Source: Candidatus Alkanophaga liquidiphilum (GTDB lineage Archaea; Halobacteriota; Syntropharchaeia; Alkanophagales; B39-G2). Taken from it: DNA of 64,000 bases. A program made the position numbers and the translations under genes. Below, one piece after another: positions 1 to 64,000 of the stretch. How positions within the stretch are numbered: the first letter of the stretch is position 1; the number at the start of each line of letters is the position of its first letter. The notes beneath the pieces were generated by a model that had not been told where the DNA came from, did no database searches, and was given only the letters and a program-made list of their open reading frames with translations. The stretch spans positions 11,308 to 75,307 of the forward strand of contig JAPHEF010000002.1 in NCBI GenBank assembly GCA_029259535.1, written 5' to 3'.

Positions 1-1
1 G

Positions 2-145
2 AAAGAAGTGAGCATTGAGCTTGAGACGCCAACGACTGTGAAAACGAGGGGTATGAGCGCAATGGCGAGCGTGAACATGAGCTTGCAGTCCGAGGATTAC
101 GTGGCGAGCATCCCGATAAGGATTGAAAAATCGGTCAAGTATTAG
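2..145 (+). CDS. 3' end of an unidentified gene running in from the left edge (partial)
   Basis: Frame open from the window edge to TAG at 143-145 (KEVSIELETPTTVKTRGMSAMASVNMSLQSEDYVASIPIRIEKSVKY*). No start codon lies in the window and no family was recognised. Confidence 0.25.
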   Translation, partial: KEVSIELETPTTVKTRGMSAMASVNMSLQSEDYVASIPIRIEKSVKY

Positions 146-510
146 CGTGAGCTTCCGTCCTTTCCCCTACCCGGTTGCTGATGTATAACGTTTTGCGGAG
201 ATACGAAGTTCGGCTTTGCCGAATTTGGGCGTAGGTGCGAAGCACCGTAGCCGTATGTCCGCTGTTAGGCGATGTTGCTCATGCCCTTTCATAAGCTTCT
301 AAGAATTCTTCTCTTTTTATCCCTGCTTGCCGACAAATTACTCTTAGGGTTGAGCCTTTTATCCTCTCATGATTTGGCATTGTTAGGGGAGTTTTAGTTC
401 CATCAGGATTCCCTCTTATCATTGATATGCTTTCCAACTCTAACAACTTTAACCAAGGGCTTCAAATGCTTTTATAACCTTGCGGCTGGGTGCATCCCTT
501 GGAAATTTCA

Positions 511-717
511 TTATACTACCACTTCTGCAATGAATGTCTCCACAACTTCTTCGTCTTCAAAGACGTCCTTTCCAAAAGTTTCTATGTGGAATTTGATTGC
601 TGATTTTACGTTTTGTAGAGCTTCTTCGTATGTATCTCCCTCGCCAACCACCACTCCCTTTAAACCTACGGGATATAAGCTACGTATCCTTCCGGATGTT
701 TTTCAACTATGATTTTC
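511..717 (-). pseudogene. HicB-like antitoxin (UPF0150 family), frameshifted
   Basis: Minus-strand translation reads ...IVEKHPEGYVAYIP, hits a stop, and resumes in another frame as GLKGVVVGEGDTYEEALQNVKSAIKFHIETFGKDVFEDEEVVETFIAEVVV*. The GEGDTYEEA..IKFHIE segment is a typical HicB core. A one-base frame change lies near 665-670. Confidence 0.4.
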
Positions 718-1067
718 AATTCCATGTTTACACCTCACTTTTATGGAACTATTAAGCCTTATAAGGGTATATCCACTTCTACCCAGTTGCCTTTAAATTC
801 AAGATGCACTTCTTGACAATCATTTTTCTCGCTCCCTTCGACATTCCGCACAACGTTTTGCGGGTATGTGAGGTATGAGAGGGAACCGTATACCCGCCTG
901 TTAGACGAAGTGTTTCATGCGAGCAAAATCTTTTCTGCCTCTTCCCTGTAAGCCTCCATTAGGGAATTCCTGAAATTTTCGCAGCCTCCTCGGTCAAAGC
1001 CATTAAGTCGCTGCGAGATATCGTTGAAATTTTGAAGTTTCTGCTGCCTGCCATTAATTGCTGCTAC

Positions 1068-2684
1068 TCATGACGTCAATATCTCCTCGAACAACTCCGC
1101 CTCGATTTCATGCATCATTGGTATCCCGGTGACTTCGGATGCGAGCCTGCTCAATGCCGCAATATCACTTCTATCTATCAAATCCAGCTTGAACTTGCGG
1201 ACGCCAGCGAGCAACTGCTTTAAGCCGAGTCCTATCCTCTCGCTAAGATATGTGTAAACACCAACCGCAGACCATGGTATTTCCTTACCTACCTTACTCC
1301 CATATTCATTTTTCAGCTCATCAGCGACGATAAAAAATCTCTCCGGGCTGGTGCCATATTTATCGGCGAAATCTCTCGGTAATCTGCCCTTTTCTGCGAG
1401 TTCCGTGAAATAGAGCGACTTCATCGCTGCCGTCAACGGCGACCTTCCCATTGTGATAGATTTCACGAAGGGTCCTTTGCCATTGTTTCCATCGAAATTG
1501 CTAAGCGCTATCGCCTTAAATATCTGCGTCTCGTTGATGAACCCGCCAGCCATGCTTATATCAGGCACGTATTTCCCCGCTCGCTCCAATATCCTTGCAC
1601 ACTTCAATACCTGCGCTTCTAAATATACGGTAGGCGTGCTCATCTCGTTCATCATCGGCACTGGACTCATACCTGTGCCGCCACCAGCGCCATCGAACGT
1701 TATATAATCCACTTTGGCTTCAGATGCCACTTTCATCGTCCATGCAACGTCCACAGGACGATAAGCCCCTGTTTTTATCGTTACGCATTTTGCTCCTATG
1801 CTACGAAGCCATTCAACATCTTCTACAAAACCGCGTTCCTCCGGGAATCCCACACGGCTGTGCCGCTCGAACGTCTTGAACAAGCCATCTTTGAACGCCT
1901 CTTGAACCACAGGGTCTTCAGGGTCTGGCAGCACAATATATCCTCTCTTCTTCAGTTCCAACGCCCTTTCAAGCGAAGATACGCGTATTTCTCCGCCTAT
2001 CGCCTTTGCTCCCTGCCCCCATTTCCTCTCTATTATATTCACTTCCAACTTGGACACCACATACTCATCCACACCGAACCTCTGGTCTTCTACATTTGTT
2101 TGCACCGCCACATCTCCGTATTTGCCGTCCCAGTATTCCTTGAAAAGTCTCACCCTCCGTTCCATCTCCGGCGATTTCGTCACTTTTCCGTTCGTGAATA
2201 CCGATTCTTTGTCAACACCGCAAACGTTCTCCCCGATAATTATTATTACTCCTGAGAGCGCAGCACCGATAGCAAGAGCATCCCAGTTGTTTCTTGCAAC
2301 ATCCGTAGACCCGAATGCGCCAGTTGCCAGCGGTATTTTCAACGGAATGCCCCCTATCTTCGATTCTATATCCACGTTATGGAACAAAGCGACATCCGGC
2401 TCCGGCTCGATGCCTTCTGCGCCTCGCAACCGCGAAAGGATGTTGAAGTCGGACCAATCGAGTCCATAATTCTTGTTCGACGCCGCAGTGCTCCATCCAA
2501 ACTGCTCTGGCTCCGGATACAATACCTCTCGTCCCCTGAACGCGCTCTTCCCGATTTCGCAGAGCACCGTGCACTCCTTCACGCATATCGGACACATCCC
2601 GCTCAGCGTATTCACGTCTCTCCTTCTCACGGACGTTCCCGTGGTGGACCTCGCATTCGCATATATGTCCGCCATTTCAATCAC
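1068..2684 (-). CDS. gltB: Glutamate synthase large-subunit domain 2 (FMN-binding central domain), archaeal stand-alone type
   Basis: 538 aa. N-terminal Cys cluster (CPICVKECTVLC), then an FMN/TIM-barrel region with GAGGGTG and FDGAGGGTGMSP motifs typical of GltS domain 2. Overlaps the upstream frhB-like gene by 8 bp, indicating an operon. Confidence 0.85.
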   Translation of the reverse strand: MIEMADIYANARSTTGTSVRRRDVNTLSGMCPICVKECTVLCEIGKSAFRGREVLYPEPEQFGWSTAASNKNYGLDWSDFNILSRLRGAEGIEPEPDVALFHNVDIESKIGGIPLKIPLATGAFGSTDVARNNWDALAIGAALSGVIIIIGENVCGVDKESVFTNGKVTKSPEMERRVRLFKEYWDGKYGDVAVQTNVEDQRFGVDEYVVSKLEVNIIERKWGQGAKAIGGEIRVSSLERALELKKRGYIVLPDPEDPVVQEAFKDGLFKTFERHSRVGFPEERGFVEDVEWLRSIGAKCVTIKTGAYRPVDVAWTMKVASEAKVDYITFDGAGGGTGMSPVPMMNEMSTPTVYLEAQVLKCARILERAGKYVPDISMAGGFINETQIFKAIALSNFDGNNGKGPFVKSITMGRSPLTAAMKSLYFTELAEKGRLPRDFADKYGTSPERFFIVADELKNEYGSKVGKEIPWSAVGVYTYLSERIGLGLKQLLAGVRKFKLDLIDRSDIAALSRLASEVTGIPMMHEIEAELFEEILTS

Positions 2685-3774
2685 CTGTTTGCAACGTAAA
2701 AGAATACGGATTGGTTAAACACGCTGAACAAATCCCCATCTGGTCTAGCATCATGCCGTAATTCCTCATCTTCTTATTAAAAGCGAGCCTTTCTATCTTT
2801 TTTATCCCCGCATCATCCAGCTTCTTCGTTTCTATTGCCCTTTTTGAAACACTTACGAGCTCCTCTCCCGCGTTTGTCTTGATTATTAATGAAGTGCATC
2901 CATCTGGCGAACCAGACGAGCCTGCGGAAACATCCGCAAGCTGTGCGGTGAAATCCTCGCATATCCTGCATGTGTCCCGCATGCAAAGTTCCAGTTCTTT
3001 AGTCGGAATACTGTGCTCTTCGTCCTTTGTAACCACCACGAATTTACCCTTTGAAACGCAAAACCTCTCTACCTCTTTGATGTTTATTCCCCGTTCTGCG
3101 AGGAACGCCACCAAATCACGATGCCAGAAAGCCTCGGTGCAGAAAAGTCCGATTAAGACCTTCACTCTGTCAAGCTCCAGAGCAGGGTCATGCAACGCCT
3201 GAAGCCTTCTCACCGCCTCTATATTACAGCCCGTGCCGACCATAGCGATATTTTCATACCCGCGGTCTATCGCCTCCCATACACCAAGAACAGAAGGACA
3301 GGCAGTGTATTTTGAACCCACGCCGCGCAAAACTTCTTCCGGTGTAGTGGCGACGAAAGGCTCCGCTTTCCAATCTTCTGTCCGCACAGCGACAACCGCA
3401 GCATCTATAAATCCTCTTTCCAACGCCTCACAAAGCATTGCAGTTATAGCACCGCCGTCCTGCCCCGCCTCTCTTACGCCTTTCTCTCTTGCTCTCGCAC
3501 TTATTATCTCTTTATAGTGTCCCAAGATTCGTCTCTCAGGACTGGATGCACGAGGGCTGAAATCACATACTTCCGTCCTCGGGCAATCCCCCTCACATAA
3601 ACGGCAAGCTGCGAATGAGCGGGGACAAAAACTGAAACAAAAGCCTTTTGACGCCGTCCCACCGCCGCAGCCCTTGTCAAACACCACTTCTTCCTCCTTA
3701 TACTTCTCGAAAGGTATGAACGCTGCACACGCACCACAGTAGCAGCACACTGGGAAGTTTCTAACGCTTGCCAT
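2677..3774 (-). CDS. Coenzyme F420 hydrogenase/dehydrogenase beta-subunit family protein (FrhB/FpoF-like); putative F420-dependent partner of glutamate synthase
   Basis: 365 aa with an N-terminal CxxC...C iron-sulfur motif, a GTGCN motif and FrhB-like C-terminal cysteines. Translationally coupled to the gltS domain-2 gene. Confidence 0.75.
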   Translation of the reverse strand: MASVRNFPVCCYCGACAAFIPFEKYKEEEVVFDKGCGGGTASKGFCFSFCPRSFAACRLCEGDCPRTEVCDFSPRASSPERRILGHYKEIISARAREKGVREAGQDGGAITAMLCEALERGFIDAAVVAVRTEDWKAEPFVATTPEEVLRGVGSKYTACPSVLGVWEAIDRGYENIAMVGTGCNIEAVRRLQALHDPALELDRVKVLIGLFCTEAFWHRDLVAFLAERGINIKEVERFCVSKGKFVVVTKDEEHSIPTKELELCMRDTCRICEDFTAQLADVSAGSSGSPDGCTSLIIKTNAGEELVSVSKRAIETKKLDDAGIKKIERLAFNKKMRNYGMMLDQMGICSACLTNPYSFTLQTGD

Positions 3775-3839
3775 TGACTTCCTTCCTCCTTTTTATCAAT
3801 ATTTCTCCTTGCCCTCCTTTTCATTTATATTAACTGCTG

Positions 3840-4112
3840 TATTTCCAATCAGGTATTAAGTGAAAATGGGCTTAAGTCAGCTGCTCCACCTAAAAGGGGT
3901 GGAGCTTGCCCGAATGCTAGGGCAACGAAGAGCTGACTAGGGGGCTCCGGAAGGAGCAGCCGCCCCGGGGGCTACAAGCACCTTGGAATGCATCAAACGC
4001 CCCAGTTCCAAGCACTGCTGGGCTTGGCAGGCTCGGTGTTGCCGTCGGGCAACTAAGCCGCCGGGGCAACCCCGAGGGGCACTAAACTCCTCATCGAGAG
4101 GAGGGTTATACC
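3840..4112 (+). ncRNA. Putative omega-RNA (HEARO-like structured RNA) of the IsrB element
   Basis: About 270 nt of GC-rich sequence, richer than its flanks, with several perfect hairpins: CTCCACC-TAAAA-GGTGGAG; long-range GTCAGCTG...CAGCTGAC; GTTGCCGTCGGGCAAC; CTCCTCATCGAGAGGAG. It ends at the isrB start codon, which is the canonical position of IscB/IsrB omega-RNAs. Confidence 0.45.
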
Positions 4113-5174
4113 GTGCAAAACCCAAGAGTTCCTGTAGTAGGGAAGGAAGGGAAGCCGAGGATGCCGACGAAGGCATCAAGGGCGAGGAGGTGGATCAAGC
4201 AAGGAAAAGCGATACCAAAGTGGTCAAAACTGGGAATATTCTATGTCCAGCTCACCGTGGCTGCGGGGGATGAAGCGCAGGATGTAGTGCTGGGATTAGA
4301 CCCGGGCTCAAGGTTTGATGGCGTTGCGGTAGTGTCCAAGAAAGAAGTGTTGCAAACAGGAATGCTTGAACTTCCAAAAGGCATAGCTAAAAAGATGGAA
4401 CAAAGAAGGCGGCAGAGAAGATTCCGCAGATACAGGAAGTGCAGAAGGCGCCCCTGTAGGTTCAACAATCGCAAACGCAAGGGAGGATGGATTGCGCCTT
4501 CGCAGAAGGCAAAGGTTGATTTTCGACTGAAAGTGGTAGAAGAGTTAAGAAAAATTTACCCAATTAGCAAAGCAGTAGTGGAGGATGTCAGATTCGACCA
4601 CTATCACAAGAGGGGGGGCAGGCACTTCTCCACCGTTGAAATAGGGAAGACCAAAGTGTATAACACGCTACGAGCTTGGTTTGGAGAGTTGGAACTCGTA
4701 GAAGGCATAGAAACAGCGAGGCTCAGAGAGAAATACAACGCCAAAAAAGCAAGAGATAAAAGAGAGCGCTCTATAAATTCACATGCCATAGATGCGTTGG
4801 TTATTGCGGCAAATGAGATAGGGTTAAAAAAACTAAAAGCGCCCTCATTCTTCGTCTGGAAACGGTATCAATATCCGAGAAGGCAACTCCATAAATTCCA
4901 GTTTGAGAAGGGAGGAAGAAGGAGGAGAGAAGGTGGAAGCATGAGCTTAGGTTTCAAGAAGGGAGACATCGTGTTATGGAAAGGCAAGTTAGCAAGGGTG
5001 GGTGGATATTTAGAATCCAAAGGAACAATTTCGCTGCATACTTTCGACGTGGACAACAAACGCTTTACGCAAAATGCAAAACCAGAGGATTGTATAAGGT
5101 TATTCAACCAGAGAATAATGTACACCGCAATTCCTCTCAGCTCTAAAGAGCTTCCTTGCGGCAGGAGGTTGTGA
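4113..5174 (+). CDS. isrB: IsrB-like RNA-guided nickase (IscB homolog lacking the HNH domain)
   Basis: 353 aa. PLMP-type N-terminus (VPVVGKEGKPRMPTKASRARRWIKQGKA). RuvC-I (VVLGLDPGSRFDGVAVV). Arg-rich bridge helix (RRRQRRFRRYRKCRRRPCRFNNRKRK). RuvC-II Glu (AVVEDVRFD). RuvC-III (SHAIDALVIAAN). No HNH (no C..C...H..N..C..C insertion). Confidence 0.7.
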   Translation: MQNPRVPVVGKEGKPRMPTKASRARRWIKQGKAIPKWSKLGIFYVQLTVAAGDEAQDVVLGLDPGSRFDGVAVVSKKEVLQTGMLELPKGIAKKMEQRRRQRRFRRYRKCRRRPCRFNNRKRKGGWIAPSQKAKVDFRLKVVEELRKIYPISKAVVEDVRFDHYHKRGGRHFSTVEIGKTKVYNTLRAWFGELELVEGIETARLREKYNAKKARDKRERSINSHAIDALVIAANEIGLKKLKAPSFFVWKRYQYPRRQLHKFQFEKGGRRRREGGSMSLGFKKGDIVLWKGKLARVGGYLESKGTISLHTFDVDNKRFTQNAKPEDCIRLFNQRIMYTAIPLSSKELPCGRRL

Positions 5175-5652
5175 AAATGGGGCATCTTCACTTTCTTCTC
5201 CCACCCATATTCTGTCGTAGTATCAACATTCGAAAAGATAGCCTCGTCAGGACCCGCTTCGCCTTCCAAGCCTTTCGCTCCCCTTGCATAGCCCTGAATG
5301 CTCAAGTGAGAGTAGTCCACAGGATATTCCTTATCTGCTCCCGCAGTTATCTCCCCAAAGGGCGTGGATACAACACCTCCCTTCCTCTGAACGATGCCAA
5401 CCAGACCTCACCTTTACAGCCGTCAATGCACCTTGTGCAAAGCCCGGACATCGGAACAACGTTCCTGGAACGATTGAACTTCCCTGTTGCATCATTAGCA
5501 TTCGGTCTTCTCAGATTTCCCATCTTATTCACACCCTTAAACATTTCGCCCAACTCGTTCATATAAACGCTTCGTATATGTTCCAAATGACGACAAACGT
5601 CATAGCTTGGCAGTATATCTGAAGTCCCTTTTAAATAAGGATAAAACCACAC
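5175..5652 (-). pseudogene. Truncated, frameshifted paralog of glutamate synthase domain 2 (N-terminal ~150 codons only)
   Basis: ORF 5347..5652(-) encodes GLCTRCIDGCKGEVWLASFRGREVLYP, matching CPICVKECTVLCEIGKSAFRGREVLYP of the intact gltB. ORF 4868..5320(-) continues in another frame with EAGPDEAIFSNVDTTTEYG, matching EPEPDVALFHNVDIESKIGG. Homology stops at about 5180, next to the IsrB stop. Confidence 0.55.
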
Positions 5653-5889
5653 ACATCAGCACGCCGAGCATGAAGGGCGCTTACATCCATGTTGAGGCGA
5701 GTTCGTGGGTATATCTTGCGGTCAGGGGCAGCGTGCTCAGCCCGACGGGGGCGCAGCTCGTGCCGTGCTGCACACTCCCGAACCCCCAAAACTTCACGGT
5801 GGAAGCCTCCATCTTTAGACGAGGGAAGAGGCCACACTATCGCCAATCCTTAACAAAAGTTACATATGTAATTCCTTAAAAAGAAACTA

Positions 5890-6132
5890 ATGGGTGGGAA
5901 GATGTCTATGAGGGAGAAGGAGAAAGCGGAAGAATTGATGACCAACGCTGATTTTGCGTTAGATCTGATGTTAGGAATAGAAAGACTAGCAAGAGACTTG
6001 ACGAACAAATACAAAGATATGTTTCCAGAAGACCCTACCGAGAAAGCAAAAATATTTTGTTACTGCTTAATAGAGGGGGCATCAGCCAATATATCCAACA
6101 ATGTAAAATCCCTTGCAAGAAATCTAAAATGA
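5890..6132 (+). CDS. Hypothetical small protein in a low-GC islet
   Basis: 80-aa ORF with RBS-like GGTGGGAAG upstream. Local GC is about 38% against a window average of about 56%. No family recognised. Confidence 0.35.
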   Translation: MGGKMSMREKEKAEELMTNADFALDLMLGIERLARDLTNKYKDMFPEDPTEKAKIFCYCLIEGASANISNNVKSLARNLK

Positions 6133-6244
6133 CAAAAGGAGAAGAAGATTGAAACTGAGGAACACAGATTAATGAAGGAGGTAGTCGTAGGTGAATTAAG
6201 GAAATTAGGTTATTCTGATATATCCACAGAAGAAATTATCAAAA

Positions 6245-6643
6245 ATGCCTATCCTACAATTTTTAAGCTCTCTATGGTTTAAAGAGCTATCAAGAGATTC
6301 AGAGTTGTTAAGAGTTCGAAAAATTCTGGGGGAGCCTGATAAACACGGCTCTAAATCGAGTAGACCTAAGGTTGATATAGTAGTGAAAGAAAATAACAGA
6401 TATCTGGCTTTTTTTGAAATAGAGCGGCAATTTTATCCGAAATTTTTTCATTTCGAGAAAAAACTAAAAGGTTTAGAAGTTGCGGCTATAAAAAATGATG
6501 CTCGGTTAGTTTTCGTTGTAAAAAGTAATAGAAGAAGTTTTTACAAACTTGCAGGAATAATCCTAGATGCAATTTGGAAAGTAGATTTAGAAGAAAAGAG
6601 GATAGCAGAGAAGATCGGTTGGGATGGTAGAAAAGAAATGTGA
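6245..6643 (+). CDS. Hypothetical protein in a low-GC islet
   Basis: 132-aa ORF. An adjacent upstream short ORF (6172..6282) sits in another frame, so a frameshift may be present. No family recognised. Confidence 0.35.
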   Translation: MPILQFLSSLWFKELSRDSELLRVRKILGEPDKHGSKSSRPKVDIVVKENNRYLAFFEIERQFYPKFFHFEKKLKGLEVAAIKNDARLVFVVKSNRRSFYKLAGIILDAIWKVDLEEKRIAEKIGWDGRKEM

Positions 6644-6932
6644 GCGCTGAGGTCGCCTGAACCACCATAACTCGCCGCACAGGCTCCACGCCTTCTTCCA
6701 CCTCAGCAATCCCAATGGCGGCTGTCGTTACGAGCATGCTCACTGATGTTACGATGATAGAAAACTGTGCGGCGATATGGCGTCGCTAAAAACAGCCACG
6801 CGTAACAAGCTCATAACTTTTTAAATTATTCGTCATATTTTTTGTAAACGTTATAAACTTTATTTGAAAGGGTTTGAAATAAATATTGAAGTCTCCGACA
6901 TTGCTTTTTGAGAAACTTCCACAGTAAAAGGG

Positions 6933-7271
6933 ATGGAGGAGTTGAGTTTCAGAGTGCGGCGGCGGCATCTTGACGTGCTGTTTGCGCTTGCATTCTCGTG
7001 CAGCTTCGGCGCACTCACGCTCACGCACTACTTGCTTGCAAATGGCTTTGTAGAGATGGGGCTGTTGGCAGGGCGTTTCTACATGTTCATAAGCTGGCTG
7101 TTCGCCGCACAATGGGCGTGCCTCTTTGCGATATACCTCGTGTTGAGAAGCGGGCGCTTCGTTCGTTCCGACGCCGACGCCGCCATCACGACGCTTTTCC
7201 CTATACTCCTTTTCTTCTTCTGCTTCGTAGATTTCTGGAACGACGTGCTTGTACTGCTTTTCTCATCCTAG
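6933..7271 (+). CDS. Hypothetical small membrane protein
   Basis: 112 aa with three predicted hydrophobic helices. GC returns to the genomic level here. Competes with the antisense ORF 6786..7112. Confidence 0.3.
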   Translation: MEELSFRVRRRHLDVLFALAFSCSFGALTLTHYLLANGFVEMGLLAGRFYMFISWLFAAQWACLFAIYLVLRSGRFVRSDADAAITTLFPILLFFFCFVDFWNDVLVLLFSS

Positions 7272-7313
7272 TTCGGAGCAGAGATGCTTGTTCTAATTCC
7301 TCAAAAGCTCACC

Positions 7314-8366
7314 TCAGAAAAACTTTCTCATCCGCTCCGCGACATCTTCGGGCATCGTCTCTATTACCCACTCGTAGTGGAATCTTTCCATGAAGCCAGT
7401 ATCGCTCGTGTAAAAAGCTCTGAATCTCGGTCTTGAGATGATTCTCGCATGTAACGAGTAATAATCTTCTTCACCGCCGTTGATGCTTCCGGAGAAGGTC
7501 GTGACGTTGAATGAGTTAACGCCGCTCTTCTTGTAGCAGCGCAGCACCCTAACGAGACACTCCGCAAAGTTCCTAATCTGCCGCTCGTTAAGGTTTGCGA
7601 GCGAGCTCACGCCCTTGAAAATCAGCATAACCTCGTTATTCCCGAGTGGCGCGAAGCTTGCGAGCGCCACGACGCCGTCGACACCGCTGCCAATTTCGCC
7701 TATAAACCTCTCACCGACGGCTTTCTCCTCCTCGACGAGCGCCGCCCAATAGTTTCTGCCAGCCCCCTCAAAGTATGTCCTACTGTTTTCCAGCAGCCTG
7801 CGCTGGAAGGGTGTCGGACGTTCTTCAACAAGCACTTGGACGTGCGGGTGTATGATGCTCGCCGCCGCCGACGGCAGGTGGTTCCAGTTCCAAATCGGGT
7901 ATTTTGCGCTCCTGTCGTATTTATAGACGGCGTTTACGAACGCGATGCTCGCTTTCAGGTTGCTTTCTATGATTTTCACGGAGAACTCATGCAGGTCGAG
8001 GAAGTGGTCTTCTGAGAACGTGACGACGGCATGATATTTTCCGAAGGGGAAGAGGTTAGGGAACGCACAGCTACTACCGACGACAATACGCCCCTCATAG
8101 AAACCCGTGAACTTAGGAGTGGCGCTCTTAAGCCGCTCAGGGCAGAAAAAGCAGCCCTCTCTCGTCCGCTTTATCATCTCATCTACTTCCTCTTCCGCCT
8201 CCTCAACCTGCTTCACCCTTTTCGAGCGAGCCACGTTTATCCGGCACTCCACGCCGGTAAAAGCATCTCTACGGTATTCTATTTCATGCTCATCGGCAGC
8301 AAATCCACGCAGCGGACTTAAAAACCTTGCTACTCTTACTAACTTTTCCTTTCCAGAACCTGTCAT
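7314..8366 (-). CDS. Galactose-1-phosphate uridylyltransferase-like HIT-family nucleotidyltransferase (GalT family)
   Basis: 350 aa with an HIT-type HPHVQV (HxHxQ) active-site motif and a CFFCPE zinc-knuckle-like motif in the N-terminal half. Length and two-half architecture match GalT. Confidence 0.7.
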   Translation of the reverse strand: MTGSGKEKLVRVARFLSPLRGFAADEHEIEYRRDAFTGVECRINVARSKRVKQVEEAEEEVDEMIKRTREGCFFCPERLKSATPKFTGFYEGRIVVGSSCAFPNLFPFGKYHAVVTFSEDHFLDLHEFSVKIIESNLKASIAFVNAVYKYDRSAKYPIWNWNHLPSAAASIIHPHVQVLVEERPTPFQRRLLENSRTYFEGAGRNYWAALVEEEKAVGERFIGEIGSGVDGVVALASFAPLGNNEVMLIFKGVSSLANLNERQIRNFAECLVRVLRCYKKSGVNSFNVTTFSGSINGGEEDYYSLHARIISRPRFRAFYTSDTGFMERFHYEWVIETMPEDVAERMRKFF

Positions 8367-8470
8367 TTTCTCCCCTCTTTTATATAAGGACAGAACTTAA
8401 GGATGTTTAAACGATGTATAAAAAATTGCGTTTTTCGGCAAACTTTATATAATACATCCTAAATTTTTCA
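8367..8470. promoter_or_regulatory. Divergent promoter region with two TATA-like boxes
   Basis: TTTTATATAA (8378-8387) and CTTTATATAAT (8444-8454). The second lies about 26 nt upstream of the ATG at 8471, consistent with a leaderless transcript. Confidence 0.4.
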
Positions 8471-9808
8471 ATGAAGATGATCGTGCATGACGTATTAAGG
8501 GCTTTTGAGAAGATAAATGGATATACCATTTTGGTAAAGGGTAGTCCGGGAACTGGAAAGACGACGTTTGCTGTGACGTTACTTGAAGAAGTATGCTCAA
8601 AAGGTGGCGGGAAAGGGGTTTACATATCCACACGGGTGGACCCGGAAACACTCTACAAACAGTTTCCGAGAATAAGCGAGTTCGTGCCTGCGGGGAACAT
8701 ATTGGATGCCACACAGTCGGAGTTCGTTGAGGACAAATCAAAGCATTTGAGATACGAGGATTTTGCAAGTTTCTTGCGTGCAGTTTTCACAAAAGTTGAA
8801 GAGAAGGACGTTTCCATCCTGATCGTCGACAGTTGGGATGCCATACACTCGCAAATAGGCGGCGACGCAGAAAAGCTGAACGTCTCGATGCTTGATATCG
8901 CTCGGAAAACCGAGACCAACCTTGTGTTGATAAGCGAGAAGGAGGAAGAGGAGAAGCTCGACTACCTCGTAGACTGCATCCTGCTGTTCAAGCAGGAGCG
9001 AGAGGACGAGAGACTCGTGCGGCGTGTATTTATCCAGAAGATGCGGGGTATCCCGATAAAAGAGCAGATGAACTTGTTCACTTTACATGACGGACGGTTC
9101 ACGCATGTCACTTCCAACATAGCGCTTGTGAGAGCAAAAAAGGAGAGAATACCTAACAAGGACGCGCTATTCTCCTCGGGCATAATGGCGCTCGATGACA
9201 TCCTCGGAGGCGGCTACCCGAACGGCGGCTTCATACTGCTCGAAGTGGCGAAGGAAAGCGTGGGCTTAGAAAGCTATTGGCAAATAGTATTGCAGACCGT
9301 TGCCAACTTCCTACACAACGACATGGGCGTCCTTGTCATTCCTGAGGAGGGTTTAGATGCGGAGTTCATTAAAGAAAGCATCGCCAACTACGTCGAGGAA
9401 GCCAAGATACGCAATGTGAAAGTAATAAACGCTGATGCGGGCAGCGACAACCTGTCCGAATACTTCAACAGTTATATGGAAGAATATAATAAGCTTAAGG
9501 GCAAGGGTAAACACTGTCTGCACGTCATCGGACTCACGAAGATGAATTTCTTTGACGAAAATGACGTGCGCGTGCACCTTTCCGAGCTTATAGTGCGAAA
9601 TCACCACAACGGAGACCTAATGATAGGATTAATGAGACCTTCGACGGTATTGAGCGGCGAAATAAAAGAAATGGCAAGCATCTATCTTAAAATGACACAG
9701 ATAGATGGCGTCGTGTGTATGTATGGGATAAGACCAAGGACTTGCATATACGGACTTTCTCAGGAATTGGGGGAGTTTTTAGAGATAAAACTCACACCCA
9801 TCGTTTGA
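8471..9808 (+). CDS. KaiC/RecA-superfamily ATPase with two domains, the second degenerate
   Basis: 445 aa. Domain 1 has Walker A GSPGTGKT and Walker B-like ILIVDSWD. Domain 2 (SSGIMALDDILGGGYPNGGFILLE...) has the RecA-like fold signature but lacks an intact P-loop. Confidence 0.65.
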   Translation: MKMIVHDVLRAFEKINGYTILVKGSPGTGKTTFAVTLLEEVCSKGGGKGVYISTRVDPETLYKQFPRISEFVPAGNILDATQSEFVEDKSKHLRYEDFASFLRAVFTKVEEKDVSILIVDSWDAIHSQIGGDAEKLNVSMLDIARKTETNLVLISEKEEEEKLDYLVDCILLFKQEREDERLVRRVFIQKMRGIPIKEQMNLFTLHDGRFTHVTSNIALVRAKKERIPNKDALFSSGIMALDDILGGGYPNGGFILLEVAKESVGLESYWQIVLQTVANFLHNDMGVLVIPEEGLDAEFIKESIANYVEEAKIRNVKVINADAGSDNLSEYFNSYMEEYNKLKGKGKHCLHVIGLTKMNFFDENDVRVHLSELIVRNHHNGDLMIGLMRPSTVLSGEIKEMASIYLKMTQIDGVVCMYGIRPRTCIYGLSQELGEFLEIKLTPIV

Positions 9809-10259
9809 GGTCCCTTATTTTAATGGAGTTATTCCTATTATTGGCATTATTGGCATTTTTAGACGATTCTCCCTGCTTTGCCGCCCTCCTTTCTATAAGG
9901 GTCTTTATGCGGTCTTTTTCGGTCTTGCCCTCTTCTATCTCTTTTATTTTATCAAGGAACTCGAAGAGCGCCTTTGTGTATGGCGAGTCCTCGTTTATTT
10001 TTATGACCCTTGAGCGTCCGACAGTCACTTCTTTTAAGATTCCCGCCTTCAGCAGGTCTGAGACGACCTTGCGGACCGTGACGTGGCTCTTCCCCAACGC
10101 TTTCGTCAAGCCCGTGATATTGTCGAAATAACTCCCACCATTATAGAATAGCAGGATGGTCTTCACATGCGTGGGGCTTCCGAACATCTGCTTGATAACT
10201 TTCACATCCATGATTGTCCGTAACTTAGGATGATTTAAATATCTTTCTCTAATATTCAA
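9792..10259 (-). CDS. Winged-helix transcriptional regulator
   Basis: 155 aa. Central HTH-like segment (TKALGKSHVTVRKVVSDLLKAGILKEV) and a low-complexity NANNANNRNN tail. Convergent with, and overlapping, the KaiC-like gene 3' end by 17 bp. Confidence 0.55.
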   Translation of the reverse strand: MNIRERYLNHPKLRTIMDVKVIKQMFGSPTHVKTILLFYNGGSYFDNITGLTKALGKSHVTVRKVVSDLLKAGILKEVTVGRSRVIKINEDSPYTKALFEFLDKIKEIEEGKTEKDRIKTLIERRAAKQGESSKNANNANNRNNSIKIRDLKRWV

Positions 10260-10331
10260 AAAAATGCAGCCCCATTTCTAATAAATTTTCAAACATAGAA
10301 AACTATTTTAATATAATCCTCACATTTTTGC

Positions 10332-11510
10332 GTGATGCCTCGTAAACTGATACTTATTCCATGCGCACTGATGCTTGTGGCTTTGCTCCAGCCTGCTTTC
10401 ACATACACAGGCGGCGGCATCGGCGGCGTTGACGACGAATACGTGACGAGCCTCGTCATCACGCCGGCGAACGCCACCTTATTCGCTGGAAACGTGCAGC
10501 AGTTCACTGCATTCGCAACCGTGCTTGTCGAAAATGGCACCGAGACGAAGGACGTGACGCATAAGGTCAAATGGCGAGCCACCATCGGCGAGATTGATGA
10601 AAATGGCGTATTCCGGGCGCGTAAAGCTGGCGTCGGCGTCGTAAAGGCGATATATGGCACCATGTGTGACGAGGCGAGGGTCGTCGTGGAGCACGGTCCT
10701 GTCCACACCATTGAAATCACTGTGGAGAACAAAACTGTCATAAGTAGAGGGGGCGTGCGGAAAAATTCAAGGGTCTTTTTCGGGTTAAAAGCTTACGACC
10801 GCGAGGGGAACCCTTTCCTCGTGCCCGAAGCTTGTTGGGAATGCGATGACCCAGAAATCGGGCAGGTAAGCGAGGGGATTTTTACGTTTAACCAGTCTAA
10901 CCCGCTCCTCTTCGACGTGGAGACTGGAGAGTTCAACAGGTCATATCTGAACGGCTCAATTCCGCCACCTGAGAACGTGACTGTCACGAGGGACGTGATG
11001 ATTACGGCGTGGGTCGCCTCTGATAAAAAAGCCTCTGTCGTCCTAACGTTGCATGCGGGAAGCGGCGTCGGCGACGACTACGTGACCACGAACGCCACCG
11101 AAGACCCTGAAGAAACAGCGAGCGTGGATGTTGTCCCGAAAATAATGGCGATTCAGGTTATTGCCGCCAATAACTGGGATTTCGGCACCGTATATCCGGG
11201 GACGCCCACCGGCTGGTCGCCCGTCACTTTTAAAAACATAGGGACGTGCGACGTCATCGTCACGATAAAGCCCCCTGCTGCCGACAGCATTTTCAAATAT
11301 TTGGAGTTTAAGGACGCCGCCGGCGACATTTATGACGTGAGCGCTTTCAGCATACTGCTTGAGACGCAGCCGATATATGACGAAATGGGCAGGATTATCG
11401 GATTCTCCTCTGAAGAGGTGACGGTGGACGTCAGGTTGAACTTGCCACCTTCTTACAACTATCCAGAAAGCGTGAAAGAGGCCATAACTTACGTGCTTTC
11501 AGCGGTTTAA
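10332..11510 (+). CDS. Secreted protein with Big_2 (bacterial Ig-like) domains
   Basis: 392 aa. Signal peptide MMPRKLILIPCALMLVALLQPAFT. Two Big_2-like repeats (ITPANATLFAGNVQQFTAFA...VKAIYG). No TM anchor. Confidence 0.6.
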   Translation: MMPRKLILIPCALMLVALLQPAFTYTGGGIGGVDDEYVTSLVITPANATLFAGNVQQFTAFATVLVENGTETKDVTHKVKWRATIGEIDENGVFRARKAGVGVVKAIYGTMCDEARVVVEHGPVHTIEITVENKTVISRGGVRKNSRVFFGLKAYDREGNPFLVPEACWECDDPEIGQVSEGIFTFNQSNPLLFDVETGEFNRSYLNGSIPPPENVTVTRDVMITAWVASDKKASVVLTLHAGSGVGDDYVTTNATEDPEETASVDVVPKIMAIQVIAANNWDFGTVYPGTPTGWSPVTFKNIGTCDVIVTIKPPAADSIFKYLEFKDAAGDIYDVSAFSILLETQPIYDEMGRIIGFSSEEVTVDVRLNLPPSYNYPESVKEAITYVLSAV

Positions 11511-11511
11511 C

Positions 11512-13230
11512 GTGGTTAAAATGAGCGGTGCGGCTCTAACTGGCGTGCGCAAAGCATTTTTAATGCTATTACTGGTTGTAGGCGTGCTGCTACTCGTCAC
11601 AGCGGTCCAGACTACGCAAGCTGCGAGCATAATAGTGCCCGAGGAGGTAAAATTTGAGAGGTGTTACGAAAATGCCGTGAGCCGCACTGTAGTGATTTCA
11701 AGCATGGATTACGCGGGTAGAGTGCGTGTGAGCGACTTCTGGGCGGAGTGCGGCGTGGCTGAAAGAAATCCGCTGTTGCATAACAAAAGCGCTGACGACG
11801 TTGGCATTTCCATAACCTACGATGAAGAATTTTACATCTCAGAAATGCAGACCTACAGCCTGACCGTGAGCGTCAGCGCTGCGTCTCCGGACATTTATCA
11901 CGGCATGCTGCTCTTCGAGCCGCTGGACGCTGCCGGCGACATCATCATTGCAAGGGCGGTCTGGCTATTCGTAGACGCCCGTGCCGTCGTTCTTCAACAG
12001 CCGGAGTCCCCCACGAACAAAACGGACGTTGAAATCCAAGGACTCGCTCCTCGCAACACGTGCATCGAGATTTACGTGAATGCCGAGCTTGTGAACGTCG
12101 CCAGCTCCGACGAACATGGGAATCTCTCTGCGAAAGTGTCCCTTTGCGAAGGCACAAACGAGATATTCGCTAAAATTTCCGACGTGAACGTAACGTCAAA
12201 CGTCGTTACCGTGAAGTGTGATACCACTCCGCCAGAGCCGCCGAAGCTCGACGAGCCGCCTTCACCGGTATATAAAGAAGAAATAGAAATCACGGGGACG
12301 GCAGAGCCATATACCACTGTGAAAATTTTCATTAACGGCAACGTAAGCGGCGAGGCTCTGGTAGTGGCTAGCGGGCGGTTCGAGCTGGAAGTCACGCTTG
12401 TCAGAGGCAACAACACGATAACGGCTATTGCGGTCGACGACGCTGACAATCCGAGCAACGAATCGGCGCCCGTCTTCGTCGAATACAAGGAACGACCGAA
12501 AATAAGGTTAAGCGCAAACCGCACGGTGCTGCCGGCGAACGCCACTGCCTTACTGACCGCAACGATTTATGAAGGCGACGCCGTCGCCGCCTTGAACATA
12601 AGTGTGAAGTTCGAAGTATCCGGAAATGCAACGCTCTCGGCATACGAGGTAAACGCAACTAACGGAAAAGCTACAACTGAAATGCGAGCTACCAACGCCG
12701 GTGGCGGAAGTGTCACCATCACAGCGTCCTCGCCGGAAATGCCAGAAATTGAAAAGGGTTCCATAACGGTTACTTTCACTCCAAGCGAGGAACATGTTGA
12801 ACCAGAGACCCAGCCGTCCACAAACCAAACAGAGCCCCTCGAAAATACAATGTTCGCCGAAAACGCAACAGCGGCTGAAAACGCAACGAATGCCACCTCC
12901 AACGACGGCGAAGAGTCATCTTTCGCTGCATCCAATTTCGCAGCTTACAAGAAATCTTGGATTGCAGCACCTGCCGCCGTCATTGCTGTGGTTGCCGTTG
13001 TTATCTTTTTGTTAATGCGTCGGAATATTAAGGCTGAAAGCGAGACGGGAGGCGACATTAAATCAACATGGTCCGTTCTAAATGCCAATAGGAACAAGGA
13101 CGGCACGTACACGCTTAAAGTCAGCAAGGACGGCAAAGAAACCACGATACGAATAAGCAAAGCCTCTTACAAAAAGCTGAAGAAACAAGGTGGCTTGGAC
13201 ATCGGGGGACATTTTTTAAAACTTTTGTAA
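11512..13230 (+). CDS. Type-I membrane surface protein with Ig-like repeats, Pro-rich linker, C-terminal TM anchor and cytoplasmic tail
   Basis: 572 aa. Signal/TM at the N-terminus (LMLLLVVGVLLLVTAVQTTQA). TTPPEPPKLDEPPSP linker. Repeated beta-rich modules. TM helix AAPAAVIAVVAVVIFLL followed by a roughly 60-aa basic tail. Starts 1 bp after the upstream gene's stop, indicating an operon. Confidence 0.6.
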   Translation: MVKMSGAALTGVRKAFLMLLLVVGVLLLVTAVQTTQAASIIVPEEVKFERCYENAVSRTVVISSMDYAGRVRVSDFWAECGVAERNPLLHNKSADDVGISITYDEEFYISEMQTYSLTVSVSAASPDIYHGMLLFEPLDAAGDIIIARAVWLFVDARAVVLQQPESPTNKTDVEIQGLAPRNTCIEIYVNAELVNVASSDEHGNLSAKVSLCEGTNEIFAKISDVNVTSNVVTVKCDTTPPEPPKLDEPPSPVYKEEIEITGTAEPYTTVKIFINGNVSGEALVVASGRFELEVTLVRGNNTITAIAVDDADNPSNESAPVFVEYKERPKIRLSANRTVLPANATALLTATIYEGDAVAALNISVKFEVSGNATLSAYEVNATNGKATTEMRATNAGGGSVTITASSPEMPEIEKGSITVTFTPSEEHVEPETQPSTNQTEPLENTMFAENATAAENATNATSNDGEESSFAASNFAAYKKSWIAAPAAVIAVVAVVIFLLMRRNIKAESETGGDIKSTWSVLNANRNKDGTYTLKVSKDGKETTIRISKASYKKLKKQGGLDIGGHFLKLL

Positions 13231-13362
13231 AAAATTCTTCTTATTCGTTAAATAATTTGATTATTTTGAAATAAAATCTTCAATGAAGGGAAAATACTTT
13301 AGTATGATGGCGTAATTCATTGTCGTTAATTTGAAAGTGGGGGTGAGAACATCCGAAAGGAT
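13231..13362 (+). promoter_or_regulatory. AT-rich putative archaellin promoter region
   Basis: About 130 bp of under 30% GC with several TATA-like elements (TTAAATAATT, GAAATAAAAT, AAAATACTTTA) directly upstream of the first flaB. Confidence 0.3.
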
Positions 13363-13419
13363 ATAAGAAGTGGACGAAGGCGTAGGAAAGGCTTTACGGG
13401 GCTGGAAGCAGCGATCGTA

Positions 13420-14010
13420 TTGACGGCGTTCGTCGTCGTCGCCGCCGTCTTCAGCTACGTCGTCCTCAACGCCGGCTTCTTCACCACCCAGAAGAGCAAA
13501 GAGGTCGTCCACACCGGCGTCGAACAAGCCACCTCCAGCATCGAACTGACCGGTGATGTCGTGGGTTACGGCTGGACTTATAACAGCACTGCGGAACGCT
13601 ACGAAAACACGCTCGGCACAAACCTGACTGTCGTCAAGTTCTACTTGGAACTAACCGCCGGGCAGAACCCTATGGACATGGACGGGCTTGTAGTCTCCTA
13701 CACCGATAAAGACACGCACGTCGGCAATCTCACGTATAACGCAAGCGCCACAGGCACCAGCATGACAGGCAGCACTCTTGGGATGAAGATGGGCGAATGG
13801 CATTATTCCATCATAACAACGGCAGGATACGGCGACAACGATAATCTGCTCGAGCGGGGAGAGAAAGCCGAAATAACCGTTACGCTACCGGGCTATGGCG
13901 TCACGACGGATGAGCAGTTCATAATAGAGGTCAAACCCGCAAGCGGCGCAACAATCTCAATAACGAGGAGCGCACCGTCGTCTATAGACAAAGTGATGAA
14001 CCTGCATTGA
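13420..14010 (+). CDS. flaB: Archaellin (flagellin) FlaB/ArlB, copy 1; 5' end uncertain
   Basis: Class-III signal peptide and archaellin N-terminal helix AFVVVAAVFSYVVLNAGFFTTQKSKEVVHTGVEQATSSIEL. The open frame extends upstream to 13330 encoding ...RRRRKGFTGLEAAIVL (prepilin-peptidase site), but has no in-frame ATG/GTG/TTG before the TTG at 13420. Confidence 0.75.
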   Translation: MTAFVVVAAVFSYVVLNAGFFTTQKSKEVVHTGVEQATSSIELTGDVVGYGWTYNSTAERYENTLGTNLTVVKFYLELTAGQNPMDMDGLVVSYTDKDTHVGNLTYNASATGTSMTGSTLGMKMGEWHYSIITTAGYGDNDNLLERGEKAEITVTLPGYGVTTDEQFIIEVKPASGATISITRSAPSSIDKVMNLH

Positions 14011-14022
14011 GGAGGTGGATGG

Positions 14023-14754
14023 ATGAGAAAAAATATTTTTAACAACAAGAGGGGCTTTACGGGGCTGGAAGCCGCAATTGTATTGACCGCGTTCGTGGTG
14101 GTTGCTGCGGTTTTCAGCTACGTTGTGCTGAACGCCGGCTTCTTCACCACCCAGAAGAGCAAAGAGGTCGTCCACACCGGCGTCGAACAAGCCACCTCCA
14201 GCATCGAACTTGCTGGAACGGTCATTGGGCATGGCTGGGAGTATGGTGAGGTCGTCGGAAGCATCACGGGAACTACGAACGCCGTTGTCGGAACGTGGAA
14301 CCGCAGTACCTACACGAATCCCGACAACTACACAACGTACTGGTCATACTACGCGTGGAACGATACGAACAAGACGCAGCTCGACTCCACGAACCTGACG
14401 GTGGTAGAGTTCTACATTCAGCTAACAGCCGGGCAAAATCCGATAGCGTTGAACAAGCTGACGATAGCATACACCGATAAGGAACTGCACGAGGGCAATC
14501 TCACGTATTGCGCTTATGGAAACGCCTCTAAAGGGAACATGACGATGGGCTGTTGGAATTACACGATGGTCCAAGGGGATTCTGATAACTTGCTGGAGGC
14601 AAACGAGCAGGCGAAAATCATAGTTTCGCTGCCGGACTACGGCGTCACTGCGAACAAAGAATTCACGATAGAAGTGAAGCCAGCATCTGGAGCGTCCATT
14701 GCGATAGTGAAAAGAGCGCCAGTCTCCATACACAAATCGGACCCGCTGTATTAG
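14023..14754 (+). CDS. flaB: Archaellin FlaB/ArlB, copy 2
   Basis: 243 aa. MRKNIFNNKRGFTGLEAAIVLTAFVVVAAVFSYVVLNAGFFTTQKSKEVVHTG. Canonical class-III signal plus archaellin N-domain. Multiple N-x-S/T sequons. Confidence 0.9.
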   Translation: MRKNIFNNKRGFTGLEAAIVLTAFVVVAAVFSYVVLNAGFFTTQKSKEVVHTGVEQATSSIELAGTVIGHGWEYGEVVGSITGTTNAVVGTWNRSTYTNPDNYTTYWSYYAWNDTNKTQLDSTNLTVVEFYIQLTAGQNPIALNKLTIAYTDKELHEGNLTYCAYGNASKGNMTMGCWNYTMVQGDSDNLLEANEQAKIIVSLPDYGVTANKEFTIEVKPASGASIAIVKRAPVSIHKSDPLY

Positions 14755-14764
14755 GGGGTGGAAA

Positions 14765-15322
14765 ATGAGGGCGAAATTGAAATTTAAGAATAAGAAGGGC
14801 TTTACGGGGCTGGAAGCAGCGATCGTATTGACGGCGTTCGTCGTCGTCGCCGCCGTCTTCAGCTACGTCGTCCTCAACGCCGGCTTCTTCACCACCCAGA
14901 AGAGCAAAGAGGTCGTCCACACCGGCGTGACGCAAGCCACGTCGTCCGTCGAGTTGCTCGGCGATGTTATCGCTTATGGGAACACTACCAGCGGTAAGGT
15001 TGTGAACATAACCTTCACGTTGGCATTGACAGCCGGGCATCATCCCGTGGATTTGACTCCCGGGAAAACCGTTATCTCCTACTACGACGCCGATAGATAC
15101 GTGAACAACGCTACATGGACGCTCACGTTCGTCGGGGACCAGGAAACGGTGGACAACATTTTGGAGTTTGGAGAGAAGGCGGAGATAAGCGTGAATACGT
15201 CGGATTATACCTTGGAAAGAAACGAGCAGTTCACCATAGAAGTGAAGCCGCCAGAAGGTGCGACGCTGGCTATAACGCGAACGATACCACCAAGTGTTGA
15301 CACTGTGATGAATCTGCACTAA
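14765..15322 (+). CDS. flaB: Archaellin FlaB/ArlB, copy 3
   Basis: 185 aa. MRAKLKFKNKKGFTGLEAAIVLTAFVVVAAVFSYVVLNAGFFTTQKSKEVVHTGV. The N-terminal ~60 aa are near-identical to copies 1 and 2; the C-terminus is divergent. Confidence 0.9.
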   Translation: MRAKLKFKNKKGFTGLEAAIVLTAFVVVAAVFSYVVLNAGFFTTQKSKEVVHTGVTQATSSVELLGDVIAYGNTTSGKVVNITFTLALTAGHHPVDLTPGKTVISYYDADRYVNNATWTLTFVGDQETVDNILEFGEKAEISVNTSDYTLERNEQFTIEVKPPEGATLAITRTIPPSVDTVMNLH

Positions 15323-15324
15323 CT

Positions 15325-15352
15325 ATTTTTCTTTTTATTTTTTACTTGGTGA
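15325..15352 (+). terminator. T-rich archaeal terminator after flaB3
   Basis: CTATTTTTCTTTTTATTTTTTACTT, oligo-T runs immediately after the stop codon. Confidence 0.4.
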
Positions 15353-15358
15353 TGCGCT

Positions 15359-16246
15359 ATGGGTGGTGAGATAAAAGTAACAAATCTTGGTCATTTGGAA
15401 GAAGAAATGAAGCTTCTAAAGGGGGAAATTAAGAAGATACTCATAGACATTCGGGAGATCATGAACAACTTAGAGAATCCTTTTAGAAATATGGAAGTGA
15501 TAAAAGAGATGATAATGAGCGATGAACGAATAGAGGTATTGAAGAATGACATTCTTAAGAAGATAAAAGAAGGATACATAAAACCTGAGGTTGATTTGGA
15601 CAGATTTAAGGAGGAGATATTAGAAAAAATTGAGGAGGAGGCGAAAGCGAGGCTGAAAGAAGTTGTTAAAGATGCTCAAGTGAAAGAAATTTCGCCGGAG
15701 GCACTGGAGGCGGTGAAGGAAGAGATTATTAACGAGCTAACAGAGAGTTTGGAAAAGTTCGTGGAGGAGAGGTTAAATGCTGCTATGGAGCAAGTGAGGG
15801 CCGATGTGTCGAGTGCCGAAGAGCTGAAAGAGGAGATTGAGAGGGCGAGGGAGCGTCTAAAAAAGGAAGTGGGCAGAGACCTAAGCCACGAAGAGGAGAG
15901 GGCGTCGCCTACGAGAGAAGAGCGTATGGCTATTTTGAGGGGTAGGGCGTTGGAGTCGGGGATTGACGTTCAGAAATTGACTGAGCTCATGCTCTGGACG
16001 GACAGAATGCTTTCAATTATAGGACGGGAGCAGCTGAGCCGCATCCTTGAAATCTACACGCTCACCGGGAACATGCCTGAGAGCGTCAAAGAGCTTATAT
16101 TAAAGATTTCAGAACTTTCGGATAAGACTCCCAAGCGAGAGGTAAGCATGAGGGATTGCATACTTGCGGTCTACCATCTTAACAAGGTATTACGGGATGA
16201 AGGGCCTGACCCTTTGATATTATCGATGCTTGAGTGGGGGGAGTGA
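15359..16246 (+). CDS. flaD: Archaellum protein FlaC/D/E family (ArlCDE)
   Basis: 295 aa. N-terminal coiled coil (E/K-rich) and a C-terminal domain matching the conserved FlaD/E domain (LTELMLWTDRMLSIIGREQLSRILEIYTLTGNMPESVKELILKI). Sits in the fla operon directly after flaB. Confidence 0.65.
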   Translation: MGGEIKVTNLGHLEEEMKLLKGEIKKILIDIREIMNNLENPFRNMEVIKEMIMSDERIEVLKNDILKKIKEGYIKPEVDLDRFKEEILEKIEEEAKARLKEVVKDAQVKEISPEALEAVKEEIINELTESLEKFVEERLNAAMEQVRADVSSAEELKEEIERARERLKKEVGRDLSHEEERASPTREERMAILRGRALESGIDVQKLTELMLWTDRMLSIIGREQLSRILEIYTLTGNMPESVKELILKISELSDKTPKREVSMRDCILAVYHLNKVLRDEGPDPLILSMLEWGE

Positions 16247-16722
16247 GGGTGTCGGAAAGTGTTATAACTGCGGCAATCCTCACTATCGCCTCCGTCATAT
16301 GCGCCGTTGCTCTGATAAATGTTTTATATCCCTCGGTGGTGAGCGTTGGTGGCTCGTTCATAACAACTTCTTCTAAATTGAGCGATAAAATAAAAAGCGA
16401 TATAGAGATAATAAGCGAGGGGAATACCACTGATGTTGTTTACGTATGGGTAAAAAACGTAGGGAAAACCGAAATTCCACAGGTTGATAATTCGGACTTG
16501 TTTTTTGGGCTCGTAGATGATTTTCAAAGAGTAACTTATGACGAAAGCCTCTCTACGTCGCCAAGCTGGAATTTTACCATTGAAAATGACGACGGCGACG
16601 GGCGTTGGGACGTGGGCGAGACCATAAAAATTACAATCAACCAAACGGCAACGCCTGGGGATTATTATGTCAAATTTGTGATTTACAACGGTGTTTCGGA
16701 TGAAGATTTTTTCTCGATATGA
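16234..16722 (+). CDS. flaF: Archaellum stator protein FlaF (ArlF)
   Basis: 162 aa. N-terminal archaellin-like hydrophobic helix (ITAAILTIASVICAVALINVLYP) followed by a beta-rich domain. Operon position after flaCDE. Confidence 0.6.
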   Translation: MGGVRVSESVITAAILTIASVICAVALINVLYPSVVSVGGSFITTSSKLSDKIKSDIEIISEGNTTDVVYVWVKNVGKTEIPQVDNSDLFFGLVDDFQRVTYDESLSTSPSWNFTIENDDGDGRWDVGETIKITINQTATPGDYYVKFVIYNGVSDEDFFSI

Positions 16723-16736
16723 GGTGATGCCGGGTA

Positions 16737-17243
16737 ATGGGCTTCGGGGCTCTAATCGCAACGATAGTCGCCATGACGCTTCTGGTCTCTGCGATGTATG
16801 TATTTGTGGCAGGGGGGCATTTCATGAGTGAGACGTTGAACTGTGCGGTAAAGGAGATGCAATCGTTGAAAGGCGAGCAGATGCGGACGAAAATTGAAAT
16901 ATCAGATGTTAATATCTCAAGCAATACCGACATGAACGTCACTATTAACAACACAGGCGAGGAAAGGATTAGGGAATTTTCAAAAATGGACGTCATCGTC
17001 TCCTATTATTCGCAGCGAGGAAAGGAGGTGCGGTGGTTGCCATACACGCAGAGCACACCGCCGAAAAATGATACGTGGGCAGTTGTTAAAATACGTCCTG
17101 ATGAAATGAACCCCGGAATCTTAGACCCCGCCGAGGCACTGAACATATGGATAAGATTAAGCTCACCGCTGGATACGAATAAGAGCGGCTGGCTCGTCGT
17201 TGCCACGCCGAACGGCGTTAAAACGTCTTCATACCTCGGGTGA
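16737..17243 (+). CDS. flaG: Archaellum protein FlaG (ArlG)
   Basis: 168 aa. N-terminal TM helix (GALIATIVAMTLLVSAMYVFVAG) followed by a beta-sandwich-like domain. Operon position between flaF and flaH. Confidence 0.6.
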   Translation: MGFGALIATIVAMTLLVSAMYVFVAGGHFMSETLNCAVKEMQSLKGEQMRTKIEISDVNISSNTDMNVTINNTGEERIREFSKMDVIVSYYSQRGKEVRWLPYTQSTPPKNDTWAVVKIRPDEMNPGILDPAEALNIWIRLSSPLDTNKSGWLVVATPNGVKTSSYLG

Positions 17244-17998
17244 TGACGATGGGGATGGAGGGCTTTGACGAGGAAGAGCTTGAGGATGTGTATAAAAACA
17301 AGAAAGTGCTGTCCACCGGAAATTCGGAGATTGATAAGAAGATGGGTGGCGGCATCCCCGTAGGCTCGCTCACGCTCATAGAGGGTCCGAATGACAGTGG
17401 GAAGAGCGTGCTTTCACAGCAAATCATGTGGGGCGGACTCCAGCAGGGCTTCACTATGGCTTATTACACTACGGAAAACACGGTCAAGAGTTTGATAAAG
17501 CAAATGGAGAGCCTCTCCTTAGACATCTCCGACTACTTTATCCTTGGAAGAATCAAAATATTCCCGATTCACCTGAAGGGCATAGAACTGAGCTTTCCGC
17601 TCCTCGAATACTTGCTGAAAAGCATGAAGGTCTTGGAGGAGGAGGTCACGATAATAGACTCACTTACTGTGTTCTTAACGACTTTAGAGCACGCAGAGTC
17701 CTCAGAATCGGATATTATTAACTTCTTTGCAAGTTGCAAGAGTTTGTGCGACGAAGGCAAGACTATCTTAATAACGGCGCACGAATACGCGTTTTCAGAG
17801 GAGTTGCTCGTTAGGATACGCTCGATTTGCGACGGACACATCCGCCTTAGAATAGAGGAGGTCGGGACGCAGCTCATGAAGACGATGGAGGTTGCGAAGA
17901 TGCGTGGCGCTGACAGGACCACCGGCAACATTATCAGCTTTGACGTAGAGCCGGGCTTCGGCTTGCGTATCATCCCGATTTCGCGGGCGAAGGCTTGA
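17240..17998 (+). CDS. flaH: Archaellum ATP-binding protein FlaH (ArlH), single-domain KaiC/RecA-like
   Basis: 252 aa. Walker A GPNDSGKS and Walker B-like VTIIDSLT. 4-bp overlap with flaG. Confidence 0.8.
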   Translation: MMTMGMEGFDEEELEDVYKNKKVLSTGNSEIDKKMGGGIPVGSLTLIEGPNDSGKSVLSQQIMWGGLQQGFTMAYYTTENTVKSLIKQMESLSLDISDYFILGRIKIFPIHLKGIELSFPLLEYLLKSMKVLEEEVTIIDSLTVFLTTLEHAESSESDIINFFASCKSLCDEGKTILITAHEYAFSEELLVRIRSICDGHIRLRIEEVGTQLMKTMEVAKMRGADRTTGNIISFDVEPGFGLRIIPISRAKA

Positions 17999-18094
17999 TT
18001 CCCAGACAAGAAGCGTCGCCAGATTCGTGCGGGGGAGGGACGCAGACCGCTCGCCACGAGTCGGTATTAACTTAAAAACGGCGTTAGAAAGATT

Positions 18095-19471
18095 ATGGAG
18101 GTTTTTTTGAAACCGCGCTCTGTGGCGCTTGTAGGAGTGCCGAGAAAAGAACGCCCCGGCGCATACGTCACGCTCCTAAATCTGCTGGAGAGCTTTGACG
18201 GCGACGTTTACCCCGTAAACCCGCACGCTTCGGAGATTTTAGGCGTGAAAGCGTATCGAAGCATTAAGGACGTGCCTGCGGACGTGGACCTCACCGTCAT
18301 CTCCACAAAGAGGGAGCTCGTGCCGCAGATGGTCGAAGAGTGTGTGGAAAAGGGCGTGCATGGCGTGATAATCGTGACGCAGGGCTTTGCGGAGGCTGAT
18401 GCCGAGGGGCAGGCGTTGCAAGAGGAAATAGTCAGGACGGCGAAGGCGGGTGGTGTGCGTGTGCTCGGTCCAAACACTATGGGCGTGTTGAACGCCTTTA
18501 ACGGCTTCTCGACGACGTTCGGGTCGCTGCATGGCGTTCCGCTGCAGGAGCGGCGGATGCCCGTCGCGATAGTTTCGCAGACCGGCTTTTTTGTCTTGGG
18601 TGTTGGCGAGCTGTTTCCGGGAAAGTTCGTGGATTTGGGAAACATGTGCGACGTAGACTTCGTAGACGCCTTAGAATATTTCGAGAAGGATGAAGAGACG
18701 GAGCTGATAATCCTGCATATGGAGGGACTGCATGGGAAAGATGGGCGGCGCTTCTTGGAGGCGGTAATGAGGGTGGCGAGGCGGAAGCCTATCCTTGTGC
18801 TGAAAACGGGACGTAGTGAGAAAGGTGCGGAGCTTGCGGCGTCGCACACCGGCGCAATGACGGGCAACTATCGTGTTTACACGGCGGCATTGCGGCAGGC
18901 AGGCGCTTTCGTCGTCAGCGACATTGACGAGCTTCAGGACTTCACAAAAGCGTTCCTGCGGCTGCCACCGCTGCGAGGCGCCGGGGTCGCAGTGATAACG
19001 TATGCAGGTGCTGCTGGCGTTATGGTTGCAGACGTCGTCGAGGAGTGCGGCTTGCGGCTTTCTGAGCTTTCCACAGAGACGATCGCCAGAATACAGCGGT
19101 GGATGCCTGCATGGATGCAAGTGCGGAATCCTGTGGACATCTGGGTGGGAGCGATGGCGCACGGTCCCTCAAAAGTCTATGAGGACGTCATACGAGCAGT
19201 GCTTTGCGACGAAGACGTTGCGGCGCTCCTCTGCATATATTTTGCGCCGATGACGGAGGGACATGCGAAAATTGACGTTTCTGACGTGATAAAAGAGGTG
19301 GCGGCTGAGTTTGAGAAGCCTGTGGTCGTATGGCTCTACGGGTATCCCTCCGCCGAATACGTGCGGAAGTTGGAGAGAGGAAGAAACGTGGCAGTCTTCC
19401 CTACGATACGGCGGGCGGTGCAGGCTCTCGCTTTTCTAAATGCCGTCTCGAGTAGGCTCGGCAGCCATTAA
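18095..19471 (+). CDS. CoA-binding domain protein resembling acetyl-CoA synthetase (ADP-forming) alpha subunit / succinyl-CoA ligase alpha-like
   Basis: 458 aa. N-terminal CoA-binding Rossmann region (SVALVGVPRKERPGAYV...VDLTVISTKRELVPQMVEEC), a ligase-CoA domain, and a C-terminal flavodoxin-like region. Confidence 0.65.
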   Translation: MEVFLKPRSVALVGVPRKERPGAYVTLLNLLESFDGDVYPVNPHASEILGVKAYRSIKDVPADVDLTVISTKRELVPQMVEECVEKGVHGVIIVTQGFAEADAEGQALQEEIVRTAKAGGVRVLGPNTMGVLNAFNGFSTTFGSLHGVPLQERRMPVAIVSQTGFFVLGVGELFPGKFVDLGNMCDVDFVDALEYFEKDEETELIILHMEGLHGKDGRRFLEAVMRVARRKPILVLKTGRSEKGAELAASHTGAMTGNYRVYTAALRQAGAFVVSDIDELQDFTKAFLRLPPLRGAGVAVITYAGAAGVMVADVVEECGLRLSELSTETIARIQRWMPAWMQVRNPVDIWVGAMAHGPSKVYEDVIRAVLCDEDVAALLCIYFAPMTEGHAKIDVSDVIKEVAAEFEKPVVVWLYGYPSAEYVRKLERGRNVAVFPTIRRAVQALAFLNAVSSRLGSH

Positions 19472-19559
19472 CCCTCGTCAAAACGGCAGCCATTAACCCT
19501 CGTCAAAACGGCAGCCATTAACCCTCGTCAAAACGGCAGCCATTAACCTTCGTCAAAAC
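19460..19559. repeat. Perfect 4 x 25-bp tandem repeat (GGCAGCCATTAACCCTCGTCAAAAC) spanning the convergent 3' ends of two genes
   Basis: Units at 19460-19484, 19485-19509, 19510-19534 and 19535-19559. The last unit has one C>T change. The + gene's stop (TAA) lies in unit 1 and the minus-strand argD stop lies in unit 4. Confidence 0.9.
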
Positions 19560-20718
19560 CCTTCAAAATATCGGATAAAATCTTCACGACGCCGTCTATT
19601 TGTTTCTCGCTTATGACGAGGGGAGGGACGAGCCGAATGACCCGGTCGGCGGTGCAGTTCAATAAAACACCACGCTTCAACGCTTCATTCACGACATTCT
19701 CGCATTTCTCCTGCAGTTCCACGCCGAGCATGAGTCCTTTCCCCCGGATTTCTTTAACACTGTCGTAGTCACCGATTACCTCGGAAAGCCGTTGCATGAA
19801 GTAAGCTCCGAGCCTTTCCGAGCGTTCCACAAGCTGTTCCTCTTCGATGACGCCGAGCGTTGCGAGCGCCGCCGCACATGCCAGTGGATTTCCGCCGAAC
19901 GTCGAGGCGTGCTCGCCGCGCTCGAAGCTGAAGTTCGAGAGCGTAGCGCCGATTGGAAAGCCCCCGCCGAGCGCTTTTGCAACAGCCATTATGTCAGGCT
20001 GCACTTTGAAATGCTCCTTGCAGAACCAGCGACCGGTGCGTCCGAAGCCGGTTTGCACCTCGTCGAGAATAAAAAGGGCGTCGTGCTTTTCGCAAATCTC
20101 TTTGACCTCCCTCAAGTATTCGAGCGGTGGGATTATCACGCCGGCTTCGCCTTGTATCGGTTCAAGGATGACGGCTGCCGTGTCCTCATCAATAGCTTTT
20201 CTGACGGCGTCTGCGTCGCCGTAACGCACGAACTTCACATTGTGGAGCAGCGGCTCGAAAACGTCACGCTTGACGTGGTGCGTGACGCTGAGCGCCCCGA
20301 AAGTCCGCCCGTGAAAGCTGTTCTGCGCCGCAATAAAACCTTTTTTCCCAGTAACCTTGCGTGCGAGCTTTAGAGCGGCTTCGACGCTCTCTGCTCCGGA
20401 ATTACAGAAGAAAACCTTTTCGAATTTCGCGAGACGGCAGAGCTTTTCCGCAAGCTCGACCTGCGGCTCCGTGTAAAAGAGGTTAGAGAGGTGGATAAGG
20501 CGTTCCGCCTGCGCCTTTATTGCGGCGACGACCCTCGGGTGACAGTGCCCAACACTGTTCACCGCGATGCCGGCGACACAGTCCACGTATTCACGCCCGT
20601 CGGCGTCCTTGACAACGACGCCTCGCCCTTCGACGATGAGCACCGGCAGCCGTGAATATGTCTGCATGATGAACTGCCGCTCCTTCTCCATTACTTCTTG
20701 CCTCTGCAAGGCTTCCAC
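19543..20718 (-). CDS. argD: Acetylornithine aminotransferase / class-III PLP aminotransferase
   Basis: 391 aa with class-III aminotransferase signatures (VDCVAGIAVNSVGHCHP, LILDEVQTGFGRTG, GATLSNFSFERGEHASTFGGNPLACAA). Confidence 0.85.
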   Translation of the reverse strand: MEALQRQEVMEKERQFIMQTYSRLPVLIVEGRGVVVKDADGREYVDCVAGIAVNSVGHCHPRVVAAIKAQAERLIHLSNLFYTEPQVELAEKLCRLAKFEKVFFCNSGAESVEAALKLARKVTGKKGFIAAQNSFHGRTFGALSVTHHVKRDVFEPLLHNVKFVRYGDADAVRKAIDEDTAAVILEPIQGEAGVIIPPLEYLREVKEICEKHDALFILDEVQTGFGRTGRWFCKEHFKVQPDIMAVAKALGGGFPIGATLSNFSFERGEHASTFGGNPLACAAALATLGVIEEEQLVERSERLGAYFMQRLSEVIGDYDSVKEIRGKGLMLGVELQEKCENVVNEALKRGVLLNCTADRVIRLVPPLVISEKQIDGVVKILSDILKGFDEG

Positions 20719-20846
20719 CCAAGCATAAATGGGGCTGCTTGATTAAAGCACTGCCGTGTTTAGCGTAAAGCATGAGCAACTCACAACTTGTGCAGAAAAT
20801 CGCAACTAACGAAAATAGTAATGTTTAAAAAAGTAAGAGAGGAGGG

Positions 20847-22064
20847 TTATTCGTAGAACTTCTTCCCGGCTCCTGCCATTTCTACCAACAGCGGGTCAGG
20901 CTCATACCAGTTCTGCCCATACCTCTCCTTCGCATCCTTCAGCGTCTCCACGACCTTGCCCACGCCGATCTCGTCGGCGAACTGGAAAATGCCCTTCGGG
21001 TAGCCGAGTCCGAGCTTCATCATAGTGTCGATGTCGTCCCTCGTGGAAACCTCCATCCGCAGGAGATAGGCGGCGACGTTGACCAGCGTCGAGATGAAAC
21101 GAGTCGGGTCGTATTTCTCTTTAAGCTCCTCCGGAATCTCAACCCGCTTATACACGCCCGGGCCGGGGTATTCGTAGAAGCCCTTGCCGCTCTTCATGCC
21201 GTGCCAGCCCTTTTCGATGTATTCCTTAACTATCGGTGGGCCACGTACCACGGGACCCTCTACATATGCGGGGTGCGTCTTGCTCAGTTCCTCAACGATT
21301 TCGTCCATTTCCCTTCCTATGTCAATTCCCGTGAGGTCAGCGAGCTCGAAGGGTCCCATCGGGAAGCCCAGCTTGTAGCGGACGGCGGCGTCTATCTCCT
21401 TAGGCTCCGCCATGCCCCTTTGGAGGTCCCAGGCGCCCTCGTAGAGGAAACTAATTGCCATCCTGCTGGTGACGTAGCCCCAGACGTCCTTTTTGAGGAC
21501 GATAGGCACCTTGCCGAGCTTCTTTGAGAGTTCCACGGTGGTCTTTAGGGTCTCCTCGCTCGTCTTCTCGCCGGGCATGATTTCGATGAGCTTCATGAGC
21601 TGTGCCGGGTTGAACCAGTGCATATCTATGACCTTGTCCGGTCTGTTCGTTGCGTCTCCCAGTATCGTGGCAGGGATGGTGCTGGTGTTGGATGCGAGGA
21701 TTGTATGCTCTGGGGCGATTTCGTCCATTTCCTTGAAGACCTGCTTCTTAAGGTCTAAACTTTCGAAAACCGCCTCTATCACGTAGTCAGCGTCCTGAAC
21801 AGCTTCTTTCAAATCTAAAGTCGGTTTTATCTTCCCCAGAACGGCTTCCTTCTGCTCTTCGGTGAGCTTGTTCTTTTTGACAAGCTTGCTCAGGCTTACT
21901 GTTATCAATTTCATCGCTCTGTCAAGGGCGTCCTTGCTGATGTCCATCAGAGCGACGTCATAACCCGTCATCGCCGCCACTTGCGCAATCCCGTGTCCCA
22001 TCACGCCGGCGCCAATTTGGGCGATTTTTTTAATCTCTTCGACGCTCATGTTAAAACGTTGCAT
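20847..22064 (-). CDS. 3-hydroxyacyl-CoA dehydrogenase (3-hydroxybutyryl-CoA dehydrogenase-like) with C-terminal extension
   Basis: 405 aa. NAD-binding IGAGVMGHGIAQV motif, HFFNP active-site region (HWFNPAQLMKLIEI), and a duplicated C-terminal 3HCDH_C domain. Confidence 0.85.
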   Translation of the reverse strand: MQRFNMSVEEIKKIAQIGAGVMGHGIAQVAAMTGYDVALMDISKDALDRAMKLITVSLSKLVKKNKLTEEQKEAVLGKIKPTLDLKEAVQDADYVIEAVFESLDLKKQVFKEMDEIAPEHTILASNTSTIPATILGDATNRPDKVIDMHWFNPAQLMKLIEIMPGEKTSEETLKTTVELSKKLGKVPIVLKKDVWGYVTSRMAISFLYEGAWDLQRGMAEPKEIDAAVRYKLGFPMGPFELADLTGIDIGREMDEIVEELSKTHPAYVEGPVVRGPPIVKEYIEKGWHGMKSGKGFYEYPGPGVYKRVEIPEELKEKYDPTRFISTLVNVAAYLLRMEVSTRDDIDTMMKLGLGYPKGIFQFADEIGVGKVVETLKDAKERYGQNWYEPDPLLVEMAGAGKKFYE

Positions 22065-22540
22065 TCTAGCATATAAAACCTTCTTCGAAATGCAGCGGCC
22101 GGGGTCACGCCCACAGAGGTCGAGTGCGGAGATATATCAAGGGGCACGTTTCAAATCGGTAGGAGGTGAATAAAGGGTCCCTGCGGATGCCTAAGGATGT
22201 GCTGTAGAATTACCGAAGAACAGCCTTTTAACTTTTAAAGTTTTAAGCAAGGATTGTCAGCATGCTTTCGTAGGATGTCAGACACCACGCCCACGCCTTC
22301 GAGCTCAAATGTCAAGCTGCGGAACGGAGGAAGCCTTGGGGTATAGAGCGGGCGTGCTATTGAAGCTAAAAACATGCATCCGGCGAAATTCGAGGTCTTA
22401 CCGCGTATGATAAACCGTGCGAAATGGAACACTATGGAGCAACGTTTTTTGCGGGCCGTGAGCGATTAAGAAGCGGCATCAAAGCTCAAAACCATGAGGG
22501 GAGCGTGCCACCTTGCCCACCATAACATACCGAGCTTTTC

Positions 22541-23476
22541 TTGATGCCCCCGATAAAAATAGAAAATTTTATATCGGGCTGGAATCGTGGCACTTACAGG
22601 AATGGCAGAGAGATGTGTTTTCGTCAGGGAAGAGAAGATGAAAGATGCGTTAAGAGCACTTATGCAGAAATACGTTGTCGTGTGTCCGATAGGCGGCGCT
22701 TACGGGTGCTCACTGAGGATATGTTAGACGAAGTAGGCATAGAAAGGCGAGCGGGTCCGCCGCCGAAGTTCTTGTTTTTGCCACCTAGGGAAAAGATGTT
22801 TGAATATTTTTTGCGTGGTGACGTTGAAATAAAAGTGTCTCTCGAGGAGTTGGAGGGTGTTTTGCTTTTAGGGTTGCGGGCGTGCGACCTGAAAGCCTTG
22901 GAGATGTTGGACAAAGTTCTCTTAGAAGAGCCTGCCGATGCATACTACAAAGCCAAAAGGGAGAACGTCACGATAATTTCGTTAGACTGCGCAGAGCCTT
23001 CAGATTCCTGCTTCTGCGTAGCTCTCGGTCTGAAACCTTATGCCGAAGGTGGCTTCGACCTGAACATGAGCAGAGTGGATGGCGGGTATTTACTGGAGGC
23101 GGGAAGTGAGCGTGGTAGGGAGCTGCTGACGCTCCTCGAAGAATTTACGGAGGACGCCTCAAGCTCGCAACTCGAAGAGCGGCAGAAGAAAAGAGAGGAT
23201 GTGACCAAGAGGCTTGAGGAGAAATATGTAGTCAAGAGTGCGGCTAAGATAAAAGAGGACGTGAGTTTGCTGGAAGACGAGTATTTTGAGGGCTTAGCGG
23301 GGATGTGCGTGGAGTGTTTCGGCTGTATTTACTCATGCCCGACGTGCTATTGCTTCTACGTCTTCGAGGAGCCAGAAGATGAGACTTGGCGGAGAGTTCG
23401 CATTTGGGACCCCTGCCTCTCAGAAGCCTTCCAACGGGTGGCGGCGGGTGTGAATCCGAGGGCGGCGCTCGCCTAG
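22541..23476 (+). CDS. Sulfhydrogenase beta / anaerobic sulfite reductase A (HydB/AsrA)-family Fe-S subunit; apparently frameshifted at both ends
   Basis: Core ...PPPKFLFLPPREKMFEYF...GLRACDLKALEMLDKV...SDSCFCVALG... aligns to the HydB/AsrA family, and GMCVECFGCIYSCPTC is a ferredoxin motif. A more plausible N-terminus (MKDALRALMQKYVVVCPIGGAYG) lies in another frame at about 22632. The conserved C-terminal Fe-S motif (EKYNEAACVGCGRCVTPV) lies in a third frame at 23510-23610. Confidence 0.6.
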   Translation: MMPPIKIENFISGWNRGTYRNGREMCFRQGREDERCVKSTYAEIRCRVSDRRRLRVLTEDMLDEVGIERRAGPPPKFLFLPPREKMFEYFLRGDVEIKVSLEELEGVLLLGLRACDLKALEMLDKVLLEEPADAYYKAKRENVTIISLDCAEPSDSCFCVALGLKPYAEGGFDLNMSRVDGGYLLEAGSERGRELLTLLEEFTEDASSSQLEERQKKREDVTKRLEEKYVVKSAAKIKEDVSLLEDEYFEGLAGMCVECFGCIYSCPTCYCFYVFEEPEDETWRRVRIWDPCLSEAFQRVAAGVNPRAALA

Positions 23477-23616
23477 AGGCTTAAGCAAAGGTTTTTCCAT
23501 AAACTCGTGTATTTTGTGGAGAAATACAATGAGGCGGCGTGCGTGGGCTGCGGGCGTTGCGTAACGCCTGTTTGGCGAGGATTGACATTAGGGATGTTAT
23601 GGGCATAATGAAGTAG

Positions 23617-24456
23617 GTGGTAAGCGTGGCGGTAGCGGCTGTTGGAGGTGGGAACCCTTACATACCAAAGCTCGCTGAAATACTGAAGGTTAAGGAAGAA
23701 AGTCCCGACGTGAAGACGTTCACGTTCAAATTGAAGAACGGCGAGTTTAATTTCAAAGCAGGACAGTTCGTCGAGGTTTCTGTGTTCGGCATGGGCGAGG
23801 CGCCATTCACGCTCTCCTCGTCGCCCTTCGACACCGAAAAGTTCGAAGTTAGCATTATGCGTGTCGGCAGCGTCACCGCCGCCATTCACCAGAAAAAAGA
23901 GGGCGACATCGTCGGCATAAGAGGGCCCTACGGCACGCATTTCCCGCTTGAGAAATGTGAGGGCAAGAACATCACGATTGTCGGTGGCGGGATAGGTATT
24001 GCTCCGCTCCGCTCCCTCATTTATGCTTTAATCCACGAGCGTGAGAAATACAACAACATAAAGGTGCTGTATGGTGCGAGAGAGCCAAGACTCATAGTTT
24101 ACAAAGACCTGTGGGATGAGTTCAAGAAGCATGTGGAGGTATACCTAACAGTAGATTTCGCTGACGAAACTTGGAAGGGACATGTGGGTGTCGTGACTTC
24201 GCTTTTCGATGTCGTTAAGGTGGACCCAAAGGACAACATGGCGTTCGTCTGCGGTCCGCCGATAATGATAAAGTTCGTGACGCAGAAACTCCTCGAACTC
24301 GGTTTTGCGCCTGAAAATATCCACCTGTCGTTAGAAAGGATGATGAAATGCGGCATAGGCAAGTGCGGGCATTGTAACATCGGCAAGTATTATGTCTGTA
24401 GGGATGGCGCCGTCTTCACATACGACATGATAAAGGACATACCAAATCCGTTCTGA
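23617..24456 (+). CDS. FAD/NAD(P)-binding [2Fe-2S] oxidoreductase subunit (sulfhydrogenase gamma / AsrB / PyrK-like)
   Basis: 279 aa. Ferredoxin-reductase-type FAD and NAD folds (GQFVEVSV, ITIVGGGIGIAPL) and a C-terminal Cys cluster (CGIGKCGHCNIGKYYVC). Confidence 0.8.
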   Translation: MVSVAVAAVGGGNPYIPKLAEILKVKEESPDVKTFTFKLKNGEFNFKAGQFVEVSVFGMGEAPFTLSSSPFDTEKFEVSIMRVGSVTAAIHQKKEGDIVGIRGPYGTHFPLEKCEGKNITIVGGGIGIAPLRSLIYALIHEREKYNNIKVLYGAREPRLIVYKDLWDEFKKHVEVYLTVDFADETWKGHVGVVTSLFDVVKVDPKDNMAFVCGPPIMIKFVTQKLLELGFAPENIHLSLERMMKCGIGKCGHCNIGKYYVCRDGAVFTYDMIKDIPNPF

Positions 24457-24465
24457 GGTGGAAGC

Positions 24466-26199
24466 ATGCCCATCGAAAAGATAAAAACAGTATGTCCGAT
24501 GTGCGCGCTCGGCTGCGGGCTGCTCTTGGTCAAAGAGCGGGAAGTTGTGGGGTTGGATTATTGGAAAGAACATCCGTTTAATGAGGGCGCCCTTTGTCCG
24601 CAGGGCAATCTCGTCCACGAGATAATTCACCATGAGCGCAGGCTCACAACGCCCTTAGTGCGTGAGGGCGACTCCTACAAAAAAGCTTCTTGGGGTGAAG
24701 CCCTTGGGATTGTAGCCAGTAGGATAAAAACGGCGACGAAGGAATTTGGTGGCGATGCCGTCGTTTTCCTCTCCTCAGGATTCTGCACGAACGAGGAGAA
24801 TTATTTGATAATGAAGCTCGCCGCCGCCCTTCACGTCCGTGCAGCAACGCCGCCAAGTGCCGCCTCCGGGCTTAAAGATATATTTGGCTACGACGCTTCC
24901 ATCACCCCGCTTACAGAGGTGAAGGACGCAGATCACCTATTCATCGTCGGTGAACCAATTGAACAGAACCCATTAGCTGCGAGATACATGCTTAAGGCAA
25001 AGTTTGACAGCAGCGCTTGGGTAACCGCCGTGGGCACGCGCCCCGGTAAGACAGCATGGTTCTCAAACTTATTCCTACAATGTAAGCCAGGGGGCGTCGC
25101 GGCACTGCTCCTTGGTATCATAAAAAGCATCGTGGAAAGCGAAGCCTACGACAAGGAGTTCGTGGAAAAACAGACTAAGGGCTTCGACGAGCTTAAAAGT
25201 CTTCTGGACGAGAAAAGTCCCCAAGAGATTTCAGAAATGGCGGGCGTAAGCCCGACGCTCATAGCGCAAGCGGCAAGCACGCTTGCGAAAGCATCTAAGC
25301 CGTGCATCATTTACACCACTGCTATCTTTGAGGAGAACGCAAGGGAAATCGTAAAGGCGTTGGCGGACCTCGTGTTGCTGCTGAACGCTACAAAGGTGGG
25401 GTTGTGCGTCGTGGAGGGCGTTCCGAACATCCAAGGCGCTAAGGACGTTCTTGAGGAGGAGTTCAACGGCAATGCGAAGGTCGTAGTTGCGTTAGGAGGC
25501 ATGCCGCCGTATGTTAATTTGGACGGTGTGGAGTTCATAGCGACGACGCAGACGTTTTTGCGAAGCGATGAAAAAGCGGATGTCATACTGCCAGGAGCGT
25601 GCTTCGCCGAGAAGGAGGGGACGTTCACGAGCACTGATAGGTTCATTCAGAAGCTGCGGAAAGCTGTGGAGCCGCCGAGAGGCGCAAGAGCCGAGGCTGA
25701 AATTTTAGCAGAACTTGCAGCGAGGTTGGGTGTGGAGTTGGGGTTTGAGGGCTGGCCGGAAGTTGCGGCGGCAGTGAAAGCCTACGGAGGGATTGTTGAG
25801 GACGCACTTGAGGGCGGCGTTCGCTGGGGCGGCAAGCGCCTCTACGAAAGTGGTTTCGAGACCACCGACCGCTTTGCGAGGCTACTGCCGTTCGACGTGC
25901 GTTTCGAGCTACCGAGACCGGAGGGAAAGTTTTTGGTAATAACCGAGCGCCGAACGTTTAACCCTGAGTGGGCGCTCGTGGCGGAGCGTTTTTGGGAGGT
26001 AACAGGAAAACCGTGGCGTTGGATTGAAATAAATCCTGAAGATGCAGCTACGTTGGGGCTGAGTGATGGTGACGCCGCAAGACTCAAAACCGACGCTGAG
26101 GAGTTGGTGGCACCGGTGGTGGTCCGCCGAGAAATTCCGAAAAATATTTTATTCGCTTCAGATTACAAGACGTGCGTAGCCTCGTTGGAGAGGGTGTAA
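24466..26199 (+). CDS. Molybdopterin oxidoreductase catalytic subunit (formate dehydrogenase alpha-like)
   Basis: 577 aa. N-terminal 4Fe-4S motif CPMCALGCGL...C, molybdopterin oxidoreductase core, and a C-terminal MopB-barrel-like region. 9-bp gap to the preceding gene and 1-bp gap to the following ferredoxin. Confidence 0.75.
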   Translation: MPIEKIKTVCPMCALGCGLLLVKEREVVGLDYWKEHPFNEGALCPQGNLVHEIIHHERRLTTPLVREGDSYKKASWGEALGIVASRIKTATKEFGGDAVVFLSSGFCTNEENYLIMKLAAALHVRAATPPSAASGLKDIFGYDASITPLTEVKDADHLFIVGEPIEQNPLAARYMLKAKFDSSAWVTAVGTRPGKTAWFSNLFLQCKPGGVAALLLGIIKSIVESEAYDKEFVEKQTKGFDELKSLLDEKSPQEISEMAGVSPTLIAQAASTLAKASKPCIIYTTAIFEENAREIVKALADLVLLLNATKVGLCVVEGVPNIQGAKDVLEEEFNGNAKVVVALGGMPPYVNLDGVEFIATTQTFLRSDEKADVILPGACFAEKEGTFTSTDRFIQKLRKAVEPPRGARAEAEILAELAARLGVELGFEGWPEVAAAVKAYGGIVEDALEGGVRWGGKRLYESGFETTDRFARLLPFDVRFELPRPEGKFLVITERRTFNPEWALVAERFWEVTGKPWRWIEINPEDAATLGLSDGDAARLKTDAEELVAPVVVRREIPKNILFASDYKTCVASLERV

Positions 26200-26200
26200 C

Positions 26201-26485
26201 ATGCCGGAGCTTTATTTTGATTTGGACCTCTGCATAGAGTGTCGGAGCTGCGAGGTAGCATGTGCAAGGCAGAATAGGGAGAAAAGAGTAAAAATAGAGG
26301 TTTACGAGACGTTTCCGCTAAATCTGGAGTGCAAGCACTGCGAGAAGAGCCCATGTGTGGAAGTTTGTCCGACAAATGCCCTTGAGAGAAGGGGTTCTGT
26401 GGTTTACAGGAACGAAATGCTGCGCGTTGGTTGCAAGTCCTGCATGATTGCATGCCCATTCGGAAACATAGAATTCAAAGGATAA
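26201..26485 (+). CDS. 2x[4Fe-4S] ferredoxin subunit
   Basis: 94 aa with several Cys clusters (CIECRSCEVAC, CKHCEKSPCVEVCP, CKSCMIACP). Confidence 0.8.
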   Translation: MPELYFDLDLCIECRSCEVACARQNREKRVKIEVYETFPLNLECKHCEKSPCVEVCPTNALERRGSVVYRNEMLRVGCKSCMIACPFGNIEFKG

Positions 26486-26533
26486 AAACTAATGTAAAAA
26501 AACTGTTAGCAGTGTGGTAGGAGGTGGATCGTT

Positions 26534-27637
26534 ATGAAACTCGTTGTTATTGGCTGCGGATTTGCAGGAATAGAGGTTGTTGAAGGCGTGAGAAAAGGGA
26601 TGAAGGATGCCGAAATTACGATGATAGATCCCAGAGCGCGGATGCAGAATCAAAGCCTTTTTCCCGAGATCATCTCGGAAAAAGTCACTCCTGACGAGAT
26701 AACTGGTGATTTATCATCATTTGCAAGGAAGCACGATGCGAAGTTCATCAACGAAGCCGCTCTTTCTGTGGATTTCAAGTCTAAAGTTGTGAAGACTGAG
26801 CGTGAAGAGGTACCATATGATTTTCTTGCTATCACGGTGGGCGCTGTACAGTCATATTTCGGTATTCCTGGAGCAGAAGAACACTCATACTCGATAAATA
26901 CACTTGAAGGGGCGCTGGAAGCAAAGGAAGCACTTGAAAGACTTGTAAGTTCTGGTAAAGACAGGATAGCGGTCGTAGGTGCTGGCCTGACGGGTGTCGA
27001 ACTTGTCGGGGAACTTGTAGATAAATACGGTGGTAAACTGAAGATTACGCTCATCGAAGCGCTTTCTAAGGTTCTCCCCGCGTTCTCAGAGGCTAACCCG
27101 AAGGTATGCACGTACATTGAGAGGGTGCTGCGCGAGAAGAGGGTTGACATCATGCTAAATGCGGCTGTTGAGCGAGTGGAAGATGATAAAATCTATTTCA
27201 AAGGTGGAGAACCACTGGATTATGATATGCTGTTCTGGACTGCGGGGATAAGACCTGCACCGCTTCTTGAAACGCTGGACGTTCCGAAAGAACGTGGCTG
27301 GATTAAAGTTGACGAAAACCTCAGGGTCGAAGGTATGAATGATGTCTTTGCAGGGGGTGACTGTGTGTTCACCATGATTGACGGGCGTTGTTCGGGTAAG
27401 AACGCCGAGGAGGCGGAGCGACAGGGGAGGATGATCGCAGAGAATATCGTGCGCTCGGAGAAGGGCAAACCTCTCGCTAAATACAGACCAAAGAATACCC
27501 TCGAGCGCCCGAGGGCTTTCATATCTTACGGTGGTGGTAAGGCGATCGCGACATCGGGCAGGTTTATGATAAAAGGACGGATCGCATACATGCTGAAAAA
27601 GTACGTTGATCTACGCTTCATGAAGCGATTTGAGTGA
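26534..27637 (+). CDS. FAD-dependent pyridine nucleotide-disulfide oxidoreductase (NDH-2 / SQR-like)
   Basis: 367 aa. Two Rossmann dinucleotide motifs (VVIGCGFAGIEV; IAVVGAGLTGVELVGEL). GGDCV motif near the C-terminus. Confidence 0.8.
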   Translation: MKLVVIGCGFAGIEVVEGVRKGMKDAEITMIDPRARMQNQSLFPEIISEKVTPDEITGDLSSFARKHDAKFINEAALSVDFKSKVVKTEREEVPYDFLAITVGAVQSYFGIPGAEEHSYSINTLEGALEAKEALERLVSSGKDRIAVVGAGLTGVELVGELVDKYGGKLKITLIEALSKVLPAFSEANPKVCTYIERVLREKRVDIMLNAAVERVEDDKIYFKGGEPLDYDMLFWTAGIRPAPLLETLDVPKERGWIKVDENLRVEGMNDVFAGGDCVFTMIDGRCSGKNAEEAERQGRMIAENIVRSEKGKPLAKYRPKNTLERPRAFISYGGGKAIATSGRFMIKGRIAYMLKKYVDLRFMKRFE

Positions 27638-28717
27638 GTGTGTACAAAGAGAGGAGACAAATCCTCATGGTCTCTTACAAAACTTTGTCTATTATCTCTC
27701 CTGTGAGGTGCTTTGTGGCACAATTATAACATTGAATATTTCAAGTCCGTTTTTGATTAATGCCAATTATGTTTATTCAAACAATGGAATAAACATTAAT
27801 TCCGTTGAGTAGAATATTTAACATAGCATATTGGAATCTAATTTCATTCACTATGTTATTCCATTTAACAGCACTAACATACTCTCCATATTCTCTTTTA
27901 GCTCTTGAAAATACGGTTTCATCCATCTTTCGCCATATTTGTATTTATCTTTCCATCCTTCATATCCAATCTCTTTCTTTTCCCTTACCATCTTAGCTCT
28001 CGCTGGAGATCCTCTCGCTTTCGTAGAAGAATTCTTCCTCGTTTTTATTATCGGTTCTTTTCCTCTGCTCATAGGAACCATCTGCTATTGCCCTATCTGG
28101 TTTCCTTCCTTTGTTCTTCTCTGCCTTCTCTGCCAATGAAGGCAACATTTTTCCATCCCCTACGCATCTGTTACCTCTATTGATACAACCTCCTTTGTTT
28201 TTACATCCACCTCAATATGAACCTTGATCCATCCCCTCCTCACTTTCCATTTATGACGAATCCATTCTCCTCTATTTGCTACCTTTACTCCAGAACTATC
28301 TACAGCAATAACAAAATCTTCTTTGTCTCAATGTTTTAGGCAAAGGTATTCCGATTTTTATTGCCCTTCTTATTTGACTGAATGATGGCGCTTTTATCTT
28401 TGGGATGTATCTTGATGAGCCTCAAGAAACATTCTATCTGTCTGTCTTATATGAATGCAATCGTGCAATACATGAAAATGGCAAAACTCTCTGGATACTC
28501 ATATGGCCTTCCTCCCTTCCCTTTATTCATCTTTTCGATTTCCTCATTATATTCCTTCCAATTCCTCTTTTCCGGCATCCTATCCCCTCGGGACGCTGCC
28601 AGAAGATATATAGTTTACGGTTTATGCCACAAAGCAGGTTTCGGCGCTGATTTTCTAATTTTCTACATGCTGGTGGCGTATCTGCGGAGGTTGGGCGTTC
28701 GCATTGAAGTGGAGACG

Positions 28718-29065
28718 ATGCCCACGGTCACGTCGGTCGTCGTCACCGGTATCTTTCTGGGAGCGACGCTCGCCGTGCTCCTGCCGTTCGTCCGTTTTGA
28801 GGTCGCAACGTTCTTCGCAGTGTTCATGCTCGGCATTTATGTTGCGCTTTTGAAAAGAGACGTTATTAAGGTAATTTTAGGGATTCTGCTCTCAGCAAAT
28901 GCCTTATATCCGGCGTTAGCGTTACTTGAGCTGCCGTTTTCCATTTATTTGGTGTTTGACGTGACCGAGATTCTGGTGACGCTCGTGATGCTCTGGGTGG
29001 CGCTTTTGATCAAAGAGCGGTATGGAGCGTTAGACGGCTGGAAAGCGAACCTACTGAGGTGGTGA
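28718..29065 (+). CDS. Small membrane subunit of Mrp/Mbh antiporter module (MnhC/NuoK-like)
   Basis: About 116 aa from the internal ATG, with three TM helices. The longer ORF from 28382 starts in a 37%-GC non-coding-looking stretch, so the internal start is preferred. Overlaps the next gene by 7 bp. Confidence 0.5.
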   Translation: MPTVTSVVVTGIFLGATLAVLLPFVRFEVATFFAVFMLGIYVALLKRDVIKVILGILLSANALYPALALLELPFSIYLVFDVTEILVTLVMLWVALLIKERYGALDGWKANLLRW

Positions 29066-30506
29066 AAATGGAGGAGGCAGCATACCTACCATTGGTGTTG
29101 ATCCTGACGCCAGCGGTCGCAGGATGCTTGGCGCCGCTCATCGGCAAGGTCTCCGAAAAGGGCAGGGACGCATTTTCGGTGCTCATGGAAACATTGACGC
29201 TCTTGATTGCTGTTTATGCCGCTTACGTCTGTTTCTCGGGCGTGGCGGGCGGTGTTGGCATCTGGGACTTTGCGCTGGACAGACTCAGTGCGCTCATCGC
29301 GCTGACAGTAACGATTCTCGGCTTCGCTGCAACGCTTTATTCCATTCATTATATCTCAGAAGAACCTCACCTTAACCGGTATTATGCATGCCTGCACTTC
29401 TTCGTCGCCGGGATGCTCGGCATGGTGCTTACGCAGAACGTCGCCTTCATGTATGTCTTCCTTGAGATTATGACGGTCGCTTCTTGCGTGCTCGTCGCCC
29501 ACCGCACCTACAAGGAGGCGGCGGAGGCTGGCTACAAATATATCGTGCTCTGCACCATTGGTGCGCTTTTCGTGCTACTTGGCGTTGCGCTCACTTATCA
29601 GCACTTCGGCACGCTGAGCCTAGTGGCGGTGGAGAAGTGGCGGCTGCTGACGGCGTAGTTCCGATGTTCATCGCTTTGAGCATAATCTTTGGCTTCGGTT
29701 TGAAGGCGGGCATAGTGCCGCTGCACGCTTGGTTGCCGGATGCACACGCCGAGGCGCCGTCCTCGATAAGCTGCCTGCTTTCTGGCGCAATGATACACAC
29801 CGCCGCTTATGCGATGGCGAAGGTTCTTTTCTCGTTATTTGCGGCGGAAGCTTTCGGCATGATCGGATTGTTATTGGTGAGCTTTGGCGTTCTGAGCATG
29901 ATCGTCGGGACGATGCTAGCGCTCGTGCAGACGGACATGAAGCGGCTCCTCGCTTACTCAAGCGTCGACCAAATGGGTTTCATACTGCTGGGCTTCGGCT
30001 TAGGCTCCGTCCTCGGAGCGATAGGTGCGGCTTACCACATCCTCAGCCACTGCCTCGGCAAGGGGTTGTTGTTCCTTTCAGCGGGCGCAGTTATCAAGGC
30101 AACCGGCACTCGCAATTTCAGAGAACTCGGCGGGCTCTCCTCGAAGATGCCTGTCACTGCCGTCGTTTCGATGATCGCAGCGCTGTCACTCTCCGGTGTC
30201 CCGCCATTTTCAGGCTTTATCTCTGAGTTCTTGATTTGTAAAGCAGCGTTCGAGGCTGGGCATCCGATTCTCGTGCTCATCATGCTCATCGTGAGCGTGA
30301 CGACGCTCGCATATCTTTTGAGATTCTTGCACGCGACGTTCTTCGGCGAACCTAACGGAAGAAGCGAGACGGCAAAGGAGGCTCCTGCAAGCATGCTTGT
30401 CCCGATGGTCATACTGGCGGCGCTTTGCATCCTCTTTGGCATTTTCCCGACGCCGGTGATTGAATTTGTTCGTGTGGCATGTGCCACGCTGTTGGGAGGG
30501 GTGTAA
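29059..30506 (+). CDS. Mrp antiporter subunit D / NuoL-M-N-like membrane subunit of energy-converting hydrogenase (MbhH-like); apparent frameshift near 29630-29660
   Basis: Two overlapping ORFs (29059..29658 and 29484..30506) in different frames together give a complete NuoN/MnhD-like protein containing GIVPLHAWLPDAHAEAPS and MKRLLAYSSVDQMGF. The junction is LSLVAV / AAADGVVPMF. Confidence 0.7.
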
Positions 30507-30926
30507 ATGTTCGAGAAGCTCATAAAGCTCAGCCGGAAAAAGTCGCCGTGGGCATTCCATATGAATACAGGCTCATGTAACAACTGTGACATTGAGATCA
30601 TCGCCGCTTTGACGCCGAGGTTCGACGTCGAACGCTTTGGCATCCTGCTTGAAGGTTCGGCGAGGCATGCCGACATTTTACTCGTGACAGGCTTCGTTTC
30701 CAAGCAGAGCGTAAAGCGTCTGAAAAGGGTTTACGAGCAGACGCCGGAGCCAAAGCTCGTGGTCGCTGTCGGAGCCTGTGCGTGCAGCGGTGGCATCTTT
30801 AAAGACAGCTACAACATGGCTGGTCCCGTTGACAAGATAATCCCAGTGGATGTCTATATCGGTGGCTGCCCGCCGAGACCACAAGCGATTATTGATGGAA
30901 TAGTTGCGGCGTTGGAGAAGCTTTGA
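30507..30926 (+). CDS. [NiFe] hydrogenase small subunit, NuoB-like (MbhJ/EchC-type)
   Basis: 139 aa. NuoB-family Cys motifs (GSCNNCDIE, GACACSGG, GGCPPRPQ). Confidence 0.85.
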   Translation: MFEKLIKLSRKKSPWAFHMNTGSCNNCDIEIIAALTPRFDVERFGILLEGSARHADILLVTGFVSKQSVKRLKRVYEQTPEPKLVVAVGACACSGGIFKDSYNMAGPVDKIIPVDVYIGGCPPRPQAIIDGIVAALEKL

Positions 30927-30946
30927 GCTAAGTAGGAGGTATAGAA

Positions 30947-32840
30947 ATGGACGTGATAACCGCAGCAATACTCGCAATTGCAATCCCGTTTGTGTTTGCG
31001 GCAATAGCTCCCGCCCTAAGCAAGGCGAGTCCGAAGCTTCAGGGCTGGCTCGCCACGGTTGGCATCTTGATCTCGGCGGTGCTCGTCGCTTGGATCACGC
31101 CCGCAGTCCTCAGGGCTAAGGGGCCGATAGTTGCGAGCTATGCATGGATACCACAGGCAGGCGTGCATTTCGCTCTTTACCTCGACCCTTTGGGCATTCT
31201 TCTCGCCTTGATTGCCTCGGGCTTCGGCTTCCTCGCCTTGCTCTATTCCGTAGACGACATGGAGCACGAGCACGGGCTTGGTCGCTACTATATGTGGATG
31301 CTGATGTTCATAGGTTCGATGGTCGGGCTCGTGCTCGCTGGCGACCTTCTCCTACTGTTCGTCTTCTGGGAGATGACCTCGCTGACATCTTATGGGCTCA
31401 TAGGCTTCTACAAGGAGAGACGTGAGGACGTGAGTGCTGCACTTAAAGCCTTTGTGCTGACGCACGTCGGCGGCATCTTTCTGTTATTCGGCATCTTCAT
31501 CGCGTATTTGAACACTGGAACTTTCCTGTTTTCGGACATTGCGGCGAAAGGCTTTCCTGTTGGCAAAGAATTCTGGGCAGGCGTCGCCATTGCTTCGTTC
31601 CTCATTGGCGCAATCGCAAAATCCGTGCAGTTTCCAATGCACAACTGGCTGCCGAGCGCTACCGTTGCACCTTCTGCCGTCACGGCGTTGCTTCATGCGG
31701 CGGCGATGGTCAAAGCTGGCGTCTATCTCGTTGCAAGAATGTATACGTTGTTTCCAGAGTTCATGGCAGCATCATGGCATCTCGTGGTCGTGCTTATAGG
31801 CGCTGTGACGATGGTAGTAGGCGTGATGAACGCCCTCGTGCAAACCGGACCTGAAGCGGCTTTTGGCATACCACACGATAAGCCAGATTGGCTACATGAT
31901 AACGGCGCTCGGCTTGGGCACGACGCTCGGCATCGCCGCCGGGCTTTTCCACTGTCTAAATCACGCAGTCTTCAAGGGCTGTCTATTTTTGTGCGCTGGC
32001 GCTCTAATTTACGCAACAGGCTCCAGAAGCCTCGACGACTACGGTGGGCTTGCAAAGAACATGCCGGTGACCGCATTCGCCCTCATCGTGGCAGCAGCTT
32101 CCATTTCGGGCATTCCGCCGTTTAACGGCTTCGTGAGCAAGTGGTTGATCTACAGCGCGGCGATAGATGCTGGTTACGCATGGGCGGCAGTCGTCGCAAT
32201 GTTCGTGAGCGCAATGACGCTCGCTTCTTTCGTGAAGGTTGTTCACTCAGCGCTCTTCGGACCACAGCCAAAGCGGCTTAAAGACGTAAAGGAAGTGCCG
32301 CCGACCATGCAGGCTACGCTCATAGTTTTGGCACTGGCGTGCATAATTTTCGGAATTGTGCCGAAGCTCCCGCTAATGATAATAGGGTCTGCAGCAGCAG
32401 CTCTCGTCCCCGGAGGTATAACGGCTACGTATTTCGGCGTTATCACCGAAATCGGGATTTGGGTGCCAACGGTGGCAACGCTCCTCATAATGGTAGGCAT
32501 GGTCGTGGGCGTGCTGCTGTATTACGCCGGCATGAGAGCTGCGCCGGAGAAGCCATCCGCCGAGAAGAAGCTTCCTTTCATCGGCGGTGAGGACATAGAC
32601 CCAGACGAGATGATTTTCTCGTCACACCACATGTTCACCGCCGTTAAGTCTTCGCTGAAGCCGTTCTACGGATTTGCGGGGCGTGGCGGCATGGACTTTG
32701 TGGACTACGGCTTTGCGGGTGTTATAGAAAGAGCATGCGATGCCTTTAGAAAGACACACACCGGCACTTTGCGCATGTATGTGCTCTGGTGTTTGATAAC
32801 GCTTGTAGTGTTAGCGTCGGTGCTGTTATGGTGGTCGTGA
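30947..32840 (+). CDS. Second Mrp-D/NuoL-M-N-like membrane subunit; apparent +1 frameshift at about 31845
   Basis: ORFs 30947..32125 and 31863..32840 in different frames. Frame 1 ends ...MNALVQT, and frame 2 continues the conserved (K)PDLKRLLAYHTISQIGYM motif. The DNA reads GTGCAAACCGGACCTGAAG where ACCGACCTG is expected, i.e. an extra G. Confidence 0.7.
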
Positions 32841-33304
32841 TGGCGGAAGACGTTGTTAAAAGGACTGCGGAGGAGATAAAGGAGCGGCTGAAGGGACATT
32901 TCATAGAATACGAGCTGAAGCCGTTTGCTAAGGGGAAATGTGTCTTCATGAGGATAAGAAAGGAAGGGATAAGGGAAGCTGCTGAGATACTATCTAACGA
33001 GTTTAGTGCGAAATTGAATACGGTTTCGGCGGTGGAGCATGCCTCCTTTTTCGAGATAATCTATCATTTTTCGCTGTGTGAGCGTGGCGTTCTCGTGAAT
33101 CTGCGGGTAGAGATAGCAAAGGATGAAAGTATGGACTCGATAACGCCGCTAATTCCGGGGGCGAGCTTCATAGAGCGGGAGATTCATGACCTCTTTGGCG
33201 TGCGTTTCGAAGGGCACCCAGACCCCAGGAGGCTCATACTGCCGGATGATTGGCCTGAGGGGGTATGTCCGCTGAGGAAGAGCTATAAGTTAGAAAGGAG
33301 GTGA
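32840..33304 (+). CDS. NuoC-like 30-kDa subunit of group-4 hydrogenase (MbhK/EchD-type)
   Basis: Start at ATGA overlapping the upstream stop. NuoC family signature (ERE..D.FG..F.GHP). Confidence 0.75.
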   Translation: MAEDVVKRTAEEIKERLKGHFIEYELKPFAKGKCVFMRIRKEGIREAAEILSNEFSAKLNTVSAVEHASFFEIIYHFSLCERGVLVNLRVEIAKDESMDSITPLIPGASFIEREIHDLFGVRFEGHPDPRRLILPDDWPEGVCPLRKSYKLERR

Positions 33305-33308
33305 GAGC

Positions 33309-34440
33309 GTGCCGAGATTTGCGACAGTTCCGATCGGACCTTATCACCCGGCATTAAAAGAGCAGGAGCTTTTCAAGTTAAAAGTGGACGGCGAAACCGT
33401 TGTGGATGTGGACATAAGGATAGGATATAACCATAGGGGCATCGAAAAGCTCTCAGAAAGCATGACTTATCATCAGATAACGTTTCTCGTGGAGAGGATT
33501 TGTGGGATTTGCTCTAACATTCATCCTTTGTGTTACGTGCAAGCAGCAGAAGCTATCGCGGGCATCGAGCCGCCCGAACGTGCTTTATACATAAGGACGG
33601 TCATCGAAGAGCTGGAGCGAATACACAGCCACCTCCTCTGGCTGGGCATTGGCGCTCATATTATCGGCTTCGACACGCTTTTCATGTGGGTCTGGAAAAT
33701 CAGAGAGCCCGTTCTCGATATCTTTGAGATGGTTTGCGGAAACAGGCAGACGTATGCAATGATGAAAATCGGTGGCGTTCGCAGGGACATAAAGGAGGAG
33801 CACAGGCCAATGATTTTGAAAATTATGGATGAGACGGAACGTGCTGTGAAGAACATAATAGACATGGTGCTGGAAGACCCAGTGGCGAGGGCGCGGCTCG
33901 AAGATGTAGGCGTGCTCACAAAAGAAGATGCTCGTAGGTATTGCACTGTAGGTCCAACGGCAAGAGGCTCTGGATTGAAGATTGACGTGAGGAAAGACCA
34001 TCCACATGCCGCATACGACCTCGTAGATTTCAAAGTTCCGGTGATGACCGAGGGCGATGTGTTCGCAAAGACCGTCGTGCGGCTCGAGGAGGTTTTAGAG
34101 GCAGTAAGCATAGTCAAGCAGGCGTTAGATGTGATGCCGCATGGAGAAATTGCGACGGAGTTCAAAGAGATGCCGCCGGGTAAGGGCGTCGGGATGGCGG
34201 AGGCGCCCCGTGGCGAGGACATACATTACGTGAAGTCGAACGGCACGAACATGCCAAAACGCCACAAGATAAGGGCGCCGTCATACGTGAATATCCCATC
34301 GCTGAAGCCGCAGCTCATCGGCTATGAGGGGTCGCCGACGCCCCGATAATAATAGCGGCGATCGACCCGTGTTTCAGCTGCACCGACCGCATCACCATCG
34401 TCGACCCGAGCGGCGGGAAGCCGAAAACGCTAAGCTGGGA
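33309..34440 (+). CDS. [NiFe] hydrogenase large subunit, NuoD-like (MbhL/EchE-type); apparent -1 frameshift at about 34325
   Basis: N-terminal Ni-binding RICGICS. The ORF stops at ...LIGYEGSPTPR*, but the next frame encodes VADAPIIIAAIDPCFSCTDR, the canonical C-terminal DPCxxCxxR Ni-ligand motif. The DNA reads GAGGGGTCGCC where GAGGGGGTCGCC is expected, i.e. a missing G. Confidence 0.75.
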
Positions 34441-34485
34441 CGCTCTCGTTTACCTCTCTCGGAAAAAATCAAGGAGGTGCGTGCG

Positions 34486-35427
34486 TTGAACGCTGGAGTA
34501 GTGTTACTGAATCTTTTAGTATATCCGGGCTTCATATTCACCGCAGTCGTAGGTTTGTTGTTCCTCTGGCTGGTGAGGAAGCTGTTGGCGAGGTTCCAGT
34601 GGCGGGTCGGTCCGCCAATATATCAAACGTTTGCGGATGTCATCAAGTTGCTGTCTAAGGAGAGTGTAGTCCCAGAGAGTGCAAATAAATTTATGTTTGT
34701 TACGGCGCCGGTGCTGGCGCTAGCAGCGGTCACGCTCGCAATGCTGCTGATTCCCGTCGGCGCAAAGAATCCGGCTCTCGGCTTCCTCGGCGACGTTATA
34801 GTTTTAATTTACTTACTGACGATTCCAAGCGTTGCGATCATAATCGGCGGGTCGTCGTCGGCAAACCCGTTCGGGGCGATCGGCGCATCGAGGGAAATAA
34901 GCTTAACGATTGCATACGAGCTTGGTTTGGTGCTTTCCGTCCTGACGTTGTGCGTTGATGTCAACTCCCTGCTCATGGAGAGCGTCACGGGCTTCAACTT
35001 CCTGAGGTATCCGCTTGCCGCCGTCGCCCTTTTCATCTGCGTCGTTGCAAAGCTTGGGATTACGCCCTTCGACATTCCAGAAGCGAAGACTGAAATCATG
35101 GCAGGTCCTTACACCGAGTATTCAGGAAGGCTTCTTGGGATTTTCAAGCTGACGCATGCGATGCTGCTGTTTGCGCTGAGTAGTCTTTTTGTCTCGCTGT
35201 TCTTCGCAGGACCGTTCACCGGGAACTACGTGGTAGACGTGCTCGTGCATCTCGTGAAATGCGTGCTCGTGGTCGTCGTCATCGCCGTGGTTGCGGCTGC
35301 GAACCCGAGGCTGCGAATCGACCAAGCCTTGAGGTTCTTCTGGGGATTTGTGTTCGTGCTGGCGCTTATTGATTTTATGAGGGCGTTAATTCCGGTGCTG
35401 GGGTGGTGGCATGAAGCTGCCTTATAA
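34486..35427 (+). CDS. NuoH-like membrane subunit (MbhM/EchB; formate hydrogenlyase subunit 4 family)
   Basis: TTG start preceded by AAGGAGGTG RBS. LNAGVVLLNLLVYPGFIFTAVVGLLFLWLVRKLLARFQWRVGPP is a typical NuoH/EchB N-terminus. About 8 TM helices. Confidence 0.75.
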   Translation: MNAGVVLLNLLVYPGFIFTAVVGLLFLWLVRKLLARFQWRVGPPIYQTFADVIKLLSKESVVPESANKFMFVTAPVLALAAVTLAMLLIPVGAKNPALGFLGDVIVLIYLLTIPSVAIIIGGSSSANPFGAIGASREISLTIAYELGLVLSVLTLCVDVNSLLMESVTGFNFLRYPLAAVALFICVVAKLGITPFDIPEAKTEIMAGPYTEYSGRLLGIFKLTHAMLLFALSSLFVSLFFAGPFTGNYVVDVLVHLVKCVLVVVVIAVVAAANPRLRIDQALRFFWGFVFVLALIDFMRALIPVLGWWHEAAL

Positions 35428-36022
35428 AATACGGGAGTTTGCTGAAGCCGTAAGGTCGAGTTTGAGTAGCCCTTACACCGTTCGTTATCCCTTTGAGCCG
35501 TCGCCGGCGCCTGAGGGCTTTAGGGGCAAGCCGCAGTTCGACGAGGCGAAGTGCATGGGCTGCGGCGCCTGCGTCGAAGGCTGCCCGACGGGCGCTCTCA
35601 CTCTGACAGATGAGGGTAACGTCAGAATCATAGAGCTTTTCTACGGACGCTGCATCATGTGCGGGCAATGTGTTGAAAGATGTCCGGTCGAAGCGATAAA
35701 GCTGACGACAGAATACAGCATTGTTTATACTGCAAAGGAAGAAGCGCTGACGTCAATCCGGCGGACGCTGGTGTGTTGTGAGATTTGTGGCACGCCGATA
35801 ACCACGTTGGAACACCTAAAATGGATAACAGAGAAACTTGGGGAATTAGCGTTGAGCAACTCGACGCTCGTGGCGGTTATGCAGGATTTAGCCTTGGGTA
35901 AGACGCCGACGAGGGCGCCGAAGGCGAAGGAAATCGACAGGAGCGACATCATCCGCGTGCTCTGCCATAAGTGCCGGCGGAGAGCCATGGCTGTGGACCA
36001 CGGCTGGAGAGCCAAATATTAG
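35411..36022 (+). CDS. NuoI-like 2x[4Fe-4S] ferredoxin subunit (MbhN/EchF-type)
   Basis: 203 aa with CMGCGACVEGCP and CIMCGQCVERCP motifs. Overlaps the upstream gene by 17 bp. Confidence 0.8.
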   Translation: MKLPYKIREFAEAVRSSLSSPYTVRYPFEPSPAPEGFRGKPQFDEAKCMGCGACVEGCPTGALTLTDEGNVRIIELFYGRCIMCGQCVERCPVEAIKLTTEYSIVYTAKEEALTSIRRTLVCCEICGTPITTLEHLKWITEKLGELALSNSTLVAVMQDLALGKTPTRAPKAKEIDRSDIIRVLCHKCRRRAMAVDHGWRAKY

Positions 36023-36080
36023 TTGCTAACGCTGCTACACGACTTAGTTGTGATAAAAGCCTTCCCTCCCTATTTTTAAT

Positions 36081-36743
36081 TTATATGCTTCCCAAATTCG
36101 CCTCTCCCTTCCACAACTCGATTTGTTCACAACTCAGAGCGAGGAGCCTCAGCTCAAACCTAAAGCTTTGCTCGTCGTATTCAAAAACGCCGTCCGCAAC
36201 GATTTTCTCCCCTTCGTCCAGCGTTTCGGTCACGCTGGCGTTTGCCATGACTCTCAGCTCGGCTCCACCGCCTTCCAAGTAGAACACATTCGTGTAGAGC
36301 CTTGAGACTGTGCCGACAACACGCACTCGCTCGCCGACGTATTTCTGCGGCAACGCCGCCAGCTGCGGCACGAATACAACTTCGCTCGAATTCAGCAGTT
36401 CTACGCGGTCTGCGGACGTTAAAATTTCGTGTTCGCCCTCGTAGAGCCTGACGACGCCTACGACGCTCACCTCAGAGCCGTAGCCTATATCAAGCCCCTC
36501 GCCGCCCCTCACGAAGACATCAACGGAAGAGCCGTTGCGCCGCAGCGTCAGCACGCAAGAACCCCCGCTCACGATACGGACATCGGAAACAACTCCCTCA
36601 ACATCCACGTATTTACCCTCATAATTCGGTATTTCCTCTATTCCTACTTTCACGGGGGCGACGAGCGTCGAAATCCAGTAAAGAAAAATTATTCCTACAA
36701 CGGAAAATGCGACGACAAGCTTACTGATTGCGGAGGGGTTCAT
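36081..36743 (-). CDS. Membrane-anchored protein with two OB-fold-like domains
   Basis: Preferred start is MNPSAISKLVVAFSVVGIIFLYWIST (TM anchor). The sequence has repeated beta-rich G/V modules (VDVEGVVSDVRIVSGG...; VRVVGTVSRLY...). The upstream part of the long ORF is low-complexity. Confidence 0.45.
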   Translation of the reverse strand: MNPSAISKLVVAFSVVGIIFLYWISTLVAPVKVGIEEIPNYEGKYVDVEGVVSDVRIVSGGSCVLTLRRNGSSVDVFVRGGEGLDIGYGSEVSVVGVVRLYEGEHEILTSADRVELLNSSEVVFVPQLAALPQKYVGERVRVVGTVSRLYTNVFYLEGGGAELRVMANASVTETLDEGEKIVADGVFEYDEQSFRFELRLLALSCEQIELWKGEANLGSI

Positions 36744-36795
36744 ACTGAAATCTCTTTCCGAAAACTTCTTAAAATGTCTCGTCTCATGAATTTCG

Positions 36796-37023
36796 ATGCC
36801 GCGGTATTTAGTAGAGGGAGAGTTCCGGGCAAGCAAGAAATGGCAGAAGTTCCGTAAGGAGGTGGAAAGCCTTAGTGAGAAGCTTGCTATCGAGAAAGTC
36901 CTTTCGATAATGGGGAGCAAGCACCGCCTCAAGCGAAATATGATACGAATAAAAAGCGTCGTTCAGCAAGGGAGCGACGGCGAGGCAACAAGCTCCATGA
37001 GTATGGCATCCTCGTCTTCGTAG
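36796..37023 (+). CDS. Hypothetical small basic protein
   Basis: 75 aa (MPRYLVEGEFRASKKWQKFRKEVESLSEKLAIEKVLSIMGSKHRLKRNMIRIKSV...). The low-complexity C-terminus overlaps the rimI 3' end by about 60 bp, so this could be spurious. Confidence 0.25.
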   Translation: MPRYLVEGEFRASKKWQKFRKEVESLSEKLAIEKVLSIMGSKHRLKRNMIRIKSVVQQGSDGEATSSMSMASSSS

Positions 37024-37394
37024 TATCTCGGCGCCCTCCCGACACGCCTGAACCCCAATTTTTCGTAGAACCTCTGCGCACCTATGTTGCTCTCTCGCAC
37101 TTCCACGAACGCCCTTCCTCCCGAGGATCTCAGCACCGCCCTCACAAGGCTCGTGCCTATGCCACGGCGGCGATGCTCCCTCGCTACTGCTATCGAAATT
37201 ATGTGCCCATCGTCGTCGAAAAGGACATAGCCCCGAACCTCGCCGCTCTCGTCGTCTTCGTAAACTAAAAAGTTGTCGGGGATTGTTTTTGCATAATATA
37301 GAAACGTGTATCTGCTGTAAGCCGATTTTGGGAATGCGTCTCGCTCTATTTCAAGGATTCTCGGCAAGTCTTCCCTTCGAAACCTCCTAATCAT
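36963..37394 (-). CDS. rimI: GNAT-family ribosomal-protein-alanine N-acetyltransferase (RimI-like)
   Basis: 143 aa. GNAT motif A (REHRRRGIGTSLV) and acetyl-CoA-binding region. Overlaps the downstream M20 gene by 8 bp. Confidence 0.8.
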   Translation of the reverse strand: MIRRFRREDLPRILEIERDAFPKSAYSRYTFLYYAKTIPDNFLVYEDDESGEVRGYVLFDDDGHIISIAVAREHRRRGIGTSLVRAVLRSSGGRAFVEVRESNIGAQRFYEKLGFRRVGRAPRYYEDEDAILMELVASPSLPC

Positions 37395-38667
37395 CTCGGT
37401 CTAAGTTGAACAGCGAAAGCATCAAAAATTTTGTGTAGTTCAGCAAGTCTTCGAGGCGGACATTTTCGTTGGGAGCGTGCGCATTGCTCTCGACGGAGCG
37501 TCCGACGCCGAACGCACATGCCTTCTGCCCCGTCTTCTGAACGGCGTAAGCGACATCTAAACTCCCTTGCACTCCGATGACATCCATTTCTCTGCGGAAA
37601 GCCGCTGAAGCGTTCCGCCGCACCTCCCTCACGAAGCTCTCGCTTGGTTCTGTGAACATCGGCGGATAAAGGGGCTTAAACCGCCATCTCGCCCGTATCC
37701 CGTGCTTCTCAGTCGCCTTTTTGAAACACTCCTCAAGCTCCCGTAAAACTTCCTCAAGCCGCTCCTCCGGGAGATATCTGCGGTCGCCCCGCAGCTCGCA
37801 ACGCTCAGGGACCACGTTCTCCTTAATACCCGCATTTATCATCGTGACGTTAAACACCGCCCGCATGCGTTCGACGCCCGCAAGCTCCCTCAAAAACTGG
37901 CTACAAGGAATTTTCGAGGTTCGCCGCTCAACGACTCCCTTCAGCCGCAACAGCTCGTTCAGTAGCAAGTTCGCCTTCTCTATGGCGTTTTCCCCTATAA
38001 AAGAGAATGAACTATGGCAGGACCTGCCAAAAACCCTCGCTTCCCAGACAATAACGCCGTTCGTCGCCACGCAGACGCCATCGTTGTCCCCATCCATGCA
38101 TAAAAAGTATTTCCCGGTGAGGAACCCTGCATCCGCAAGATAGCAAAGCCCCGAATACGGGCCCACCTCCTCATCAGTAGTCAAAGCTACCTCCAAATCG
38201 TATTTCTGCTCAAGTTCTAACTCCTCAGTAATGCTTAGTGCCGTTAAAAGGCATGCCACCGCACCCTTAGAATCAGCGACGCCACGCCCGTAAATCTTAT
38301 CATCACGCACCGTCGCCTCGAAAGGGTCAGTGCGCCAGCCGCCGCCCGCAGGCACGACGTCCAAATGCGTATAAATAGTAAGGCGCTCTCTCGCTTTCGT
38401 GCCGCCCGTGACGTCACGCCGAGCCAGCAGGTTCACCCGCTCGCCCCGCAGGCACTCCTGCTTCTGCCTCACCTCGTAAACGTCCTGCGGCATTTTAATC
38501 TTCTCGCATTTAAAACCAAGAGCCCCCAATCCCGAAATAAGAAAATCCACAATCTCCTCATAATTCTCGCCCGGCGGCACGTCCGTCCGAATCGCTACGA
38601 GCTCTTTCAGCAAATTTAGCAACTCGTCCTCCCTCTTTTTTATTTCCTCATTTATTTGCATCGGCAT
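37387..38667 (-). CDS. M20-family metallopeptidase (ArgE/DapE/acetylornithine deacetylase-like)
   Basis: M20 motifs ([24 protein letters not shown]) and dimerisation domain. Start chosen at MPMQINEE; the longer ORF reaching 38745 would run through the rpl18e promoter. Confidence 0.75.
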
Positions 38668-38744
38668 GTAGCTACTTTGATGCCCAATTATCTTGTAGTT
38701 AGCGCTTGCAGCAGGGAGTTTCAATTCTCTCAACGTCACGAACA

Positions 38745-38781
38745 CAATATTTATATATCTGCATCGCTTCAGGGAAAAGTG
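38745..38781 (+). promoter_or_regulatory. Archaeal TATA-box promoter of the rpl18e operon
   Basis: TTTATATAT at 38750-38758, about 26 nt upstream of ATG 38782, consistent with a leaderless transcript. Confidence 0.5.
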
Positions 38782-39150
38782 ATGCGGAGAAGGCGGCGAG
38801 TCTTAAGTAAGAACATCAGGACGGTGCGGTTGATAGAGGAGCTGAAGAAGAAGGCGAAGGAGGAAGGCGTGGCGCTCTGGAAGGATGTTGCGGAGCGTCT
38901 TGAAAAGCCACGCCGCAGATATGCGGAGGTGAACCTCAGTAAGATAAACAGGTATTCCAAGGACGACGAAATAATTTTAGTGCCCGGCAAGGTGCTGGGC
39001 AGCGGCAAGCTTGAGCGTAAGGTCGCAGTCGCCGCTCTCAGCTTCAGCAAAAGCGCTTATGAGAGCATAAACGCCGTCGGAAGGTGCATGAGCATAGAAG
39101 AACTCATGAAGGAGAATCCTGAGGGTTCAAACGTGCGGATAATAGCATAG
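38782..39150 (+). CDS. rpl18e: 50S ribosomal protein L18e
   Basis: [40 protein letters not shown]... is a typical L18e sequence. First gene of the conserved archaeal L18e-L13-S9-RpoN-RpoK cluster. Confidence 0.85.
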
Positions 39151-39160
39151 GGGTGCTGAG

Positions 39161-39628
39161 ATGGCAGATGCGGGCGAGGAGAAGGTAATAGATGCCGACG
39201 GGCACATCTTGGGTAGGTTGGCGAGTGTCGTTGCGAAGCGTCTGCTAAACGGCGAGTGGATTACGATAGTGAATGCTGAAAAGGCGGTGATTAGCGGCTC
39301 TCGCAAGATGGTGCTTGCCACTTATAAAAAAAAGTGGGACCGAGGGTCAAAAGAAAAGGGACCATATTTCCCAAGGATGCCGGATAGGATTTTAAGAAGA
39401 ACAATAAGGGGCATGCTTCCTTATAAACAAGCAAAGGGTAAGAAAGCGTTTTCAAGGCTCCGTGTTTATATAGGTGTGCCTGAGGAATATGTTGATAGAC
39501 CCAAAGAAAGGATTGAGGAGGCGGATATGGCAGGGCGGCTTATGCACTTGAAGTTTGTAAGGTTGGGAGAAGTTGCGGAGCATTTGGGATGGATGCCAAA
39601 GGAAGGAGCGTCCGAGCCGAGGGAGTAA
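39161..39628 (+). CDS. rpl13: 50S ribosomal protein L13 (uL13)
   Basis: 155 aa. Typical uL13 N-terminus (VIDADGHILGRLASVVAKRLLNGE). Operon context. Confidence 0.9.
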   Translation: MADAGEEKVIDADGHILGRLASVVAKRLLNGEWITIVNAEKAVISGSRKMVLATYKKKWDRGSKEKGPYFPRMPDRILRRTIRGMLPYKQAKGKKAFSRLRVYIGVPEEYVDRPKERIEEADMAGRLMHLKFVRLGEVAEHLGWMPKEGASEPRE

Positions 39629-39659
39629 TGGCACTAACTAAGCCGAAGGGGTGAGTGTG

Positions 39660-40076
39660 ATGCCTCAGCGGATTGTAAACGCCGTAGGGAAGAAGAAGAC
39701 TGCGGTTGCAAGGGCGACGATAAAAGAGGGGCGAGGGGTAATAAGAATAAATAAAATGGCGCTCGACGCCATACAGCCGGAGGTGGTAAAGGAGAAGATT
39801 TTGGAGCCTATAATGATAGCGTCTGAGATTCTGGACGGAGATATGCCCAAGATTAATATAGAGGTGCGGGTGGAAGGTGGTGGCTTCATGGGGCGTGCCG
39901 AGGCGATAAGGACGGCAATCGCACGGGGGCTTGTGGAGTGGACTGGGAGTGAGACGCTTCGAGAGGCGTTCTTGCGATACGACAGAAACTTACTGATAAG
40001 CGACCCCCGAAGGAAGGAGCCAAAGAAATACGGCGGGCGTGGTGCGAGGGCGAGGCGACAGAAATCTTACAGGTGA
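39660..40076 (+). CDS. rps9: 30S ribosomal protein S9 (uS9)
   Basis: The C-terminus ...RRKEPKKYGGRGARARRQKSYR is the uS9 signature. ATG at 39660; the track's GTG at 39651 is also possible. Confidence 0.9.
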   Translation: MPQRIVNAVGKKKTAVARATIKEGRGVIRINKMALDAIQPEVVKEKILEPIMIASEILDGDMPKINIEVRVEGGGFMGRAEAIRTAIARGLVEWTGSETLREAFLRYDRNLLISDPRRKEPKKYGGRGARARRQKSYR

Positions 40077-40094
40077 GAACTTACAGGTGAGATT

Positions 40095-40283
40095 ATGATT
40101 CCGGTGCGGTGTTTCACGTGCGGCAAGGTCATTGCGGACGTCTGGGAAGAGTATAAGGCACGGACTGAACAAGGAGAAGACCCGAAAACAGTGCTTGACG
40201 AGCTTGGCGTTCGTAGATATTGCTGTAGGAGGATGTTGCTGACGCATGCAGAGTTAATAAATGAGATTGTTCCATATTTGTGA
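40095..40283 (+). CDS. rpoN: DNA-directed RNA polymerase subunit N (Rpb10)
   Basis: 62 aa. [13 protein letters not shown]...[14 protein letters not shown] with CxxC..CC zinc motif, as in Rpo10. Confidence 0.9.
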
Positions 40284-40358
40284 GGGGTCGTGGGGTAGCC
40301 TGGACCATCCTTCGGCGTTCGGGACGCCGGGACCTGAGTTCGAATCTCAGCGACCCCA
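40284..40358 (+). tRNA. tRNA-Pro (anticodon CGG)
   Basis: 75 nt. Acceptor stem GGGGTCG/CGACCCC with discriminator A. Anticodon stem CGGCG/CGCCG with loop TTCGGGA (U33, anticodon CGG, G37). T-arm GGTTCGAATCC-like (GAGTTCGAATCTC). No encoded CCA. Sits between rpoN and rpoK as in many archaea. Confidence 0.85.
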
Positions 40359-40387
40359 TCATTTACTCCTTTTGCGAGGTTTGCCGC

Positions 40388-40585
40388 TTGACTGGCGAGG
40401 AAAGTTATTTCAAAGGGAAATACACGAAGTATGAGAAGGCGAGGATAATCGGAGCGAGGGCGCTGCAAATCGCAATGGGGGCGCCCGTGCTCATCGAGAC
40501 CAACGAAACCGACCCTATCGAAAATGCGATTATGGAATTCAACCTGGGAGTGATACCAATCACTGTGCGGCGGCGGAAGCATTGA
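40388..40585 (+). CDS. rpoK: DNA-directed RNA polymerase subunit K (Rpb6)
   Basis: ...[24 protein letters not shown]...[21 protein letters not shown] is the Rpo6 signature. The start is probably the TTG at 40388. The track ORF from 40280 runs through the tRNA and is not credible as coding there. Confidence 0.65.
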
Positions 40586-40586
40586 C

Positions 40587-41657
40587 ATGCCGACTGGAAG
40601 CAGCAGATACAACAGCAATTATGTATCCAAAAAATGTGCAACCGACTGCGTAGCCAACAAGTGCGTAACGTTCTCAAAAAACGTTTTTATACCGGTAACT
40701 AACGTCTGCCGGAACGACTGCGCCTACTGCGGCTTCAAGGCGAGATGTCCCGAGGATGCTTACCTGCTCAGCGAAGCCGATGTTTTAAGACTTCTACAGA
40801 CGGCACGGCGTAAAGGCGCCGTCGAAGCGCTCTTCACGCTCGGCGAGAAGCCCGAGGACTCAAAGTTTCCTCCTTACAAAAGCTGGCTGAAAGAGCTCGG
40901 CTACGACTCGACGCTTGAGTATTTGCGGGCGCTTTGCGAGCTTGCCATCCATGAAAGCATGCTGCCACACACGAACGCCGGCATTCTCAGCTATGAAGAG
41001 CTGCGTTTTCTGAGGGACGTAAATGCGTCGATGGGCTTGATGCTTGAGACCATCACCTGCGTGCGTGCGCACGAGAGGTCGCCGGGGAAGAAACCAGAAC
41101 TGCGGCTTAAGACTATTGCAGACGCTGGGAAGCTCAGAATACCGTTCACGACGGGAATCCTCGTCGGCATCGGCGAGACGTTTTCGGACATCGTCGCCTC
41201 GCTTGAAGCTATAAAACGGCTTCATGAGAAATACGGGCACATTCAGGAAGTGATAATACAGCCGTTCCGCCCGAAACCGAATACGCCAATGCGCAACGAA
41301 TCGCCGCCAAGCGTCGAGCTGCTGAAGCGAGCGGTAAGTGTCGCCCGCCGAATACTACCGGCGGAGGTTGCCATTCAAATACCGCCGAACCTCGTCCCGC
41401 CAAGGCGGCTGCATGAGTTTCTGGAGCTGGGAGCGTCGGACCTCGGCGGAATCTCCGAAGTTACCTTGGACTTTATCAACCCCGAAGCGGCATGGCCGAG
41501 CGAGAAGGAGCTTGCGACGGCGGTGAAGCCGTTCTTGCTCAGGGAGCGTCTGCCGCTATATCCGAGATTTGTGCAACGAGGCTGGTATAGCGAGACACTT
41601 TCGGCGCTCGTGAAACGACATTCCGACGCTGCGGGATTCAGGCGGAGAGATGCATAG
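40587..41657 (+). CDS. cofG: 7,8-didemethyl-8-hydroxy-5-deazariboflavin (FO) synthase subunit CofG (radical SAM)
   Basis: 356 aa. VTFSKNVFIPVTNVCRNDCAYCGF radical-SAM CxxxCxxC in the CofG-type context. Required for F420 synthesis. Confidence 0.8.
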   Translation: MPTGSSRYNSNYVSKKCATDCVANKCVTFSKNVFIPVTNVCRNDCAYCGFKARCPEDAYLLSEADVLRLLQTARRKGAVEALFTLGEKPEDSKFPPYKSWLKELGYDSTLEYLRALCELAIHESMLPHTNAGILSYEELRFLRDVNASMGLMLETITCVRAHERSPGKKPELRLKTIADAGKLRIPFTTGILVGIGETFSDIVASLEAIKRLHEKYGHIQEVIIQPFRPKPNTPMRNESPPSVELLKRAVSVARRILPAEVAIQIPPNLVPPRRLHEFLELGASDLGGISEVTLDFINPEAAWPSEKELATAVKPFLLRERLPLYPRFVQRGWYSETLSALVKRHSDAAGFRRRDA

Positions 41658-41769
41658 TTAGGCGCTTTACGGCTCTCGGCGTTCAGGACGTGCTGAGCAT
41701 TAGCGTCCGACGCCAGTTCAATGGCGAGTTATTTGACTGATAGGCTATTGAAGTGTAAAGAGAAGCCAA

Positions 41770-41803
41770 TGCTCTTTAAATCTTAAAGCTAATTTATAAA
41801 AAG
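41770..41803 (+). promoter_or_regulatory. TATA-box promoter of the chaperonin gene
   Basis: TTTAAAT at 41775-41782 with a second A/T-rich box (ATTTATAAAA) downstream. About 26 nt to ATG 41808, consistent with a leaderless or short-leader transcript. Confidence 0.4.
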
Positions 41804-41807
41804 AGAC

Positions 41808-43457
41808 ATGGCAAAAATCGAGCTGCCGCCGGGGGAGGTGCCGCCGGAGGAGGTGCAGGAGGCGAACGTTCTGGTATGTGCGGCATTTTCGGAGATGTTC
41901 AAGCCGATGCTCGGACCATTAGGCTCGAAAAAGCTCATAATGAAGGGCGCCTTAGAGGGCAAGGCGCCAGACCTTGTTGCGAATAACGCTTATGCCATTA
42001 TAAGGGAGCTGAAATATGGGCATCCGACTGCAGATTTGATAATAGAGGCAGGATTGTCACAGGGGCAAGACGCCGGCGACGGCGTCGCTACGGTCCTCAT
42101 TTTAATCGGCGAGCTTGTCAAGCGTGGCTACGAGCTTAAACTCAGCGGCGTCCACCAGAACACGATAGTCAGTGGCTACGAGAAGGCGCTCAAAGAGACT
42201 TTTAAGATTTTGGATGAGATGGCAAGGACCGTGGACGTCAACAGCGATGGCATCCTGGAGAACGTAGCACTTTCTGCGTTGAAAAAGAGCGACTATTGGG
42301 ACGAACGTAAGCTCGCTGAGATAATAGTGCGAAGCGTTCGTAGGATTGAGGACGTGCGTCCGATAGACGTGGACGACGTGACGCTCGTCTCGCAGACCGG
42401 CGCCGCCGTCTACGACACGAAGTTCTTCGACGGCGTAGTTGTGGACCGCGAAGTTCTTGGAGACCTGCCGAAACGCATAGAGGGCGCAAAAATAGCGCTG
42501 CTCGACTACCCTATCGAACACAAGGAGCCGAAGTCGAAGGTGCGGCGTGCAGGACGCCAGCAGGACGTTTACGTGAAGATAACGGCGCCATCACAGCTCT
42601 CAGCCTTCATGAGGCAACGAAGAGCGCTCTTCGAAGAGATTGTCGAGCGTGTTGTTGAGAGCGGCGCCAATGTTCTGTGCTGCCAGCAGGGCGTTGACGA
42701 CGAGGCTTTGGACCTTTTCAGGGACGCAGGGGTCATGGCATTGAAGCGAGTGAAGAATACAGACCTCAAGCGGCTGAAGCGGGCAACCGGCGCAGACATC
42801 GTGAAGAACGTCGAAGACTTGACGCCTGAGAAGCTCGGATACGCAGAGCTCGTCCATGAGGTCGAGGTGGGCAATGAGAAATACGTATTTTTCGAAGGTT
42901 GCCCCTATCCGAAGGCTTCTGCGATTATTCTGCGAGGGGCGTCCAACAGAGTTTTAGAGGGCGTGGTGAGCCAGGTCAAAAGTGCGCTGCACTGCGTCGC
43001 CGCTACCATCGAGGACGGCAAAGTCTTGCCGGGGGGCGGCGCCGCTGAGATTGAGGTGACAAAACACCTTCGGAAGTTTGCAAACTCGCTTCCGGGCAAG
43101 GAGCAACTCGCCGTCAACGCATTTGCGGACGCTCTCGAGACGATACCGTTGACGCTTGCAAAGAACTGCGGCTTAGACCCCATGGACACGCTCGTCGCGC
43201 TAAGGGCGGAGCATACCGACAGGAACAGAAATGCGGGCATTTCCGCAAAGGAGAAGAAGATAAAGGACGCTTTCGAGACTGGAATTTTTGACCCTTTGAG
43301 GATAAAAAAGAAGGCAATCATGTGCGCGACGTCCGCCGCCATCCAGATACTCAAAATCGAAGACCTCCACATTGCAAAACGCAAAGAGGAAAGGAAACTC
43401 GACATCGAAAAGGAAGCGCCAGAGTTTAGGTTTAAGGGCGGGAGGATTAAATATTAG
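41808..43457 (+). CDS. Group II chaperonin (thermosome/Cpn60-TCP1 family), divergent
   Basis: 549 aa. Equatorial-domain motifs present but altered: LGPLGSKKLIM where LGPKGMDKML is expected, and GDGVATV where GDGTTT is expected. C-terminal half typical (VLPGGGAAEIE..., GIFDPLRIKK). Confidence 0.75.
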   Translation: MAKIELPPGEVPPEEVQEANVLVCAAFSEMFKPMLGPLGSKKLIMKGALEGKAPDLVANNAYAIIRELKYGHPTADLIIEAGLSQGQDAGDGVATVLILIGELVKRGYELKLSGVHQNTIVSGYEKALKETFKILDEMARTVDVNSDGILENVALSALKKSDYWDERKLAEIIVRSVRRIEDVRPIDVDDVTLVSQTGAAVYDTKFFDGVVVDREVLGDLPKRIEGAKIALLDYPIEHKEPKSKVRRAGRQQDVYVKITAPSQLSAFMRQRRALFEEIVERVVESGANVLCCQQGVDDEALDLFRDAGVMALKRVKNTDLKRLKRATGADIVKNVEDLTPEKLGYAELVHEVEVGNEKYVFFEGCPYPKASAIILRGASNRVLEGVVSQVKSALHCVAATIEDGKVLPGGGAAEIEVTKHLRKFANSLPGKEQLAVNAFADALETIPLTLAKNCGLDPMDTLVALRAEHTDRNRNAGISAKEKKIKDAFETGIFDPLRIKKKAIMCATSAAIQILKIEDLHIAKRKEERKLDIEKEAPEFRFKGGRIKY

Positions 43458-43512
43458 TCCCTTACCTTAGACGCACCTGTGCAGAGTGTTTGCCACTGCT
43501 GCATGCGTGGGG

Positions 43513-45312
43513 TCAGGCGATTTCTTGTATAATTCTCGCATACGCGGGTCTTGTAATGAGCACGCCTATCAGTATTCCGACGATGGTAATGATTGCAAAG
43601 CCACGGAGCGTGCCGAGCGCCATGAGCGCTAAAGCGAGCATCGCAACCGCCGTCGTAGCCGCAGATGCGAATATTATGTTGAAAGCCTCAGCGACCCGTC
43701 GCAGGTAGACCTTTACGGGCGTTTTTCCCTTTTTCTTTTGCGTCGGTGGCGTTGCAGCGGCGCCGCTTAAAACTTCGTCGGTGATTATGACAAGCTGGTC
43801 GACGCCGGTTCCGATGACTGCGATGATGCCGGCGACACTTGGCAGATCGAGCTGCCAGCCGGTGGCAGCTGCGAAGCCCAGAATGATAATGACCTCGCAA
43901 ATTAACGTCATAAGCATCGGGAGCACGATCCGCCCATTCCGATAACGCACGTAAACAACAAGCGCCACGAGCATGAAGGCAAGAGCGGCGGCGAGAGCTG
44001 CCTCTCGGCGGAACTTCTCGCCGAGCGGCGCCGGAACTTCGCCCGAGCCTATGATTTCAACGGGCACGGGCAACGCCCCTGCCTTCAGGTGGATTATCAG
44101 CTCCTTTGCTGCCCGTCGCCCATCTTCGCCCTCACCGGTCTCCGCAATCAAGTTATAAACGGGACGTGTCTTCAGCTCGTTTGCGAGGTCTGAAGAAAGC
44201 GGCGCACTGTATATTACAACATCGTCAAGAAGCATCGCAAGCTCGTGACGCTCAGGGTCATCCACCGCTCCGTATTTTATGCATGCATCCTGCAGGGCGG
44301 CGGCGCCCTCCCTCGTCAACGTGAATGGCGCACCCCAACGCTCGACGTCGTCGCTACGTCGCTGCTGCGGTATGGCGCTGACGCTCGCAATACCCTCGTC
44401 GCCGTAAAGAACGTGCACCGTTATGTTTTTGATTTCTTCGAGCCGCATGCCCTTCTTGATTTCGCCAGCCTCACCTGCCGTCTGTATTCTTATCTCGAAC
44501 TTTCCGGGCTTCCCGATGAGCTTACGGGCGGTTGCTATGTCCACGCCTGCGAGGTCTATCAGGATTATGTCGGTGCCGACCGTCCTTATCGGAATATCCC
44601 GCAGCCCCAGCATGTTAAGCTTCGTCTCCATGATTTCCTTCGCCAAATCCCTCGTTCCGGGCGTCACGCCCTCCACAAAAAATTCCATGCCACGCTCGTC
44701 ACGCCCGATGCTCGCATTCACAGCATCAAGCACGTTCTCCAGCTCTTCCTTCGAAACGAGCTTCCTTATTTCGTAAATCTCGACGCCTCGATAAACTGCA
44801 GGCTCAACATCTGCACCCAATGCATCCTCCAAATACCTTGTCACGACATAGCCCTCATCTGCCGTTATCGTAATTCTCGTGATGTTTCCAGTTTCCGTGA
44901 CATTTTCCGGCGGCGCCGATAACCGCTCGATGGAAATGCTGCCGATATTCAGCGCTTCAAGCTCTTCATTGGTTAGAATTGCCGCAGTCTCAAGAACCAC
45001 AGCGGTCTCGTTCTCTGCCACTATTTCTACGGATGTGTTCTCGCCTCTCCCCCTCAAAAGTCCCAGAATCTCGTGTTTTATAATTTCGCCTTTGTCTGCT
45101 TCAACCTTCACGAGAACGCCCTCAAGCTTCAGTTGCAAGTAGGAGCCGCCGACTAAATCCAAACCAAATTTCAGGTTCCCGTTAGTGCCTGCCCCTACGG
45201 GTGGCGGCGGATAAACGTAAATCACGAACAACGACAATAACACAAAAACCAAGAAAACCAACACCCGCACATCTCTAAGCAAGCCGCCACGCTCACTTAC
45301 CACGCCGCACAC
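43513..45312 (-). CDS. secD: Protein-export membrane protein SecD
   Basis: 599 aa. N-terminal TM, large extracytoplasmic domain, and C-terminal 6-TM SecD/F core (GLDLVGGS..., VGTGVDQLVIITDE). Confidence 0.8.
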   Translation of the reverse strand: MCGVVSERGGLLRDVRVLVFLVFVLLSLFVIYVYPPPPVGAGTNGNLKFGLDLVGGSYLQLKLEGVLVKVEADKGEIIKHEILGLLRGRGENTSVEIVAENETAVVLETAAILTNEELEALNIGSISIERLSAPPENVTETGNITRITITADEGYVVTRYLEDALGADVEPAVYRGVEIYEIRKLVSKEELENVLDAVNASIGRDERGMEFFVEGVTPGTRDLAKEIMETKLNMLGLRDIPIRTVGTDIILIDLAGVDIATARKLIGKPGKFEIRIQTAGEAGEIKKGMRLEEIKNITVHVLYGDEGIASVSAIPQQRRSDDVERWGAPFTLTREGAAALQDACIKYGAVDDPERHELAMLLDDVVIYSAPLSSDLANELKTRPVYNLIAETGEGEDGRRAAKELIIHLKAGALPVPVEIIGSGEVPAPLGEKFRREAALAAALAFMLVALVVYVRYRNGRIVLPMLMTLICEVIIILGFAAATGWQLDLPSVAGIIAVIGTGVDQLVIITDEVLSGAAATPPTQKKKGKTPVKVYLRRVAEAFNIIFASAATTAVAMLALALMALGTLRGFAIITIVGILIGVLITRPAYARIIQEIA

Positions 45313-46303
45313 CTCCCCTTTGCGGCTTTGCCGCCTTCTCTACTCTCGCTGTTTTTGCGTCCTTCCGCCGCTCTGCAGGCGCACGAGCAGCCGCCCGTTC
45401 GCCAAGATAAAAGCGGAGGACGCCGGCGTTGAACATCCATGTGTTCATCAAGTCTGCAAAAAGCCCGAAGATGAGCACGATGGAAATATCTCTGAGCAGC
45501 GGTATCGGCGCATAGTATTCCGAAAACAAGGACATGCACGCTGCCACGACGAACATTGCGAAGACGGCAGAAAGCGTCGTCGAGGTCATGGTCAGCCCTG
45601 TTCGCATTGCTTCCTTTAATCTCTCAAGAACCTTCAGCATACCGCTTTTCTTACTCCTACCCGTCACGGGACTTGAGCGTAAGAGTTTTGTCGTCAGGAG
45701 TATGTTGCTGTCCACGGAGTAGCCGATGAGCATGAGAAGCGCAGCGACCGTTCCCAAGGAAAGCTCTAAACGCACTAAATTCAAGCATGCAGCCGCGATT
45801 ATGATGTCGGACACTGCGCAGAAAACGATTGCTGCGGCGGGCACGGGCGTTCTGAAAACTATGAAAATGACGATCGCCATCAGCAAGAACGCAATCACGA
45901 GCGCTTTGACCGTTTGTGCTTGTGCTTCCTTGCCGAACAGCGGACTTACGTCCTTTATTTCGTAATCGGGGTAGCTGGTGACGAGCTGGATGAGTTTCTC
46001 CTTCTCCTCATTGCTCATCGGTCCGAACTGCAAGATTTTCTCGTCGCCTGCCTCTCGGATGATGACGTTCGGGAACTCTGAGAATTTTGCAAGGAGTTCG
46101 TCTTTGCTCTCCGCCGTCGTGATTCTCACGAGTGTGCCGCCCGTGAAGTCCATGCCGAGCTTGACTGGCGTCCCGAAGGCGAGTTGTGAATATGCAAGCA
46201 CGCTCGCCGCCAGCAGCAACACAATTAACGGGACCACAACGAGCCTCTTTGCGTCAAACCCCGTAACCCTCTCGACTACAGCGTCCAGCAGCGGCATCGG
46301 CAC
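45293..46303 (-). CDS. secF: Protein-export membrane protein SecF
   Basis: 336 aa. MDFTGGT motif, 6 TM helices. Overlaps secD by 20 bp. Confidence 0.8.
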   Translation of the reverse strand: MPMPLLDAVVERVTGFDAKRLVVVPLIVLLLAASVLAYSQLAFGTPVKLGMDFTGGTLVRITTAESKDELLAKFSEFPNVIIREAGDEKILQFGPMSNEEKEKLIQLVTSYPDYEIKDVSPLFGKEAQAQTVKALVIAFLLMAIVIFIVFRTPVPAAAIVFCAVSDIIIAAACLNLVRLELSLGTVAALLMLIGYSVDSNILLTTKLLRSSPVTGRSKKSGMLKVLERLKEAMRTGLTMTSTTLSAVFAMFVVAACMSLFSEYYAPIPLLRDISIVLIFGLFADLMNTWMFNAGVLRFYLGERAAARAPAERRKDAKTARVEKAAKPQRGGVRRGK

Positions 46304-46316
46304 TTCCCTCTAAAGG

Positions 46317-47480
46317 CTACACAACTCCTTCTTCTTTCAGCTTTTTCATCTCATCCTCGCTGTAACCTAATTCCCTTAAAATCTCGTCGGTATGCTCGCC
46401 GAGCACCGGCGGCGGCGTTCTTATTTCACGACAGTCAAATCCCGAAAATCTTATCGGGAAAACTATTTGTTTCAGCTTTTCTCCCTGCCGCTCTATTTCT
46501 GTGAGCAGACCACGATGTTTGATCTGGGGGTCTGAAAATACTTCGTTCAGCCTGTAAACAGGGGCGCACGGCACCTCTGCCGCCCTCAAAATGCGCACCC
46601 ACTCGTCCCTGCTTTTCTCCTTGAAGATGCGTCGTAATTCATTCAAAACGAGCTCCCGCCGCTCGCCTTTCGCATACTGGTCGTTGATAAGGTCGTTACG
46701 GCGGAGCACCTTGCATAGATTCTCCCAGAACCACGTCTCGACGATGCCAAGTGAGATATAGCCATCTTTCGTCTCGAAGATGCCGTAACCCAACGAGTCG
46801 CCGACGACGACGTGCTCAGGCATCGTTTCACGGCGGTCTGCGAAGTATGCGGAAAAGTGCATGCTCATCCAAGAAAGGACTCCATCAACCATGGAAACGT
46901 CGATGTAAGTGCCCATCCCCGTCTTTTCTCTGTAAAGTAGCGCCGCCAGTATGGAGAAAGCGGCGAACATCGAGCCACAGAGGTCTGCGATGAGCAAGCT
47001 CGCAGAGCATGGCCTTTCGTTTAAGCCGAGAACGCCCGCATATGATAAATAGTCTATGTTATGCCCGACGACGTCCTTGTAAGGGCCGTCCTGCCCGAAT
47101 CCTGAAATCGAGCAATATATGATCCTGGGGTTTATCTTCTTAACATCCTCGTAGCCAACGCCCAAACGGTCAACGACGCCTGGTCTGAAGCCCTCCATGA
47201 CGACATCCGCACCCTTCGCTAACTTGTAGAATATTTCCTTTCCCTTCTCGGCTTTCAGGTTTAAAGTGATGCTCTTCTTGTTCCTGTTCATTCCCAAGAA
47301 GCCCGCCCCTTCCCCTTTTACGAGCGGCGGGAGCCTCCTTGCATAATCGCCGCCGCCCTTCCGCTCAACTTTTATGACCTCAGCGCCGAGGTCTGCGAGT
47401 AGCATCGAACAATAGGGTCCTGGGAGGAACTGCGTCAAGTCTATGATTCTAACTCCCTCTAAAGGACGTTTCGCCGACAT
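46317..47480 (-). CDS. Family III CoA-transferase (CaiB/BaiF family)
   Basis: 387 aa. VRIIDLTQFLPGPYCSMLLADLGAEVIKVE is the family-III CoA-transferase N-terminus, and the catalytic Asp region is conserved. Confidence 0.85.
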   Translation of the reverse strand: MSAKRPLEGVRIIDLTQFLPGPYCSMLLADLGAEVIKVERKGGGDYARRLPPLVKGEGAGFLGMNRNKKSITLNLKAEKGKEIFYKLAKGADVVMEGFRPGVVDRLGVGYEDVKKINPRIIYCSISGFGQDGPYKDVVGHNIDYLSYAGVLGLNERPCSASLLIADLCGSMFAAFSILAALLYREKTGMGTYIDVSMVDGVLSWMSMHFSAYFADRRETMPEHVVVGDSLGYGIFETKDGYISLGIVETWFWENLCKVLRRNDLINDQYAKGERRELVLNELRRIFKEKSRDEWVRILRAAEVPCAPVYRLNEVFSDPQIKHRGLLTEIERQGEKLKQIVFPIRFSGFDCREIRTPPPVLGEHTDEILRELGYSEDEMKKLKEEGVV

Positions 47481-47489
47481 TTTTCGCCA

Positions 47490-47711
47490 CTACTCACTAC
47501 CGGTGTCCGCAGCCGCCGCTTCCTTCTTTTCTCTTAACCTGTCTCTGACGTCACTCACGCCTATCATCAGGAAAATAACGCCGACGAGCAGCACTGCAAC
47601 GCCCACGACGCCCTCCAGCACCATTAAAAATTGCTGCCTGAACACATAGATGCCAAAGGCGCCGAGCGCCATCAAAAGCAGCCCGCCCAAGAGGCTTGCA
47701 TACGGGTTCAT
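47490..47711 (-). CDS. Small membrane protein (2 TM)
   Basis: 73 aa with two hydrophobic helices. 10 bp upstream of the CoA-transferase gene on the same strand. Confidence 0.45.
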   Translation of the reverse strand: MNPYASLLGGLLLMALGAFGIYVFRQQFLMVLEGVVGVAVLLVGVIFLMIGVSDVRDRLREKKEAAAADTGSE

Positions 47712-47760
47712 CTCACCACCACCGTTTATTCTACTCGCAACACATTTAAAAGTTTTGAAG

Positions 47761-48219
47761 TTATGCCCTAAGGAGGATTTCCGCAGTCTCAGGCTTGTAT
47801 TCCCAGTCCGCCGGCAGCACCTTCTTACGCTTGTAATACTTAACGAGCCTCCGTATCTTCGACTCTGTGAGCTGCAACGCCCTTTTATTATGCAAGTCTT
47901 TTCTGTGCAGCTCCAGATGCTTCCGCAGCCGTATAGCCTTTTTTATCAAGTTCTGCAGGTCTTCGGGGACTTTAGAGGCGACGTTGTATTCTCTCAAAAT
48001 TTGAGTCATCTTCTTGCCAGTAACCAAACGGACATCGGGCACGCCGTAGCAGTCTCTGAGGACCATCCCTATGACGCTTGTCGAGTATCCTTGCTTGTAT
48101 AGCTCGATGATGCGCTCTTCTATCTCTTCGGGCGTAATCTGCAACCATTCTGGTGGCTTCTTCCGCAACGGCGGCTTTGAGCCCGATCTCCCCCTACGTC
48201 TTGCGTAAATCCTCGCCAT
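47761..48219 (-). CDS. rps15: 30S ribosomal protein S15 (uS15/S13e)
   Basis: [17 protein letters not shown]...[65 protein letters not shown] is a typical archaeal S15. Confidence 0.9.
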
Positions 48220-48324
48220 TTCTCATCACGTCCTCTTCCTCTCTCGCAATTAAAAATGTTTTGGATGGTAAATATGAGCGGGGCAGCTGCTTACTGCCCC
48301 ATAAGACTCTATATTGCACATAAC

Positions 48325-48362
48325 GACAAATATATAAACGCGCGAGGCGTCCTAATGTAAAG
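48325..48362 (+). promoter_or_regulatory. TATA-box promoter of the symporter gene
   Basis: AAATATATAAA at 48328-48338, about 27 nt upstream of ATG 48363. Confidence 0.4.
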
Positions 48363-49760
48363 ATGCAAAACATCGTGCTTTCCATAGTCGTGGCGTATTT
48401 GGGCGTCTGCATGCTCATCGGGCTTTATGGGAAGAAGCTGACAAAGTCCGCCGAGGATTTCGACGTGGGCGGCAGGCGGCTTCCATGGTGGGTGGCGTCG
48501 CTCTCGATTGCGGCGACGCTCGTCGGCTCTGGCGTAACGATTGGTGTCGGCGAGCTCGGCTACAAAGTTGGAATCTCGGGGGTGCTCTACCCGTTGATTC
48601 TCGGCGTCGCTTTGATTTTGAGCATGTGGCTCGCCGCCGCTCGTTTCAGACGCACCAACGCCATAACACTGCAAGAGGTGCTGGAGCGGGACTACGGCGT
48701 CGAAGCTCGGGCGCTTGTTGCCCTTGTAATGATACTGTCGCTCATTCCGGCGGTCGCAGCACAATTTCTGGCTGCCGGCGCCATTCTGTCTGCGATGACA
48801 GGTTTGGACATCGGAATAAGCATCGTGGTCACCGCTGCAATAATCACGCTCTACATTTTCATCGGCGGGATGTGGGCGGTGGCGCTGACGGACACACTTC
48901 AGATGATTGTGATATATACGGGCTTGGGGCTGCTCACTGCGCTCATCGCCACCGGCGGCTTCTCATCACAGCTCTCGCAACTGCCGCCGAGCTACTGGGA
49001 CTGGACTGCTGCGGGTCCCGTGCGCATCAGCTCCTACGTAGCGTGCCTACTCATGTTTGTTTACGTCAGCCAGCCGTGGCTGCAGAGATGTGCGGCGGTG
49101 CGGACGCCTGAGGACGCTACGAAGGCGGGCGTCATCGCCGGGCTGCTAATCTTCCCGATAGGCTTCTTTGCGGTTTCTGCTGGGCTGCTCGCCAGAGTAC
49201 TGCTGCCGAACACCGAGCCGATACTTGCGGTGCCGCAGGTCATGCTTACGGTCTTTCCGCCTGCCGTGGGCGCACTTTTCTGCGCCGCCATCATAGCAGC
49301 GTGCATGTCCAGTACCGACTCTTGGATTCATTCCTGCACGACAATGCTCGTCCGGGACTTCTACCAGCGGCTCATAAACCCTCAAGCTTCAGATGAAAAG
49401 ATTCTCAAAATCTCAAGGCTCATTACCATCGTGATTGGACTCTTGGGCTTGCTCCTCGCATTGACAATTCGAGAGGAAGTCGTCATGCTCGTTCTGCTCT
49501 TTCTGGCGCCCAGCGCCCTTTACATCGGACCGCTTCTCGTTTCATGGTTTTCACGGCGGAGGAAGCTGAAGAGACGAGCAGGCTTCGCAATCATGCTCGC
49601 GGTGAGCGTGCTCGGCATCGTCTTGACGGTCCTGATGCTGTTCAACAAGCCGCCGCAGATTTTTGGCATGCACGCCGCACTGCCTACGGTCATTATCGCA
49701 TACGTGCTCACGTTGATACTCCTTTATCTACCGTGGACGTCAGAGGAGAAGTTGAATTGA
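48363..49760 (+). CDS. Sodium:solute symporter family (SSF) transporter
   Basis: 465 aa, about 13 TM helices. SSF signature region (GGRRLPWWVASLSIAATLVGSGVTIGVGELGY). Confidence 0.8.
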   Translation: MQNIVLSIVVAYLGVCMLIGLYGKKLTKSAEDFDVGGRRLPWWVASLSIAATLVGSGVTIGVGELGYKVGISGVLYPLILGVALILSMWLAAARFRRTNAITLQEVLERDYGVEARALVALVMILSLIPAVAAQFLAAGAILSAMTGLDIGISIVVTAAIITLYIFIGGMWAVALTDTLQMIVIYTGLGLLTALIATGGFSSQLSQLPPSYWDWTAAGPVRISSYVACLLMFVYVSQPWLQRCAAVRTPEDATKAGVIAGLLIFPIGFFAVSAGLLARVLLPNTEPILAVPQVMLTVFPPAVGALFCAAIIAACMSSTDSWIHSCTTMLVRDFYQRLINPQASDEKILKISRLITIVIGLLGLLLALTIREEVVMLVLLFLAPSALYIGPLLVSWFSRRRKLKRRAGFAIMLAVSVLGIVLTVLMLFNKPPQIFGMHAALPTVIIAYVLTLILLYLPWTSEEKLN

Positions 49761-49847
49761 CGAGTTGCCGAAAAAGGTGTGCGCTGCTGCAATTTTCCCA
49801 ATTAGGCAAATAATTGCACATCGGGGCGAACATTTATATGAGAGGGG

Positions 49848-51023
49848 GTGTTTATAATGATGATGCGTGTAAGATTCGTGGTGGTAGCCGCCCTCCTGCT
49901 CGTATCCTTTACGCTTGGCTGCGTGGAGAGGACGCCACCACCGGTGGCGCCTTCCCCGGCAACGTCTCCAGCGACAGGGCTCACAGAGTTGAAAATCGGA
50001 TGGCAACCGGCGTTCGAGCACGTCGCCGTCCCCATAATCCTGGAGAAGGGCTGGTTGGAAAATGAGCTTGGGGTTCCGGTCAGTGAGATGCTCTTCACGG
50101 GCGGCGGCGCCAAGGAGTTTCAGGCGTTCAGAGCTGGCGAAATCGACGTGGCGGTCGGTGGCGTCGCCCCCGCAATCTCGACAATCGCCAACGAATACGA
50201 GAAGGGGCATAAGGTCGTGGCGGCGGTCGGCATGGACATCGCAACGCTCTCGATAAGAGCGACGGACGGCGTCCCCGACTTTTACTGGAATTATTCAGAC
50301 CCTGCAGGTTCGATTTTAAAATTTGAGATGGAGCAAGGCAGACCGATGAAAATAGGCGTCTGGGGCGGTCCCGGTTCCATACAGTGGACAATAATGACGG
50401 ACTGGCTCCTAGCGCACGGTATAGACCCTGAGCATGACGTCGAGATCAAGACAGGCGGCATCGTTCTAATGGAGTGGCTACGTTCCAAGGTAATAGATGC
50501 GGCGGTGATAGGCGCCGAGCTTGACGACCTCATGATTCAACAGGGCTACGGCATCCCCGTCCTCTGGATTTCGAAGGAGTGGGCAGAGCTTAAGGGCTAC
50601 GAACATTCGCCGTGCTGCGTCGTGACGGTGCGTGGCGACCTCTTGCGGGAGCATCCCGAAGTCGTGAGCGCCGTCGTGAGCGCCTTCATTCGAGCGCAAA
50701 GATTCGCCTACGAGCATCCCGACGAGGCTATCGGCATTCTTGATAAACACATGCCTGAGAGCGTGAAGCTGGCGTTTGGCGGCGAAGACATCTGGCTGCC
50801 GGCAGTAAATGCGTCGCTCAGCCACTACCTCGGGCTGAACGCCACGTATTTGGGGTTGCGGTGCGAAGGGCAGCTCGTCCCTGATGCTGACCCGCACCTG
50901 ATAAGCGGCTGCGCCCTGGAGTTTGCGAGGGCGCTGAGGGATGCAGGTGCAATAACCCGGGGGTTGTCAGAAGGGGACATCTTCGATTATAGCTTCTACG
51001 ACGAGGCTATCAAGACAGTTTAG
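49848..51023 (+). CDS. ABC transporter substrate-binding lipoprotein (NitT/TauT / NMT1-like family)
   Basis: 391 aa. Signal peptide with lipobox-like LGC. Periplasmic-binding-protein fold typical of the SsuA/ThiY/NMT1 family. Confidence 0.7.
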   Translation: MFIMMMRVRFVVVAALLLVSFTLGCVERTPPPVAPSPATSPATGLTELKIGWQPAFEHVAVPIILEKGWLENELGVPVSEMLFTGGGAKEFQAFRAGEIDVAVGGVAPAISTIANEYEKGHKVVAAVGMDIATLSIRATDGVPDFYWNYSDPAGSILKFEMEQGRPMKIGVWGGPGSIQWTIMTDWLLAHGIDPEHDVEIKTGGIVLMEWLRSKVIDAAVIGAELDDLMIQQGYGIPVLWISKEWAELKGYEHSPCCVVTVRGDLLREHPEVVSAVVSAFIRAQRFAYEHPDEAIGILDKHMPESVKLAFGGEDIWLPAVNASLSHYLGLNATYLGLRCEGQLVPDADPHLISGCALEFARALRDAGAITRGLSEGDIFDYSFYDEAIKTV

Positions 51024-51035
51024 GCGGCGTGGAGG

Positions 51036-51854
51036 GTGAAAAGCTTGCAGCACCAAGAGTGGATGTCGAGAAGAGGGGTAGTTATGACTCTACGAGGTTT
51101 CAGGGGGGATCGAAGATGGCTGGGAGTTCTCACCCTCGTAGTAATCTTTGCGCTCTGGCAGCTCCTGCCTTCCTACGGCGTTCTGGATAAGTATCTGTTC
51201 CCACCACCGAGTGTCATCGTCAATGACGGTTTCTTGCCCTGGTTCGAGAGAACTTTCGTGAACGACGTGCTCTACAGCCTCCTGCACTGGGCTACCGGGC
51301 TTGCGCTTGGCTTCGTCGCTGGCTTCGCCCTCGGCATCACAATGGGCTGGTATCGGGTGGTGGACAGCATTTTTTACTACCTCATAGAGCTCGTCCGTCC
51401 GATTCCGCCGATTGCTTGGATTCCAGCGATGATAATATGGTTAGGCATTGGACACAGAACTGCGTCCGCCATCATTTTCATCGGCGCCTTCTTCCCGGTG
51501 CTGATAAACTGCTACAGCGGCGCCCGCAACGTGGACCCCGTGCTAATAGATGCCGCTAAGGTTTTAGGCACTCGAAACCTTTTGCTAAAGGTCGTCATCC
51601 CGTATGCAACGCCTTTCATCCTCACAGGCTTGCGAATTGCAATTGCGGCGTGCTGGATGTGTGTTGTCGCTGCCGAAATGTTCGGAACGACACGCTACGG
51701 GCTCGGCTGGACTCTCTTCCTCGCAATGAGCTGGGGGAGGATGGACCTAGTCTTTGCCGGGATGATAACTTTTGGCGTCATCGGGCTGGTAATGGACGTG
51801 GCATTCCGGCGGTTTGAACGCTGGATTTTGCGCTGGAAGCCGTTGGCGAGGTGA
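51036..51854 (+). CDS. ABC transporter permease (NitT/TauT family)
   Basis: 272 aa (start could also be 51063 or 51084), 6 TM. EAA-like loop (AAKVLGTRNLLLKVVIPYATPFILTGLRIA). Confidence 0.8.
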   Translation: MKSLQHQEWMSRRGVVMTLRGFRGDRRWLGVLTLVVIFALWQLLPSYGVLDKYLFPPPSVIVNDGFLPWFERTFVNDVLYSLLHWATGLALGFVAGFALGITMGWYRVVDSIFYYLIELVRPIPPIAWIPAMIIWLGIGHRTASAIIFIGAFFPVLINCYSGARNVDPVLIDAAKVLGTRNLLLKVVIPYATPFILTGLRIAIAACWMCVVAAEMFGTTRYGLGWTLFLAMSWGRMDLVFAGMITFGVIGLVMDVAFRRFERWILRWKPLAR

Positions 51855-51879
51855 GAGCTTGACTTAACGGGGTGAGAGC

Positions 51880-52680
51880 GTGGCTGCAGAGAAAATAAAG
51901 GTCAAGAATCTGCGCAAGGTCTTCATGACGAGGGACGCAAACAACGTCGTCGCACTCGACGACGTCAGCTTCTCCGTGCGTGAGGGCGAGTTCGTGTGCA
52001 TCGTCGGACCTTCGGGCTGCGGGAAGACCACACTCCTCAGAATCATCGCCGGCTTGGAACGCCCGACGAGCGGCAGCGTCACGCTCGACGGAAAGCCGGT
52101 CTCCGCCCCCGGAAAAGACCGCTGCATGGTTTTTCAGGAGTATGCGCTTTTCCCATGGCGCACCGTCCTCAAGAACATCACTTTCGGACTCGAAAACCTC
52201 AAAATTCCAAAGGACGAGCGGCTGCGGATTGCCAAGCGATATATCGAGCTCGTGGGGCTTCAGAGCTTCGAGGAAAGATACCCACATGAGCTTTCCGGCG
52301 GCATGCGGCAGCGTGTCGGCATCGCAAGAGCGCTGGCAATCGAGCCTGAGGTGCTGCTAATGGACGAGCCTTTCGGGAGCCTCGACGCCCAGACGCGAAA
52401 CATGCTGCAGATGGAGCTTCTGGAAATCTGGAGCAAGACGCAGAAGACTATTCTATTCGTGACGCACAGCGTCGACGAAGCAGTCTTCCTCGCTGATAAA
52501 ATCGTGGTGCTCAGCGCCAGACCCGCAGTCGTCAAGGAAATTTTAGAAGTGGACCTAAGCAGGATGCGGGACAGAACGAGCCTGGAGTTTAACGAAATTC
52601 GCTCTAAAGTCCTCAAAATACTACAAAAAGAATCGGAAAAGGCGATGGAGCTTGAAAAAGTAGCAGGGACACAAGCTTAA
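51880..52680 (+). CDS. ABC transporter ATP-binding protein (NitT/TauT family)
   Basis: 266 aa. Walker A GPSGCGKTT, Q-loop, signature LSGGMRQRVGIARAL, Walker B LLMDEPFGSLD. Confidence 0.9.
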   Translation: MAAEKIKVKNLRKVFMTRDANNVVALDDVSFSVREGEFVCIVGPSGCGKTTLLRIIAGLERPTSGSVTLDGKPVSAPGKDRCMVFQEYALFPWRTVLKNITFGLENLKIPKDERLRIAKRYIELVGLQSFEERYPHELSGGMRQRVGIARALAIEPEVLLMDEPFGSLDAQTRNMLQMELLEIWSKTQKTILFVTHSVDEAVFLADKIVVLSARPAVVKEILEVDLSRMRDRTSLEFNEIRSKVLKILQKESEKAMELEKVAGTQA

Positions 52681-52725
52681 AGTGGCAAGGCTTGAAGCGT
52701 CAAGGACACAACAACCTCCGAACAG

Positions 52726-53910
52726 CTAAGCGTCAGCACGGGCAGTGCCTCGCAGCGCCACTCCGAATTCTGATTCTACGAGCTTGTTGACGCCGACAAC
52801 CTTAGAATGAGCGTCAAGCTCCACGATTACCCTGTCGTATCCGAGCTTTCTCAGCGGGAGCACTTCCCTCGGACCGTTCGTGACTGCGACTTTTAAAGCT
52901 TCATCGCACTTTTGCGAGGTGGTGACTGCGTGCGGGTTCCCGACGCAAACAAGAACATCGGCAGCGTAACGCTGCAAAATGCGGGCAGCTTCCTCACCGG
53001 CGAAGGAATAATCGTCAAGCCCGCCTGTGAAGTGGTCTATTCTCACGCCCCGCCCTTCAAGCTCCTTTAAAATGTTTTCAGCGTGCATTCTTATACGTGG
53101 CAGCCCCTGCTTCGGGTCAAGGTTCGCGATGTTCACGACGGCGGTGTCGCAAAGCGTCGCAACTTCGTTCACCGCAAGCAGAACGTCCGCAAAAATATAA
53201 CCAAGCTCCTTCTTTGCGTTGAGCACGCAAACGACCTTTGCATCGGAAACTTCGCCAGCGTCGGCTGCATCGGAAGCTGTATCAGCGGCATTAGCGTAGG
53301 ATAAAGCCCACAACCTCTTAAAAATTTCTCTTGCAACTCGTTCTTTATTGTCACCACGACTTGGCGGGATATATTCGAAGGACGCCATGCCCCGCTCCTT
53401 CTCTATTTTGGTAGCCTTTTTCAGAAGGTTCTTCTGCCGTTCCAGCTCACGAGAGTCGAGCAAGCCCTCCTCGAAGGCAGCCTCTAACGCCTTTATGGCG
53501 CCGACGGTGTTGTCCGGGAAGCCACAGTGCACCTCCACGACCACGATTTTCGTATTTGCGTCGTAGGACGCCCGAAATTCCTCGCAGACGCCCTGCATGT
53601 CCTCCCCAATAATCATGCTTGCGCACGTTCCGACAACGCCCACGAGCTTGAAAGAAAATTGCTCGGTTACCTTTTTAAGGACGTCCAAGAGTTTTTCCCG
53701 GCCTCCGAAGATGTAGTCTTGTTCGGTCATCGCAGTCGTGAAGACTCGGACGCCGTCGTCTTCCAGCATCCTCGCAGTCTTGAAATTACAACCCGTCGGA
53801 CCGTGCAGGATGATGGCTTCGACGCCCAAGTCTCGCAGCGTATACATTGCGGCGGCTATTGCGTTCGGTCTCGGGTGCAAGACTTCAAACTCCAACTTCA
53901 CCATCCCCAA
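52726..53910 (-). CDS. cfbD: Nitrogenase component-1-like (NifD/K-like) protein; probable Ni-sirohydrochlorin a,c-diamide reductive cyclase subunit CfbD
   Basis: 394 aa. NifD/K/E/N fold with conserved Cys ([18 protein letters not shown]). Adjacent to the Mur-ligase-like cfbE candidate. Confidence 0.55.
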
Positions 53911-55258
53911 ATACCGTCCTCGAATCCTTCAAGGCAAATAGCACCACAGCGTCCTCGTTAAGTTTCTGCATCATCTCTGATATTTCTTTCTCGGTCAGGA
54001 GCGCTCCCGCAGCGCCCAGCTCTTTAAGTTTTCGTCCTACCTTGCCGACGAGGAAAACCTCAAACCCCTCAAACCTCCCAACCGCATCCAACATCTCCTC
54101 GTAGCGTAGCTGCGAGCAACTACCCCTGCCATCGCCGCCGAGCACGACGACGGCTCTTGCTTTCCCCTCCTTTTCCTTAATGTTCAAAGCCTGCCGCATC
54201 GCATTCTCAAGCGACGCCGCATCGAGCGCAGGATTCGCATCCTCCAAAAATACGACGTTACCCCAGCGAAGGCACCGCATCCTCCCCGGAACGCCCCTAC
54301 TCCTTTTTATGCCCCGCTTCACGGAAGAAAGGCTTGCACCAAGTAGTAAGGAGGTGAAAGCCGCTGCCAGCACGTTTTCAATATAACCCGCAGAGATGTG
54401 AGGGTTTGAAAAAAACTCGGTCTGCACCTCTTCGAAGCCGTCAGCCGCTGCATCGAGTAACGCCGCCCACGCTTCCGTGTCGTCGTAGAGGAGCGTTCGC
54501 GGCGTAGTTATCTCTCCACTGCTGCGGAGGAATGCCTCGTAACGTCTGTAAGCTCTTTTGTTCAGGATGATATTTTTGGAGCGTAATGCCGTAAACAACT
54601 TGGCGGTTGTGGCGCTCAGCCCACCTGCCGCAATTTTGTAATCGGGCTCCAGCGTCGTCAGCACGCTCACATCCGCCGCTCCTGTAAATCCTAGAGAGAT
54701 TTCAAAAATGAAAACTTCAACCCCCAACCCCTCGGCAAGCTCCAACACGCTCAGGACATTCGCCGGCGTTATGTCCGTTCTTCCTCTTAATTTGCGTTTG
54801 TCGCCGTCACTGCCGTAAAACACGCCTAAGCTGCTGGACATTAGCACCTTTTTGCCAGCCTCCCTGAGGATGTCGAACAAGAAAAACACCGTAGATGTTT
54901 TACCTTTGATACCTGTTACTTCCACGATTTTGCCATGCGGCTTCTTTTCTTCGAGCAAGACGCCCACGAGCTCGTGGTGCGAGGATATTTTACCGTCTGG
55001 GTGGGTATTTACGGGATTAAACACCGGAGAATGAACTGGTGAAAAAATGAAATCATAGGGCGAAGGGTCGTCCACGAAACGCTTAACTTCGACGCCGAGC
55101 TTTTCCAGGGACTCTTGCCGCTCCCTACTCAGCGTGCCGTAGATGTCGGCGGCGGCGACGCTCGCACAGGTTTCTAAAAGTGTCTCGGCGAGAATCACGC
55201 CGCCATGCGTCATGTCAACGACGAGCACGTCCTTGCCCCGCAGCTCCTTCAGTCTCAC
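53885..55258 (-). CDS. cfbE: Mur-ligase-family protein; probable coenzyme F430 synthetase CfbE
   Basis: 457 aa. Mur ligase central domain P-loop [10 protein letters not shown] and Mur C-terminal domain. Overlaps cfbD by 26 bp, indicating an operon. Confidence 0.6.
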
Positions 55259-55910
55259 AATTGGATTTCGGCAACGTAAATGTTAAAACTTCACGCAAGT
55301 CGTAAATGACGAAGTCGGCGGCGCCCGACGCCAGAAGCGCATCGTCGGGACAAACGGCCAAGCCGAGTCCCGCCGCTCGTAAGAAGCTCGCATCGTATTT
55401 ACTGTCGCCGACAGCAACCGTCTCCTCCATTTTTACGCCATGCTCAGCGGCTATGCGCCGCAGTAAGGCATCTTTCTTGCGGGGCTCCACTCGCACGACG
55501 CCCTCACCTGTCAAAAAACCCCCATCATCTATTTCCAAATCGTTAGCGACGAAAAAGTTCATGTTCAAGGCAGCAGCGACCTCAGCAGCGAGCATGTCGA
55601 GGCCACCTGTTATGATCCCGATTTTCACGTCGTGCGTCCTGAGCGTCTCAACCACGAATTCTGCATGCGGCATGAACTCGAAATCATCGAGGACCTTACA
55701 TATTTCCGAGACATGGATTTTACTGTTGCGAGCTCGCAGCCAAGCATTGATGTCCCGCCGCATGAATTCGTCGTAGCTTATCTCCCCACGGTCATATGCC
55801 ATTAAATTCTCTATGCTAACTTCTAAAGTGCCAAAATACTCATGCAGCTTGACCCACGAGTGCCCTCTGATGAGCGTGCCGTCCATGTCGAAAGCTACGA
55901 GCTTATACAT
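55215..55910 (-). CDS. HAD-superfamily hydrolase, phosphoserine-phosphatase-like
   Basis: 231 aa. HAD motif I VAFDMDGTL, motif III K, motif IV GDSKYD. Confidence 0.75.
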   Translation of the reverse strand: MYKLVAFDMDGTLIRGHSWVKLHEYFGTLEVSIENLMAYDRGEISYDEFMRRDINAWLRARNSKIHVSEICKVLDDFEFMPHAEFVVETLRTHDVKIGIITGGLDMLAAEVAAALNMNFFVANDLEIDDGGFLTGEGVVRVEPRKKDALLRRIAAEHGVKMEETVAVGDSKYDASFLRAAGLGLAVCPDDALLASGAADFVIYDLREVLTFTLPKSNCETEGAAGQGRARR

Positions 55911-55914
55911 TTTC

Positions 55915-56613
55915 TCAAAGCAAATGAAGCCCTCCCGTGAACTTTTCGCATCTTTCGCAGGTGTCCCTCGCCGTTATTCCAATAATATCCGAGGGCGTCG
56001 CCCCAAACCTCGCATACACTACCTTCGGCGTCACTCCCAAGCTCTGCGCCGCCGCTCTAAAATACTGGAATCCCGTCAAGTCCTGACGCCGCAAACCTCT
56101 TATGTTTGCGGAAAGCCCAACGCAGCCGCACCGCAGAGCGAAGACGCTAAGCTCCGACACGTATATAGGGAAGCCCGTGATTTTCCTTAACTCCTCCTCA
56201 ACAGCTCCCCTACACCTCAAGACCGCATCTTTTTTAGCATGTCCCTTTCCGGATTTGCAGCTCTCGATGACGAAAACATCGGGCCATGGTCTTTCCGCCG
56301 CATACTCAGCCTCGCAACGCTCGCAAAAGTCGAGTATCTTTAGCTGCAAGACCTCAAAATTCTCGCCACGCTGAAAAGAGACGTTCTTCGGGACGACGCC
56401 GAGCTCGGCAGCGAGCTTCTTGAGTTTTTTTACGAACCCTTTAGCCTTCAGCAGCTCAACATCCTCAGCGCTGACGCCGAGCGGGAACACGGTCAGGGCG
56501 ACGCACCCACACGCATTTGCCGAAAGTGCGAGCTGGTTTATAGCAGAACTTGCTAAAATCCTCCTAAGTTCTTTTTCCATGCCTTCTCTGTGCGCCCTCA
56601 ACCCCATTTTCAC
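55915..56613 (-). CDS. Hypothetical Cys-rich protein with internal duplication
   Basis: 232 aa. Two similar halves each carry a C-G-C-V-(A/G)-L motif (ANACGCVALTVFPLG ; ALRCGCVGLSANIRG) plus CERCE motifs (CERCEAEY ; CERCEKF). No family recognised. Separated by 4 bp from the HAD gene. Confidence 0.5.
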   Translation of the reverse strand: MKMGLRAHREGMEKELRRILASSAINQLALSANACGCVALTVFPLGVSAEDVELLKAKGFVKKLKKLAAELGVVPKNVSFQRGENFEVLQLKILDFCERCEAEYAAERPWPDVFVIESCKSGKGHAKKDAVLRCRGAVEEELRKITGFPIYVSELSVFALRCGCVGLSANIRGLRRQDLTGFQYFRAAAQSLGVTPKVVYARFGATPSDIIGITARDTCERCEKFTGGLHLL

Positions 56614-56790
56614 AACATTGTTGCTGAACTATTTTTACCTTAAAGTTTGAGTTGGCTTGCGAGATATGGATGCGGGAGGGCGAGCAACGGTCGAGCCGTG
56701 AGTCGTAACACAACGCGGTAGCGTGTCGAATTAAACTTTTGGCAGCGAAAACCGTAAGTTTTCTTAGTAACCTCCCAAAAGGGAAGGAAT

Positions 56791-58506
56791 ATGAAGAGGC
56801 TTGAGGTTTTAGCAGTAGCGGCGCTTACCGCGGTTTTCATCTGCTCGGCGCTCGTGAACTTCGGCGCCTTGGAACTTCCACAAAGCCGATGGAAAGCCCC
56901 CGAGAACGCAAGCTTCTACTTGGATTTGGGCGGGAGCTGTGGAGTGAAGTGTGTTTACGTATTCCTAGGCGACGAACACAGAACGTGCTTCGACCTTTAC
57001 GCCGGCGCCCCAGGGGGCTGGAGGCACGTGGGAAAATTGGACAAAAGCGGCGACTTCTGTAAGTGGGAGAAAGTGAATGTTGGGGAAGAGACAAGATTCC
57101 TAAAATTCGAATTTCAGAGCTCTGCGGGAGAAGTTGGCGAGGTCCTCGTCGTTTCTGAGGACGGCGAAAGGATAGGAATTAAAGGCGTCATCGGCTTGAA
57201 CGGAACTGCGGGCGAGAGCCTTTCGCGCCTGATAGACGAACAAGACGTGGCGACACCGCCGCTCACACAGAAATACGGCACGTATTTCGACGAAATTTAC
57301 TTCGTGCGGACGGCATGGGAGTATTTGCACTCCGAGGAGCCATTCGAGTGGACGCATCCGCCGCTTAGCAAGCTAATAATTGCGTTGGGCATTCTGAGCT
57401 TCGGGATGTGTCCATTTGCGTGGCGTTTCTTTGGGCTGCTGGCGGCTGCCGCTTTGATTCCTCTGATGTTCTTTTTTGGGAGACGGCTTTTTAAGTCGTC
57501 GTTTGCAGGCGTGCTTTGCGCATTCCTCATGACTTTTGACTTTATGCACTTCACGATGGCAAGACTCGCCACCGGTGAGATCTTTATCCTCTTCTTCACA
57601 ACGCTGATGTTTTTCTTCTTCTTCCGGTATTTCGACGAGGCTTTCGGCGGCGGCAGCGGCGTGCAAAGAAAAGGTGTGTCAAAGACGGCATTCCGCTCGC
57701 TCTTCCTGAGCGTCGTAGTGTTCGGATTGGCGCTCTCGACGAAGTGGAACACCATTTATGGCTTTGCTGCCGTGCTCGTCTTGCTCGTGCTGCTCTGGAC
57801 GAGTAGGTCGGGCAGAGCAATGGCTAAGCAAAAAGCGGCGCTTGCAGTGGTTGCAGGGCTGCTCGTCGCCGCTTTGATCTATGTGTTGAGCTACGTGCCT
57901 TACATGCTTACTGGGCACGGCATTTACGACGTGCTCATGCTTCAGCGAAGGATGTATCTGTATCATGCAACGCTCACGGCGACGCACCCGTTCTCGTCGC
58001 CGTGGTGGAGCTGGTGGCTGATGACGAAGCCGCTCTGGCTCTACTTCAACGACTTGAACAGCAGCGTCTCGACAATAGTTTGTATGGGGAACCCCCTGAT
58101 TTGGTGGGGGTCCATACCGTTCATGATGCTCTCGCTAGTCAAGCTCGTGAGGAGTAGGTTTTCGGATAAAGCAAGCGTTTTTATAACCATTCCATTTTTC
58201 CTGCAATGGCTTCCCTACGCCTCTATTTCGAGATGCCTCTTTATCTATCACTTCCTCCCAAACATCCCGTTCATGATATTCGCCACAGTTTACTGGCTGA
58301 ATTGGCTGTGCGTCGGCAGTAGCAGTCCCTCTCTAAAAAGGTTAGGCAAAGTGTTCGTTGCGGTGTTCCTCGTCGCCGTCATTGTGTTTTTTGTGGTGTT
58401 TTATCCTGTTATTTCGGGGGTGCCCATCTCGCCTGAGTATAAGGAGTCGTTAAGATGGTTCGAATACAAGGAGGAGACAAAGGCATGGCTGGGCTGGGTC
58501 TTCTGA
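56791..58506 (+). CDS. Dolichyl-phosphate-mannose-protein mannosyltransferase-like glycosyltransferase (GT39/PMT family)
   Basis: 571 aa. N-terminal signal/TM, extracytoplasmic loop domain, and multiple TM helices with the PMT-family DE motif region. Confidence 0.6.
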   Translation: MKRLEVLAVAALTAVFICSALVNFGALELPQSRWKAPENASFYLDLGGSCGVKCVYVFLGDEHRTCFDLYAGAPGGWRHVGKLDKSGDFCKWEKVNVGEETRFLKFEFQSSAGEVGEVLVVSEDGERIGIKGVIGLNGTAGESLSRLIDEQDVATPPLTQKYGTYFDEIYFVRTAWEYLHSEEPFEWTHPPLSKLIIALGILSFGMCPFAWRFFGLLAAAALIPLMFFFGRRLFKSSFAGVLCAFLMTFDFMHFTMARLATGEIFILFFTTLMFFFFFRYFDEAFGGGSGVQRKGVSKTAFRSLFLSVVVFGLALSTKWNTIYGFAAVLVLLVLLWTSRSGRAMAKQKAALAVVAGLLVAALIYVLSYVPYMLTGHGIYDVLMLQRRMYLYHATLTATHPFSSPWWSWWLMTKPLWLYFNDLNSSVSTIVCMGNPLIWWGSIPFMMLSLVKLVRSRFSDKASVFITIPFFLQWLPYASISRCLFIYHFLPNIPFMIFATVYWLNWLCVGSSSPSLKRLGKVFVAVFLVAVIVFFVVFYPVISGVPISPEYKESLRWFEYKEETKAWLGWVF

Positions 58507-58535
58507 GAGAAAAAAGCTCTGAAAAAAAAGACAAG

Positions 58536-59132
58536 ATGCCGTTCATAGTTTTTGAGGGCTTGGACGGCTCGGGGTTGACGACGCACGCTTTCGACCTGCA
58601 CAAGTGGTTTGAGGCGAGGGGTTACGAGGTGTATTTGACTAAGGAGCCGACAGACGGCGTATTCGGCGGCTTGATACGGGGGGCGCTCAGAGGGGAGCTA
58701 AAAGTGAATGCGAAGGCATTAGCCCTCCTATTTGCGGCTGACCGTGCGCAGCACACTGAAATCATAAAAAAACTTACAAGCGGCGGCGTCGTGGTGATCT
58801 CCGATAGGTACAAGCTTTCGTCTTACGCTTACCAGTCCATAGAGGTGGATTTGGGCTGGCTGCGTAAGATAAACGAGGGGGCATTGACACCGGACGTGAC
58901 GTTCGTAATAGACGTGCCACCGGCGGTCTGCATGCGCCGCTTACGGAAGGAGCGCTTTCACACTGAGCTTTATGAAGATGCAGAAACGCTTGAAAAGGTT
59001 AGAAAAAATTATCAAAGATTGGCGGAAGAAGAGGAGAACGTCGTCATAATCGACGGGAACCGCCCACAAGACGTGGTGAACAAGGAAATCTTCCAAAAAG
59101 TAAAAGAGTTGGAGCTTTTAGAGGGGCTTTAA
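58536..59132 (+). CDS. tmk: Thymidylate kinase
   Basis: Start at MPFIVFEGLDGSG (P-loop). DRY-like motif (SDRYKLSSYAYQ). LID region. The track ORF from 58455 overlaps the PMT gene end, so the internal start is preferred. Confidence 0.8.
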   Translation: MPFIVFEGLDGSGLTTHAFDLHKWFEARGYEVYLTKEPTDGVFGGLIRGALRGELKVNAKALALLFAADRAQHTEIIKKLTSGGVVVISDRYKLSSYAYQSIEVDLGWLRKINEGALTPDVTFVIDVPPAVCMRRLRKERFHTELYEDAETLEKVRKNYQRLAEEEENVVIIDGNRPQDVVNKEIFQKVKELELLEGL

Positions 59133-59437
59133 ACTTGTCACAAAGCCGCCAAGTGAGTTTTGGACAGCGTTCCAAGAGTATTTAAAGGCAACGAGCGATT
59201 TGGGCGAGGTTCCGAAAGCACGTAACCATGAACGGCGTGATGGGATAAAGATAGCACCCTTTCGGGGGAGCCCACGCCGCCGTAACGCTCAATCATTGGG
59301 ATGGCAGGGCGTGCCCCACCTCTTGAAGCTCGACTTTAGTCTGGAAAAAAGATGTGCAGAACATTGTCATATTTTATATATGTCTAAAACGGTCAATGTT
59401 GCAAAAAACTATTTATATGGGCAACGTTTAAACCCCC

Positions 59438-60898
59438 GTGGGTGGGAAGATGGACATACGGGAGAAAGCGGTGGAAATGCTGAAAAGTGCGGACGTCAAG
59501 AACGTGCATTGCTTCTTCAGCGATGTGCGTGGCGTGCTGATGAGTTTCACGATCCCCGCAAGCGAATTTACCGAGGGCAACGCCTTCGACGGCATCGGCT
59601 TCGACGGCTCCTCCGTCCGAGGCTTCAGGTCCATCGAGGAGAGCGACATGATATGGATGCCTGACCCGACGATGCTGCGAGTGATTCCCTGGGTTGACGA
59701 CCCGATACAGAAGTCGGCGTTCATGTTCGGCGACGTTTACGAGGCGTTCGGTGGCGGCGTTGCCGACTGTGACCCGCGGGGCTACGTCGCAAGGCGTGCC
59801 GTGAAAGAGGCTGAAAGCATGGGTTTCTCTGCGGTCTTCGGTCCTGAGATTGAGTTTTTCGTGTTCGAGCGGCTCGACCCGACGCAACTCATCTACGACC
59901 TTTTCGTCTCGCCTGCCGGTGGTGCGGGCGACTCCTGGGGACCGCCGAGAACAATGCCGAAGTCCCCGGAGCTCGAGCCCGGCGGCTTAATCGTCCGCCC
60001 GAAGGAGGGCTATTTCAGGGCGCCGCCCGAGGACTCGACGAACGAGTATCGGAACGAGCTTTGCTTCTACTTAAAAAAACTCGGCGTCGAGGTCGAATAC
60101 CACCACCACGAAGTCGCAACCGCGGGTCAGGTGGAGCTGAACTACAAGCCGCAGCCGCTCGTGACGTGCGGCGACTTCGCCTACATCTACAAATTCGCCG
60201 CCCGTAATATCGCGAAGAAATACGGCTGGATCGCCACATTCATGCCAAAGCCTCTTTACTTGGACAATGCGTCGGGCATGCACACGCACCAGTCCATCTG
60301 GAAAGGCGGTGAGAACGTGATGTATGACGAGGACGACGAGTATGCTGAGCTTTCGCAGCTCGGGCGCTACTACGTCGGTGGGCTCCTCGAACACGCAAGA
60401 GCGCTAACTGCAGTCTGCTGCCCCACCGTGAACTCATATAAAAGGCTCGTCCCCGGCTTCGAGGCGCCGATTTACATCATGTGGAGCCGCAGGAACCGCT
60501 CGGCGCTTGTAAGAATCCCGGTTTACCACAAAGGGCGAGCGCACGCAAAGGCAAAACGAGCTGAGTATCGAGCGGTAGACCCCTCTTGCAACCCGTATCT
60601 TGCGTTCGCCTGCCAGCTCGCTGCGGGACTCGACGGCATAAAGCACAAGATTGACCCCGGCGACCCTGTTGATGAAGACGTTTACGAGCTGACACCGGAG
60701 CTCCGGCGGAAATACGGAGTGTGGGAGCTGCCGACGACGCTTAGAGAGGCTCTGGACGAGCTGACGACCGACGAAGTCGTTCAGAGAGCGCTCGGCTCAC
60801 ACATCTACGACAAGTTCGTGGAACTGAAGACGGATGAGTGGAACCAATACTGCCTCTACATCACGCCTTGGGAGATTATGAAGTATTTGGATTACTAA
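59438..60898 (+). CDS. glnA: Glutamine synthetase type I
   Basis: 486 aa with GS beta-grasp and catalytic domains (...ATFMPKPLYLDNASGMHTHQSIW, NSYKRLVPGFEAP). The start could be the ATG at 59450. Confidence 0.9.
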   Translation: MGGKMDIREKAVEMLKSADVKNVHCFFSDVRGVLMSFTIPASEFTEGNAFDGIGFDGSSVRGFRSIEESDMIWMPDPTMLRVIPWVDDPIQKSAFMFGDVYEAFGGGVADCDPRGYVARRAVKEAESMGFSAVFGPEIEFFVFERLDPTQLIYDLFVSPAGGAGDSWGPPRTMPKSPELEPGGLIVRPKEGYFRAPPEDSTNEYRNELCFYLKKLGVEVEYHHHEVATAGQVELNYKPQPLVTCGDFAYIYKFAARNIAKKYGWIATFMPKPLYLDNASGMHTHQSIWKGGENVMYDEDDEYAELSQLGRYYVGGLLEHARALTAVCCPTVNSYKRLVPGFEAPIYIMWSRRNRSALVRIPVYHKGRAHAKAKRAEYRAVDPSCNPYLAFACQLAAGLDGIKHKIDPGDPVDEDVYELTPELRRKYGVWELPTTLREALDELTTDEVVQRALGSHIYDKFVELKTDEWNQYCLYITPWEIMKYLDY

Positions 60899-60899
60899 G

Positions 60900-61994
60900 T
60901 TGGGCATGGCGCTGCTCATCTTTGGGGACAGTGTGCGCAATGCCGATATGTATTACCTAACGAGGCTCCTCGCCCCCGACCCTTTTATCTATATACGAGG
61001 TGATGACGGCTCCGAGCTTCTAATCATCTCGCAGATGGAGGTCGAGCGTGCCCGGCAGGAGGCGAAGGTGAAGAACGTCCGTGCGTCGTCGGAATTCGGG
61101 AAGAAGGCTGAGGACGTCATCGCCGCCGCCCTCAAAGAGCTGGGCGTGAGAGCCGTAGAAGTTCCCAAATATTTCCCGCTGTGGCTTGCTGAGGAGCTGC
61201 GGCAGCGAGGCTTCGCCGTCACTCCGAAGTTTGACCACGTCGAAGCCAGAGAGGTGAAAAGCAGGCGTGAAATCTCTTTGATAAGGCAGGCGCAGCGTGC
61301 CTGCGAGGCAGCGATGCAACGCGTTCTTTCCGAAATCGAAAACGCACGAGTTAGGAACGGCGTGCTGGTCAGCGGACGCCGCACCTTAACTTCGGAACGC
61401 CTCAGGACGCTTGTCGCACACACGCTCCTTGATAACGGCTGCTTCGCCCACGACATCATAATCTCTTGCGGCAAGGACTCTGCAAACCCGCATTTCGCCG
61501 GCGCTGGCGCATTAAAGGCTGACGAACCGATAGTTCTGGATTTTGCCCCACAATTGCTCAAGGAACGGTATTTTTCGGACATGACGAGGACCGTCGTGAA
61601 GGTTGAAGGGGGCGTGCCGCTGAAGGTTAAAGAGATGTTCGAAGCAGTGCTTGAGGCGCAGAGAGGCGCTCTTGAGAGAATTAGGGCAGGCGTGCCGTGC
61701 AAGGAGGTTCACGATGCAGTTTGCGATTTTTTCGAAGAATTGGGCTATGGGACGCTCCGCAAGAACGCAAAAACCGGCTTCATACATTCGACGGGACACG
61801 GCGTCGGCATCGCCCTCCACGAGCCGCCCACGCTCGGCGACAACGAATACGTTCTGAAAAAGGGAAACGTCGTGACCGTAGAGCCGGGACTCTACGAGCC
61901 TGAGGTAGGCGGCGTTCGCCTCGAAGACGTCGTGGTCGTGCGGCAGGACGGCTGCGAAAACCTGACGAAGTTCGAAAAACGGCTTGAGCTTTAA
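60900..61994 (+). CDS. M24-family Xaa-Pro aminopeptidase / prolidase
   Basis: 364 aa. Creatinase-like N-domain and M24 pita-bread domain with the metal-ligand pattern (HSTGHGVGIALHE, VVTVEPGLY, LEDVVVV). Confidence 0.85.
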   Translation: MGMALLIFGDSVRNADMYYLTRLLAPDPFIYIRGDDGSELLIISQMEVERARQEAKVKNVRASSEFGKKAEDVIAAALKELGVRAVEVPKYFPLWLAEELRQRGFAVTPKFDHVEAREVKSRREISLIRQAQRACEAAMQRVLSEIENARVRNGVLVSGRRTLTSERLRTLVAHTLLDNGCFAHDIIISCGKDSANPHFAGAGALKADEPIVLDFAPQLLKERYFSDMTRTVVKVEGGVPLKVKEMFEAVLEAQRGALERIRAGVPCKEVHDAVCDFFEELGYGTLRKNAKTGFIHSTGHGVGIALHEPPTLGDNEYVLKKGNVVTVEPGLYEPEVGGVRLEDVVVVRQDGCENLTKFEKRLEL

Positions 61995-62115
61995 GAAGAC
62001 GCAATGAGGATGCCGAAGCCCATGCGAATACGGAGAGGCACGTCCGAACGGCTTCTGTTGAAATTGGTGTTGAGGGGGCGCCCTTTATTAAGTGCGACGC
62101 TCAAGGGTGAGCTCT

Positions 62116-64000
62116 TCATGGCTGAAGCGGGCGCCTCATGCCTCTCGGCTCAGACTCCTTTGAGCCCGCTCCAGAGTCCTCGCCGAAAAATTGTAAAGGG
62201 ATAAACGCATTGATTCCCTTCTCTACCTCCTTGACCTCTTCGTCATCCCCTGCCCTCGTGATGTACCTCCAATCCGCGCGATCCTCGCTTATCAATCCGG
62301 ATTCGTCGAAGAGAGCGACGTACCACGATGCGTTGAACGATAATCTCCACGCCGGGAGCCGCCACCGCAGCGTGAACGTCTTTTCGTAGAGCGGCGGCAG
62401 CCATAGCGATCTGCTTATTATCGGGAGATGCAGCCCGTAATCCGGTAGGTCAAGACGCCACAGGAAACGCACGTCCTGCCATTCGCCCGTCGGGTTCCGC
62501 AGCGTCAAGTTTATGAGCATGATATCGCCGGCGGTGTATTCGTATTTGTCCGTCGAGACCGAGACCGCTGGCGTCGGCGGCGGCAGCACCGTGATGAGCA
62601 CGCTCGTCGAGTTCGTAGCTCCGCCGCCGTCCGTGACGGTGAGCGTCACCGTGTAGCTCCCTGCCGCTGAATACGCATGCGTCACCACCACCCCGGAGGC
62701 GGTCGCCCCGTCCCCGAAGTCCCATTCGTAAGAAACGATAACGCCATCAGGATCGTAAGAGGCGGACGCATCGAATGTTACTGTTTGATTAACCGACGGG
62801 TGTTTCGGTGAGTACGTGAAGCTCGCAACCGGCGGACGAGTCTCTAGCAAGTAATTCTCAAAGGGCTCGACTAGCGGGTAGTAGTCCTTGTCACCATCTA
62901 TGCTGTAGGGCGTATCACCGATTCCATCGCCGTCCGCATCACTTCCCGTATAATCGTCCCAGTAGTTTCCTAAGTAGTTCGTGTATGTCCTGCCTTCGTA
63001 GGTGTATGTCATCTGCGAGGTCGAATTCCAGACGTTCGTTAAATACCAGAAATAAACGCTGTCGGCGTTGTTTATGAAGTTGTTGAGGTATATGACGTTG
63101 CTACTCAAACCCCACAAGCGGATGCCATACCCGTTGTCCGAGAGGGTGTTGCCTGTGATGGTGTTGTTGTTGCTCGAGGCACCCAACTCGATGCCACACC
63201 CGTTGTCCAAGATGGTGTTGCCGGTGATGACGTTGTTGCTCGAACTCTTCAACTGGATGCCATGCATGTTGTTCGAGAGGGTGTTGCCGGTGATGACGTT
63301 GTTGTTGCTCGAAAACCGCAAGTAGATGCCATAATACCCGTTGTCCGAGAGGGTGTTGCCGGTGATGGTGTTACTGCTTGAATCATACAAGTAGATACCA
63401 TACCACTCGTTGTTCGAAACGCTGTTACCTGTGATGACGTTGTTGCTCGAACTCTTCAACTGGATGCCATCATCCCCGTTGTTCGAGACGCTGTTGCCGG
63501 TGATGGTGTTATTGCTCGAACTCTTCAACTTGATGCCATCATCCATGTTGTTCGATACATTATTGTTCTTAATAATATTCTGTGAGGAGAAGCCGATTTC
63601 AATTCCAACGTCCGTGTTTTTAATGATTAAGTTCTCTAAGAGCATTCTTGTGCAATTTGCGAGTATTACCTGTCCTGCATCTTCAGGAACTTTCCCCCCG
63701 TTCCTGTCCTTGAAGTAGTATAACGGCTTCCCGTTGACCGTGTTGTCTTCTATTGTGTGCGTGTTCCAGTGCCTCAGCTCGTCACCCCAAATAACAACGC
63801 CGTCGTTCGTCATCGTGTTGCCGGTGATGGTGTTACTGCTTGAATCATACAAGTAGATACCATACCACTCGTTGTTCGAAACGCTGTTACCTGTGATGAC
63901 GTTGTTGCTCGAACTCTTCAACTGGATGCCATCATCCCCGTTGTTCGAGACGCTGTTGCCGGTGATGGTGTTATTGCTCGAACTCTTCAACTTGATGCCA
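62116..64000 (-). CDS. Cell-surface protein with parallel beta-helix (NosD/pectate-lyase-like) repeats and PKD domain; N-terminus beyond the window
   Basis: More than 624 aa. Tandem 22-aa beta-helix repeats (NNTITGNSVSNNGDDGIQLKSS / SNNVITGNSVSNNEWYGIYLYDSS). C-terminal PKD-like domain (VTFDASASYDPDGVIVSYEWDFGDGATASG). The ORF is open to the window edge. Confidence 0.75.
   Translation of the reverse strand, partial: GIKLKSSSNNTITGNSVSNNGDDGIQLKSSSNNVITGNSVSNNEWYGIYLYDSSSNTITGNTMTNDGVVIWGDELRHWNTHTIEDNTVNGKPLYYFKDRNGGKVPEDAGQVILANCTRMLLENLIIKNTDVGIEIGFSSQNIIKNNNVSNNMDDGIKLKSSSNNTITGNSVSNNGDDGIQLKSSSNNVITGNSVSNNEWYGIYLYDSSSNTITGNTLSDNGYYGIYLRFSSNNNVITGNTLSNNMHGIQLKSSSNNVITGNTILDNGCGIELGASSNNNTITGNTLSDNGYGIRLWGLSSNVIYLNNFINNADSVYFWYLTNVWNSTSQMTYTYEGRTYTNYLGNYWDDYTGSDADGDGIGDTPYSIDGDKDYYPLVEPFENYLLETRPPVASFTYSPKHPSVNQTVTFDASASYDPDGVIVSYEWDFGDGATASGVVVTHAYSAAGSYTVTLTVTDGGGATNSTSVLITVLPPPTPAVSVSTDKYEYTAGDIMLINLTLRNPTGEWQDVRFLWRLDLPDYGLHLPIISRSLWLPPLYEKTFTLRWRLPAWRLSFNASWYVALFDESGLISEDRADWRYITRAGDDEEVKEVEKGINAFIPLQFFGEDSGAGSKESEPRGMRRPLQP
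63353..63538. repeat. 186-bp perfect direct repeat inside the beta-helix gene (second copy 63815-64000)
   Basis: Copies are 462 bp apart, which is 7 x 66-bp beta-helix units. Every base was compared through to the window end. Confidence 0.85.

Follow-up and report, generated by a model that had tools for sequence, protein, structure and literature searches.

An IsrB insertion element with its omega-RNA in Candidatus Alkanophaga liquidiphilum and its probable role in restorative homing

Introduction

The archaeon Candidatus Alkanophaga liquidiphilum, which is reported to grow near 70 °C, carries a 353-aa open reading frame (ORF) directly downstream of a GC-rich block, next to the remains of a glutamate-synthase-like gene. 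This locus raises the question whether the protein and the upstream sequence together form an RNA-guided OMEGA system and, if so, whether that system belongs to a mobile element and what it would do there. IsrB is, to our knowledge, the smallest known Cas9 relative and an RNA-guided nickase, and we know of only one IsrB, DtIsrB, that has been studied structurally and in detail. We analyzed the whole stretch of 64,000 nt around the locus (contig JAPHEF010000002.1, positions 11,308 to 75,307), hereafter the window, to which the coordinates in Table 1 refer.

Table 1. Positions of the element, its parts and its surroundings in the window
Feature	Position	Strand	Basis or detail
Whole element, 1,295 bp, GTCAGCTG...GGAGGTT; non-autonomous IS200/IS605-type (ISC1-like)	3876..5170	+	Occupied L056 versus empty window site
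TATA-box-like TTTATATT, candidate archaeal omega-RNA promoter	3824..3831	+	Read from sequence
Presumed guide segment TTAAGTGAAAATGGGCTTAA, flank DNA outside the element	3856..3875	+	Similarity between copies starts at 3876
Omega-RNA scaffold, 237 nt; also transposon end opening with invariant GTCA	3876..4112	+	HEARO, model R1, covariation, fold
Stem S1, 7 bp	3876-3882 (GTCAGCT) / 3931-3937 (AGCTGAC)		
SL1	3883-3891 / 3897-3905		
SL2	3906-3911 / 3920-3925		
Hairpin	3944-3948 / 3953-3957		
Long-range stem	3962-3968 / 4061-4067		
Nexus pseudoknot	3999-4003 (GCCCC) / 4076-4080 (GGGGC)		
Candidate adaptor pseudoknot	3915-3919 / 4025-4029		
Terminal hairpin holding the Shine-Dalgarno sequence	4087-4092 / 4098-4103		
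isrB ORF, 353 aa	4113..5174	+	Start GTG 4113; Shine-Dalgarno GAGGAGG 4098-4104; stop TGA 5172-5174
isrB domain order			PLMP, RuvC-I (D63), Arg-rich bridge helix, RuvC-II (E157), short linker replacing HNH, RuvC-III (H224, D227), TAM-interacting domain (R317, Q320)
Subterminal hairpin, other transposon end, AGCTCT-AA-AGAGCT	5139..5152	.	18 nt from boundary
TAM GTGA, immediately 3′ of the element	5171..5174	+	Five sites, DtIsrB TAM, ortholog
11-nt direct repeat GTGAAAATGGG, right copy	5171..5181	+	
11-nt direct repeat GTGAAAATGGG, left copy	3860-3870		Within guide
Predicted excision joints			TTAAGTGAAAATGGGCTTAA/GTGAAAATGGGG, CGACTTAGTT/GTGATAAAA; circle junction GGAGGTT/GTCAGCTG
Empty target site of sister copy	36030..36053	+	20-nt match to the sister's guide, then GTGA; exact 24-nt match
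'gltB2' N-terminal remnant (~residues 1-115), canonical FMN-binding glutamate-synthase-like	5183..5652	-	tblastn; alignment to intact ortholog L065
gltB2 C-terminal remnant (~residues 489-522)	962..1063	-	tblastn, 50% identity over 34 aa, E = 5e-6

Results

In a sequence search, the best relative of the ORF product with a solved structure was DtIsrB (PDB 8DMB; E = 1.9e-75 over residues 4-321), with IscBs at about 1e-19. Pfam RRXRR matched residues 6-164 (E = 2.9e-50), and no TnpB family matched in Pfam or NCBIfam. For an AlphaFold2 model of the protein (pLDDT 81.8, pTM 0.80), the top Foldseek match was 8dmb_P (E = 1.2e-33, TM 0.73/0.78), followed by IscB folds at about 1e-20; RuvC resolvases were also among the matches, and TnpB/Cas12f-type structures appeared only at E > 3e-3. 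In an alignment with 29 homologs, D63, E157, H224, D227, R317 and Q320 are invariant, the first four being carried by LGLDPGS (D63), VVEDVRF (E157) and SHAIDALV (H224/D227). The PLMP motif P-R-M-P occupies residues 15-18, with M17 and P18 nearly invariant in the same alignment; its region aligns with the PLMP strand of DtIsrB, and residues 5-47 are modeled as a four-strand sheet plus a helix. An Arg-rich stretch in the sequence (98-116) overlaps a helix in the model (89-107) in the bridge region, and the C-terminal region is predicted to be beta-rich. R317 and Q320 align with DtIsrB R323 and Q326, which read G3 and A4 of the target-adjacent motif (TAM) (PMC9581776). No HNH domain was found in the 353-aa ORF by Pfam down to E ≤ 1, and E157 and H224 are only 66 residues apart, with a gap-free 8DMB alignment between them. 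The initial annotation had called the ORF an HNH-less protein of IscB-type architecture, that is, an IsrB, and both the motifs that it quoted, which fall on invariant columns, and the profile and structure comparisons bear it out: as judged from sequence and predicted fold, the product is IsrB. That it is instead an IscB, cutting both strands with an HNH domain, or an HNH/McrA-type restriction endonuclease, as the GenBank name McrA and an NCBIfam guided_IscB match to the N-terminal half might suggest, is refuted by the absence of HNH, by the short and contiguous stretch between RuvC-II and RuvC-III, by the guided_IscB score itself (136.8 against a cut-off of 175, residues 8-163 only) and by a fold match to IsrB 13 orders of magnitude above that to IscB. 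The sequence is identical to that of GenBank MDF2954542.1 / WP_456486733.1, publicly named 'RRXRR domain protein' and '5-methylcytosine-specific restriction endonuclease McrA', and the annotation therefore needs correction. Against three paralogs, the dN/dS of isrB is 0.09-0.13, which indicates that the protein has been kept under selection.

Directly upstream of isrB, GC content is 0.62-0.65 over 3900-4100 versus 0.37-0.39 over 3750-3900, and the sequence folds with a minimum free energy of -118 kcal/mol (z = -4.56), which none of 200 shuffles equaled. In E-value mode, Rfam HEARO (RF02033) matches 3876-4087 over its full model (1-211) with 74.6 bits and E = 1.1e-14, a score under the gathering threshold of 83 bits; at gathering thresholds, no part of the window matched any Rfam family, HEARO included. 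The HEARO model ends at 4087 and omits the 3′ Shine-Dalgarno hairpin. We built a covariance model, R1, which gives 3876-4110 a score of 184 bits and detects the RNA immediately upstream of isrB in 47 loci, that of DtIsrB (L030, 2719-2975) among them. In the R1 alignment, 38 of the 48 pairs carry a compensatory change, and 93.7% of cells are paired, compared with 33-48% in slid controls; GTCA opens all 45 complete omega-RNAs. The nexus pseudoknot is 96% paired, with compensatory changes in four of its five pairs, and the adaptor pseudoknot is 82% paired; both published pseudoknots are supported. The adaptor alignment is out of register for the window's own subfamily, so the adaptor pairing given for the window copy is one proposed by eye only. 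Every helix and pseudoknot can form in that copy. These results, with the RNA also found in front of homologs, agree with the earlier proposal of a GC-rich, folded omega-RNA upstream of the ORF, and they modify two of its details. The block had been put at about 270 nt; the scaffold has 237 nt, or about 257 nt with a guide of 20 nt, the length known from DtIsrB (PMC9581776). The proposed long-range pairing corresponds to a real closing stem of 7 bp, of which the quoted sequence CAGCTGAC is not literally present because the eighth stem position is G/G.

Similarity among independent copies begins exactly at 3876 and their flanks are unrelated, which places the presumed guide in the flanking DNA; TTAAGTGAAAATGGGCTTAA occurs once in the window when up to three mismatches are allowed. 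The gene upstream is divergent, so the omega-RNA would be without read-through transcription and would need a promoter in the flank, at which we can only guess. The TATA-like TTTATATT, 25 nt upstream of the presumed guide start, is a candidate that would put the start site near 3854, and the divergent frhB-like gene might equally be its user.

It is also evident where the element ends. A sister element (L056) sits between what are window positions 36049 and 36050, by which both ends are fixed. Its flanks are about 99% identical to the empty window site, the junction is precise and without duplication, and the sister guide plus GTGA reconstitutes the empty site, so that this site shows a presence/absence polymorphism between strains. 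Each of the five independent insertion sites known in the close family has GTGA directly after the element; this motif is compatible with the NTGA/TTGA TAM of DtIsrB and with the conserved R/Q readers, and in the window it is ancestral host sequence, as the intact ortholog (L065) shows. At three of the five sites, the element end restores the Shine-Dalgarno sequence of the downstream host gene. The TAM also supplies the stop codon of isrB. Both ends bear subterminal hairpins, SL1 (3883-3905) on one side, and there are no terminal inverted repeats. The equivalent hairpins at the right end stay paired despite sequence change (CTCCCC/GGGGAG in L013, TCCCCTGAA/TTCAGGGGA in the DtIsrB locus, ATCGCC/GGCGAT in L045), and L002 has the same stem with a larger loop. 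Subterminal hairpins together with insertion beside a short motif, without target-site duplication, place the element in the IS200/IS605 group (ISC1-type). An 11-nt repeat, GTGAAAATGGG, flanks the window element and does not abut both ends. We rejected it as a target-site duplication, for five non-conserved bases lie between its left copy and the element, and the sister copy has no duplication. Its right copy was already part of the disrupted gene before the insertion, as codons P-I-F-T.

To look for a transposase, we searched the 30 window ORFs with Pfam, and all frames of the window and about 3 kb around each of 65 related loci with a crude HUH+Tyr motif expression; none of these searches found a TnpA, as the initial annotation had reported for this locus. 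The element is therefore non-autonomous and its current mobility is unproven. Absence of TnpA is usual, as only about 1.5% of iscB-type elements lie near tnpA. Neither the protein nor the RNA has a second copy in the window, and blastn of the element against a plasmid collection gave no match; at least three paralogous copies exist in the lineage. A wider survey of homologs shows this IsrB clade to have a broad distribution in archaea (Asgard lineages, Bathyarchaeia, Methanoperedens, Thermoplasmata).

These observations bear on whether the element still moves at all. It could be a fixed IsrB/omega-RNA pair retained by the host, which does not transpose and persists as a selfish, addiction-like module or as an RNA-guided protein used by the host. 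Such an explanation would fit the missing TnpA, the purifying selection on the ORF and the restored Shine-Dalgarno sequences at three sites. It would also fit the insertions between hypA and hypB and between the lactamase gene and thrS, which are identical across many independent samples, and the comparison of paralogous copies, in which the omega-RNA is better conserved than the ORF (99.6 vs. 95.4% and 96.2 vs. 89.3%). Nevertheless, the catalytic residues are intact, unlike those of domesticated nuclease-dead relatives, the ends keep the hairpins and GTCA/GTGA motifs typical of a transposase-recognized element, and the L056 site is precisely occupied in one strain and empty in another. We thus consider a fixed element unlikely and favor the reading of a non-autonomous insertion.

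Around the window copy is a glutamate-synthase-like gene that has decayed, and the insertion point coincides with a rearrangement junction. The N-terminal remnant of this gene, which the element interrupts, has a frameshift near 5359 and a 5-nt deletion, and its homologs are 70-90% identical. The C-terminal remnant directly follows the stop codon of an intact GltB-like gene. A disrupted paralog had been proposed beside the element, and it is real; its C-terminal part, however, lies beyond the FrhB/GltB operon, at 1063-962. Because the element has a rearranged junction on its left side, there may never have been a real empty allele that its current guide matched. Neither the empty allele, in single-unit or tandem form, nor the right flank of the window site had any hit in JGI metagenome contigs. 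A larger transposon with its end near 1064 and the FrhB/GltB operon as its cargo was likewise considered, and rejected as no matching end motif is correctly placed. Another GC-rich patch, at 5650-5860, was rejected as a structured RNA: it folds no better than shuffles (z = 0.18 and 1.35 on the two strands) and has only a 17-bit HgcC match.

The state of this locus allows a further, quite doubtful hypothesis, in which the element is an operon-adapted nickase element that has itself shaped its insertion sites, with the scars at the window site left by error-prone repair of IsrB nicks. The Shine-Dalgarno consensus GGAGGTGA has the TAM, GTGA, as its 3′ half. Under this hypothesis, the element would have entered a host Shine-Dalgarno sequence at three of the five sites, where its GGAGGT terminus took the place of the half that was lost, and it borrows its stop codon from the TAM; at the window site, a 16-nt tandem duplication and the missing central part of the glutamate-synthase-like gene could both be scars that nick repair left. 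If true, these scars would be the first natural footprint of a guide-RNA nickase on a genome. It is very unlikely that the element is a decaying relic whose ORF and RNA no longer function: the pseudogenized and rearranged locus, the single copy in the window and the missing transposase would agree with decay, but the ORF is full length, equal to DtIsrB, with all functional residues intact, its dN/dS is about 0.1 against three paralogs, and all RNA helices and pseudoknots can form.

Discussion

We conclude, with a probability of about 0.85, that 3876-5170 is a non-autonomous IS200/IS605-type (ISC1/IsrB) insertion that encodes an OMEGA system with a probable role in restorative homing. In this system, an omega-RNA of about 257 nt would be transcribed, its first 20 nt or so, copied from the flanking DNA, serving as the guide and the other 237 nt as the scaffold that IsrB would bind. 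By analogy with DtIsrB, the complex would locate double-stranded DNA matching the guide and followed by 5′-NTGA-3′ (here GTGA, read by R317 and Q320), whereupon an R-loop would form and the single RuvC site (D63/E157/H224/D227) would nick the non-target strand; the target strand would be left intact because there is no HNH domain. The occupied site would be spared, since the guide match there is followed by GTCA, not GTGA, and the sole sequence fitting both guide and TAM would be the joint formed upon excision. As only this joint fits, the likely role is to mark the emptied allele for recombinational repair, for which a copy still holding the element would be the template, as in the restorative homing of TnpB and IscB. 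Homing has been experimentally shown for TnpB and IscB and not for a nickase (PMC13565253). Mobilization would depend on a TnpA acting in trans.

The window element is an intact, well-bounded example of an already known family and leaves the understanding of OMEGA systems unchanged. Because its guide and TAM, the two element ends and an empty target site in nature have been defined, this IsrB is ready for biochemical tests.

Among known systems, the TnpB elements (ISDra2, ISGst; Meers et al., bioRxiv 10.1101/2023.03.14.532601) share with it subterminal hairpins, the lack of terminal inverted repeats and target duplication, a non-autonomous IS and insertion beside a short motif recognized by transposase and nuclease; in both, the flank provides the guide, which makes the excision joint the target. 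TnpB, however, belongs to another nuclease lineage, that of the Cas12 ancestor, makes double-strand breaks, with homing demonstrated as it is not for a nickase, and has its RNA at the 3′ end of the gene and its TAM 5′ of the target, whereas the RNA of the window element lies 5′ of the gene. IscB (e.g. OgeuIscB, PDB 7UTN/7XHT) has a homologous core of PLMP, RuvC and bridge helix and a HEARO-type RNA (RF02033) at one transposon end, with the guide from the flank. It differs in having HNH and cutting both strands, whereas the window protein lacks HNH, and the HEARO family model misses the window's 3′ Shine-Dalgarno hairpin and scores it below the gathering threshold.

The closest resemblance is to DtIsrB of Desulfovirgula thermocuniculi (PDB 8DMB; Hirano et al. 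2022, PMC9581776). Both proteins have 353 aa, with PLMP, a split RuvC with bridge helix, short linkers replacing REC and HNH, and a TAM-interacting domain with an R...Q reader. Both omega-RNAs lie upstream on the same strand, open with GTCA, have the same stems and the nexus and adaptor pseudoknots, and hold the Shine-Dalgarno sequence in a terminal hairpin; the TAM is of NTGA type in both, and both hosts are thermophiles. On the other hand, amino-acid identity is only 42-46%, the host of DtIsrB belongs to Bacillota whereas that of the window IsrB is archaeal, the DtIsrB scaffold has 262 nt against 237 nt in the window element, whose SL2 region is shorter, and the TAM is TTGA against GTGA at the natural sites of the window family. 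The two ORFs also end differently: the stop codon of DtIsrB falls about 35 nt earlier, within the end-hairpin loop, whereas the window ORF continues up to the element boundary and is closed by a stop codon that the TAM provides.

Identity of the IsrB protein

An intact archaeal IsrB-omega-RNA element, of an already known kind, occupies positions 3876-5170 of the window, and the initial annotation, which had placed an IsrB-type element with an omega-RNA here, is correct. The 353-aa protein contains all the motifs quoted from it earlier, and its sole Pfam match is RRXRR (PF14239, E = 2.9e-50), which spans the PLMP, RuvC-I and bridge-helix region; no HNH domain was found in Pfam even at E <= 1. 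In a sequence search of solved structures, Desulfovirgula thermocuniculi IsrB (DtIsrB; PDB 8DMB) is by far the best match, contiguous over residues 4-321 (E = 1.9e-75), whereas IscBs reach only ~1e-19 in the N-terminal part, and the NCBIfam IscB model matches the first half only, with a score under its cut-off. Similarly, an AlphaFold2 model (pLDDT 81.8, pTM 0.80) has 8dmb_P as its top Foldseek match (E = 1.2e-33, TM 0.73/0.78), followed by IscBs (~1e-20), RuvC resolvases and, only at E > 3e-3, Cas12f. Both the sequence and the fold comparisons therefore place IsrB above IscB.

Among 29 aligned homologs the RuvC residues D63, E157, H224 and D227 are invariant, as are R317 and Q320, which align to DtIsrB R323 and Q326, the residues that read the G and A of its TTGA target/transposon-adjacent motif (TAM; PMC9581776). 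Because only 66 residues separate the RuvC-II and RuvC-III motifs, there is no room for an HNH domain, in agreement with its claimed absence. The 8DMB match, the invariant RuvC and TAM-reading residues and the lack of HNH space identify the protein, on sequence and predicted structure, as an IsrB with all residues known to matter. It is 42-46% identical to DtIsrB, the sole characterised IsrB, and under purifying selection as judged from dN/dS of 0.09-0.13 against three paralogs. The identical database protein (MDF2954542.1 / WP_456486733.1, Candidatus Alkanophaga liquidiphilum) is named 'RRXRR domain-containing protein' or 'McrA'; the element offers a well-delimited thermophilic candidate and an annotation fix. 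Many database homologs carry 50-70 extra N-terminal residues (MQTQ...KNYKNVGM..., e.g., P0027, P0041, P0069 and P0075), almost certainly from gene calls extended into the omega-RNA; in the window, no in-frame start codon precedes the GTG at 4113.

Features of the element, its paralogs and its surroundings
Feature	Position or locus	Strand	Remark
isrB ORF	4113-5174	+	353 aa, GTG start
Shine-Dalgarno GAGGAGG	8 nt upstream of isrB GTG start	+	read from sequence
TATA-like TTTATATT	3824-3831	+	candidate promoter
Nexus pseudoknot	GCCCC 3999-4003 with GGGGC 4076-4080	+	alignment pairing
Subterminal hairpin, other end	5139-5152		pairing kept through sequence change in relatives
Copy 1	window 3876-5170	+	also in L055, L057
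Copy 2	L001, L058		between metallo-beta-lactamase gene and thrS
Copy 3	L056		after ferredoxin gene
Unoccupied target site	window 36030-36053		perfect 20-nt match to L056 guide, then GTGA
FrhB-like gene	2677-3774	-	left of element
GltB-like gene	1068-2684	-	left of element; Glu_synthase domain
gltB2 N-terminal ~115 residues	5183-5652	-	right of element; canonical FMN-binding glutamate-synthase-like
gltB2 C-terminal ~50 residues	1063-962	-	directly past stop codon of intact GltB-like gene
SD-like junctions GAGGTGA, AGGTGA, AAGGAGGTGA	L001 5998-7075; L002 1518-2600; L003 3998-5075		host genes thrS, hypB, hsp20

The omega-RNA scaffold

The GC content is 0.62-0.65 over 3900-4100 against 0.37-0.39 in the adjoining flank, and 3876-4112 folds as RNA at -118 kcal/mol (z = -4.56), a stability reached by 0 of 200 dinucleotide shuffles. 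A GC-rich, hairpin-forming block before isrB is thus confirmed, but it measures 237 nt rather than the ~270 nt first given, and its closing stem pairs over 7 bp (GTCAGCT/AGCTGAC), not 8. The Rfam HEARO model, suggested earlier as a check, matches over its whole length at 3876-4087 (E = 1.1e-14), though at 74.6 bits it falls below the curated threshold of 83 bits and would therefore be missed by a standard annotation run.

The upstream regions of 14 homologs can be aligned from an invariant GTCA on, the sequence before it being unrelated, and RNAalifold finds compensatory changes in 22 of 48 pairs. Twelve of these 14 sequences were used to build a covariance model, R1, which has matches immediately 5' of isrB at 47 loci, including that of Desulfovirgula thermocuniculi, whose omega-RNA was solved by cryo-EM (PMC9581776), and in the window it has one site only, in the 3876-4112 region. 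Across an alignment of 50 sequences, paired cells make up 93.7%, compared with 33-48% when the partner is slid by 1-3 columns, and compensatory change is seen in 38 of the 48 pairs, so that the homologs do share the structured upstream RNA; GTCA is the element start in all 45 complete omega-RNAs. The alignment supports both of the DtIsrB pseudoknots: the nexus is 96% paired, with four of five pairs compensatory, and the adaptor 82%. For the window's subfamily the adaptor register is shifted in the alignment, and the window's own pairing is only proposed by eye. The last hairpin of the RNA (4087-4103) contains the isrB Shine-Dalgarno sequence, as it does in DtIsrB. Close copies differ less in the RNA than in the ORF (identity 99.6 vs 95.4% and 96.2 vs 89.3%). 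Further omega-RNA matches occur in Desulfofundulus thermobenzoicus (L028), where a second full-length omega-RNA (4840-5071) lies ~2 kb downstream of the one at 2751-2984, and in a Sifarchaeum contig (L013), where a 68-nt fragment runs in the opposite orientation (6651-6718, minus strand); tandem elements or omega-RNAs that stand alone may account for them.

Element ends, TAM and mobility

At least three paralogous IsrB copies exist in the lineage. The L056 and window copies share 96% identity. The flanks of the L056 copy match window 30283-42047 at ~99% identity, but the site there is unoccupied, and the two strains thus differ in the absence or presence of the element. With a slash at each junction, the empty site reads ...CGACTTAGTT/GTGATAAAAGCC and the occupied one ...CGACTTAGTT/GTCAGCTA...GGTAGGAGGTT/GTGATAAAAAG. 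This comparison defines the element as GTCAGC...GGAGGTT (1,295 bp in the window), inserted immediately 5' of GTGA without target duplication. Within the close family, GTGA follows the element at each of five independent sites, and in distant relatives GTGA or TTGA stands a few bases past a conserved CTTCCTTGCGG-like end motif. In the DtIsrB locus it is TTGA, the experimentally determined TAM (PMC9581776).

The 20 nt that flank the L056 copy on the left, with GTGA after them, are intact at the empty site, so that the L056 guide would address exactly the empty allele. Guide and TAM lie on opposite sides of the L056 copy, matching the layout of IscB elements, in which one transposon end delimits the omega-RNA and the TAM lies past the opposite end (Meers et al. 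preprint, bioRxiv 10.1101/2023.03.14.532601). The occupied site should not be a target, since the element-start GTCA differs from GTGA at the G expected to be read by R317. IS200/IS605-type elements are expected to carry two subterminal hairpins, and SL1, at the RNA end, supplies the second. Neither Pfam, run on 30 window ORFs, nor a scan for the transposase motif across the window and the 65 related loci revealed a Y1 transposase. Within that range the claim that TnpA is absent holds, and the element is therefore non-autonomous, the usual state of iscB-type elements (Meers et al. preprint). The hypA/hypB and lactamase/thrS insertions are unchanged in many samples, which fits either efficient retention or fixation.

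Proposed mechanism

The sequence data show intact, identified parts, both element ends, the TAM and a site occupied in one strain but empty in another. From established DtIsrB work, the omega-RNA-IsrB complex would bind DNA matching the 20-nt guide (presumably 3856-3875) beside NTGA, where RuvC would nick the non-target strand. By analogy with TnpB and IscB, a nick on an emptied allele could lead to recombination restoring the element; reviews give restoration as shown for these two and do not list it for IsrB (PMC13565253). Read-through into the omega-RNA is ruled out because the upstream gene is divergent, and transcription of this RNA would have to start in the flank, conceivably near 3854 if set by the TATA-like TTTATATT. 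The divergent intergenic region holds a 19-nt imperfect direct repeat (3785-3803 and 3813-3831; CCTCCTTTTTATCAATATT / CCTCCTTTTCATTTATATT, 84% identical, 28 nt apart); since each copy has a TATA-like box, it may be a bidirectional promoter for the frhB-like gene and the omega-RNA.

The disrupted gene and minor observations

The disrupted paralog reported earlier is evident as two remnants of gltB2, the N-terminal one frameshifted near 5359 and with 5 nt deleted. The intact ortholog (L065) reads ...AAGATGCTCCTCCCCATCTTCAC/GGGAGCGCTC and the window ...AAGATG-----CCCCATTTTCAC/element, which places the element within the Thr codon of P-I-F-T, adjoining the ancestral GTGA. With remnants on both sides, the FrhB/GltB operon and the element fill the place of the missing central ~370 codons, and three assemblies show the same arrangement. 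The remnants lie 4.1 kb apart, enclosing the intact operon, the promoter region and the element, with TTAA at both junctions.

The 11-nt sequence GTGAAAATGGG is repeated exactly, in direct orientation, on both sides of the element: at 3860-3870, within the guide, and at 5171-5181 (TAM plus 7 nt). The right copy is ancestral gltB2 coding sequence; the left does not abut the element, and its flank is not a continuation of gltB2. Removing the element in silico leaves a 16-nt tandem repeat, TTAAGTGAAAATGGGC/TTAAGTGAAAATGGGG (15 of 16 bases identical), and scans of JGI metagenome contigs for an empty allele of this site and for its right flank gave no match. The right flank (5171-5191) is an imperfect palindrome, GTGAAAATG-GGG-CATCTTCAC.

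The last sense and stop codons of isrB straddle the element boundary (window 5169-5174; L056 7057-7062; L001, L002), the stop TGA being bases 2-4 of the TAM GTGA, i.e., host DNA; since insertion requires the TAM, each new site brings a stop codon with it. DtIsrB-like loci differ, with the ORF stop in the end-hairpin loop, 30-45 nt before the TAM. In three of the five independent insertions, a Shine-Dalgarno sequence 5-8 nt before a co-directional host start codon is re-formed by the left flank together with GTGA, and after insertion the element's GGAGGT(T) terminus acts in its place; with n = 5, this may be a simple effect of GTGA belonging to the Shine-Dalgarno consensus. The TAM-supplied stop codon, the rearranged target and these Shine-Dalgarno-like sites count as minor leads, short of established findings.

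Upstream of the gltB2 remnant, AT-rich intergenic DNA contains a patch of GC 0.60-0.65 (5650-5860), with no folding signal on either strand and an HgcC match of 17 bits only; a related strain (L057) differs from the window over 5807-6640. The window is ordinary chromosome, neither plasmid nor virus, and elsewhere holds ribosomal protein genes, Fpo/Mbh-like complex genes and, at 13420-17243, an archaellin (Arch_flagellin) and FlaF-like gene cluster.

Follow-up and report, generated by a model that had tools for sequence, protein, structure and literature searches.

The archaellum genes of the alkane-oxidizing archaeon Candidatus Alkanophaga liquidiphilum are preceded by two gene pairs, each of which also adjoins archaellum genes in other syntrophic archaea. 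Four genes lie directly 5' of the archaellin (flaB) genes in the stretch of DNA analyzed here (64,000 nucleotides, hereafter the window), and a first-pass annotation had proposed that they form a single module. This proposal is not supported, because the genes constitute two pairs with independent distributions: pair A (8471-10211) encodes a P-loop protein of the KaiC/GvpD family, called the ATPase below, and a small winged-helix (wHTH) protein; pair B (10332-13230) encodes two Ig-like surface proteins. We hold with moderate confidence that these are two independent conserved pairs beside archaellum operons, pair A acting as a regulatory switch and pair B as an archaellum-linked envelope or adhesion component, roles that we infer from gene neighbourhood and sequence; what the analysis demonstrates directly is which genes the locus holds, which domains their proteins have and that the two neighbourhoods are conserved. 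The features of the locus are as follows:

8426..8465, + strand: putative promoter region of the ATPase gene, with the palindrome TTGC-N8-GCAA, then TTTATATA, then CATCCTAAATT (motif searches, sister-species comparison)
8471..9808, + strand: two-domain KaiC/GvpD-family P-loop protein, 445 aa (Pfam, KaiC structure alignment, family alignments)
8540..8563, + strand: Walker A motif (P-loop) GSPGTGKT, residues 24-31 (sequence)
8627..8635, + strand: Ser53-Thr54-Arg55, at the FEE (catalytic Glu-Glu) position of KaiC domain CI (phmmer, KaiC chain 8zn5_B)
9792..10211, - strand: small winged-helix protein, predicted to bind DNA, 139 aa, unnamed family (homologues, alignment, AlphaFold, profile search)
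10222..10243, - strand: putative promoter of the wHTH gene, ATATTTAAA then TCATCCTAAGTT, about 30 nt upstream of ATG 10211
10332..11510, + strand: secreted protein with signal peptide, 392 aa, or 391 aa from ATG 10335 (orthologues, AlphaFold, Foldseek)
11512..13230, + strand: bitopic membrane protein, 572 aa (GTG 11512) or 569 aa (ATG 11521) (Pfam, orthologue alignment)
12958..13227, + strand: its transmembrane anchor (residues ~483-502) and cytoplasmic tail of about 70 aa (read from sequence)
13231..13419, + strand: AT-rich region upstream of flaB1, presumed fla promoter (sequence reading)
13420..15322, + strand: three archaellin genes, flaB1-3 (Pfam PF01917)
15359..17998, + strand: FlaC/D/E-like, FlaF, FlaG and FlaH genes (Pfam, NCBIfam)

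All four open reading frames of the two pairs were called independently by gene callers on three other contigs of the same species, and homologues of all four proteins in other organisms establish them as real genes, excluding chance ORFs. The existence and general description of the four genes in the first-pass annotation therefore stand, with small corrections given below.

The 445-aa protein consists of an N-terminal domain with Walker A and Walker B motifs and a C-terminal pseudo-ATPase domain devoid of a P-loop. Residues G24, G27, G29, K30 and T31 of the P-loop are invariant in one family alignment (A1), together with P26 and T28 in another (A2). The second domain opens with the KaiC-type motif SSGIMALDDILGGGYP, its start resembling the N-terminus of FlaH (ArlH), and reads LLEVAKESVG at the position of the second KaiC P-loop; the earlier description of an intact first P-loop (GSPGTGKT) and a degenerate second domain is thus correct. 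The label 'KaiC-like' given at that stage is right as to fold family: the protein has the duplicated RecA-like architecture of KaiC, its N-domain aligns with KaiC CI at an E-value of 6.6e-11, and Pfam models for KaiC (PF06745, 72.3 bits), GvpD_P-loop (PF07088, 65.7 bits) and GvpD_bR2 (PF20440, 33.9 bits, covering profile positions 3-81 of 254) are all matched above their cut-offs. 'KaiC/GvpD-family' is nevertheless the better term, since the catalytic Glu-Glu of KaiC is replaced by Thr-Arg; T54 and R55 are invariant in both alignments, and S53 is invariant in A2 and nearly so in A1. The protein further differs from KaiC in that its second domain, having no P-loop, is missing the CII-type autokinase site, and in that no kaiB-like gene adjoins its gene. 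Because the catalytic glutamates are replaced, the protein is unlikely to work as a kinase clock in the manner of KaiC, and the name 'ATPase' itself becomes uncertain.

A parallel for a regulatory role is offered by GvpD, a haloarchaeal gas-vesicle regulator, which reduces the amount of the activator GvpE. The ATPase spans positions 3-181 of 189 of the Pfam GvpD P-loop domain, plus the start of bR2, and its gene adjoins a small transcription-factor gene, as in gvpD-gvpE; repression by GvpD requires its P-loop (Pfeifer et al. 2001, as reported in PMC4858521). The differences are that the partner is a winged-helix protein, not of the GvpE type, that the window protein is shorter, matches one third of the bR2 model and reaches no NCBIfam GvpD model, and that no gvp gene lies within about 8 kb to the left or right.

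The wHTH and ATPase genes converge, their 3' ends overlapping by 17 bp (9792-9808). For the wHTH gene, the ATG at 10211 (139 aa) is the most likely start codon, rather than the TTG at 10259 (155 aa), because gene callers chose the ATG and a TATA-like element precedes it by about 30 nt. The AlphaFold model (pLDDT 73.6) displays a winged helix and, after it, a long C-terminal helix. Both the convergent wHTH regulator and its Asn-rich tail (KNANNANNRNNS), as first described, are present, the tail being confined to Alkanophaga in the family alignment. The protein reaches no family in a Pfam search, and none of the 42 members of its family matches PF07381 (EarA), even at E<=10; one member is a REC-wHTH fusion.

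The ATPase ATG falls 28 nt past the start of the TATA element, and the mRNA is therefore probably leaderless. The wHTH gene and the first Ig gene have in common a divergent intergenic region of 120 bp. Motif searches and sister-species comparison demonstrated no operator for the wHTH protein, candidate motifs being derived post hoc, and two BRE/TATA units placed back to back would account for the TTGC-N8-GCAA palindrome equally well. Upstream of flaB1, whose reading frame extends as far as 13330, an SD-like GGGGGTGA occurs at 13340-13347, and an ATC at 13351 sits where the flaB1 paralogues have their start Met. Downstream, flaI and flaJ are absent after the FlaH gene, and a tblastn search of the window with the FlaI and FlaJ of ANME-1 gave no match. 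Three contiguous flaB genes of this species, OD815_000169-171, are reported to be expressed (PMC10322722, supplementary file 6); we take these to be flaB1-3 of the window.

The two genes of pair A are adjacent in 24 of 25 informative contigs of Alkanophagales and ANME-1. Of the 21 informative contigs of the ANME-1 type, 20 have the wHTH gene immediately 5' of the ATPase orthologue (41-63% identity), the sole exception having a REC-domain gene at the wHTH position; in the Alkanophaga type, the two genes are convergent (4/4). Every ANME-1 contig with two wHTH genes and enough flanking sequence has flaB divergent next door (6/6: L019, L027, L028, L035, L036 and L058). The window keeps this divergent layout, the Ig pair standing between its wHTH gene and flaB. 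ANME-1c (Ca. Methanoxibalbensis) has a single wHTH gene, with no ATPase gene nearby, that is divergent from flaB-CDE-F-G-H-I-J at a distance of 176 bp. In Ca. Syntrophoarchaeum butanivorans the wHTH gene stands by itself, and archaellin genes are about 9 kb away. The ATPase gene has flanking REC genes in L020, L046, L047, L068 and L037-L044.

Precedents exist for archaellum regulators of this kind. EarA (arCOG03422, pfam07381) is a winged-helix regulator encoded beside the fla operon and acting upstream of the fla promoter (PMC10665913, PMC4858521). The window's wHTH protein is likewise a winged-helix protein encoded beside fla, but the locus lacks the methyltransferase gene (arCOG05058) found together with earA, and the fla upstream region of the window shows no evident EarA site motif (TACATA type). 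In Haloferax volcanii, the small (~13 kDa) wHTH protein CsmR (HVO_1209), whose gene lies just upstream of the archaellins, controls archaellum expression, and the KaiC-like CirA has been proposed as its post-translational modulator (PMC13286277). This is a precedent for a small wHTH protein working with a KaiC-like one, CsmR being compared here by its description; CsmR is reported mainly from Halobacteria, and cirA is not described as adjoining csmR, whereas the ATPase and wHTH genes of the window are neighbours. The wHTH protein is best read as an archaellum-promoter regulator analogous to EarA or CsmR, outside the EarA Pfam family. That KaiC-family ATPases are in general associated with archaellum loci is already known, KaiC arCOGs having been reported there (PMC4858521). 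Of the wHTH family of pair A and of the Ig pair, our literature searches found no description.

The two proteins of pair B are extracellular strings of beta-sandwich domains, in this respect like LigA, SbsC, SbsB and EA1. The 392-aa protein had been said to carry two Big_2 domains. At the sequence level, Big_2 scores 10.4 bits (E 0.67) and so misses its cut-off of 22.8, but the AlphaFold model (pLDDT 77.5) displays a Big_2-type fold, and its best PDB match in Foldseek is a tandem Big_2 segment of LigA (E 1e-9); the assignment therefore holds by fold. The model contains three beta-sandwich domains, and the additional third, C-terminal one is the most conserved part of the protein in the orthologue alignment. 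The membrane protein has a signal peptide and many N-X-S/T sequons. It combines Ig-like domains, a Pro-rich linker (PPEPPKLDEPPSP), a transmembrane anchor and a cytoplasmic tail, as first described, except that the tail has about 70 aa instead of 60. Its start lies 1 bp after the stop of the 392-aa protein, as had been claimed, for the GTG codon only; gene callers chose ATG 11521. Among Pfam models, Glucodextran_B and Big_6 exceed their cut-offs, Big_1 stays below its own, and Big_13 exceeds the whole-protein cut-off with no single stretch passing at E 0.01. The cytoplasmic tail is conserved in all orthologues, and its last ~55 aa form a mini-domain, SxWxV...Y.I.V.K.GK..TI.L....YKKL.K......G.H. 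No curated family in Pfam or NCBIfam matched this tail or the two-gene Ig unit upstream of flaB. Like FlaF and FlaG, the proteins of pair B are Ig-like envelope proteins encoded with archaellum genes, but they have no detectable sequence relationship to either.

In the ANME-2c-type contigs L059-L061 and L062, flaB is directly preceded by genes for full-length orthologues of both Ig proteins, with their order unchanged (identities 44% and 35%; 37% and 34%), and the 90% orthologue cluster that includes L070 also holds a protein of Ca. Methanogaster (ANME-2c). The regulator and surface-protein genes thus both recur beside fla operons of other lineages, so that neighbourhood conservation is found for each pair, not for the four genes together. 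A dedicated unit of all four genes working with the archaellum would fit their contiguity directly 5' of flaB, which the window has in common with three further contigs of this species. Set against it, ANME-1 has pair A beside fla without the Ig pair, ANME-2c-type contigs with pair B beside fla have neither the ATPase nor the wHTH gene of these families, and a sister Alkanophaga contig (L024/L025) retains pair A with the Ig genes and the fla block both lost or absent. These comparisons of gene content largely refute the idea, which we consider very improbable. It is possible, though rather doubtful, that the Ig proteins are ordinary adhesins or S-layer-like proteins sharing a 'surface island' with fla and having no archaellum role. 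Their fold matches are bacterial adhesins (LigA) and S-layer proteins (SbsC, SbsB, EA1, Sap), flaB is preceded by about 190 bp of upstream sequence of its own, and pair B occurs once without fla within ~4 kb downstream (L063/L064); it is also absent from ANME-1 fla loci and so is not a general archaellum component. However, the Ig-Ig-flaB order on one strand is identical in two different archaeal orders, and pair B was lost together with fla in L024. Moreover, the window archaellins share 58-65% identity with ANME-1 archaellins and less, 47-54%, with ANME-2c ones, so pair B probably did not simply arrive in one transferred fla block. The conserved cytoplasmic tail also speaks against this reading, as it recurs as the C-terminal part of another surface protein, of 692 aa, in ANME-2c-type fla loci.

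As for pair A, it could be a general signal-transduction module for various surface or unrelated genes, fla being only one context, a reading that we regard as unlikely. Pair A is present with no fla within 5-10 kb in five single-wHTH ANME-1 contigs (L037-L039, L041 and L044), and with no fla in the sister Alkanophaga contig, and may therefore control surface structures generally, or something else. In L041 it adjoins, in place of fla, two preceding genes for cohesin-domain secreted proteins, and in L019 and L036 an ATPase/TadC operon resembling those of type IV pili comes after it. GvpD-like ATPases of more distant kinship have REC proteins or other transcription factors, for instance a FilR1-like one, as partners, and Makarova et al. 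link KaiC ATPases to many T4P systems. A particular tie to the archaellum is nonetheless suggested by the divergent wHTH/flaB arrangement, constant in the two-wHTH loci described above and found again in ANME-1c, and by Methanolobus bombayensis, which independently has a 27%-identical GvpD-like ATPase and two REC proteins ~2.7 kb upstream of the accessory genes flaCDE-J. That pair A is a defence or mobile-element module seems to us hardly credible. PADLOC returned weak matches (mad8 for the P-loop, E 1.7e-5; PDC-M05A, E 3.9e-9, and also Csa3 for the wHTH core), and a few kb upstream there is an RRXRR element or GmrSD gene that varies between strains; but the matches span only the generic P-loop and winged-helix core, other defence genes are not adjacent, and the fla or REC context of pair A is chromosomally stable across lineages.

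Returning to the reading of two independent pairs, the wHTH protein would be a DNA-binding regulator of adjacent surface-structure promoters, acting at the flaB promoter and here also on the divergent Ig genes. The KaiC/GvpD-family protein would be its post-translational partner, a nucleotide-dependent modulator that binds nucleotide through the intact P-loop and probably oligomerizes, as other KaiC-family proteins do; without the catalytic glutamates, a nucleotide-state sensor or adaptor is likelier than a kinase clock. By interacting with the wHTH protein, it may sequester, destabilize or release it, in the manner of GvpD on GvpE or, as has been proposed, of CirA on CsmR, and receiver-domain proteins encoded beside the ATPase gene in relatives probably supply the input signal. 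For this species, the archaellins themselves have been proposed to build filaments that serve direct interspecies electron transfer (PMC10322722). The proteins of pair B, the membrane-anchored one presumably a glycoprotein, would be envelope components produced along with the archaellum and in contact with it, possibly as an anchoring collar or scaffold at the base of the filament, or possibly as an adhesion device through which the cells of syntrophic consortia make contact.

The order Alkanophagales, to which Candidatus Alkanophaga liquidiphilum belongs, is the sister group of ANME-1. Between 7.3 and 19.5 kb of the window, its genes form the following string:

7314-8366, -, GalT-like gene, divergent from the ATPase gene
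8471-9808, +, KaiC/GvpD-like ATPase, 445 aa
9792-10211, -, winged helix-turn-helix (wHTH) gene, 139 aa
10332-11510, +, secreted Ig-like protein (Ig392), 392 aa
11512-13230, +, membrane Ig-like protein (start at GTG 11512 or ATG 11521)
13420-15322, archaellin genes flaB1, flaB2 and flaB3, then flaC/D/E-like, flaF, flaG and flaH
17998-19471, end of the archaellum (fla) operon at flaH, then an ADP-forming acyl-CoA synthetase-like gene

The first-pass annotation had taken the four genes upstream of the archaellins as one candidate module, possibly coupled to the archaellum. The genes exist with the features described, small corrections aside, and the coupling is borne out: the wHTH lies beside flaB in ANME-1 and ANME-1c, and the Ig pair beside flaB in ANME-2c-type loci. 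The single module is not: the ATPase and wHTH on the one hand and the two Ig proteins on the other are distributed independently, and each pair recurs beside fla in related genomes. The window locus itself is also present on three more contigs, GCA_053996935.1 among them; Ig392 falls in a 90% cluster named for Candidatus Alkanophaga liquidiphilum (WP_456486741.1 / MDF2954551.1), and the wHTH is 98% identical to a 'Candidatus Alkanophagales archaeon' protein.

The separation is visible in the sister Alkanophaga species (loci L024 and L025). There, an ATPase 84% identical to that of the window is followed by the wHTH and then directly by the aminotransferase and 3-hydroxyacyl-CoA dehydrogenase genes found at 19.5-22 kb in the window, and the stretch that holds Ig392 through flaH and the CoA-ligase gene (window ~10260-19500) is missing. 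Thus the Ig pair co-varies with fla, and the ATPase-wHTH pair is retained without both. In Alkanophaga liquidiphilum, the Ig pair occupies the position divergent to the wHTH, with flaB 3 kb downstream behind an AT-rich upstream region of its own.

The ATPase matches Pfam KaiC (PF06745) over residues 17-207 with 72.3 bits (cut-off 26.6), the GvpD P-loop domain (PF07088) with 65.7 bits (cut-off 24; profile positions 3-181 of 189) and GvpD basic region 2 (PF20440) with 33.9 bits (cut-off 27.9), the last covering just profile positions 3-81 of 254. As first described, its first domain carries a P-loop (Walker A GSPGTGKT) and its second is degenerate: the P-loop position there reads LLEVAKESVG, with the 'SxGxxxLDxxxGGG' entry motif kept, whereas clock-type KaiC has a Walker A motif in each of its two RecA-like domains. 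NCBIfam KaiC equivalogs score far under cut-off (49.9 vs 408). KaiC structures align with the ATPase through their domain CI (best E 6.6e-11), S53-T54-R55 standing where KaiC has its catalytic Glu-Glu pair (FEE); neither T54 nor R55 varies in the two family alignments. The Pfam matches, the change from FEE to STR and the absence of a second P-loop together identify a KaiC/GvpD-family member that probably binds nucleotide and for which KaiC-type autokinase activity is unlikely. The gvpD gene sits in the gvp cluster beside gvpE, whereas the neighbours of the window gene are GalT-like, wHTH, Ig and fla genes.

As had been noted, the wHTH gene is convergent with the ATPase gene; the 3' end of the wHTH gene overlaps the latter by 17 bp. 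Its start needed correction and is most likely the ATG at 10211, on which gene callers agree and which has a TATA-like element ~30 nt upstream. The protein reaches no Pfam or NCBIfam family. By gene position beside an archaellin operon, it resembles the archaellum regulator EarA, whose family corresponds to PF07381 according to Makarova et al. (PMC4858521). PF07381 is not among the three Pfam matches of the window protein at E<=10, nor among the 25 most often matched of the 40 Pfam families reached at that threshold by 42 family members, the matches to these 25 being sub-threshold and to generic wHTH models. One of the homologues is a receiver-wHTH fusion. When 1.84 billion representatives were searched exhaustively with a profile, just 149 clusters came up at E<=1e-3, mostly proteins of 90-135 aa; the few named clusters come from Alkanophagales or Methanomicrobia MAGs, plus one Aenigmarchaeota. 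The AlphaFold model predicts a winged helix followed by a long C-terminal helix, with generic fold matches only in the PDB (TubR, Sso10a-2, AF1382 and MarR/ArsR proteins). The wHTH probably represents a new family.

A scan of genome contigs with the ATPase alignment yielded at least 15 matches, all distant relatives, including one in Methanolobus; close relatives came from a metagenome scan and exact look-ups. On 20 of 21 contigs with usable upstream sequence, the ANME-1 orthologue of the ATPase (41-63% identity) has one or two wHTH genes of this family ahead of it in the same orientation, the exception having a receiver (REC)-domain gene instead. On the Alkanophaga contigs (window type, L024, L025 and L026), the wHTH is convergent with the ATPase gene. 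Where two wHTH paralogues and enough flank are present, fla is divergently adjacent in all cases (6/6), in the order fla(-) / wHTHa wHTHb ATPase(+); with a single wHTH, fla is absent within 5-10 kb (5/5) and a conserved convergent receiver gene is found instead. A type IV pilus-like ATPase/TadC operon follows the pair at two loci (L019 and L036). Beyond these, ANME-1c (Ca. Methanoxibalbensis ujae) has a lone wHTH 176 bp from a complete, divergent fla operon, with no ATPase nearby. Ca. Syntrophoarchaeum has a solitary wHTH gene ~9 kb from archaellin genes, and a GvpD-like ATPase (31% identity) whose partners are a FilR1-like regulator and a receiver. Methanolobus bombayensis encodes a GvpD-like ATPase (27% identity) together with two receiver proteins, ~2.7 kb upstream of flaCDE-F-G-H-I-J. 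These neighbourhoods indicate that wHTH and ATPase form a conserved pair, that the wHTH is the member tied most tightly to flaB, and that GvpD-like ATPases generally accompany transcription factors or receivers. The wHTH gene is divergent from flaB at eight loci (L019, L027, L028, L035, L036, L058, L066 and L067), and in the window from the Ig-fla gene string; since this layout is shared by ANME-1a/b-type, ANME-1c and Alkanophaga genomes, it is probably ancestral. At one ANME-1 locus without fla (L041, 7084-9306), the genes for two cohesin-domain secreted proteins immediately precede the wHTH-ATPase pair and share its strand.

None of the candidate promoter motifs is claimed here as an operator. 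The three copies of CATCCT(N)AARTT in the 64 kb all fall at promoters (those of the GalT-like, ATPase and wHTH genes), against 0.13 expected for a pattern derived from those very sites, and the pattern is only partly conserved in the sister species. Among the 70 loci, TTGCA-N12-14-TTTAAA matches only upstream of flaB, on five ANME-1 contigs, a post hoc pattern for which block shuffles give ~2 matches. Of three sister contigs, two have the TTGC-N8-GCAA palindrome of the ATPase promoter in exact form, though with other spacers, and the third differs by one base (TTGT); the palindrome is no more frequent than chance predicts, and a pair of back-to-back BRE/TATA units would explain it as well. An ATCC-GAAA-GGAT palindrome before flaB1 was rejected as a regulatory site, because it is coding sequence from the start of that gene.

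Ig392 had been described as carrying Big_2 domains, a description that fails by sequence and stands by fold. The Big_2 match (PF02368) is below threshold (E 0.67, 10.4 bits vs cut-off 22.8), an orthologue reaching E 0.0068; the AlphaFold model (pLDDT 77.5) shows three beta-sandwich domains, and its top match in the PDB is LigA (tandem Big_2 segment, E 1e-9), with Ig-repeat S-layer proteins next. A sheath (SH) protein reading was set aside on two points: these genes do not figure in PMC11576556, and the modelled domains are ordinary Ig-like sandwiches.

For Ig392, an index of 5.8 billion proteins yielded just 19 homologues. In ANME-2c-type loci, both Ig proteins occur full-length and in the same order (44% and 35% identity in L059-L061, 37% and 34% in L062), directly upstream of flaB-...-flaH-flaI-flaJ. 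A further locus (L070) keeps the same gene order up to the contig end, and its Ig407 protein shares a 90% cluster with a protein of Ca. Methanogaster (ANME-2c). The ATPase and wHTH are absent from these loci. The membrane Ig protein has a cytoplasmic tail of ~55 aa conserved in all orthologues and found nowhere else in the window or the fetched loci, except that L059-L061 and L070 encode a third surface protein (692-696 aa) in which an unrelated ectodomain is joined to the same TM anchor and tail. In one case (L063/L064) the two proteins are longer (505 and 566 aa) and have no fla downstream. Neither the ANME-1 nor the Methanolobus fla loci contain the Ig pair, which therefore does not belong to the core archaellum (Fla/Arl B-J); it is common only to the window and the ANME-2c type. 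The window archaellins are 58-65% identical to those of ANME-1 vs 47-54% for ANME-2c, and FlaH is about equally close to both (63% and 64-67%). Two side observations concern the ANME-2c-type loci. Divergent from the Ig-Ig-fla string stands a conserved gene (289-293 aa; HTH-like N-terminus, no Pfam match; L060 1532-2413 (-), L062 8221-9090 (-), L070 4902-5774 (-)) which, placed where Alkanophaga has the wHTH, may be an alternative regulator. The FlaI (T2SSE) gene of L062 (16324-20097) has an intein (Pfam Intein_splicing) in its 1257-aa product.

Several features of the window's own fla genes deserve mention. Between 13330 and 13420, flaB1 shows no ATG, GTG or TTG at the expected start, the frame encoding IRKDIRSGRRRRKGFTGLEAAIV. 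An ATC at 13351 stands exactly where FlaB2 and FlaB3 have Met, 3-4 nt after the SD-like GGGGGTGA; the TTG at 13420, chosen by the ORF tool, would drop the class III signal peptide. Either flaB1 uses a non-canonical start codon or the first archaellin is crippled. A tblastn search with ANME-1 FlaI and FlaJ found no match in the 64 kb; in one comparison locus (L001), a TadC/T2SSF-like gene precedes the ATPase by ~10 kb.

Flanking genes add a few isolated observations. The GalT-like gene, a weak match to hexose-1-phosphate uridylyltransferases with a CATCCT..AAGTT element near its promoter as at the ATPase gene, could serve in glycan precursor synthesis for surface glycoproteins. A 353-aa ORF (4113-5174, +) has a strong match to PF14239 RRXRR (171 bits) and no HNH match, which fits an IscB/IsrB-type (OMEGA nuclease-like) protein; it is found in comparison locus L002, with GmrSD genes at the same site in L001, indicating a strain-variable insertion. 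ARAGORN reports a tRNA-Pro(CGG) at 40284-40358; the Rfam scan of the whole window at gathering thresholds gave no RNA match, not even a tRNA family. A defence reading of the locus was discarded, PADLOC models having matched only the generic P-loop and the generic wHTH.

What we infer about the function of all four genes draws on neighbourhood, domain content and literature analogies, namely GvpD/GvpE, CsmR/CirA (PMC13286277, which lists neither a Pfam nor an arCOG identifier for CsmR, HVO_1209), EarA (PMC10665913) and the KaiC arCOGs associated with archaellum loci (PMC4858521). The ATPase-wHTH pair would be a regulator analogous to GvpD/GvpE and CsmR/CirA; the Ig pair is an uncharacterised, archaellum-linked surface-protein pair. 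Alkanophaga has no multihaem cytochromes, and filaments of FlaB and PilA have been proposed as conduits for direct interspecies electron transfer (PMC10322722). The filament is among the most highly expressed gene products of these syntrophs and has been proposed to serve such transfer (PMC10322722, PMC9539880). The source data of the former, a selection of genes, list three contiguous flaB genes (OD815_000169-171), which we take to be those of the window, at 167-239 FPK, most listed genes of that organism being at ~35-120 FPK; the four upstream genes, presumably OD815_000165-168 by gene order, fall outside the table.

One speculative reading, which we consider improbable, makes the Ig pair an unrecognised envelope-spanning archaellum accessory of syntrophic alkane- and methane-oxidisers (Alkanophaga, ANME-2c), adapting the filament for partner contact and co-switched with flaB. 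In this picture, the motor or polar complex would serve as docking site for the conserved cytoplasmic mini-domain, and a collar or contact device would be built from the Ig domains; the filament would thereby be adapted for attachment or electron-transfer contacts with the bacterial partner, and the pair would be turned on with flaB by the new winged-helix/GvpD-like nucleotide switch.

To our knowledge, few archaellum regulators have been described: ArnR and ArnA/B, EarA and, most recently, CsmR. The present analysis points to a further winged-helix family at the flaB promoter across ANME-1, Alkanophaga and Syntrophoarchaeum relatives, with a putative GvpD-like nucleotide-binding partner encoded beside it. 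If this is true, it would provide a concrete, testable handle on filament control in uncultured syntrophs, and control of a transcription factor by a P-loop protein, as in the GvpD-type mechanism, would no longer be confined to gas vesicles. With its conserved cytoplasmic tail, the Ig pair could account for some of the missing envelope parts of euryarchaeal archaella, or could take part in consortium adhesion.
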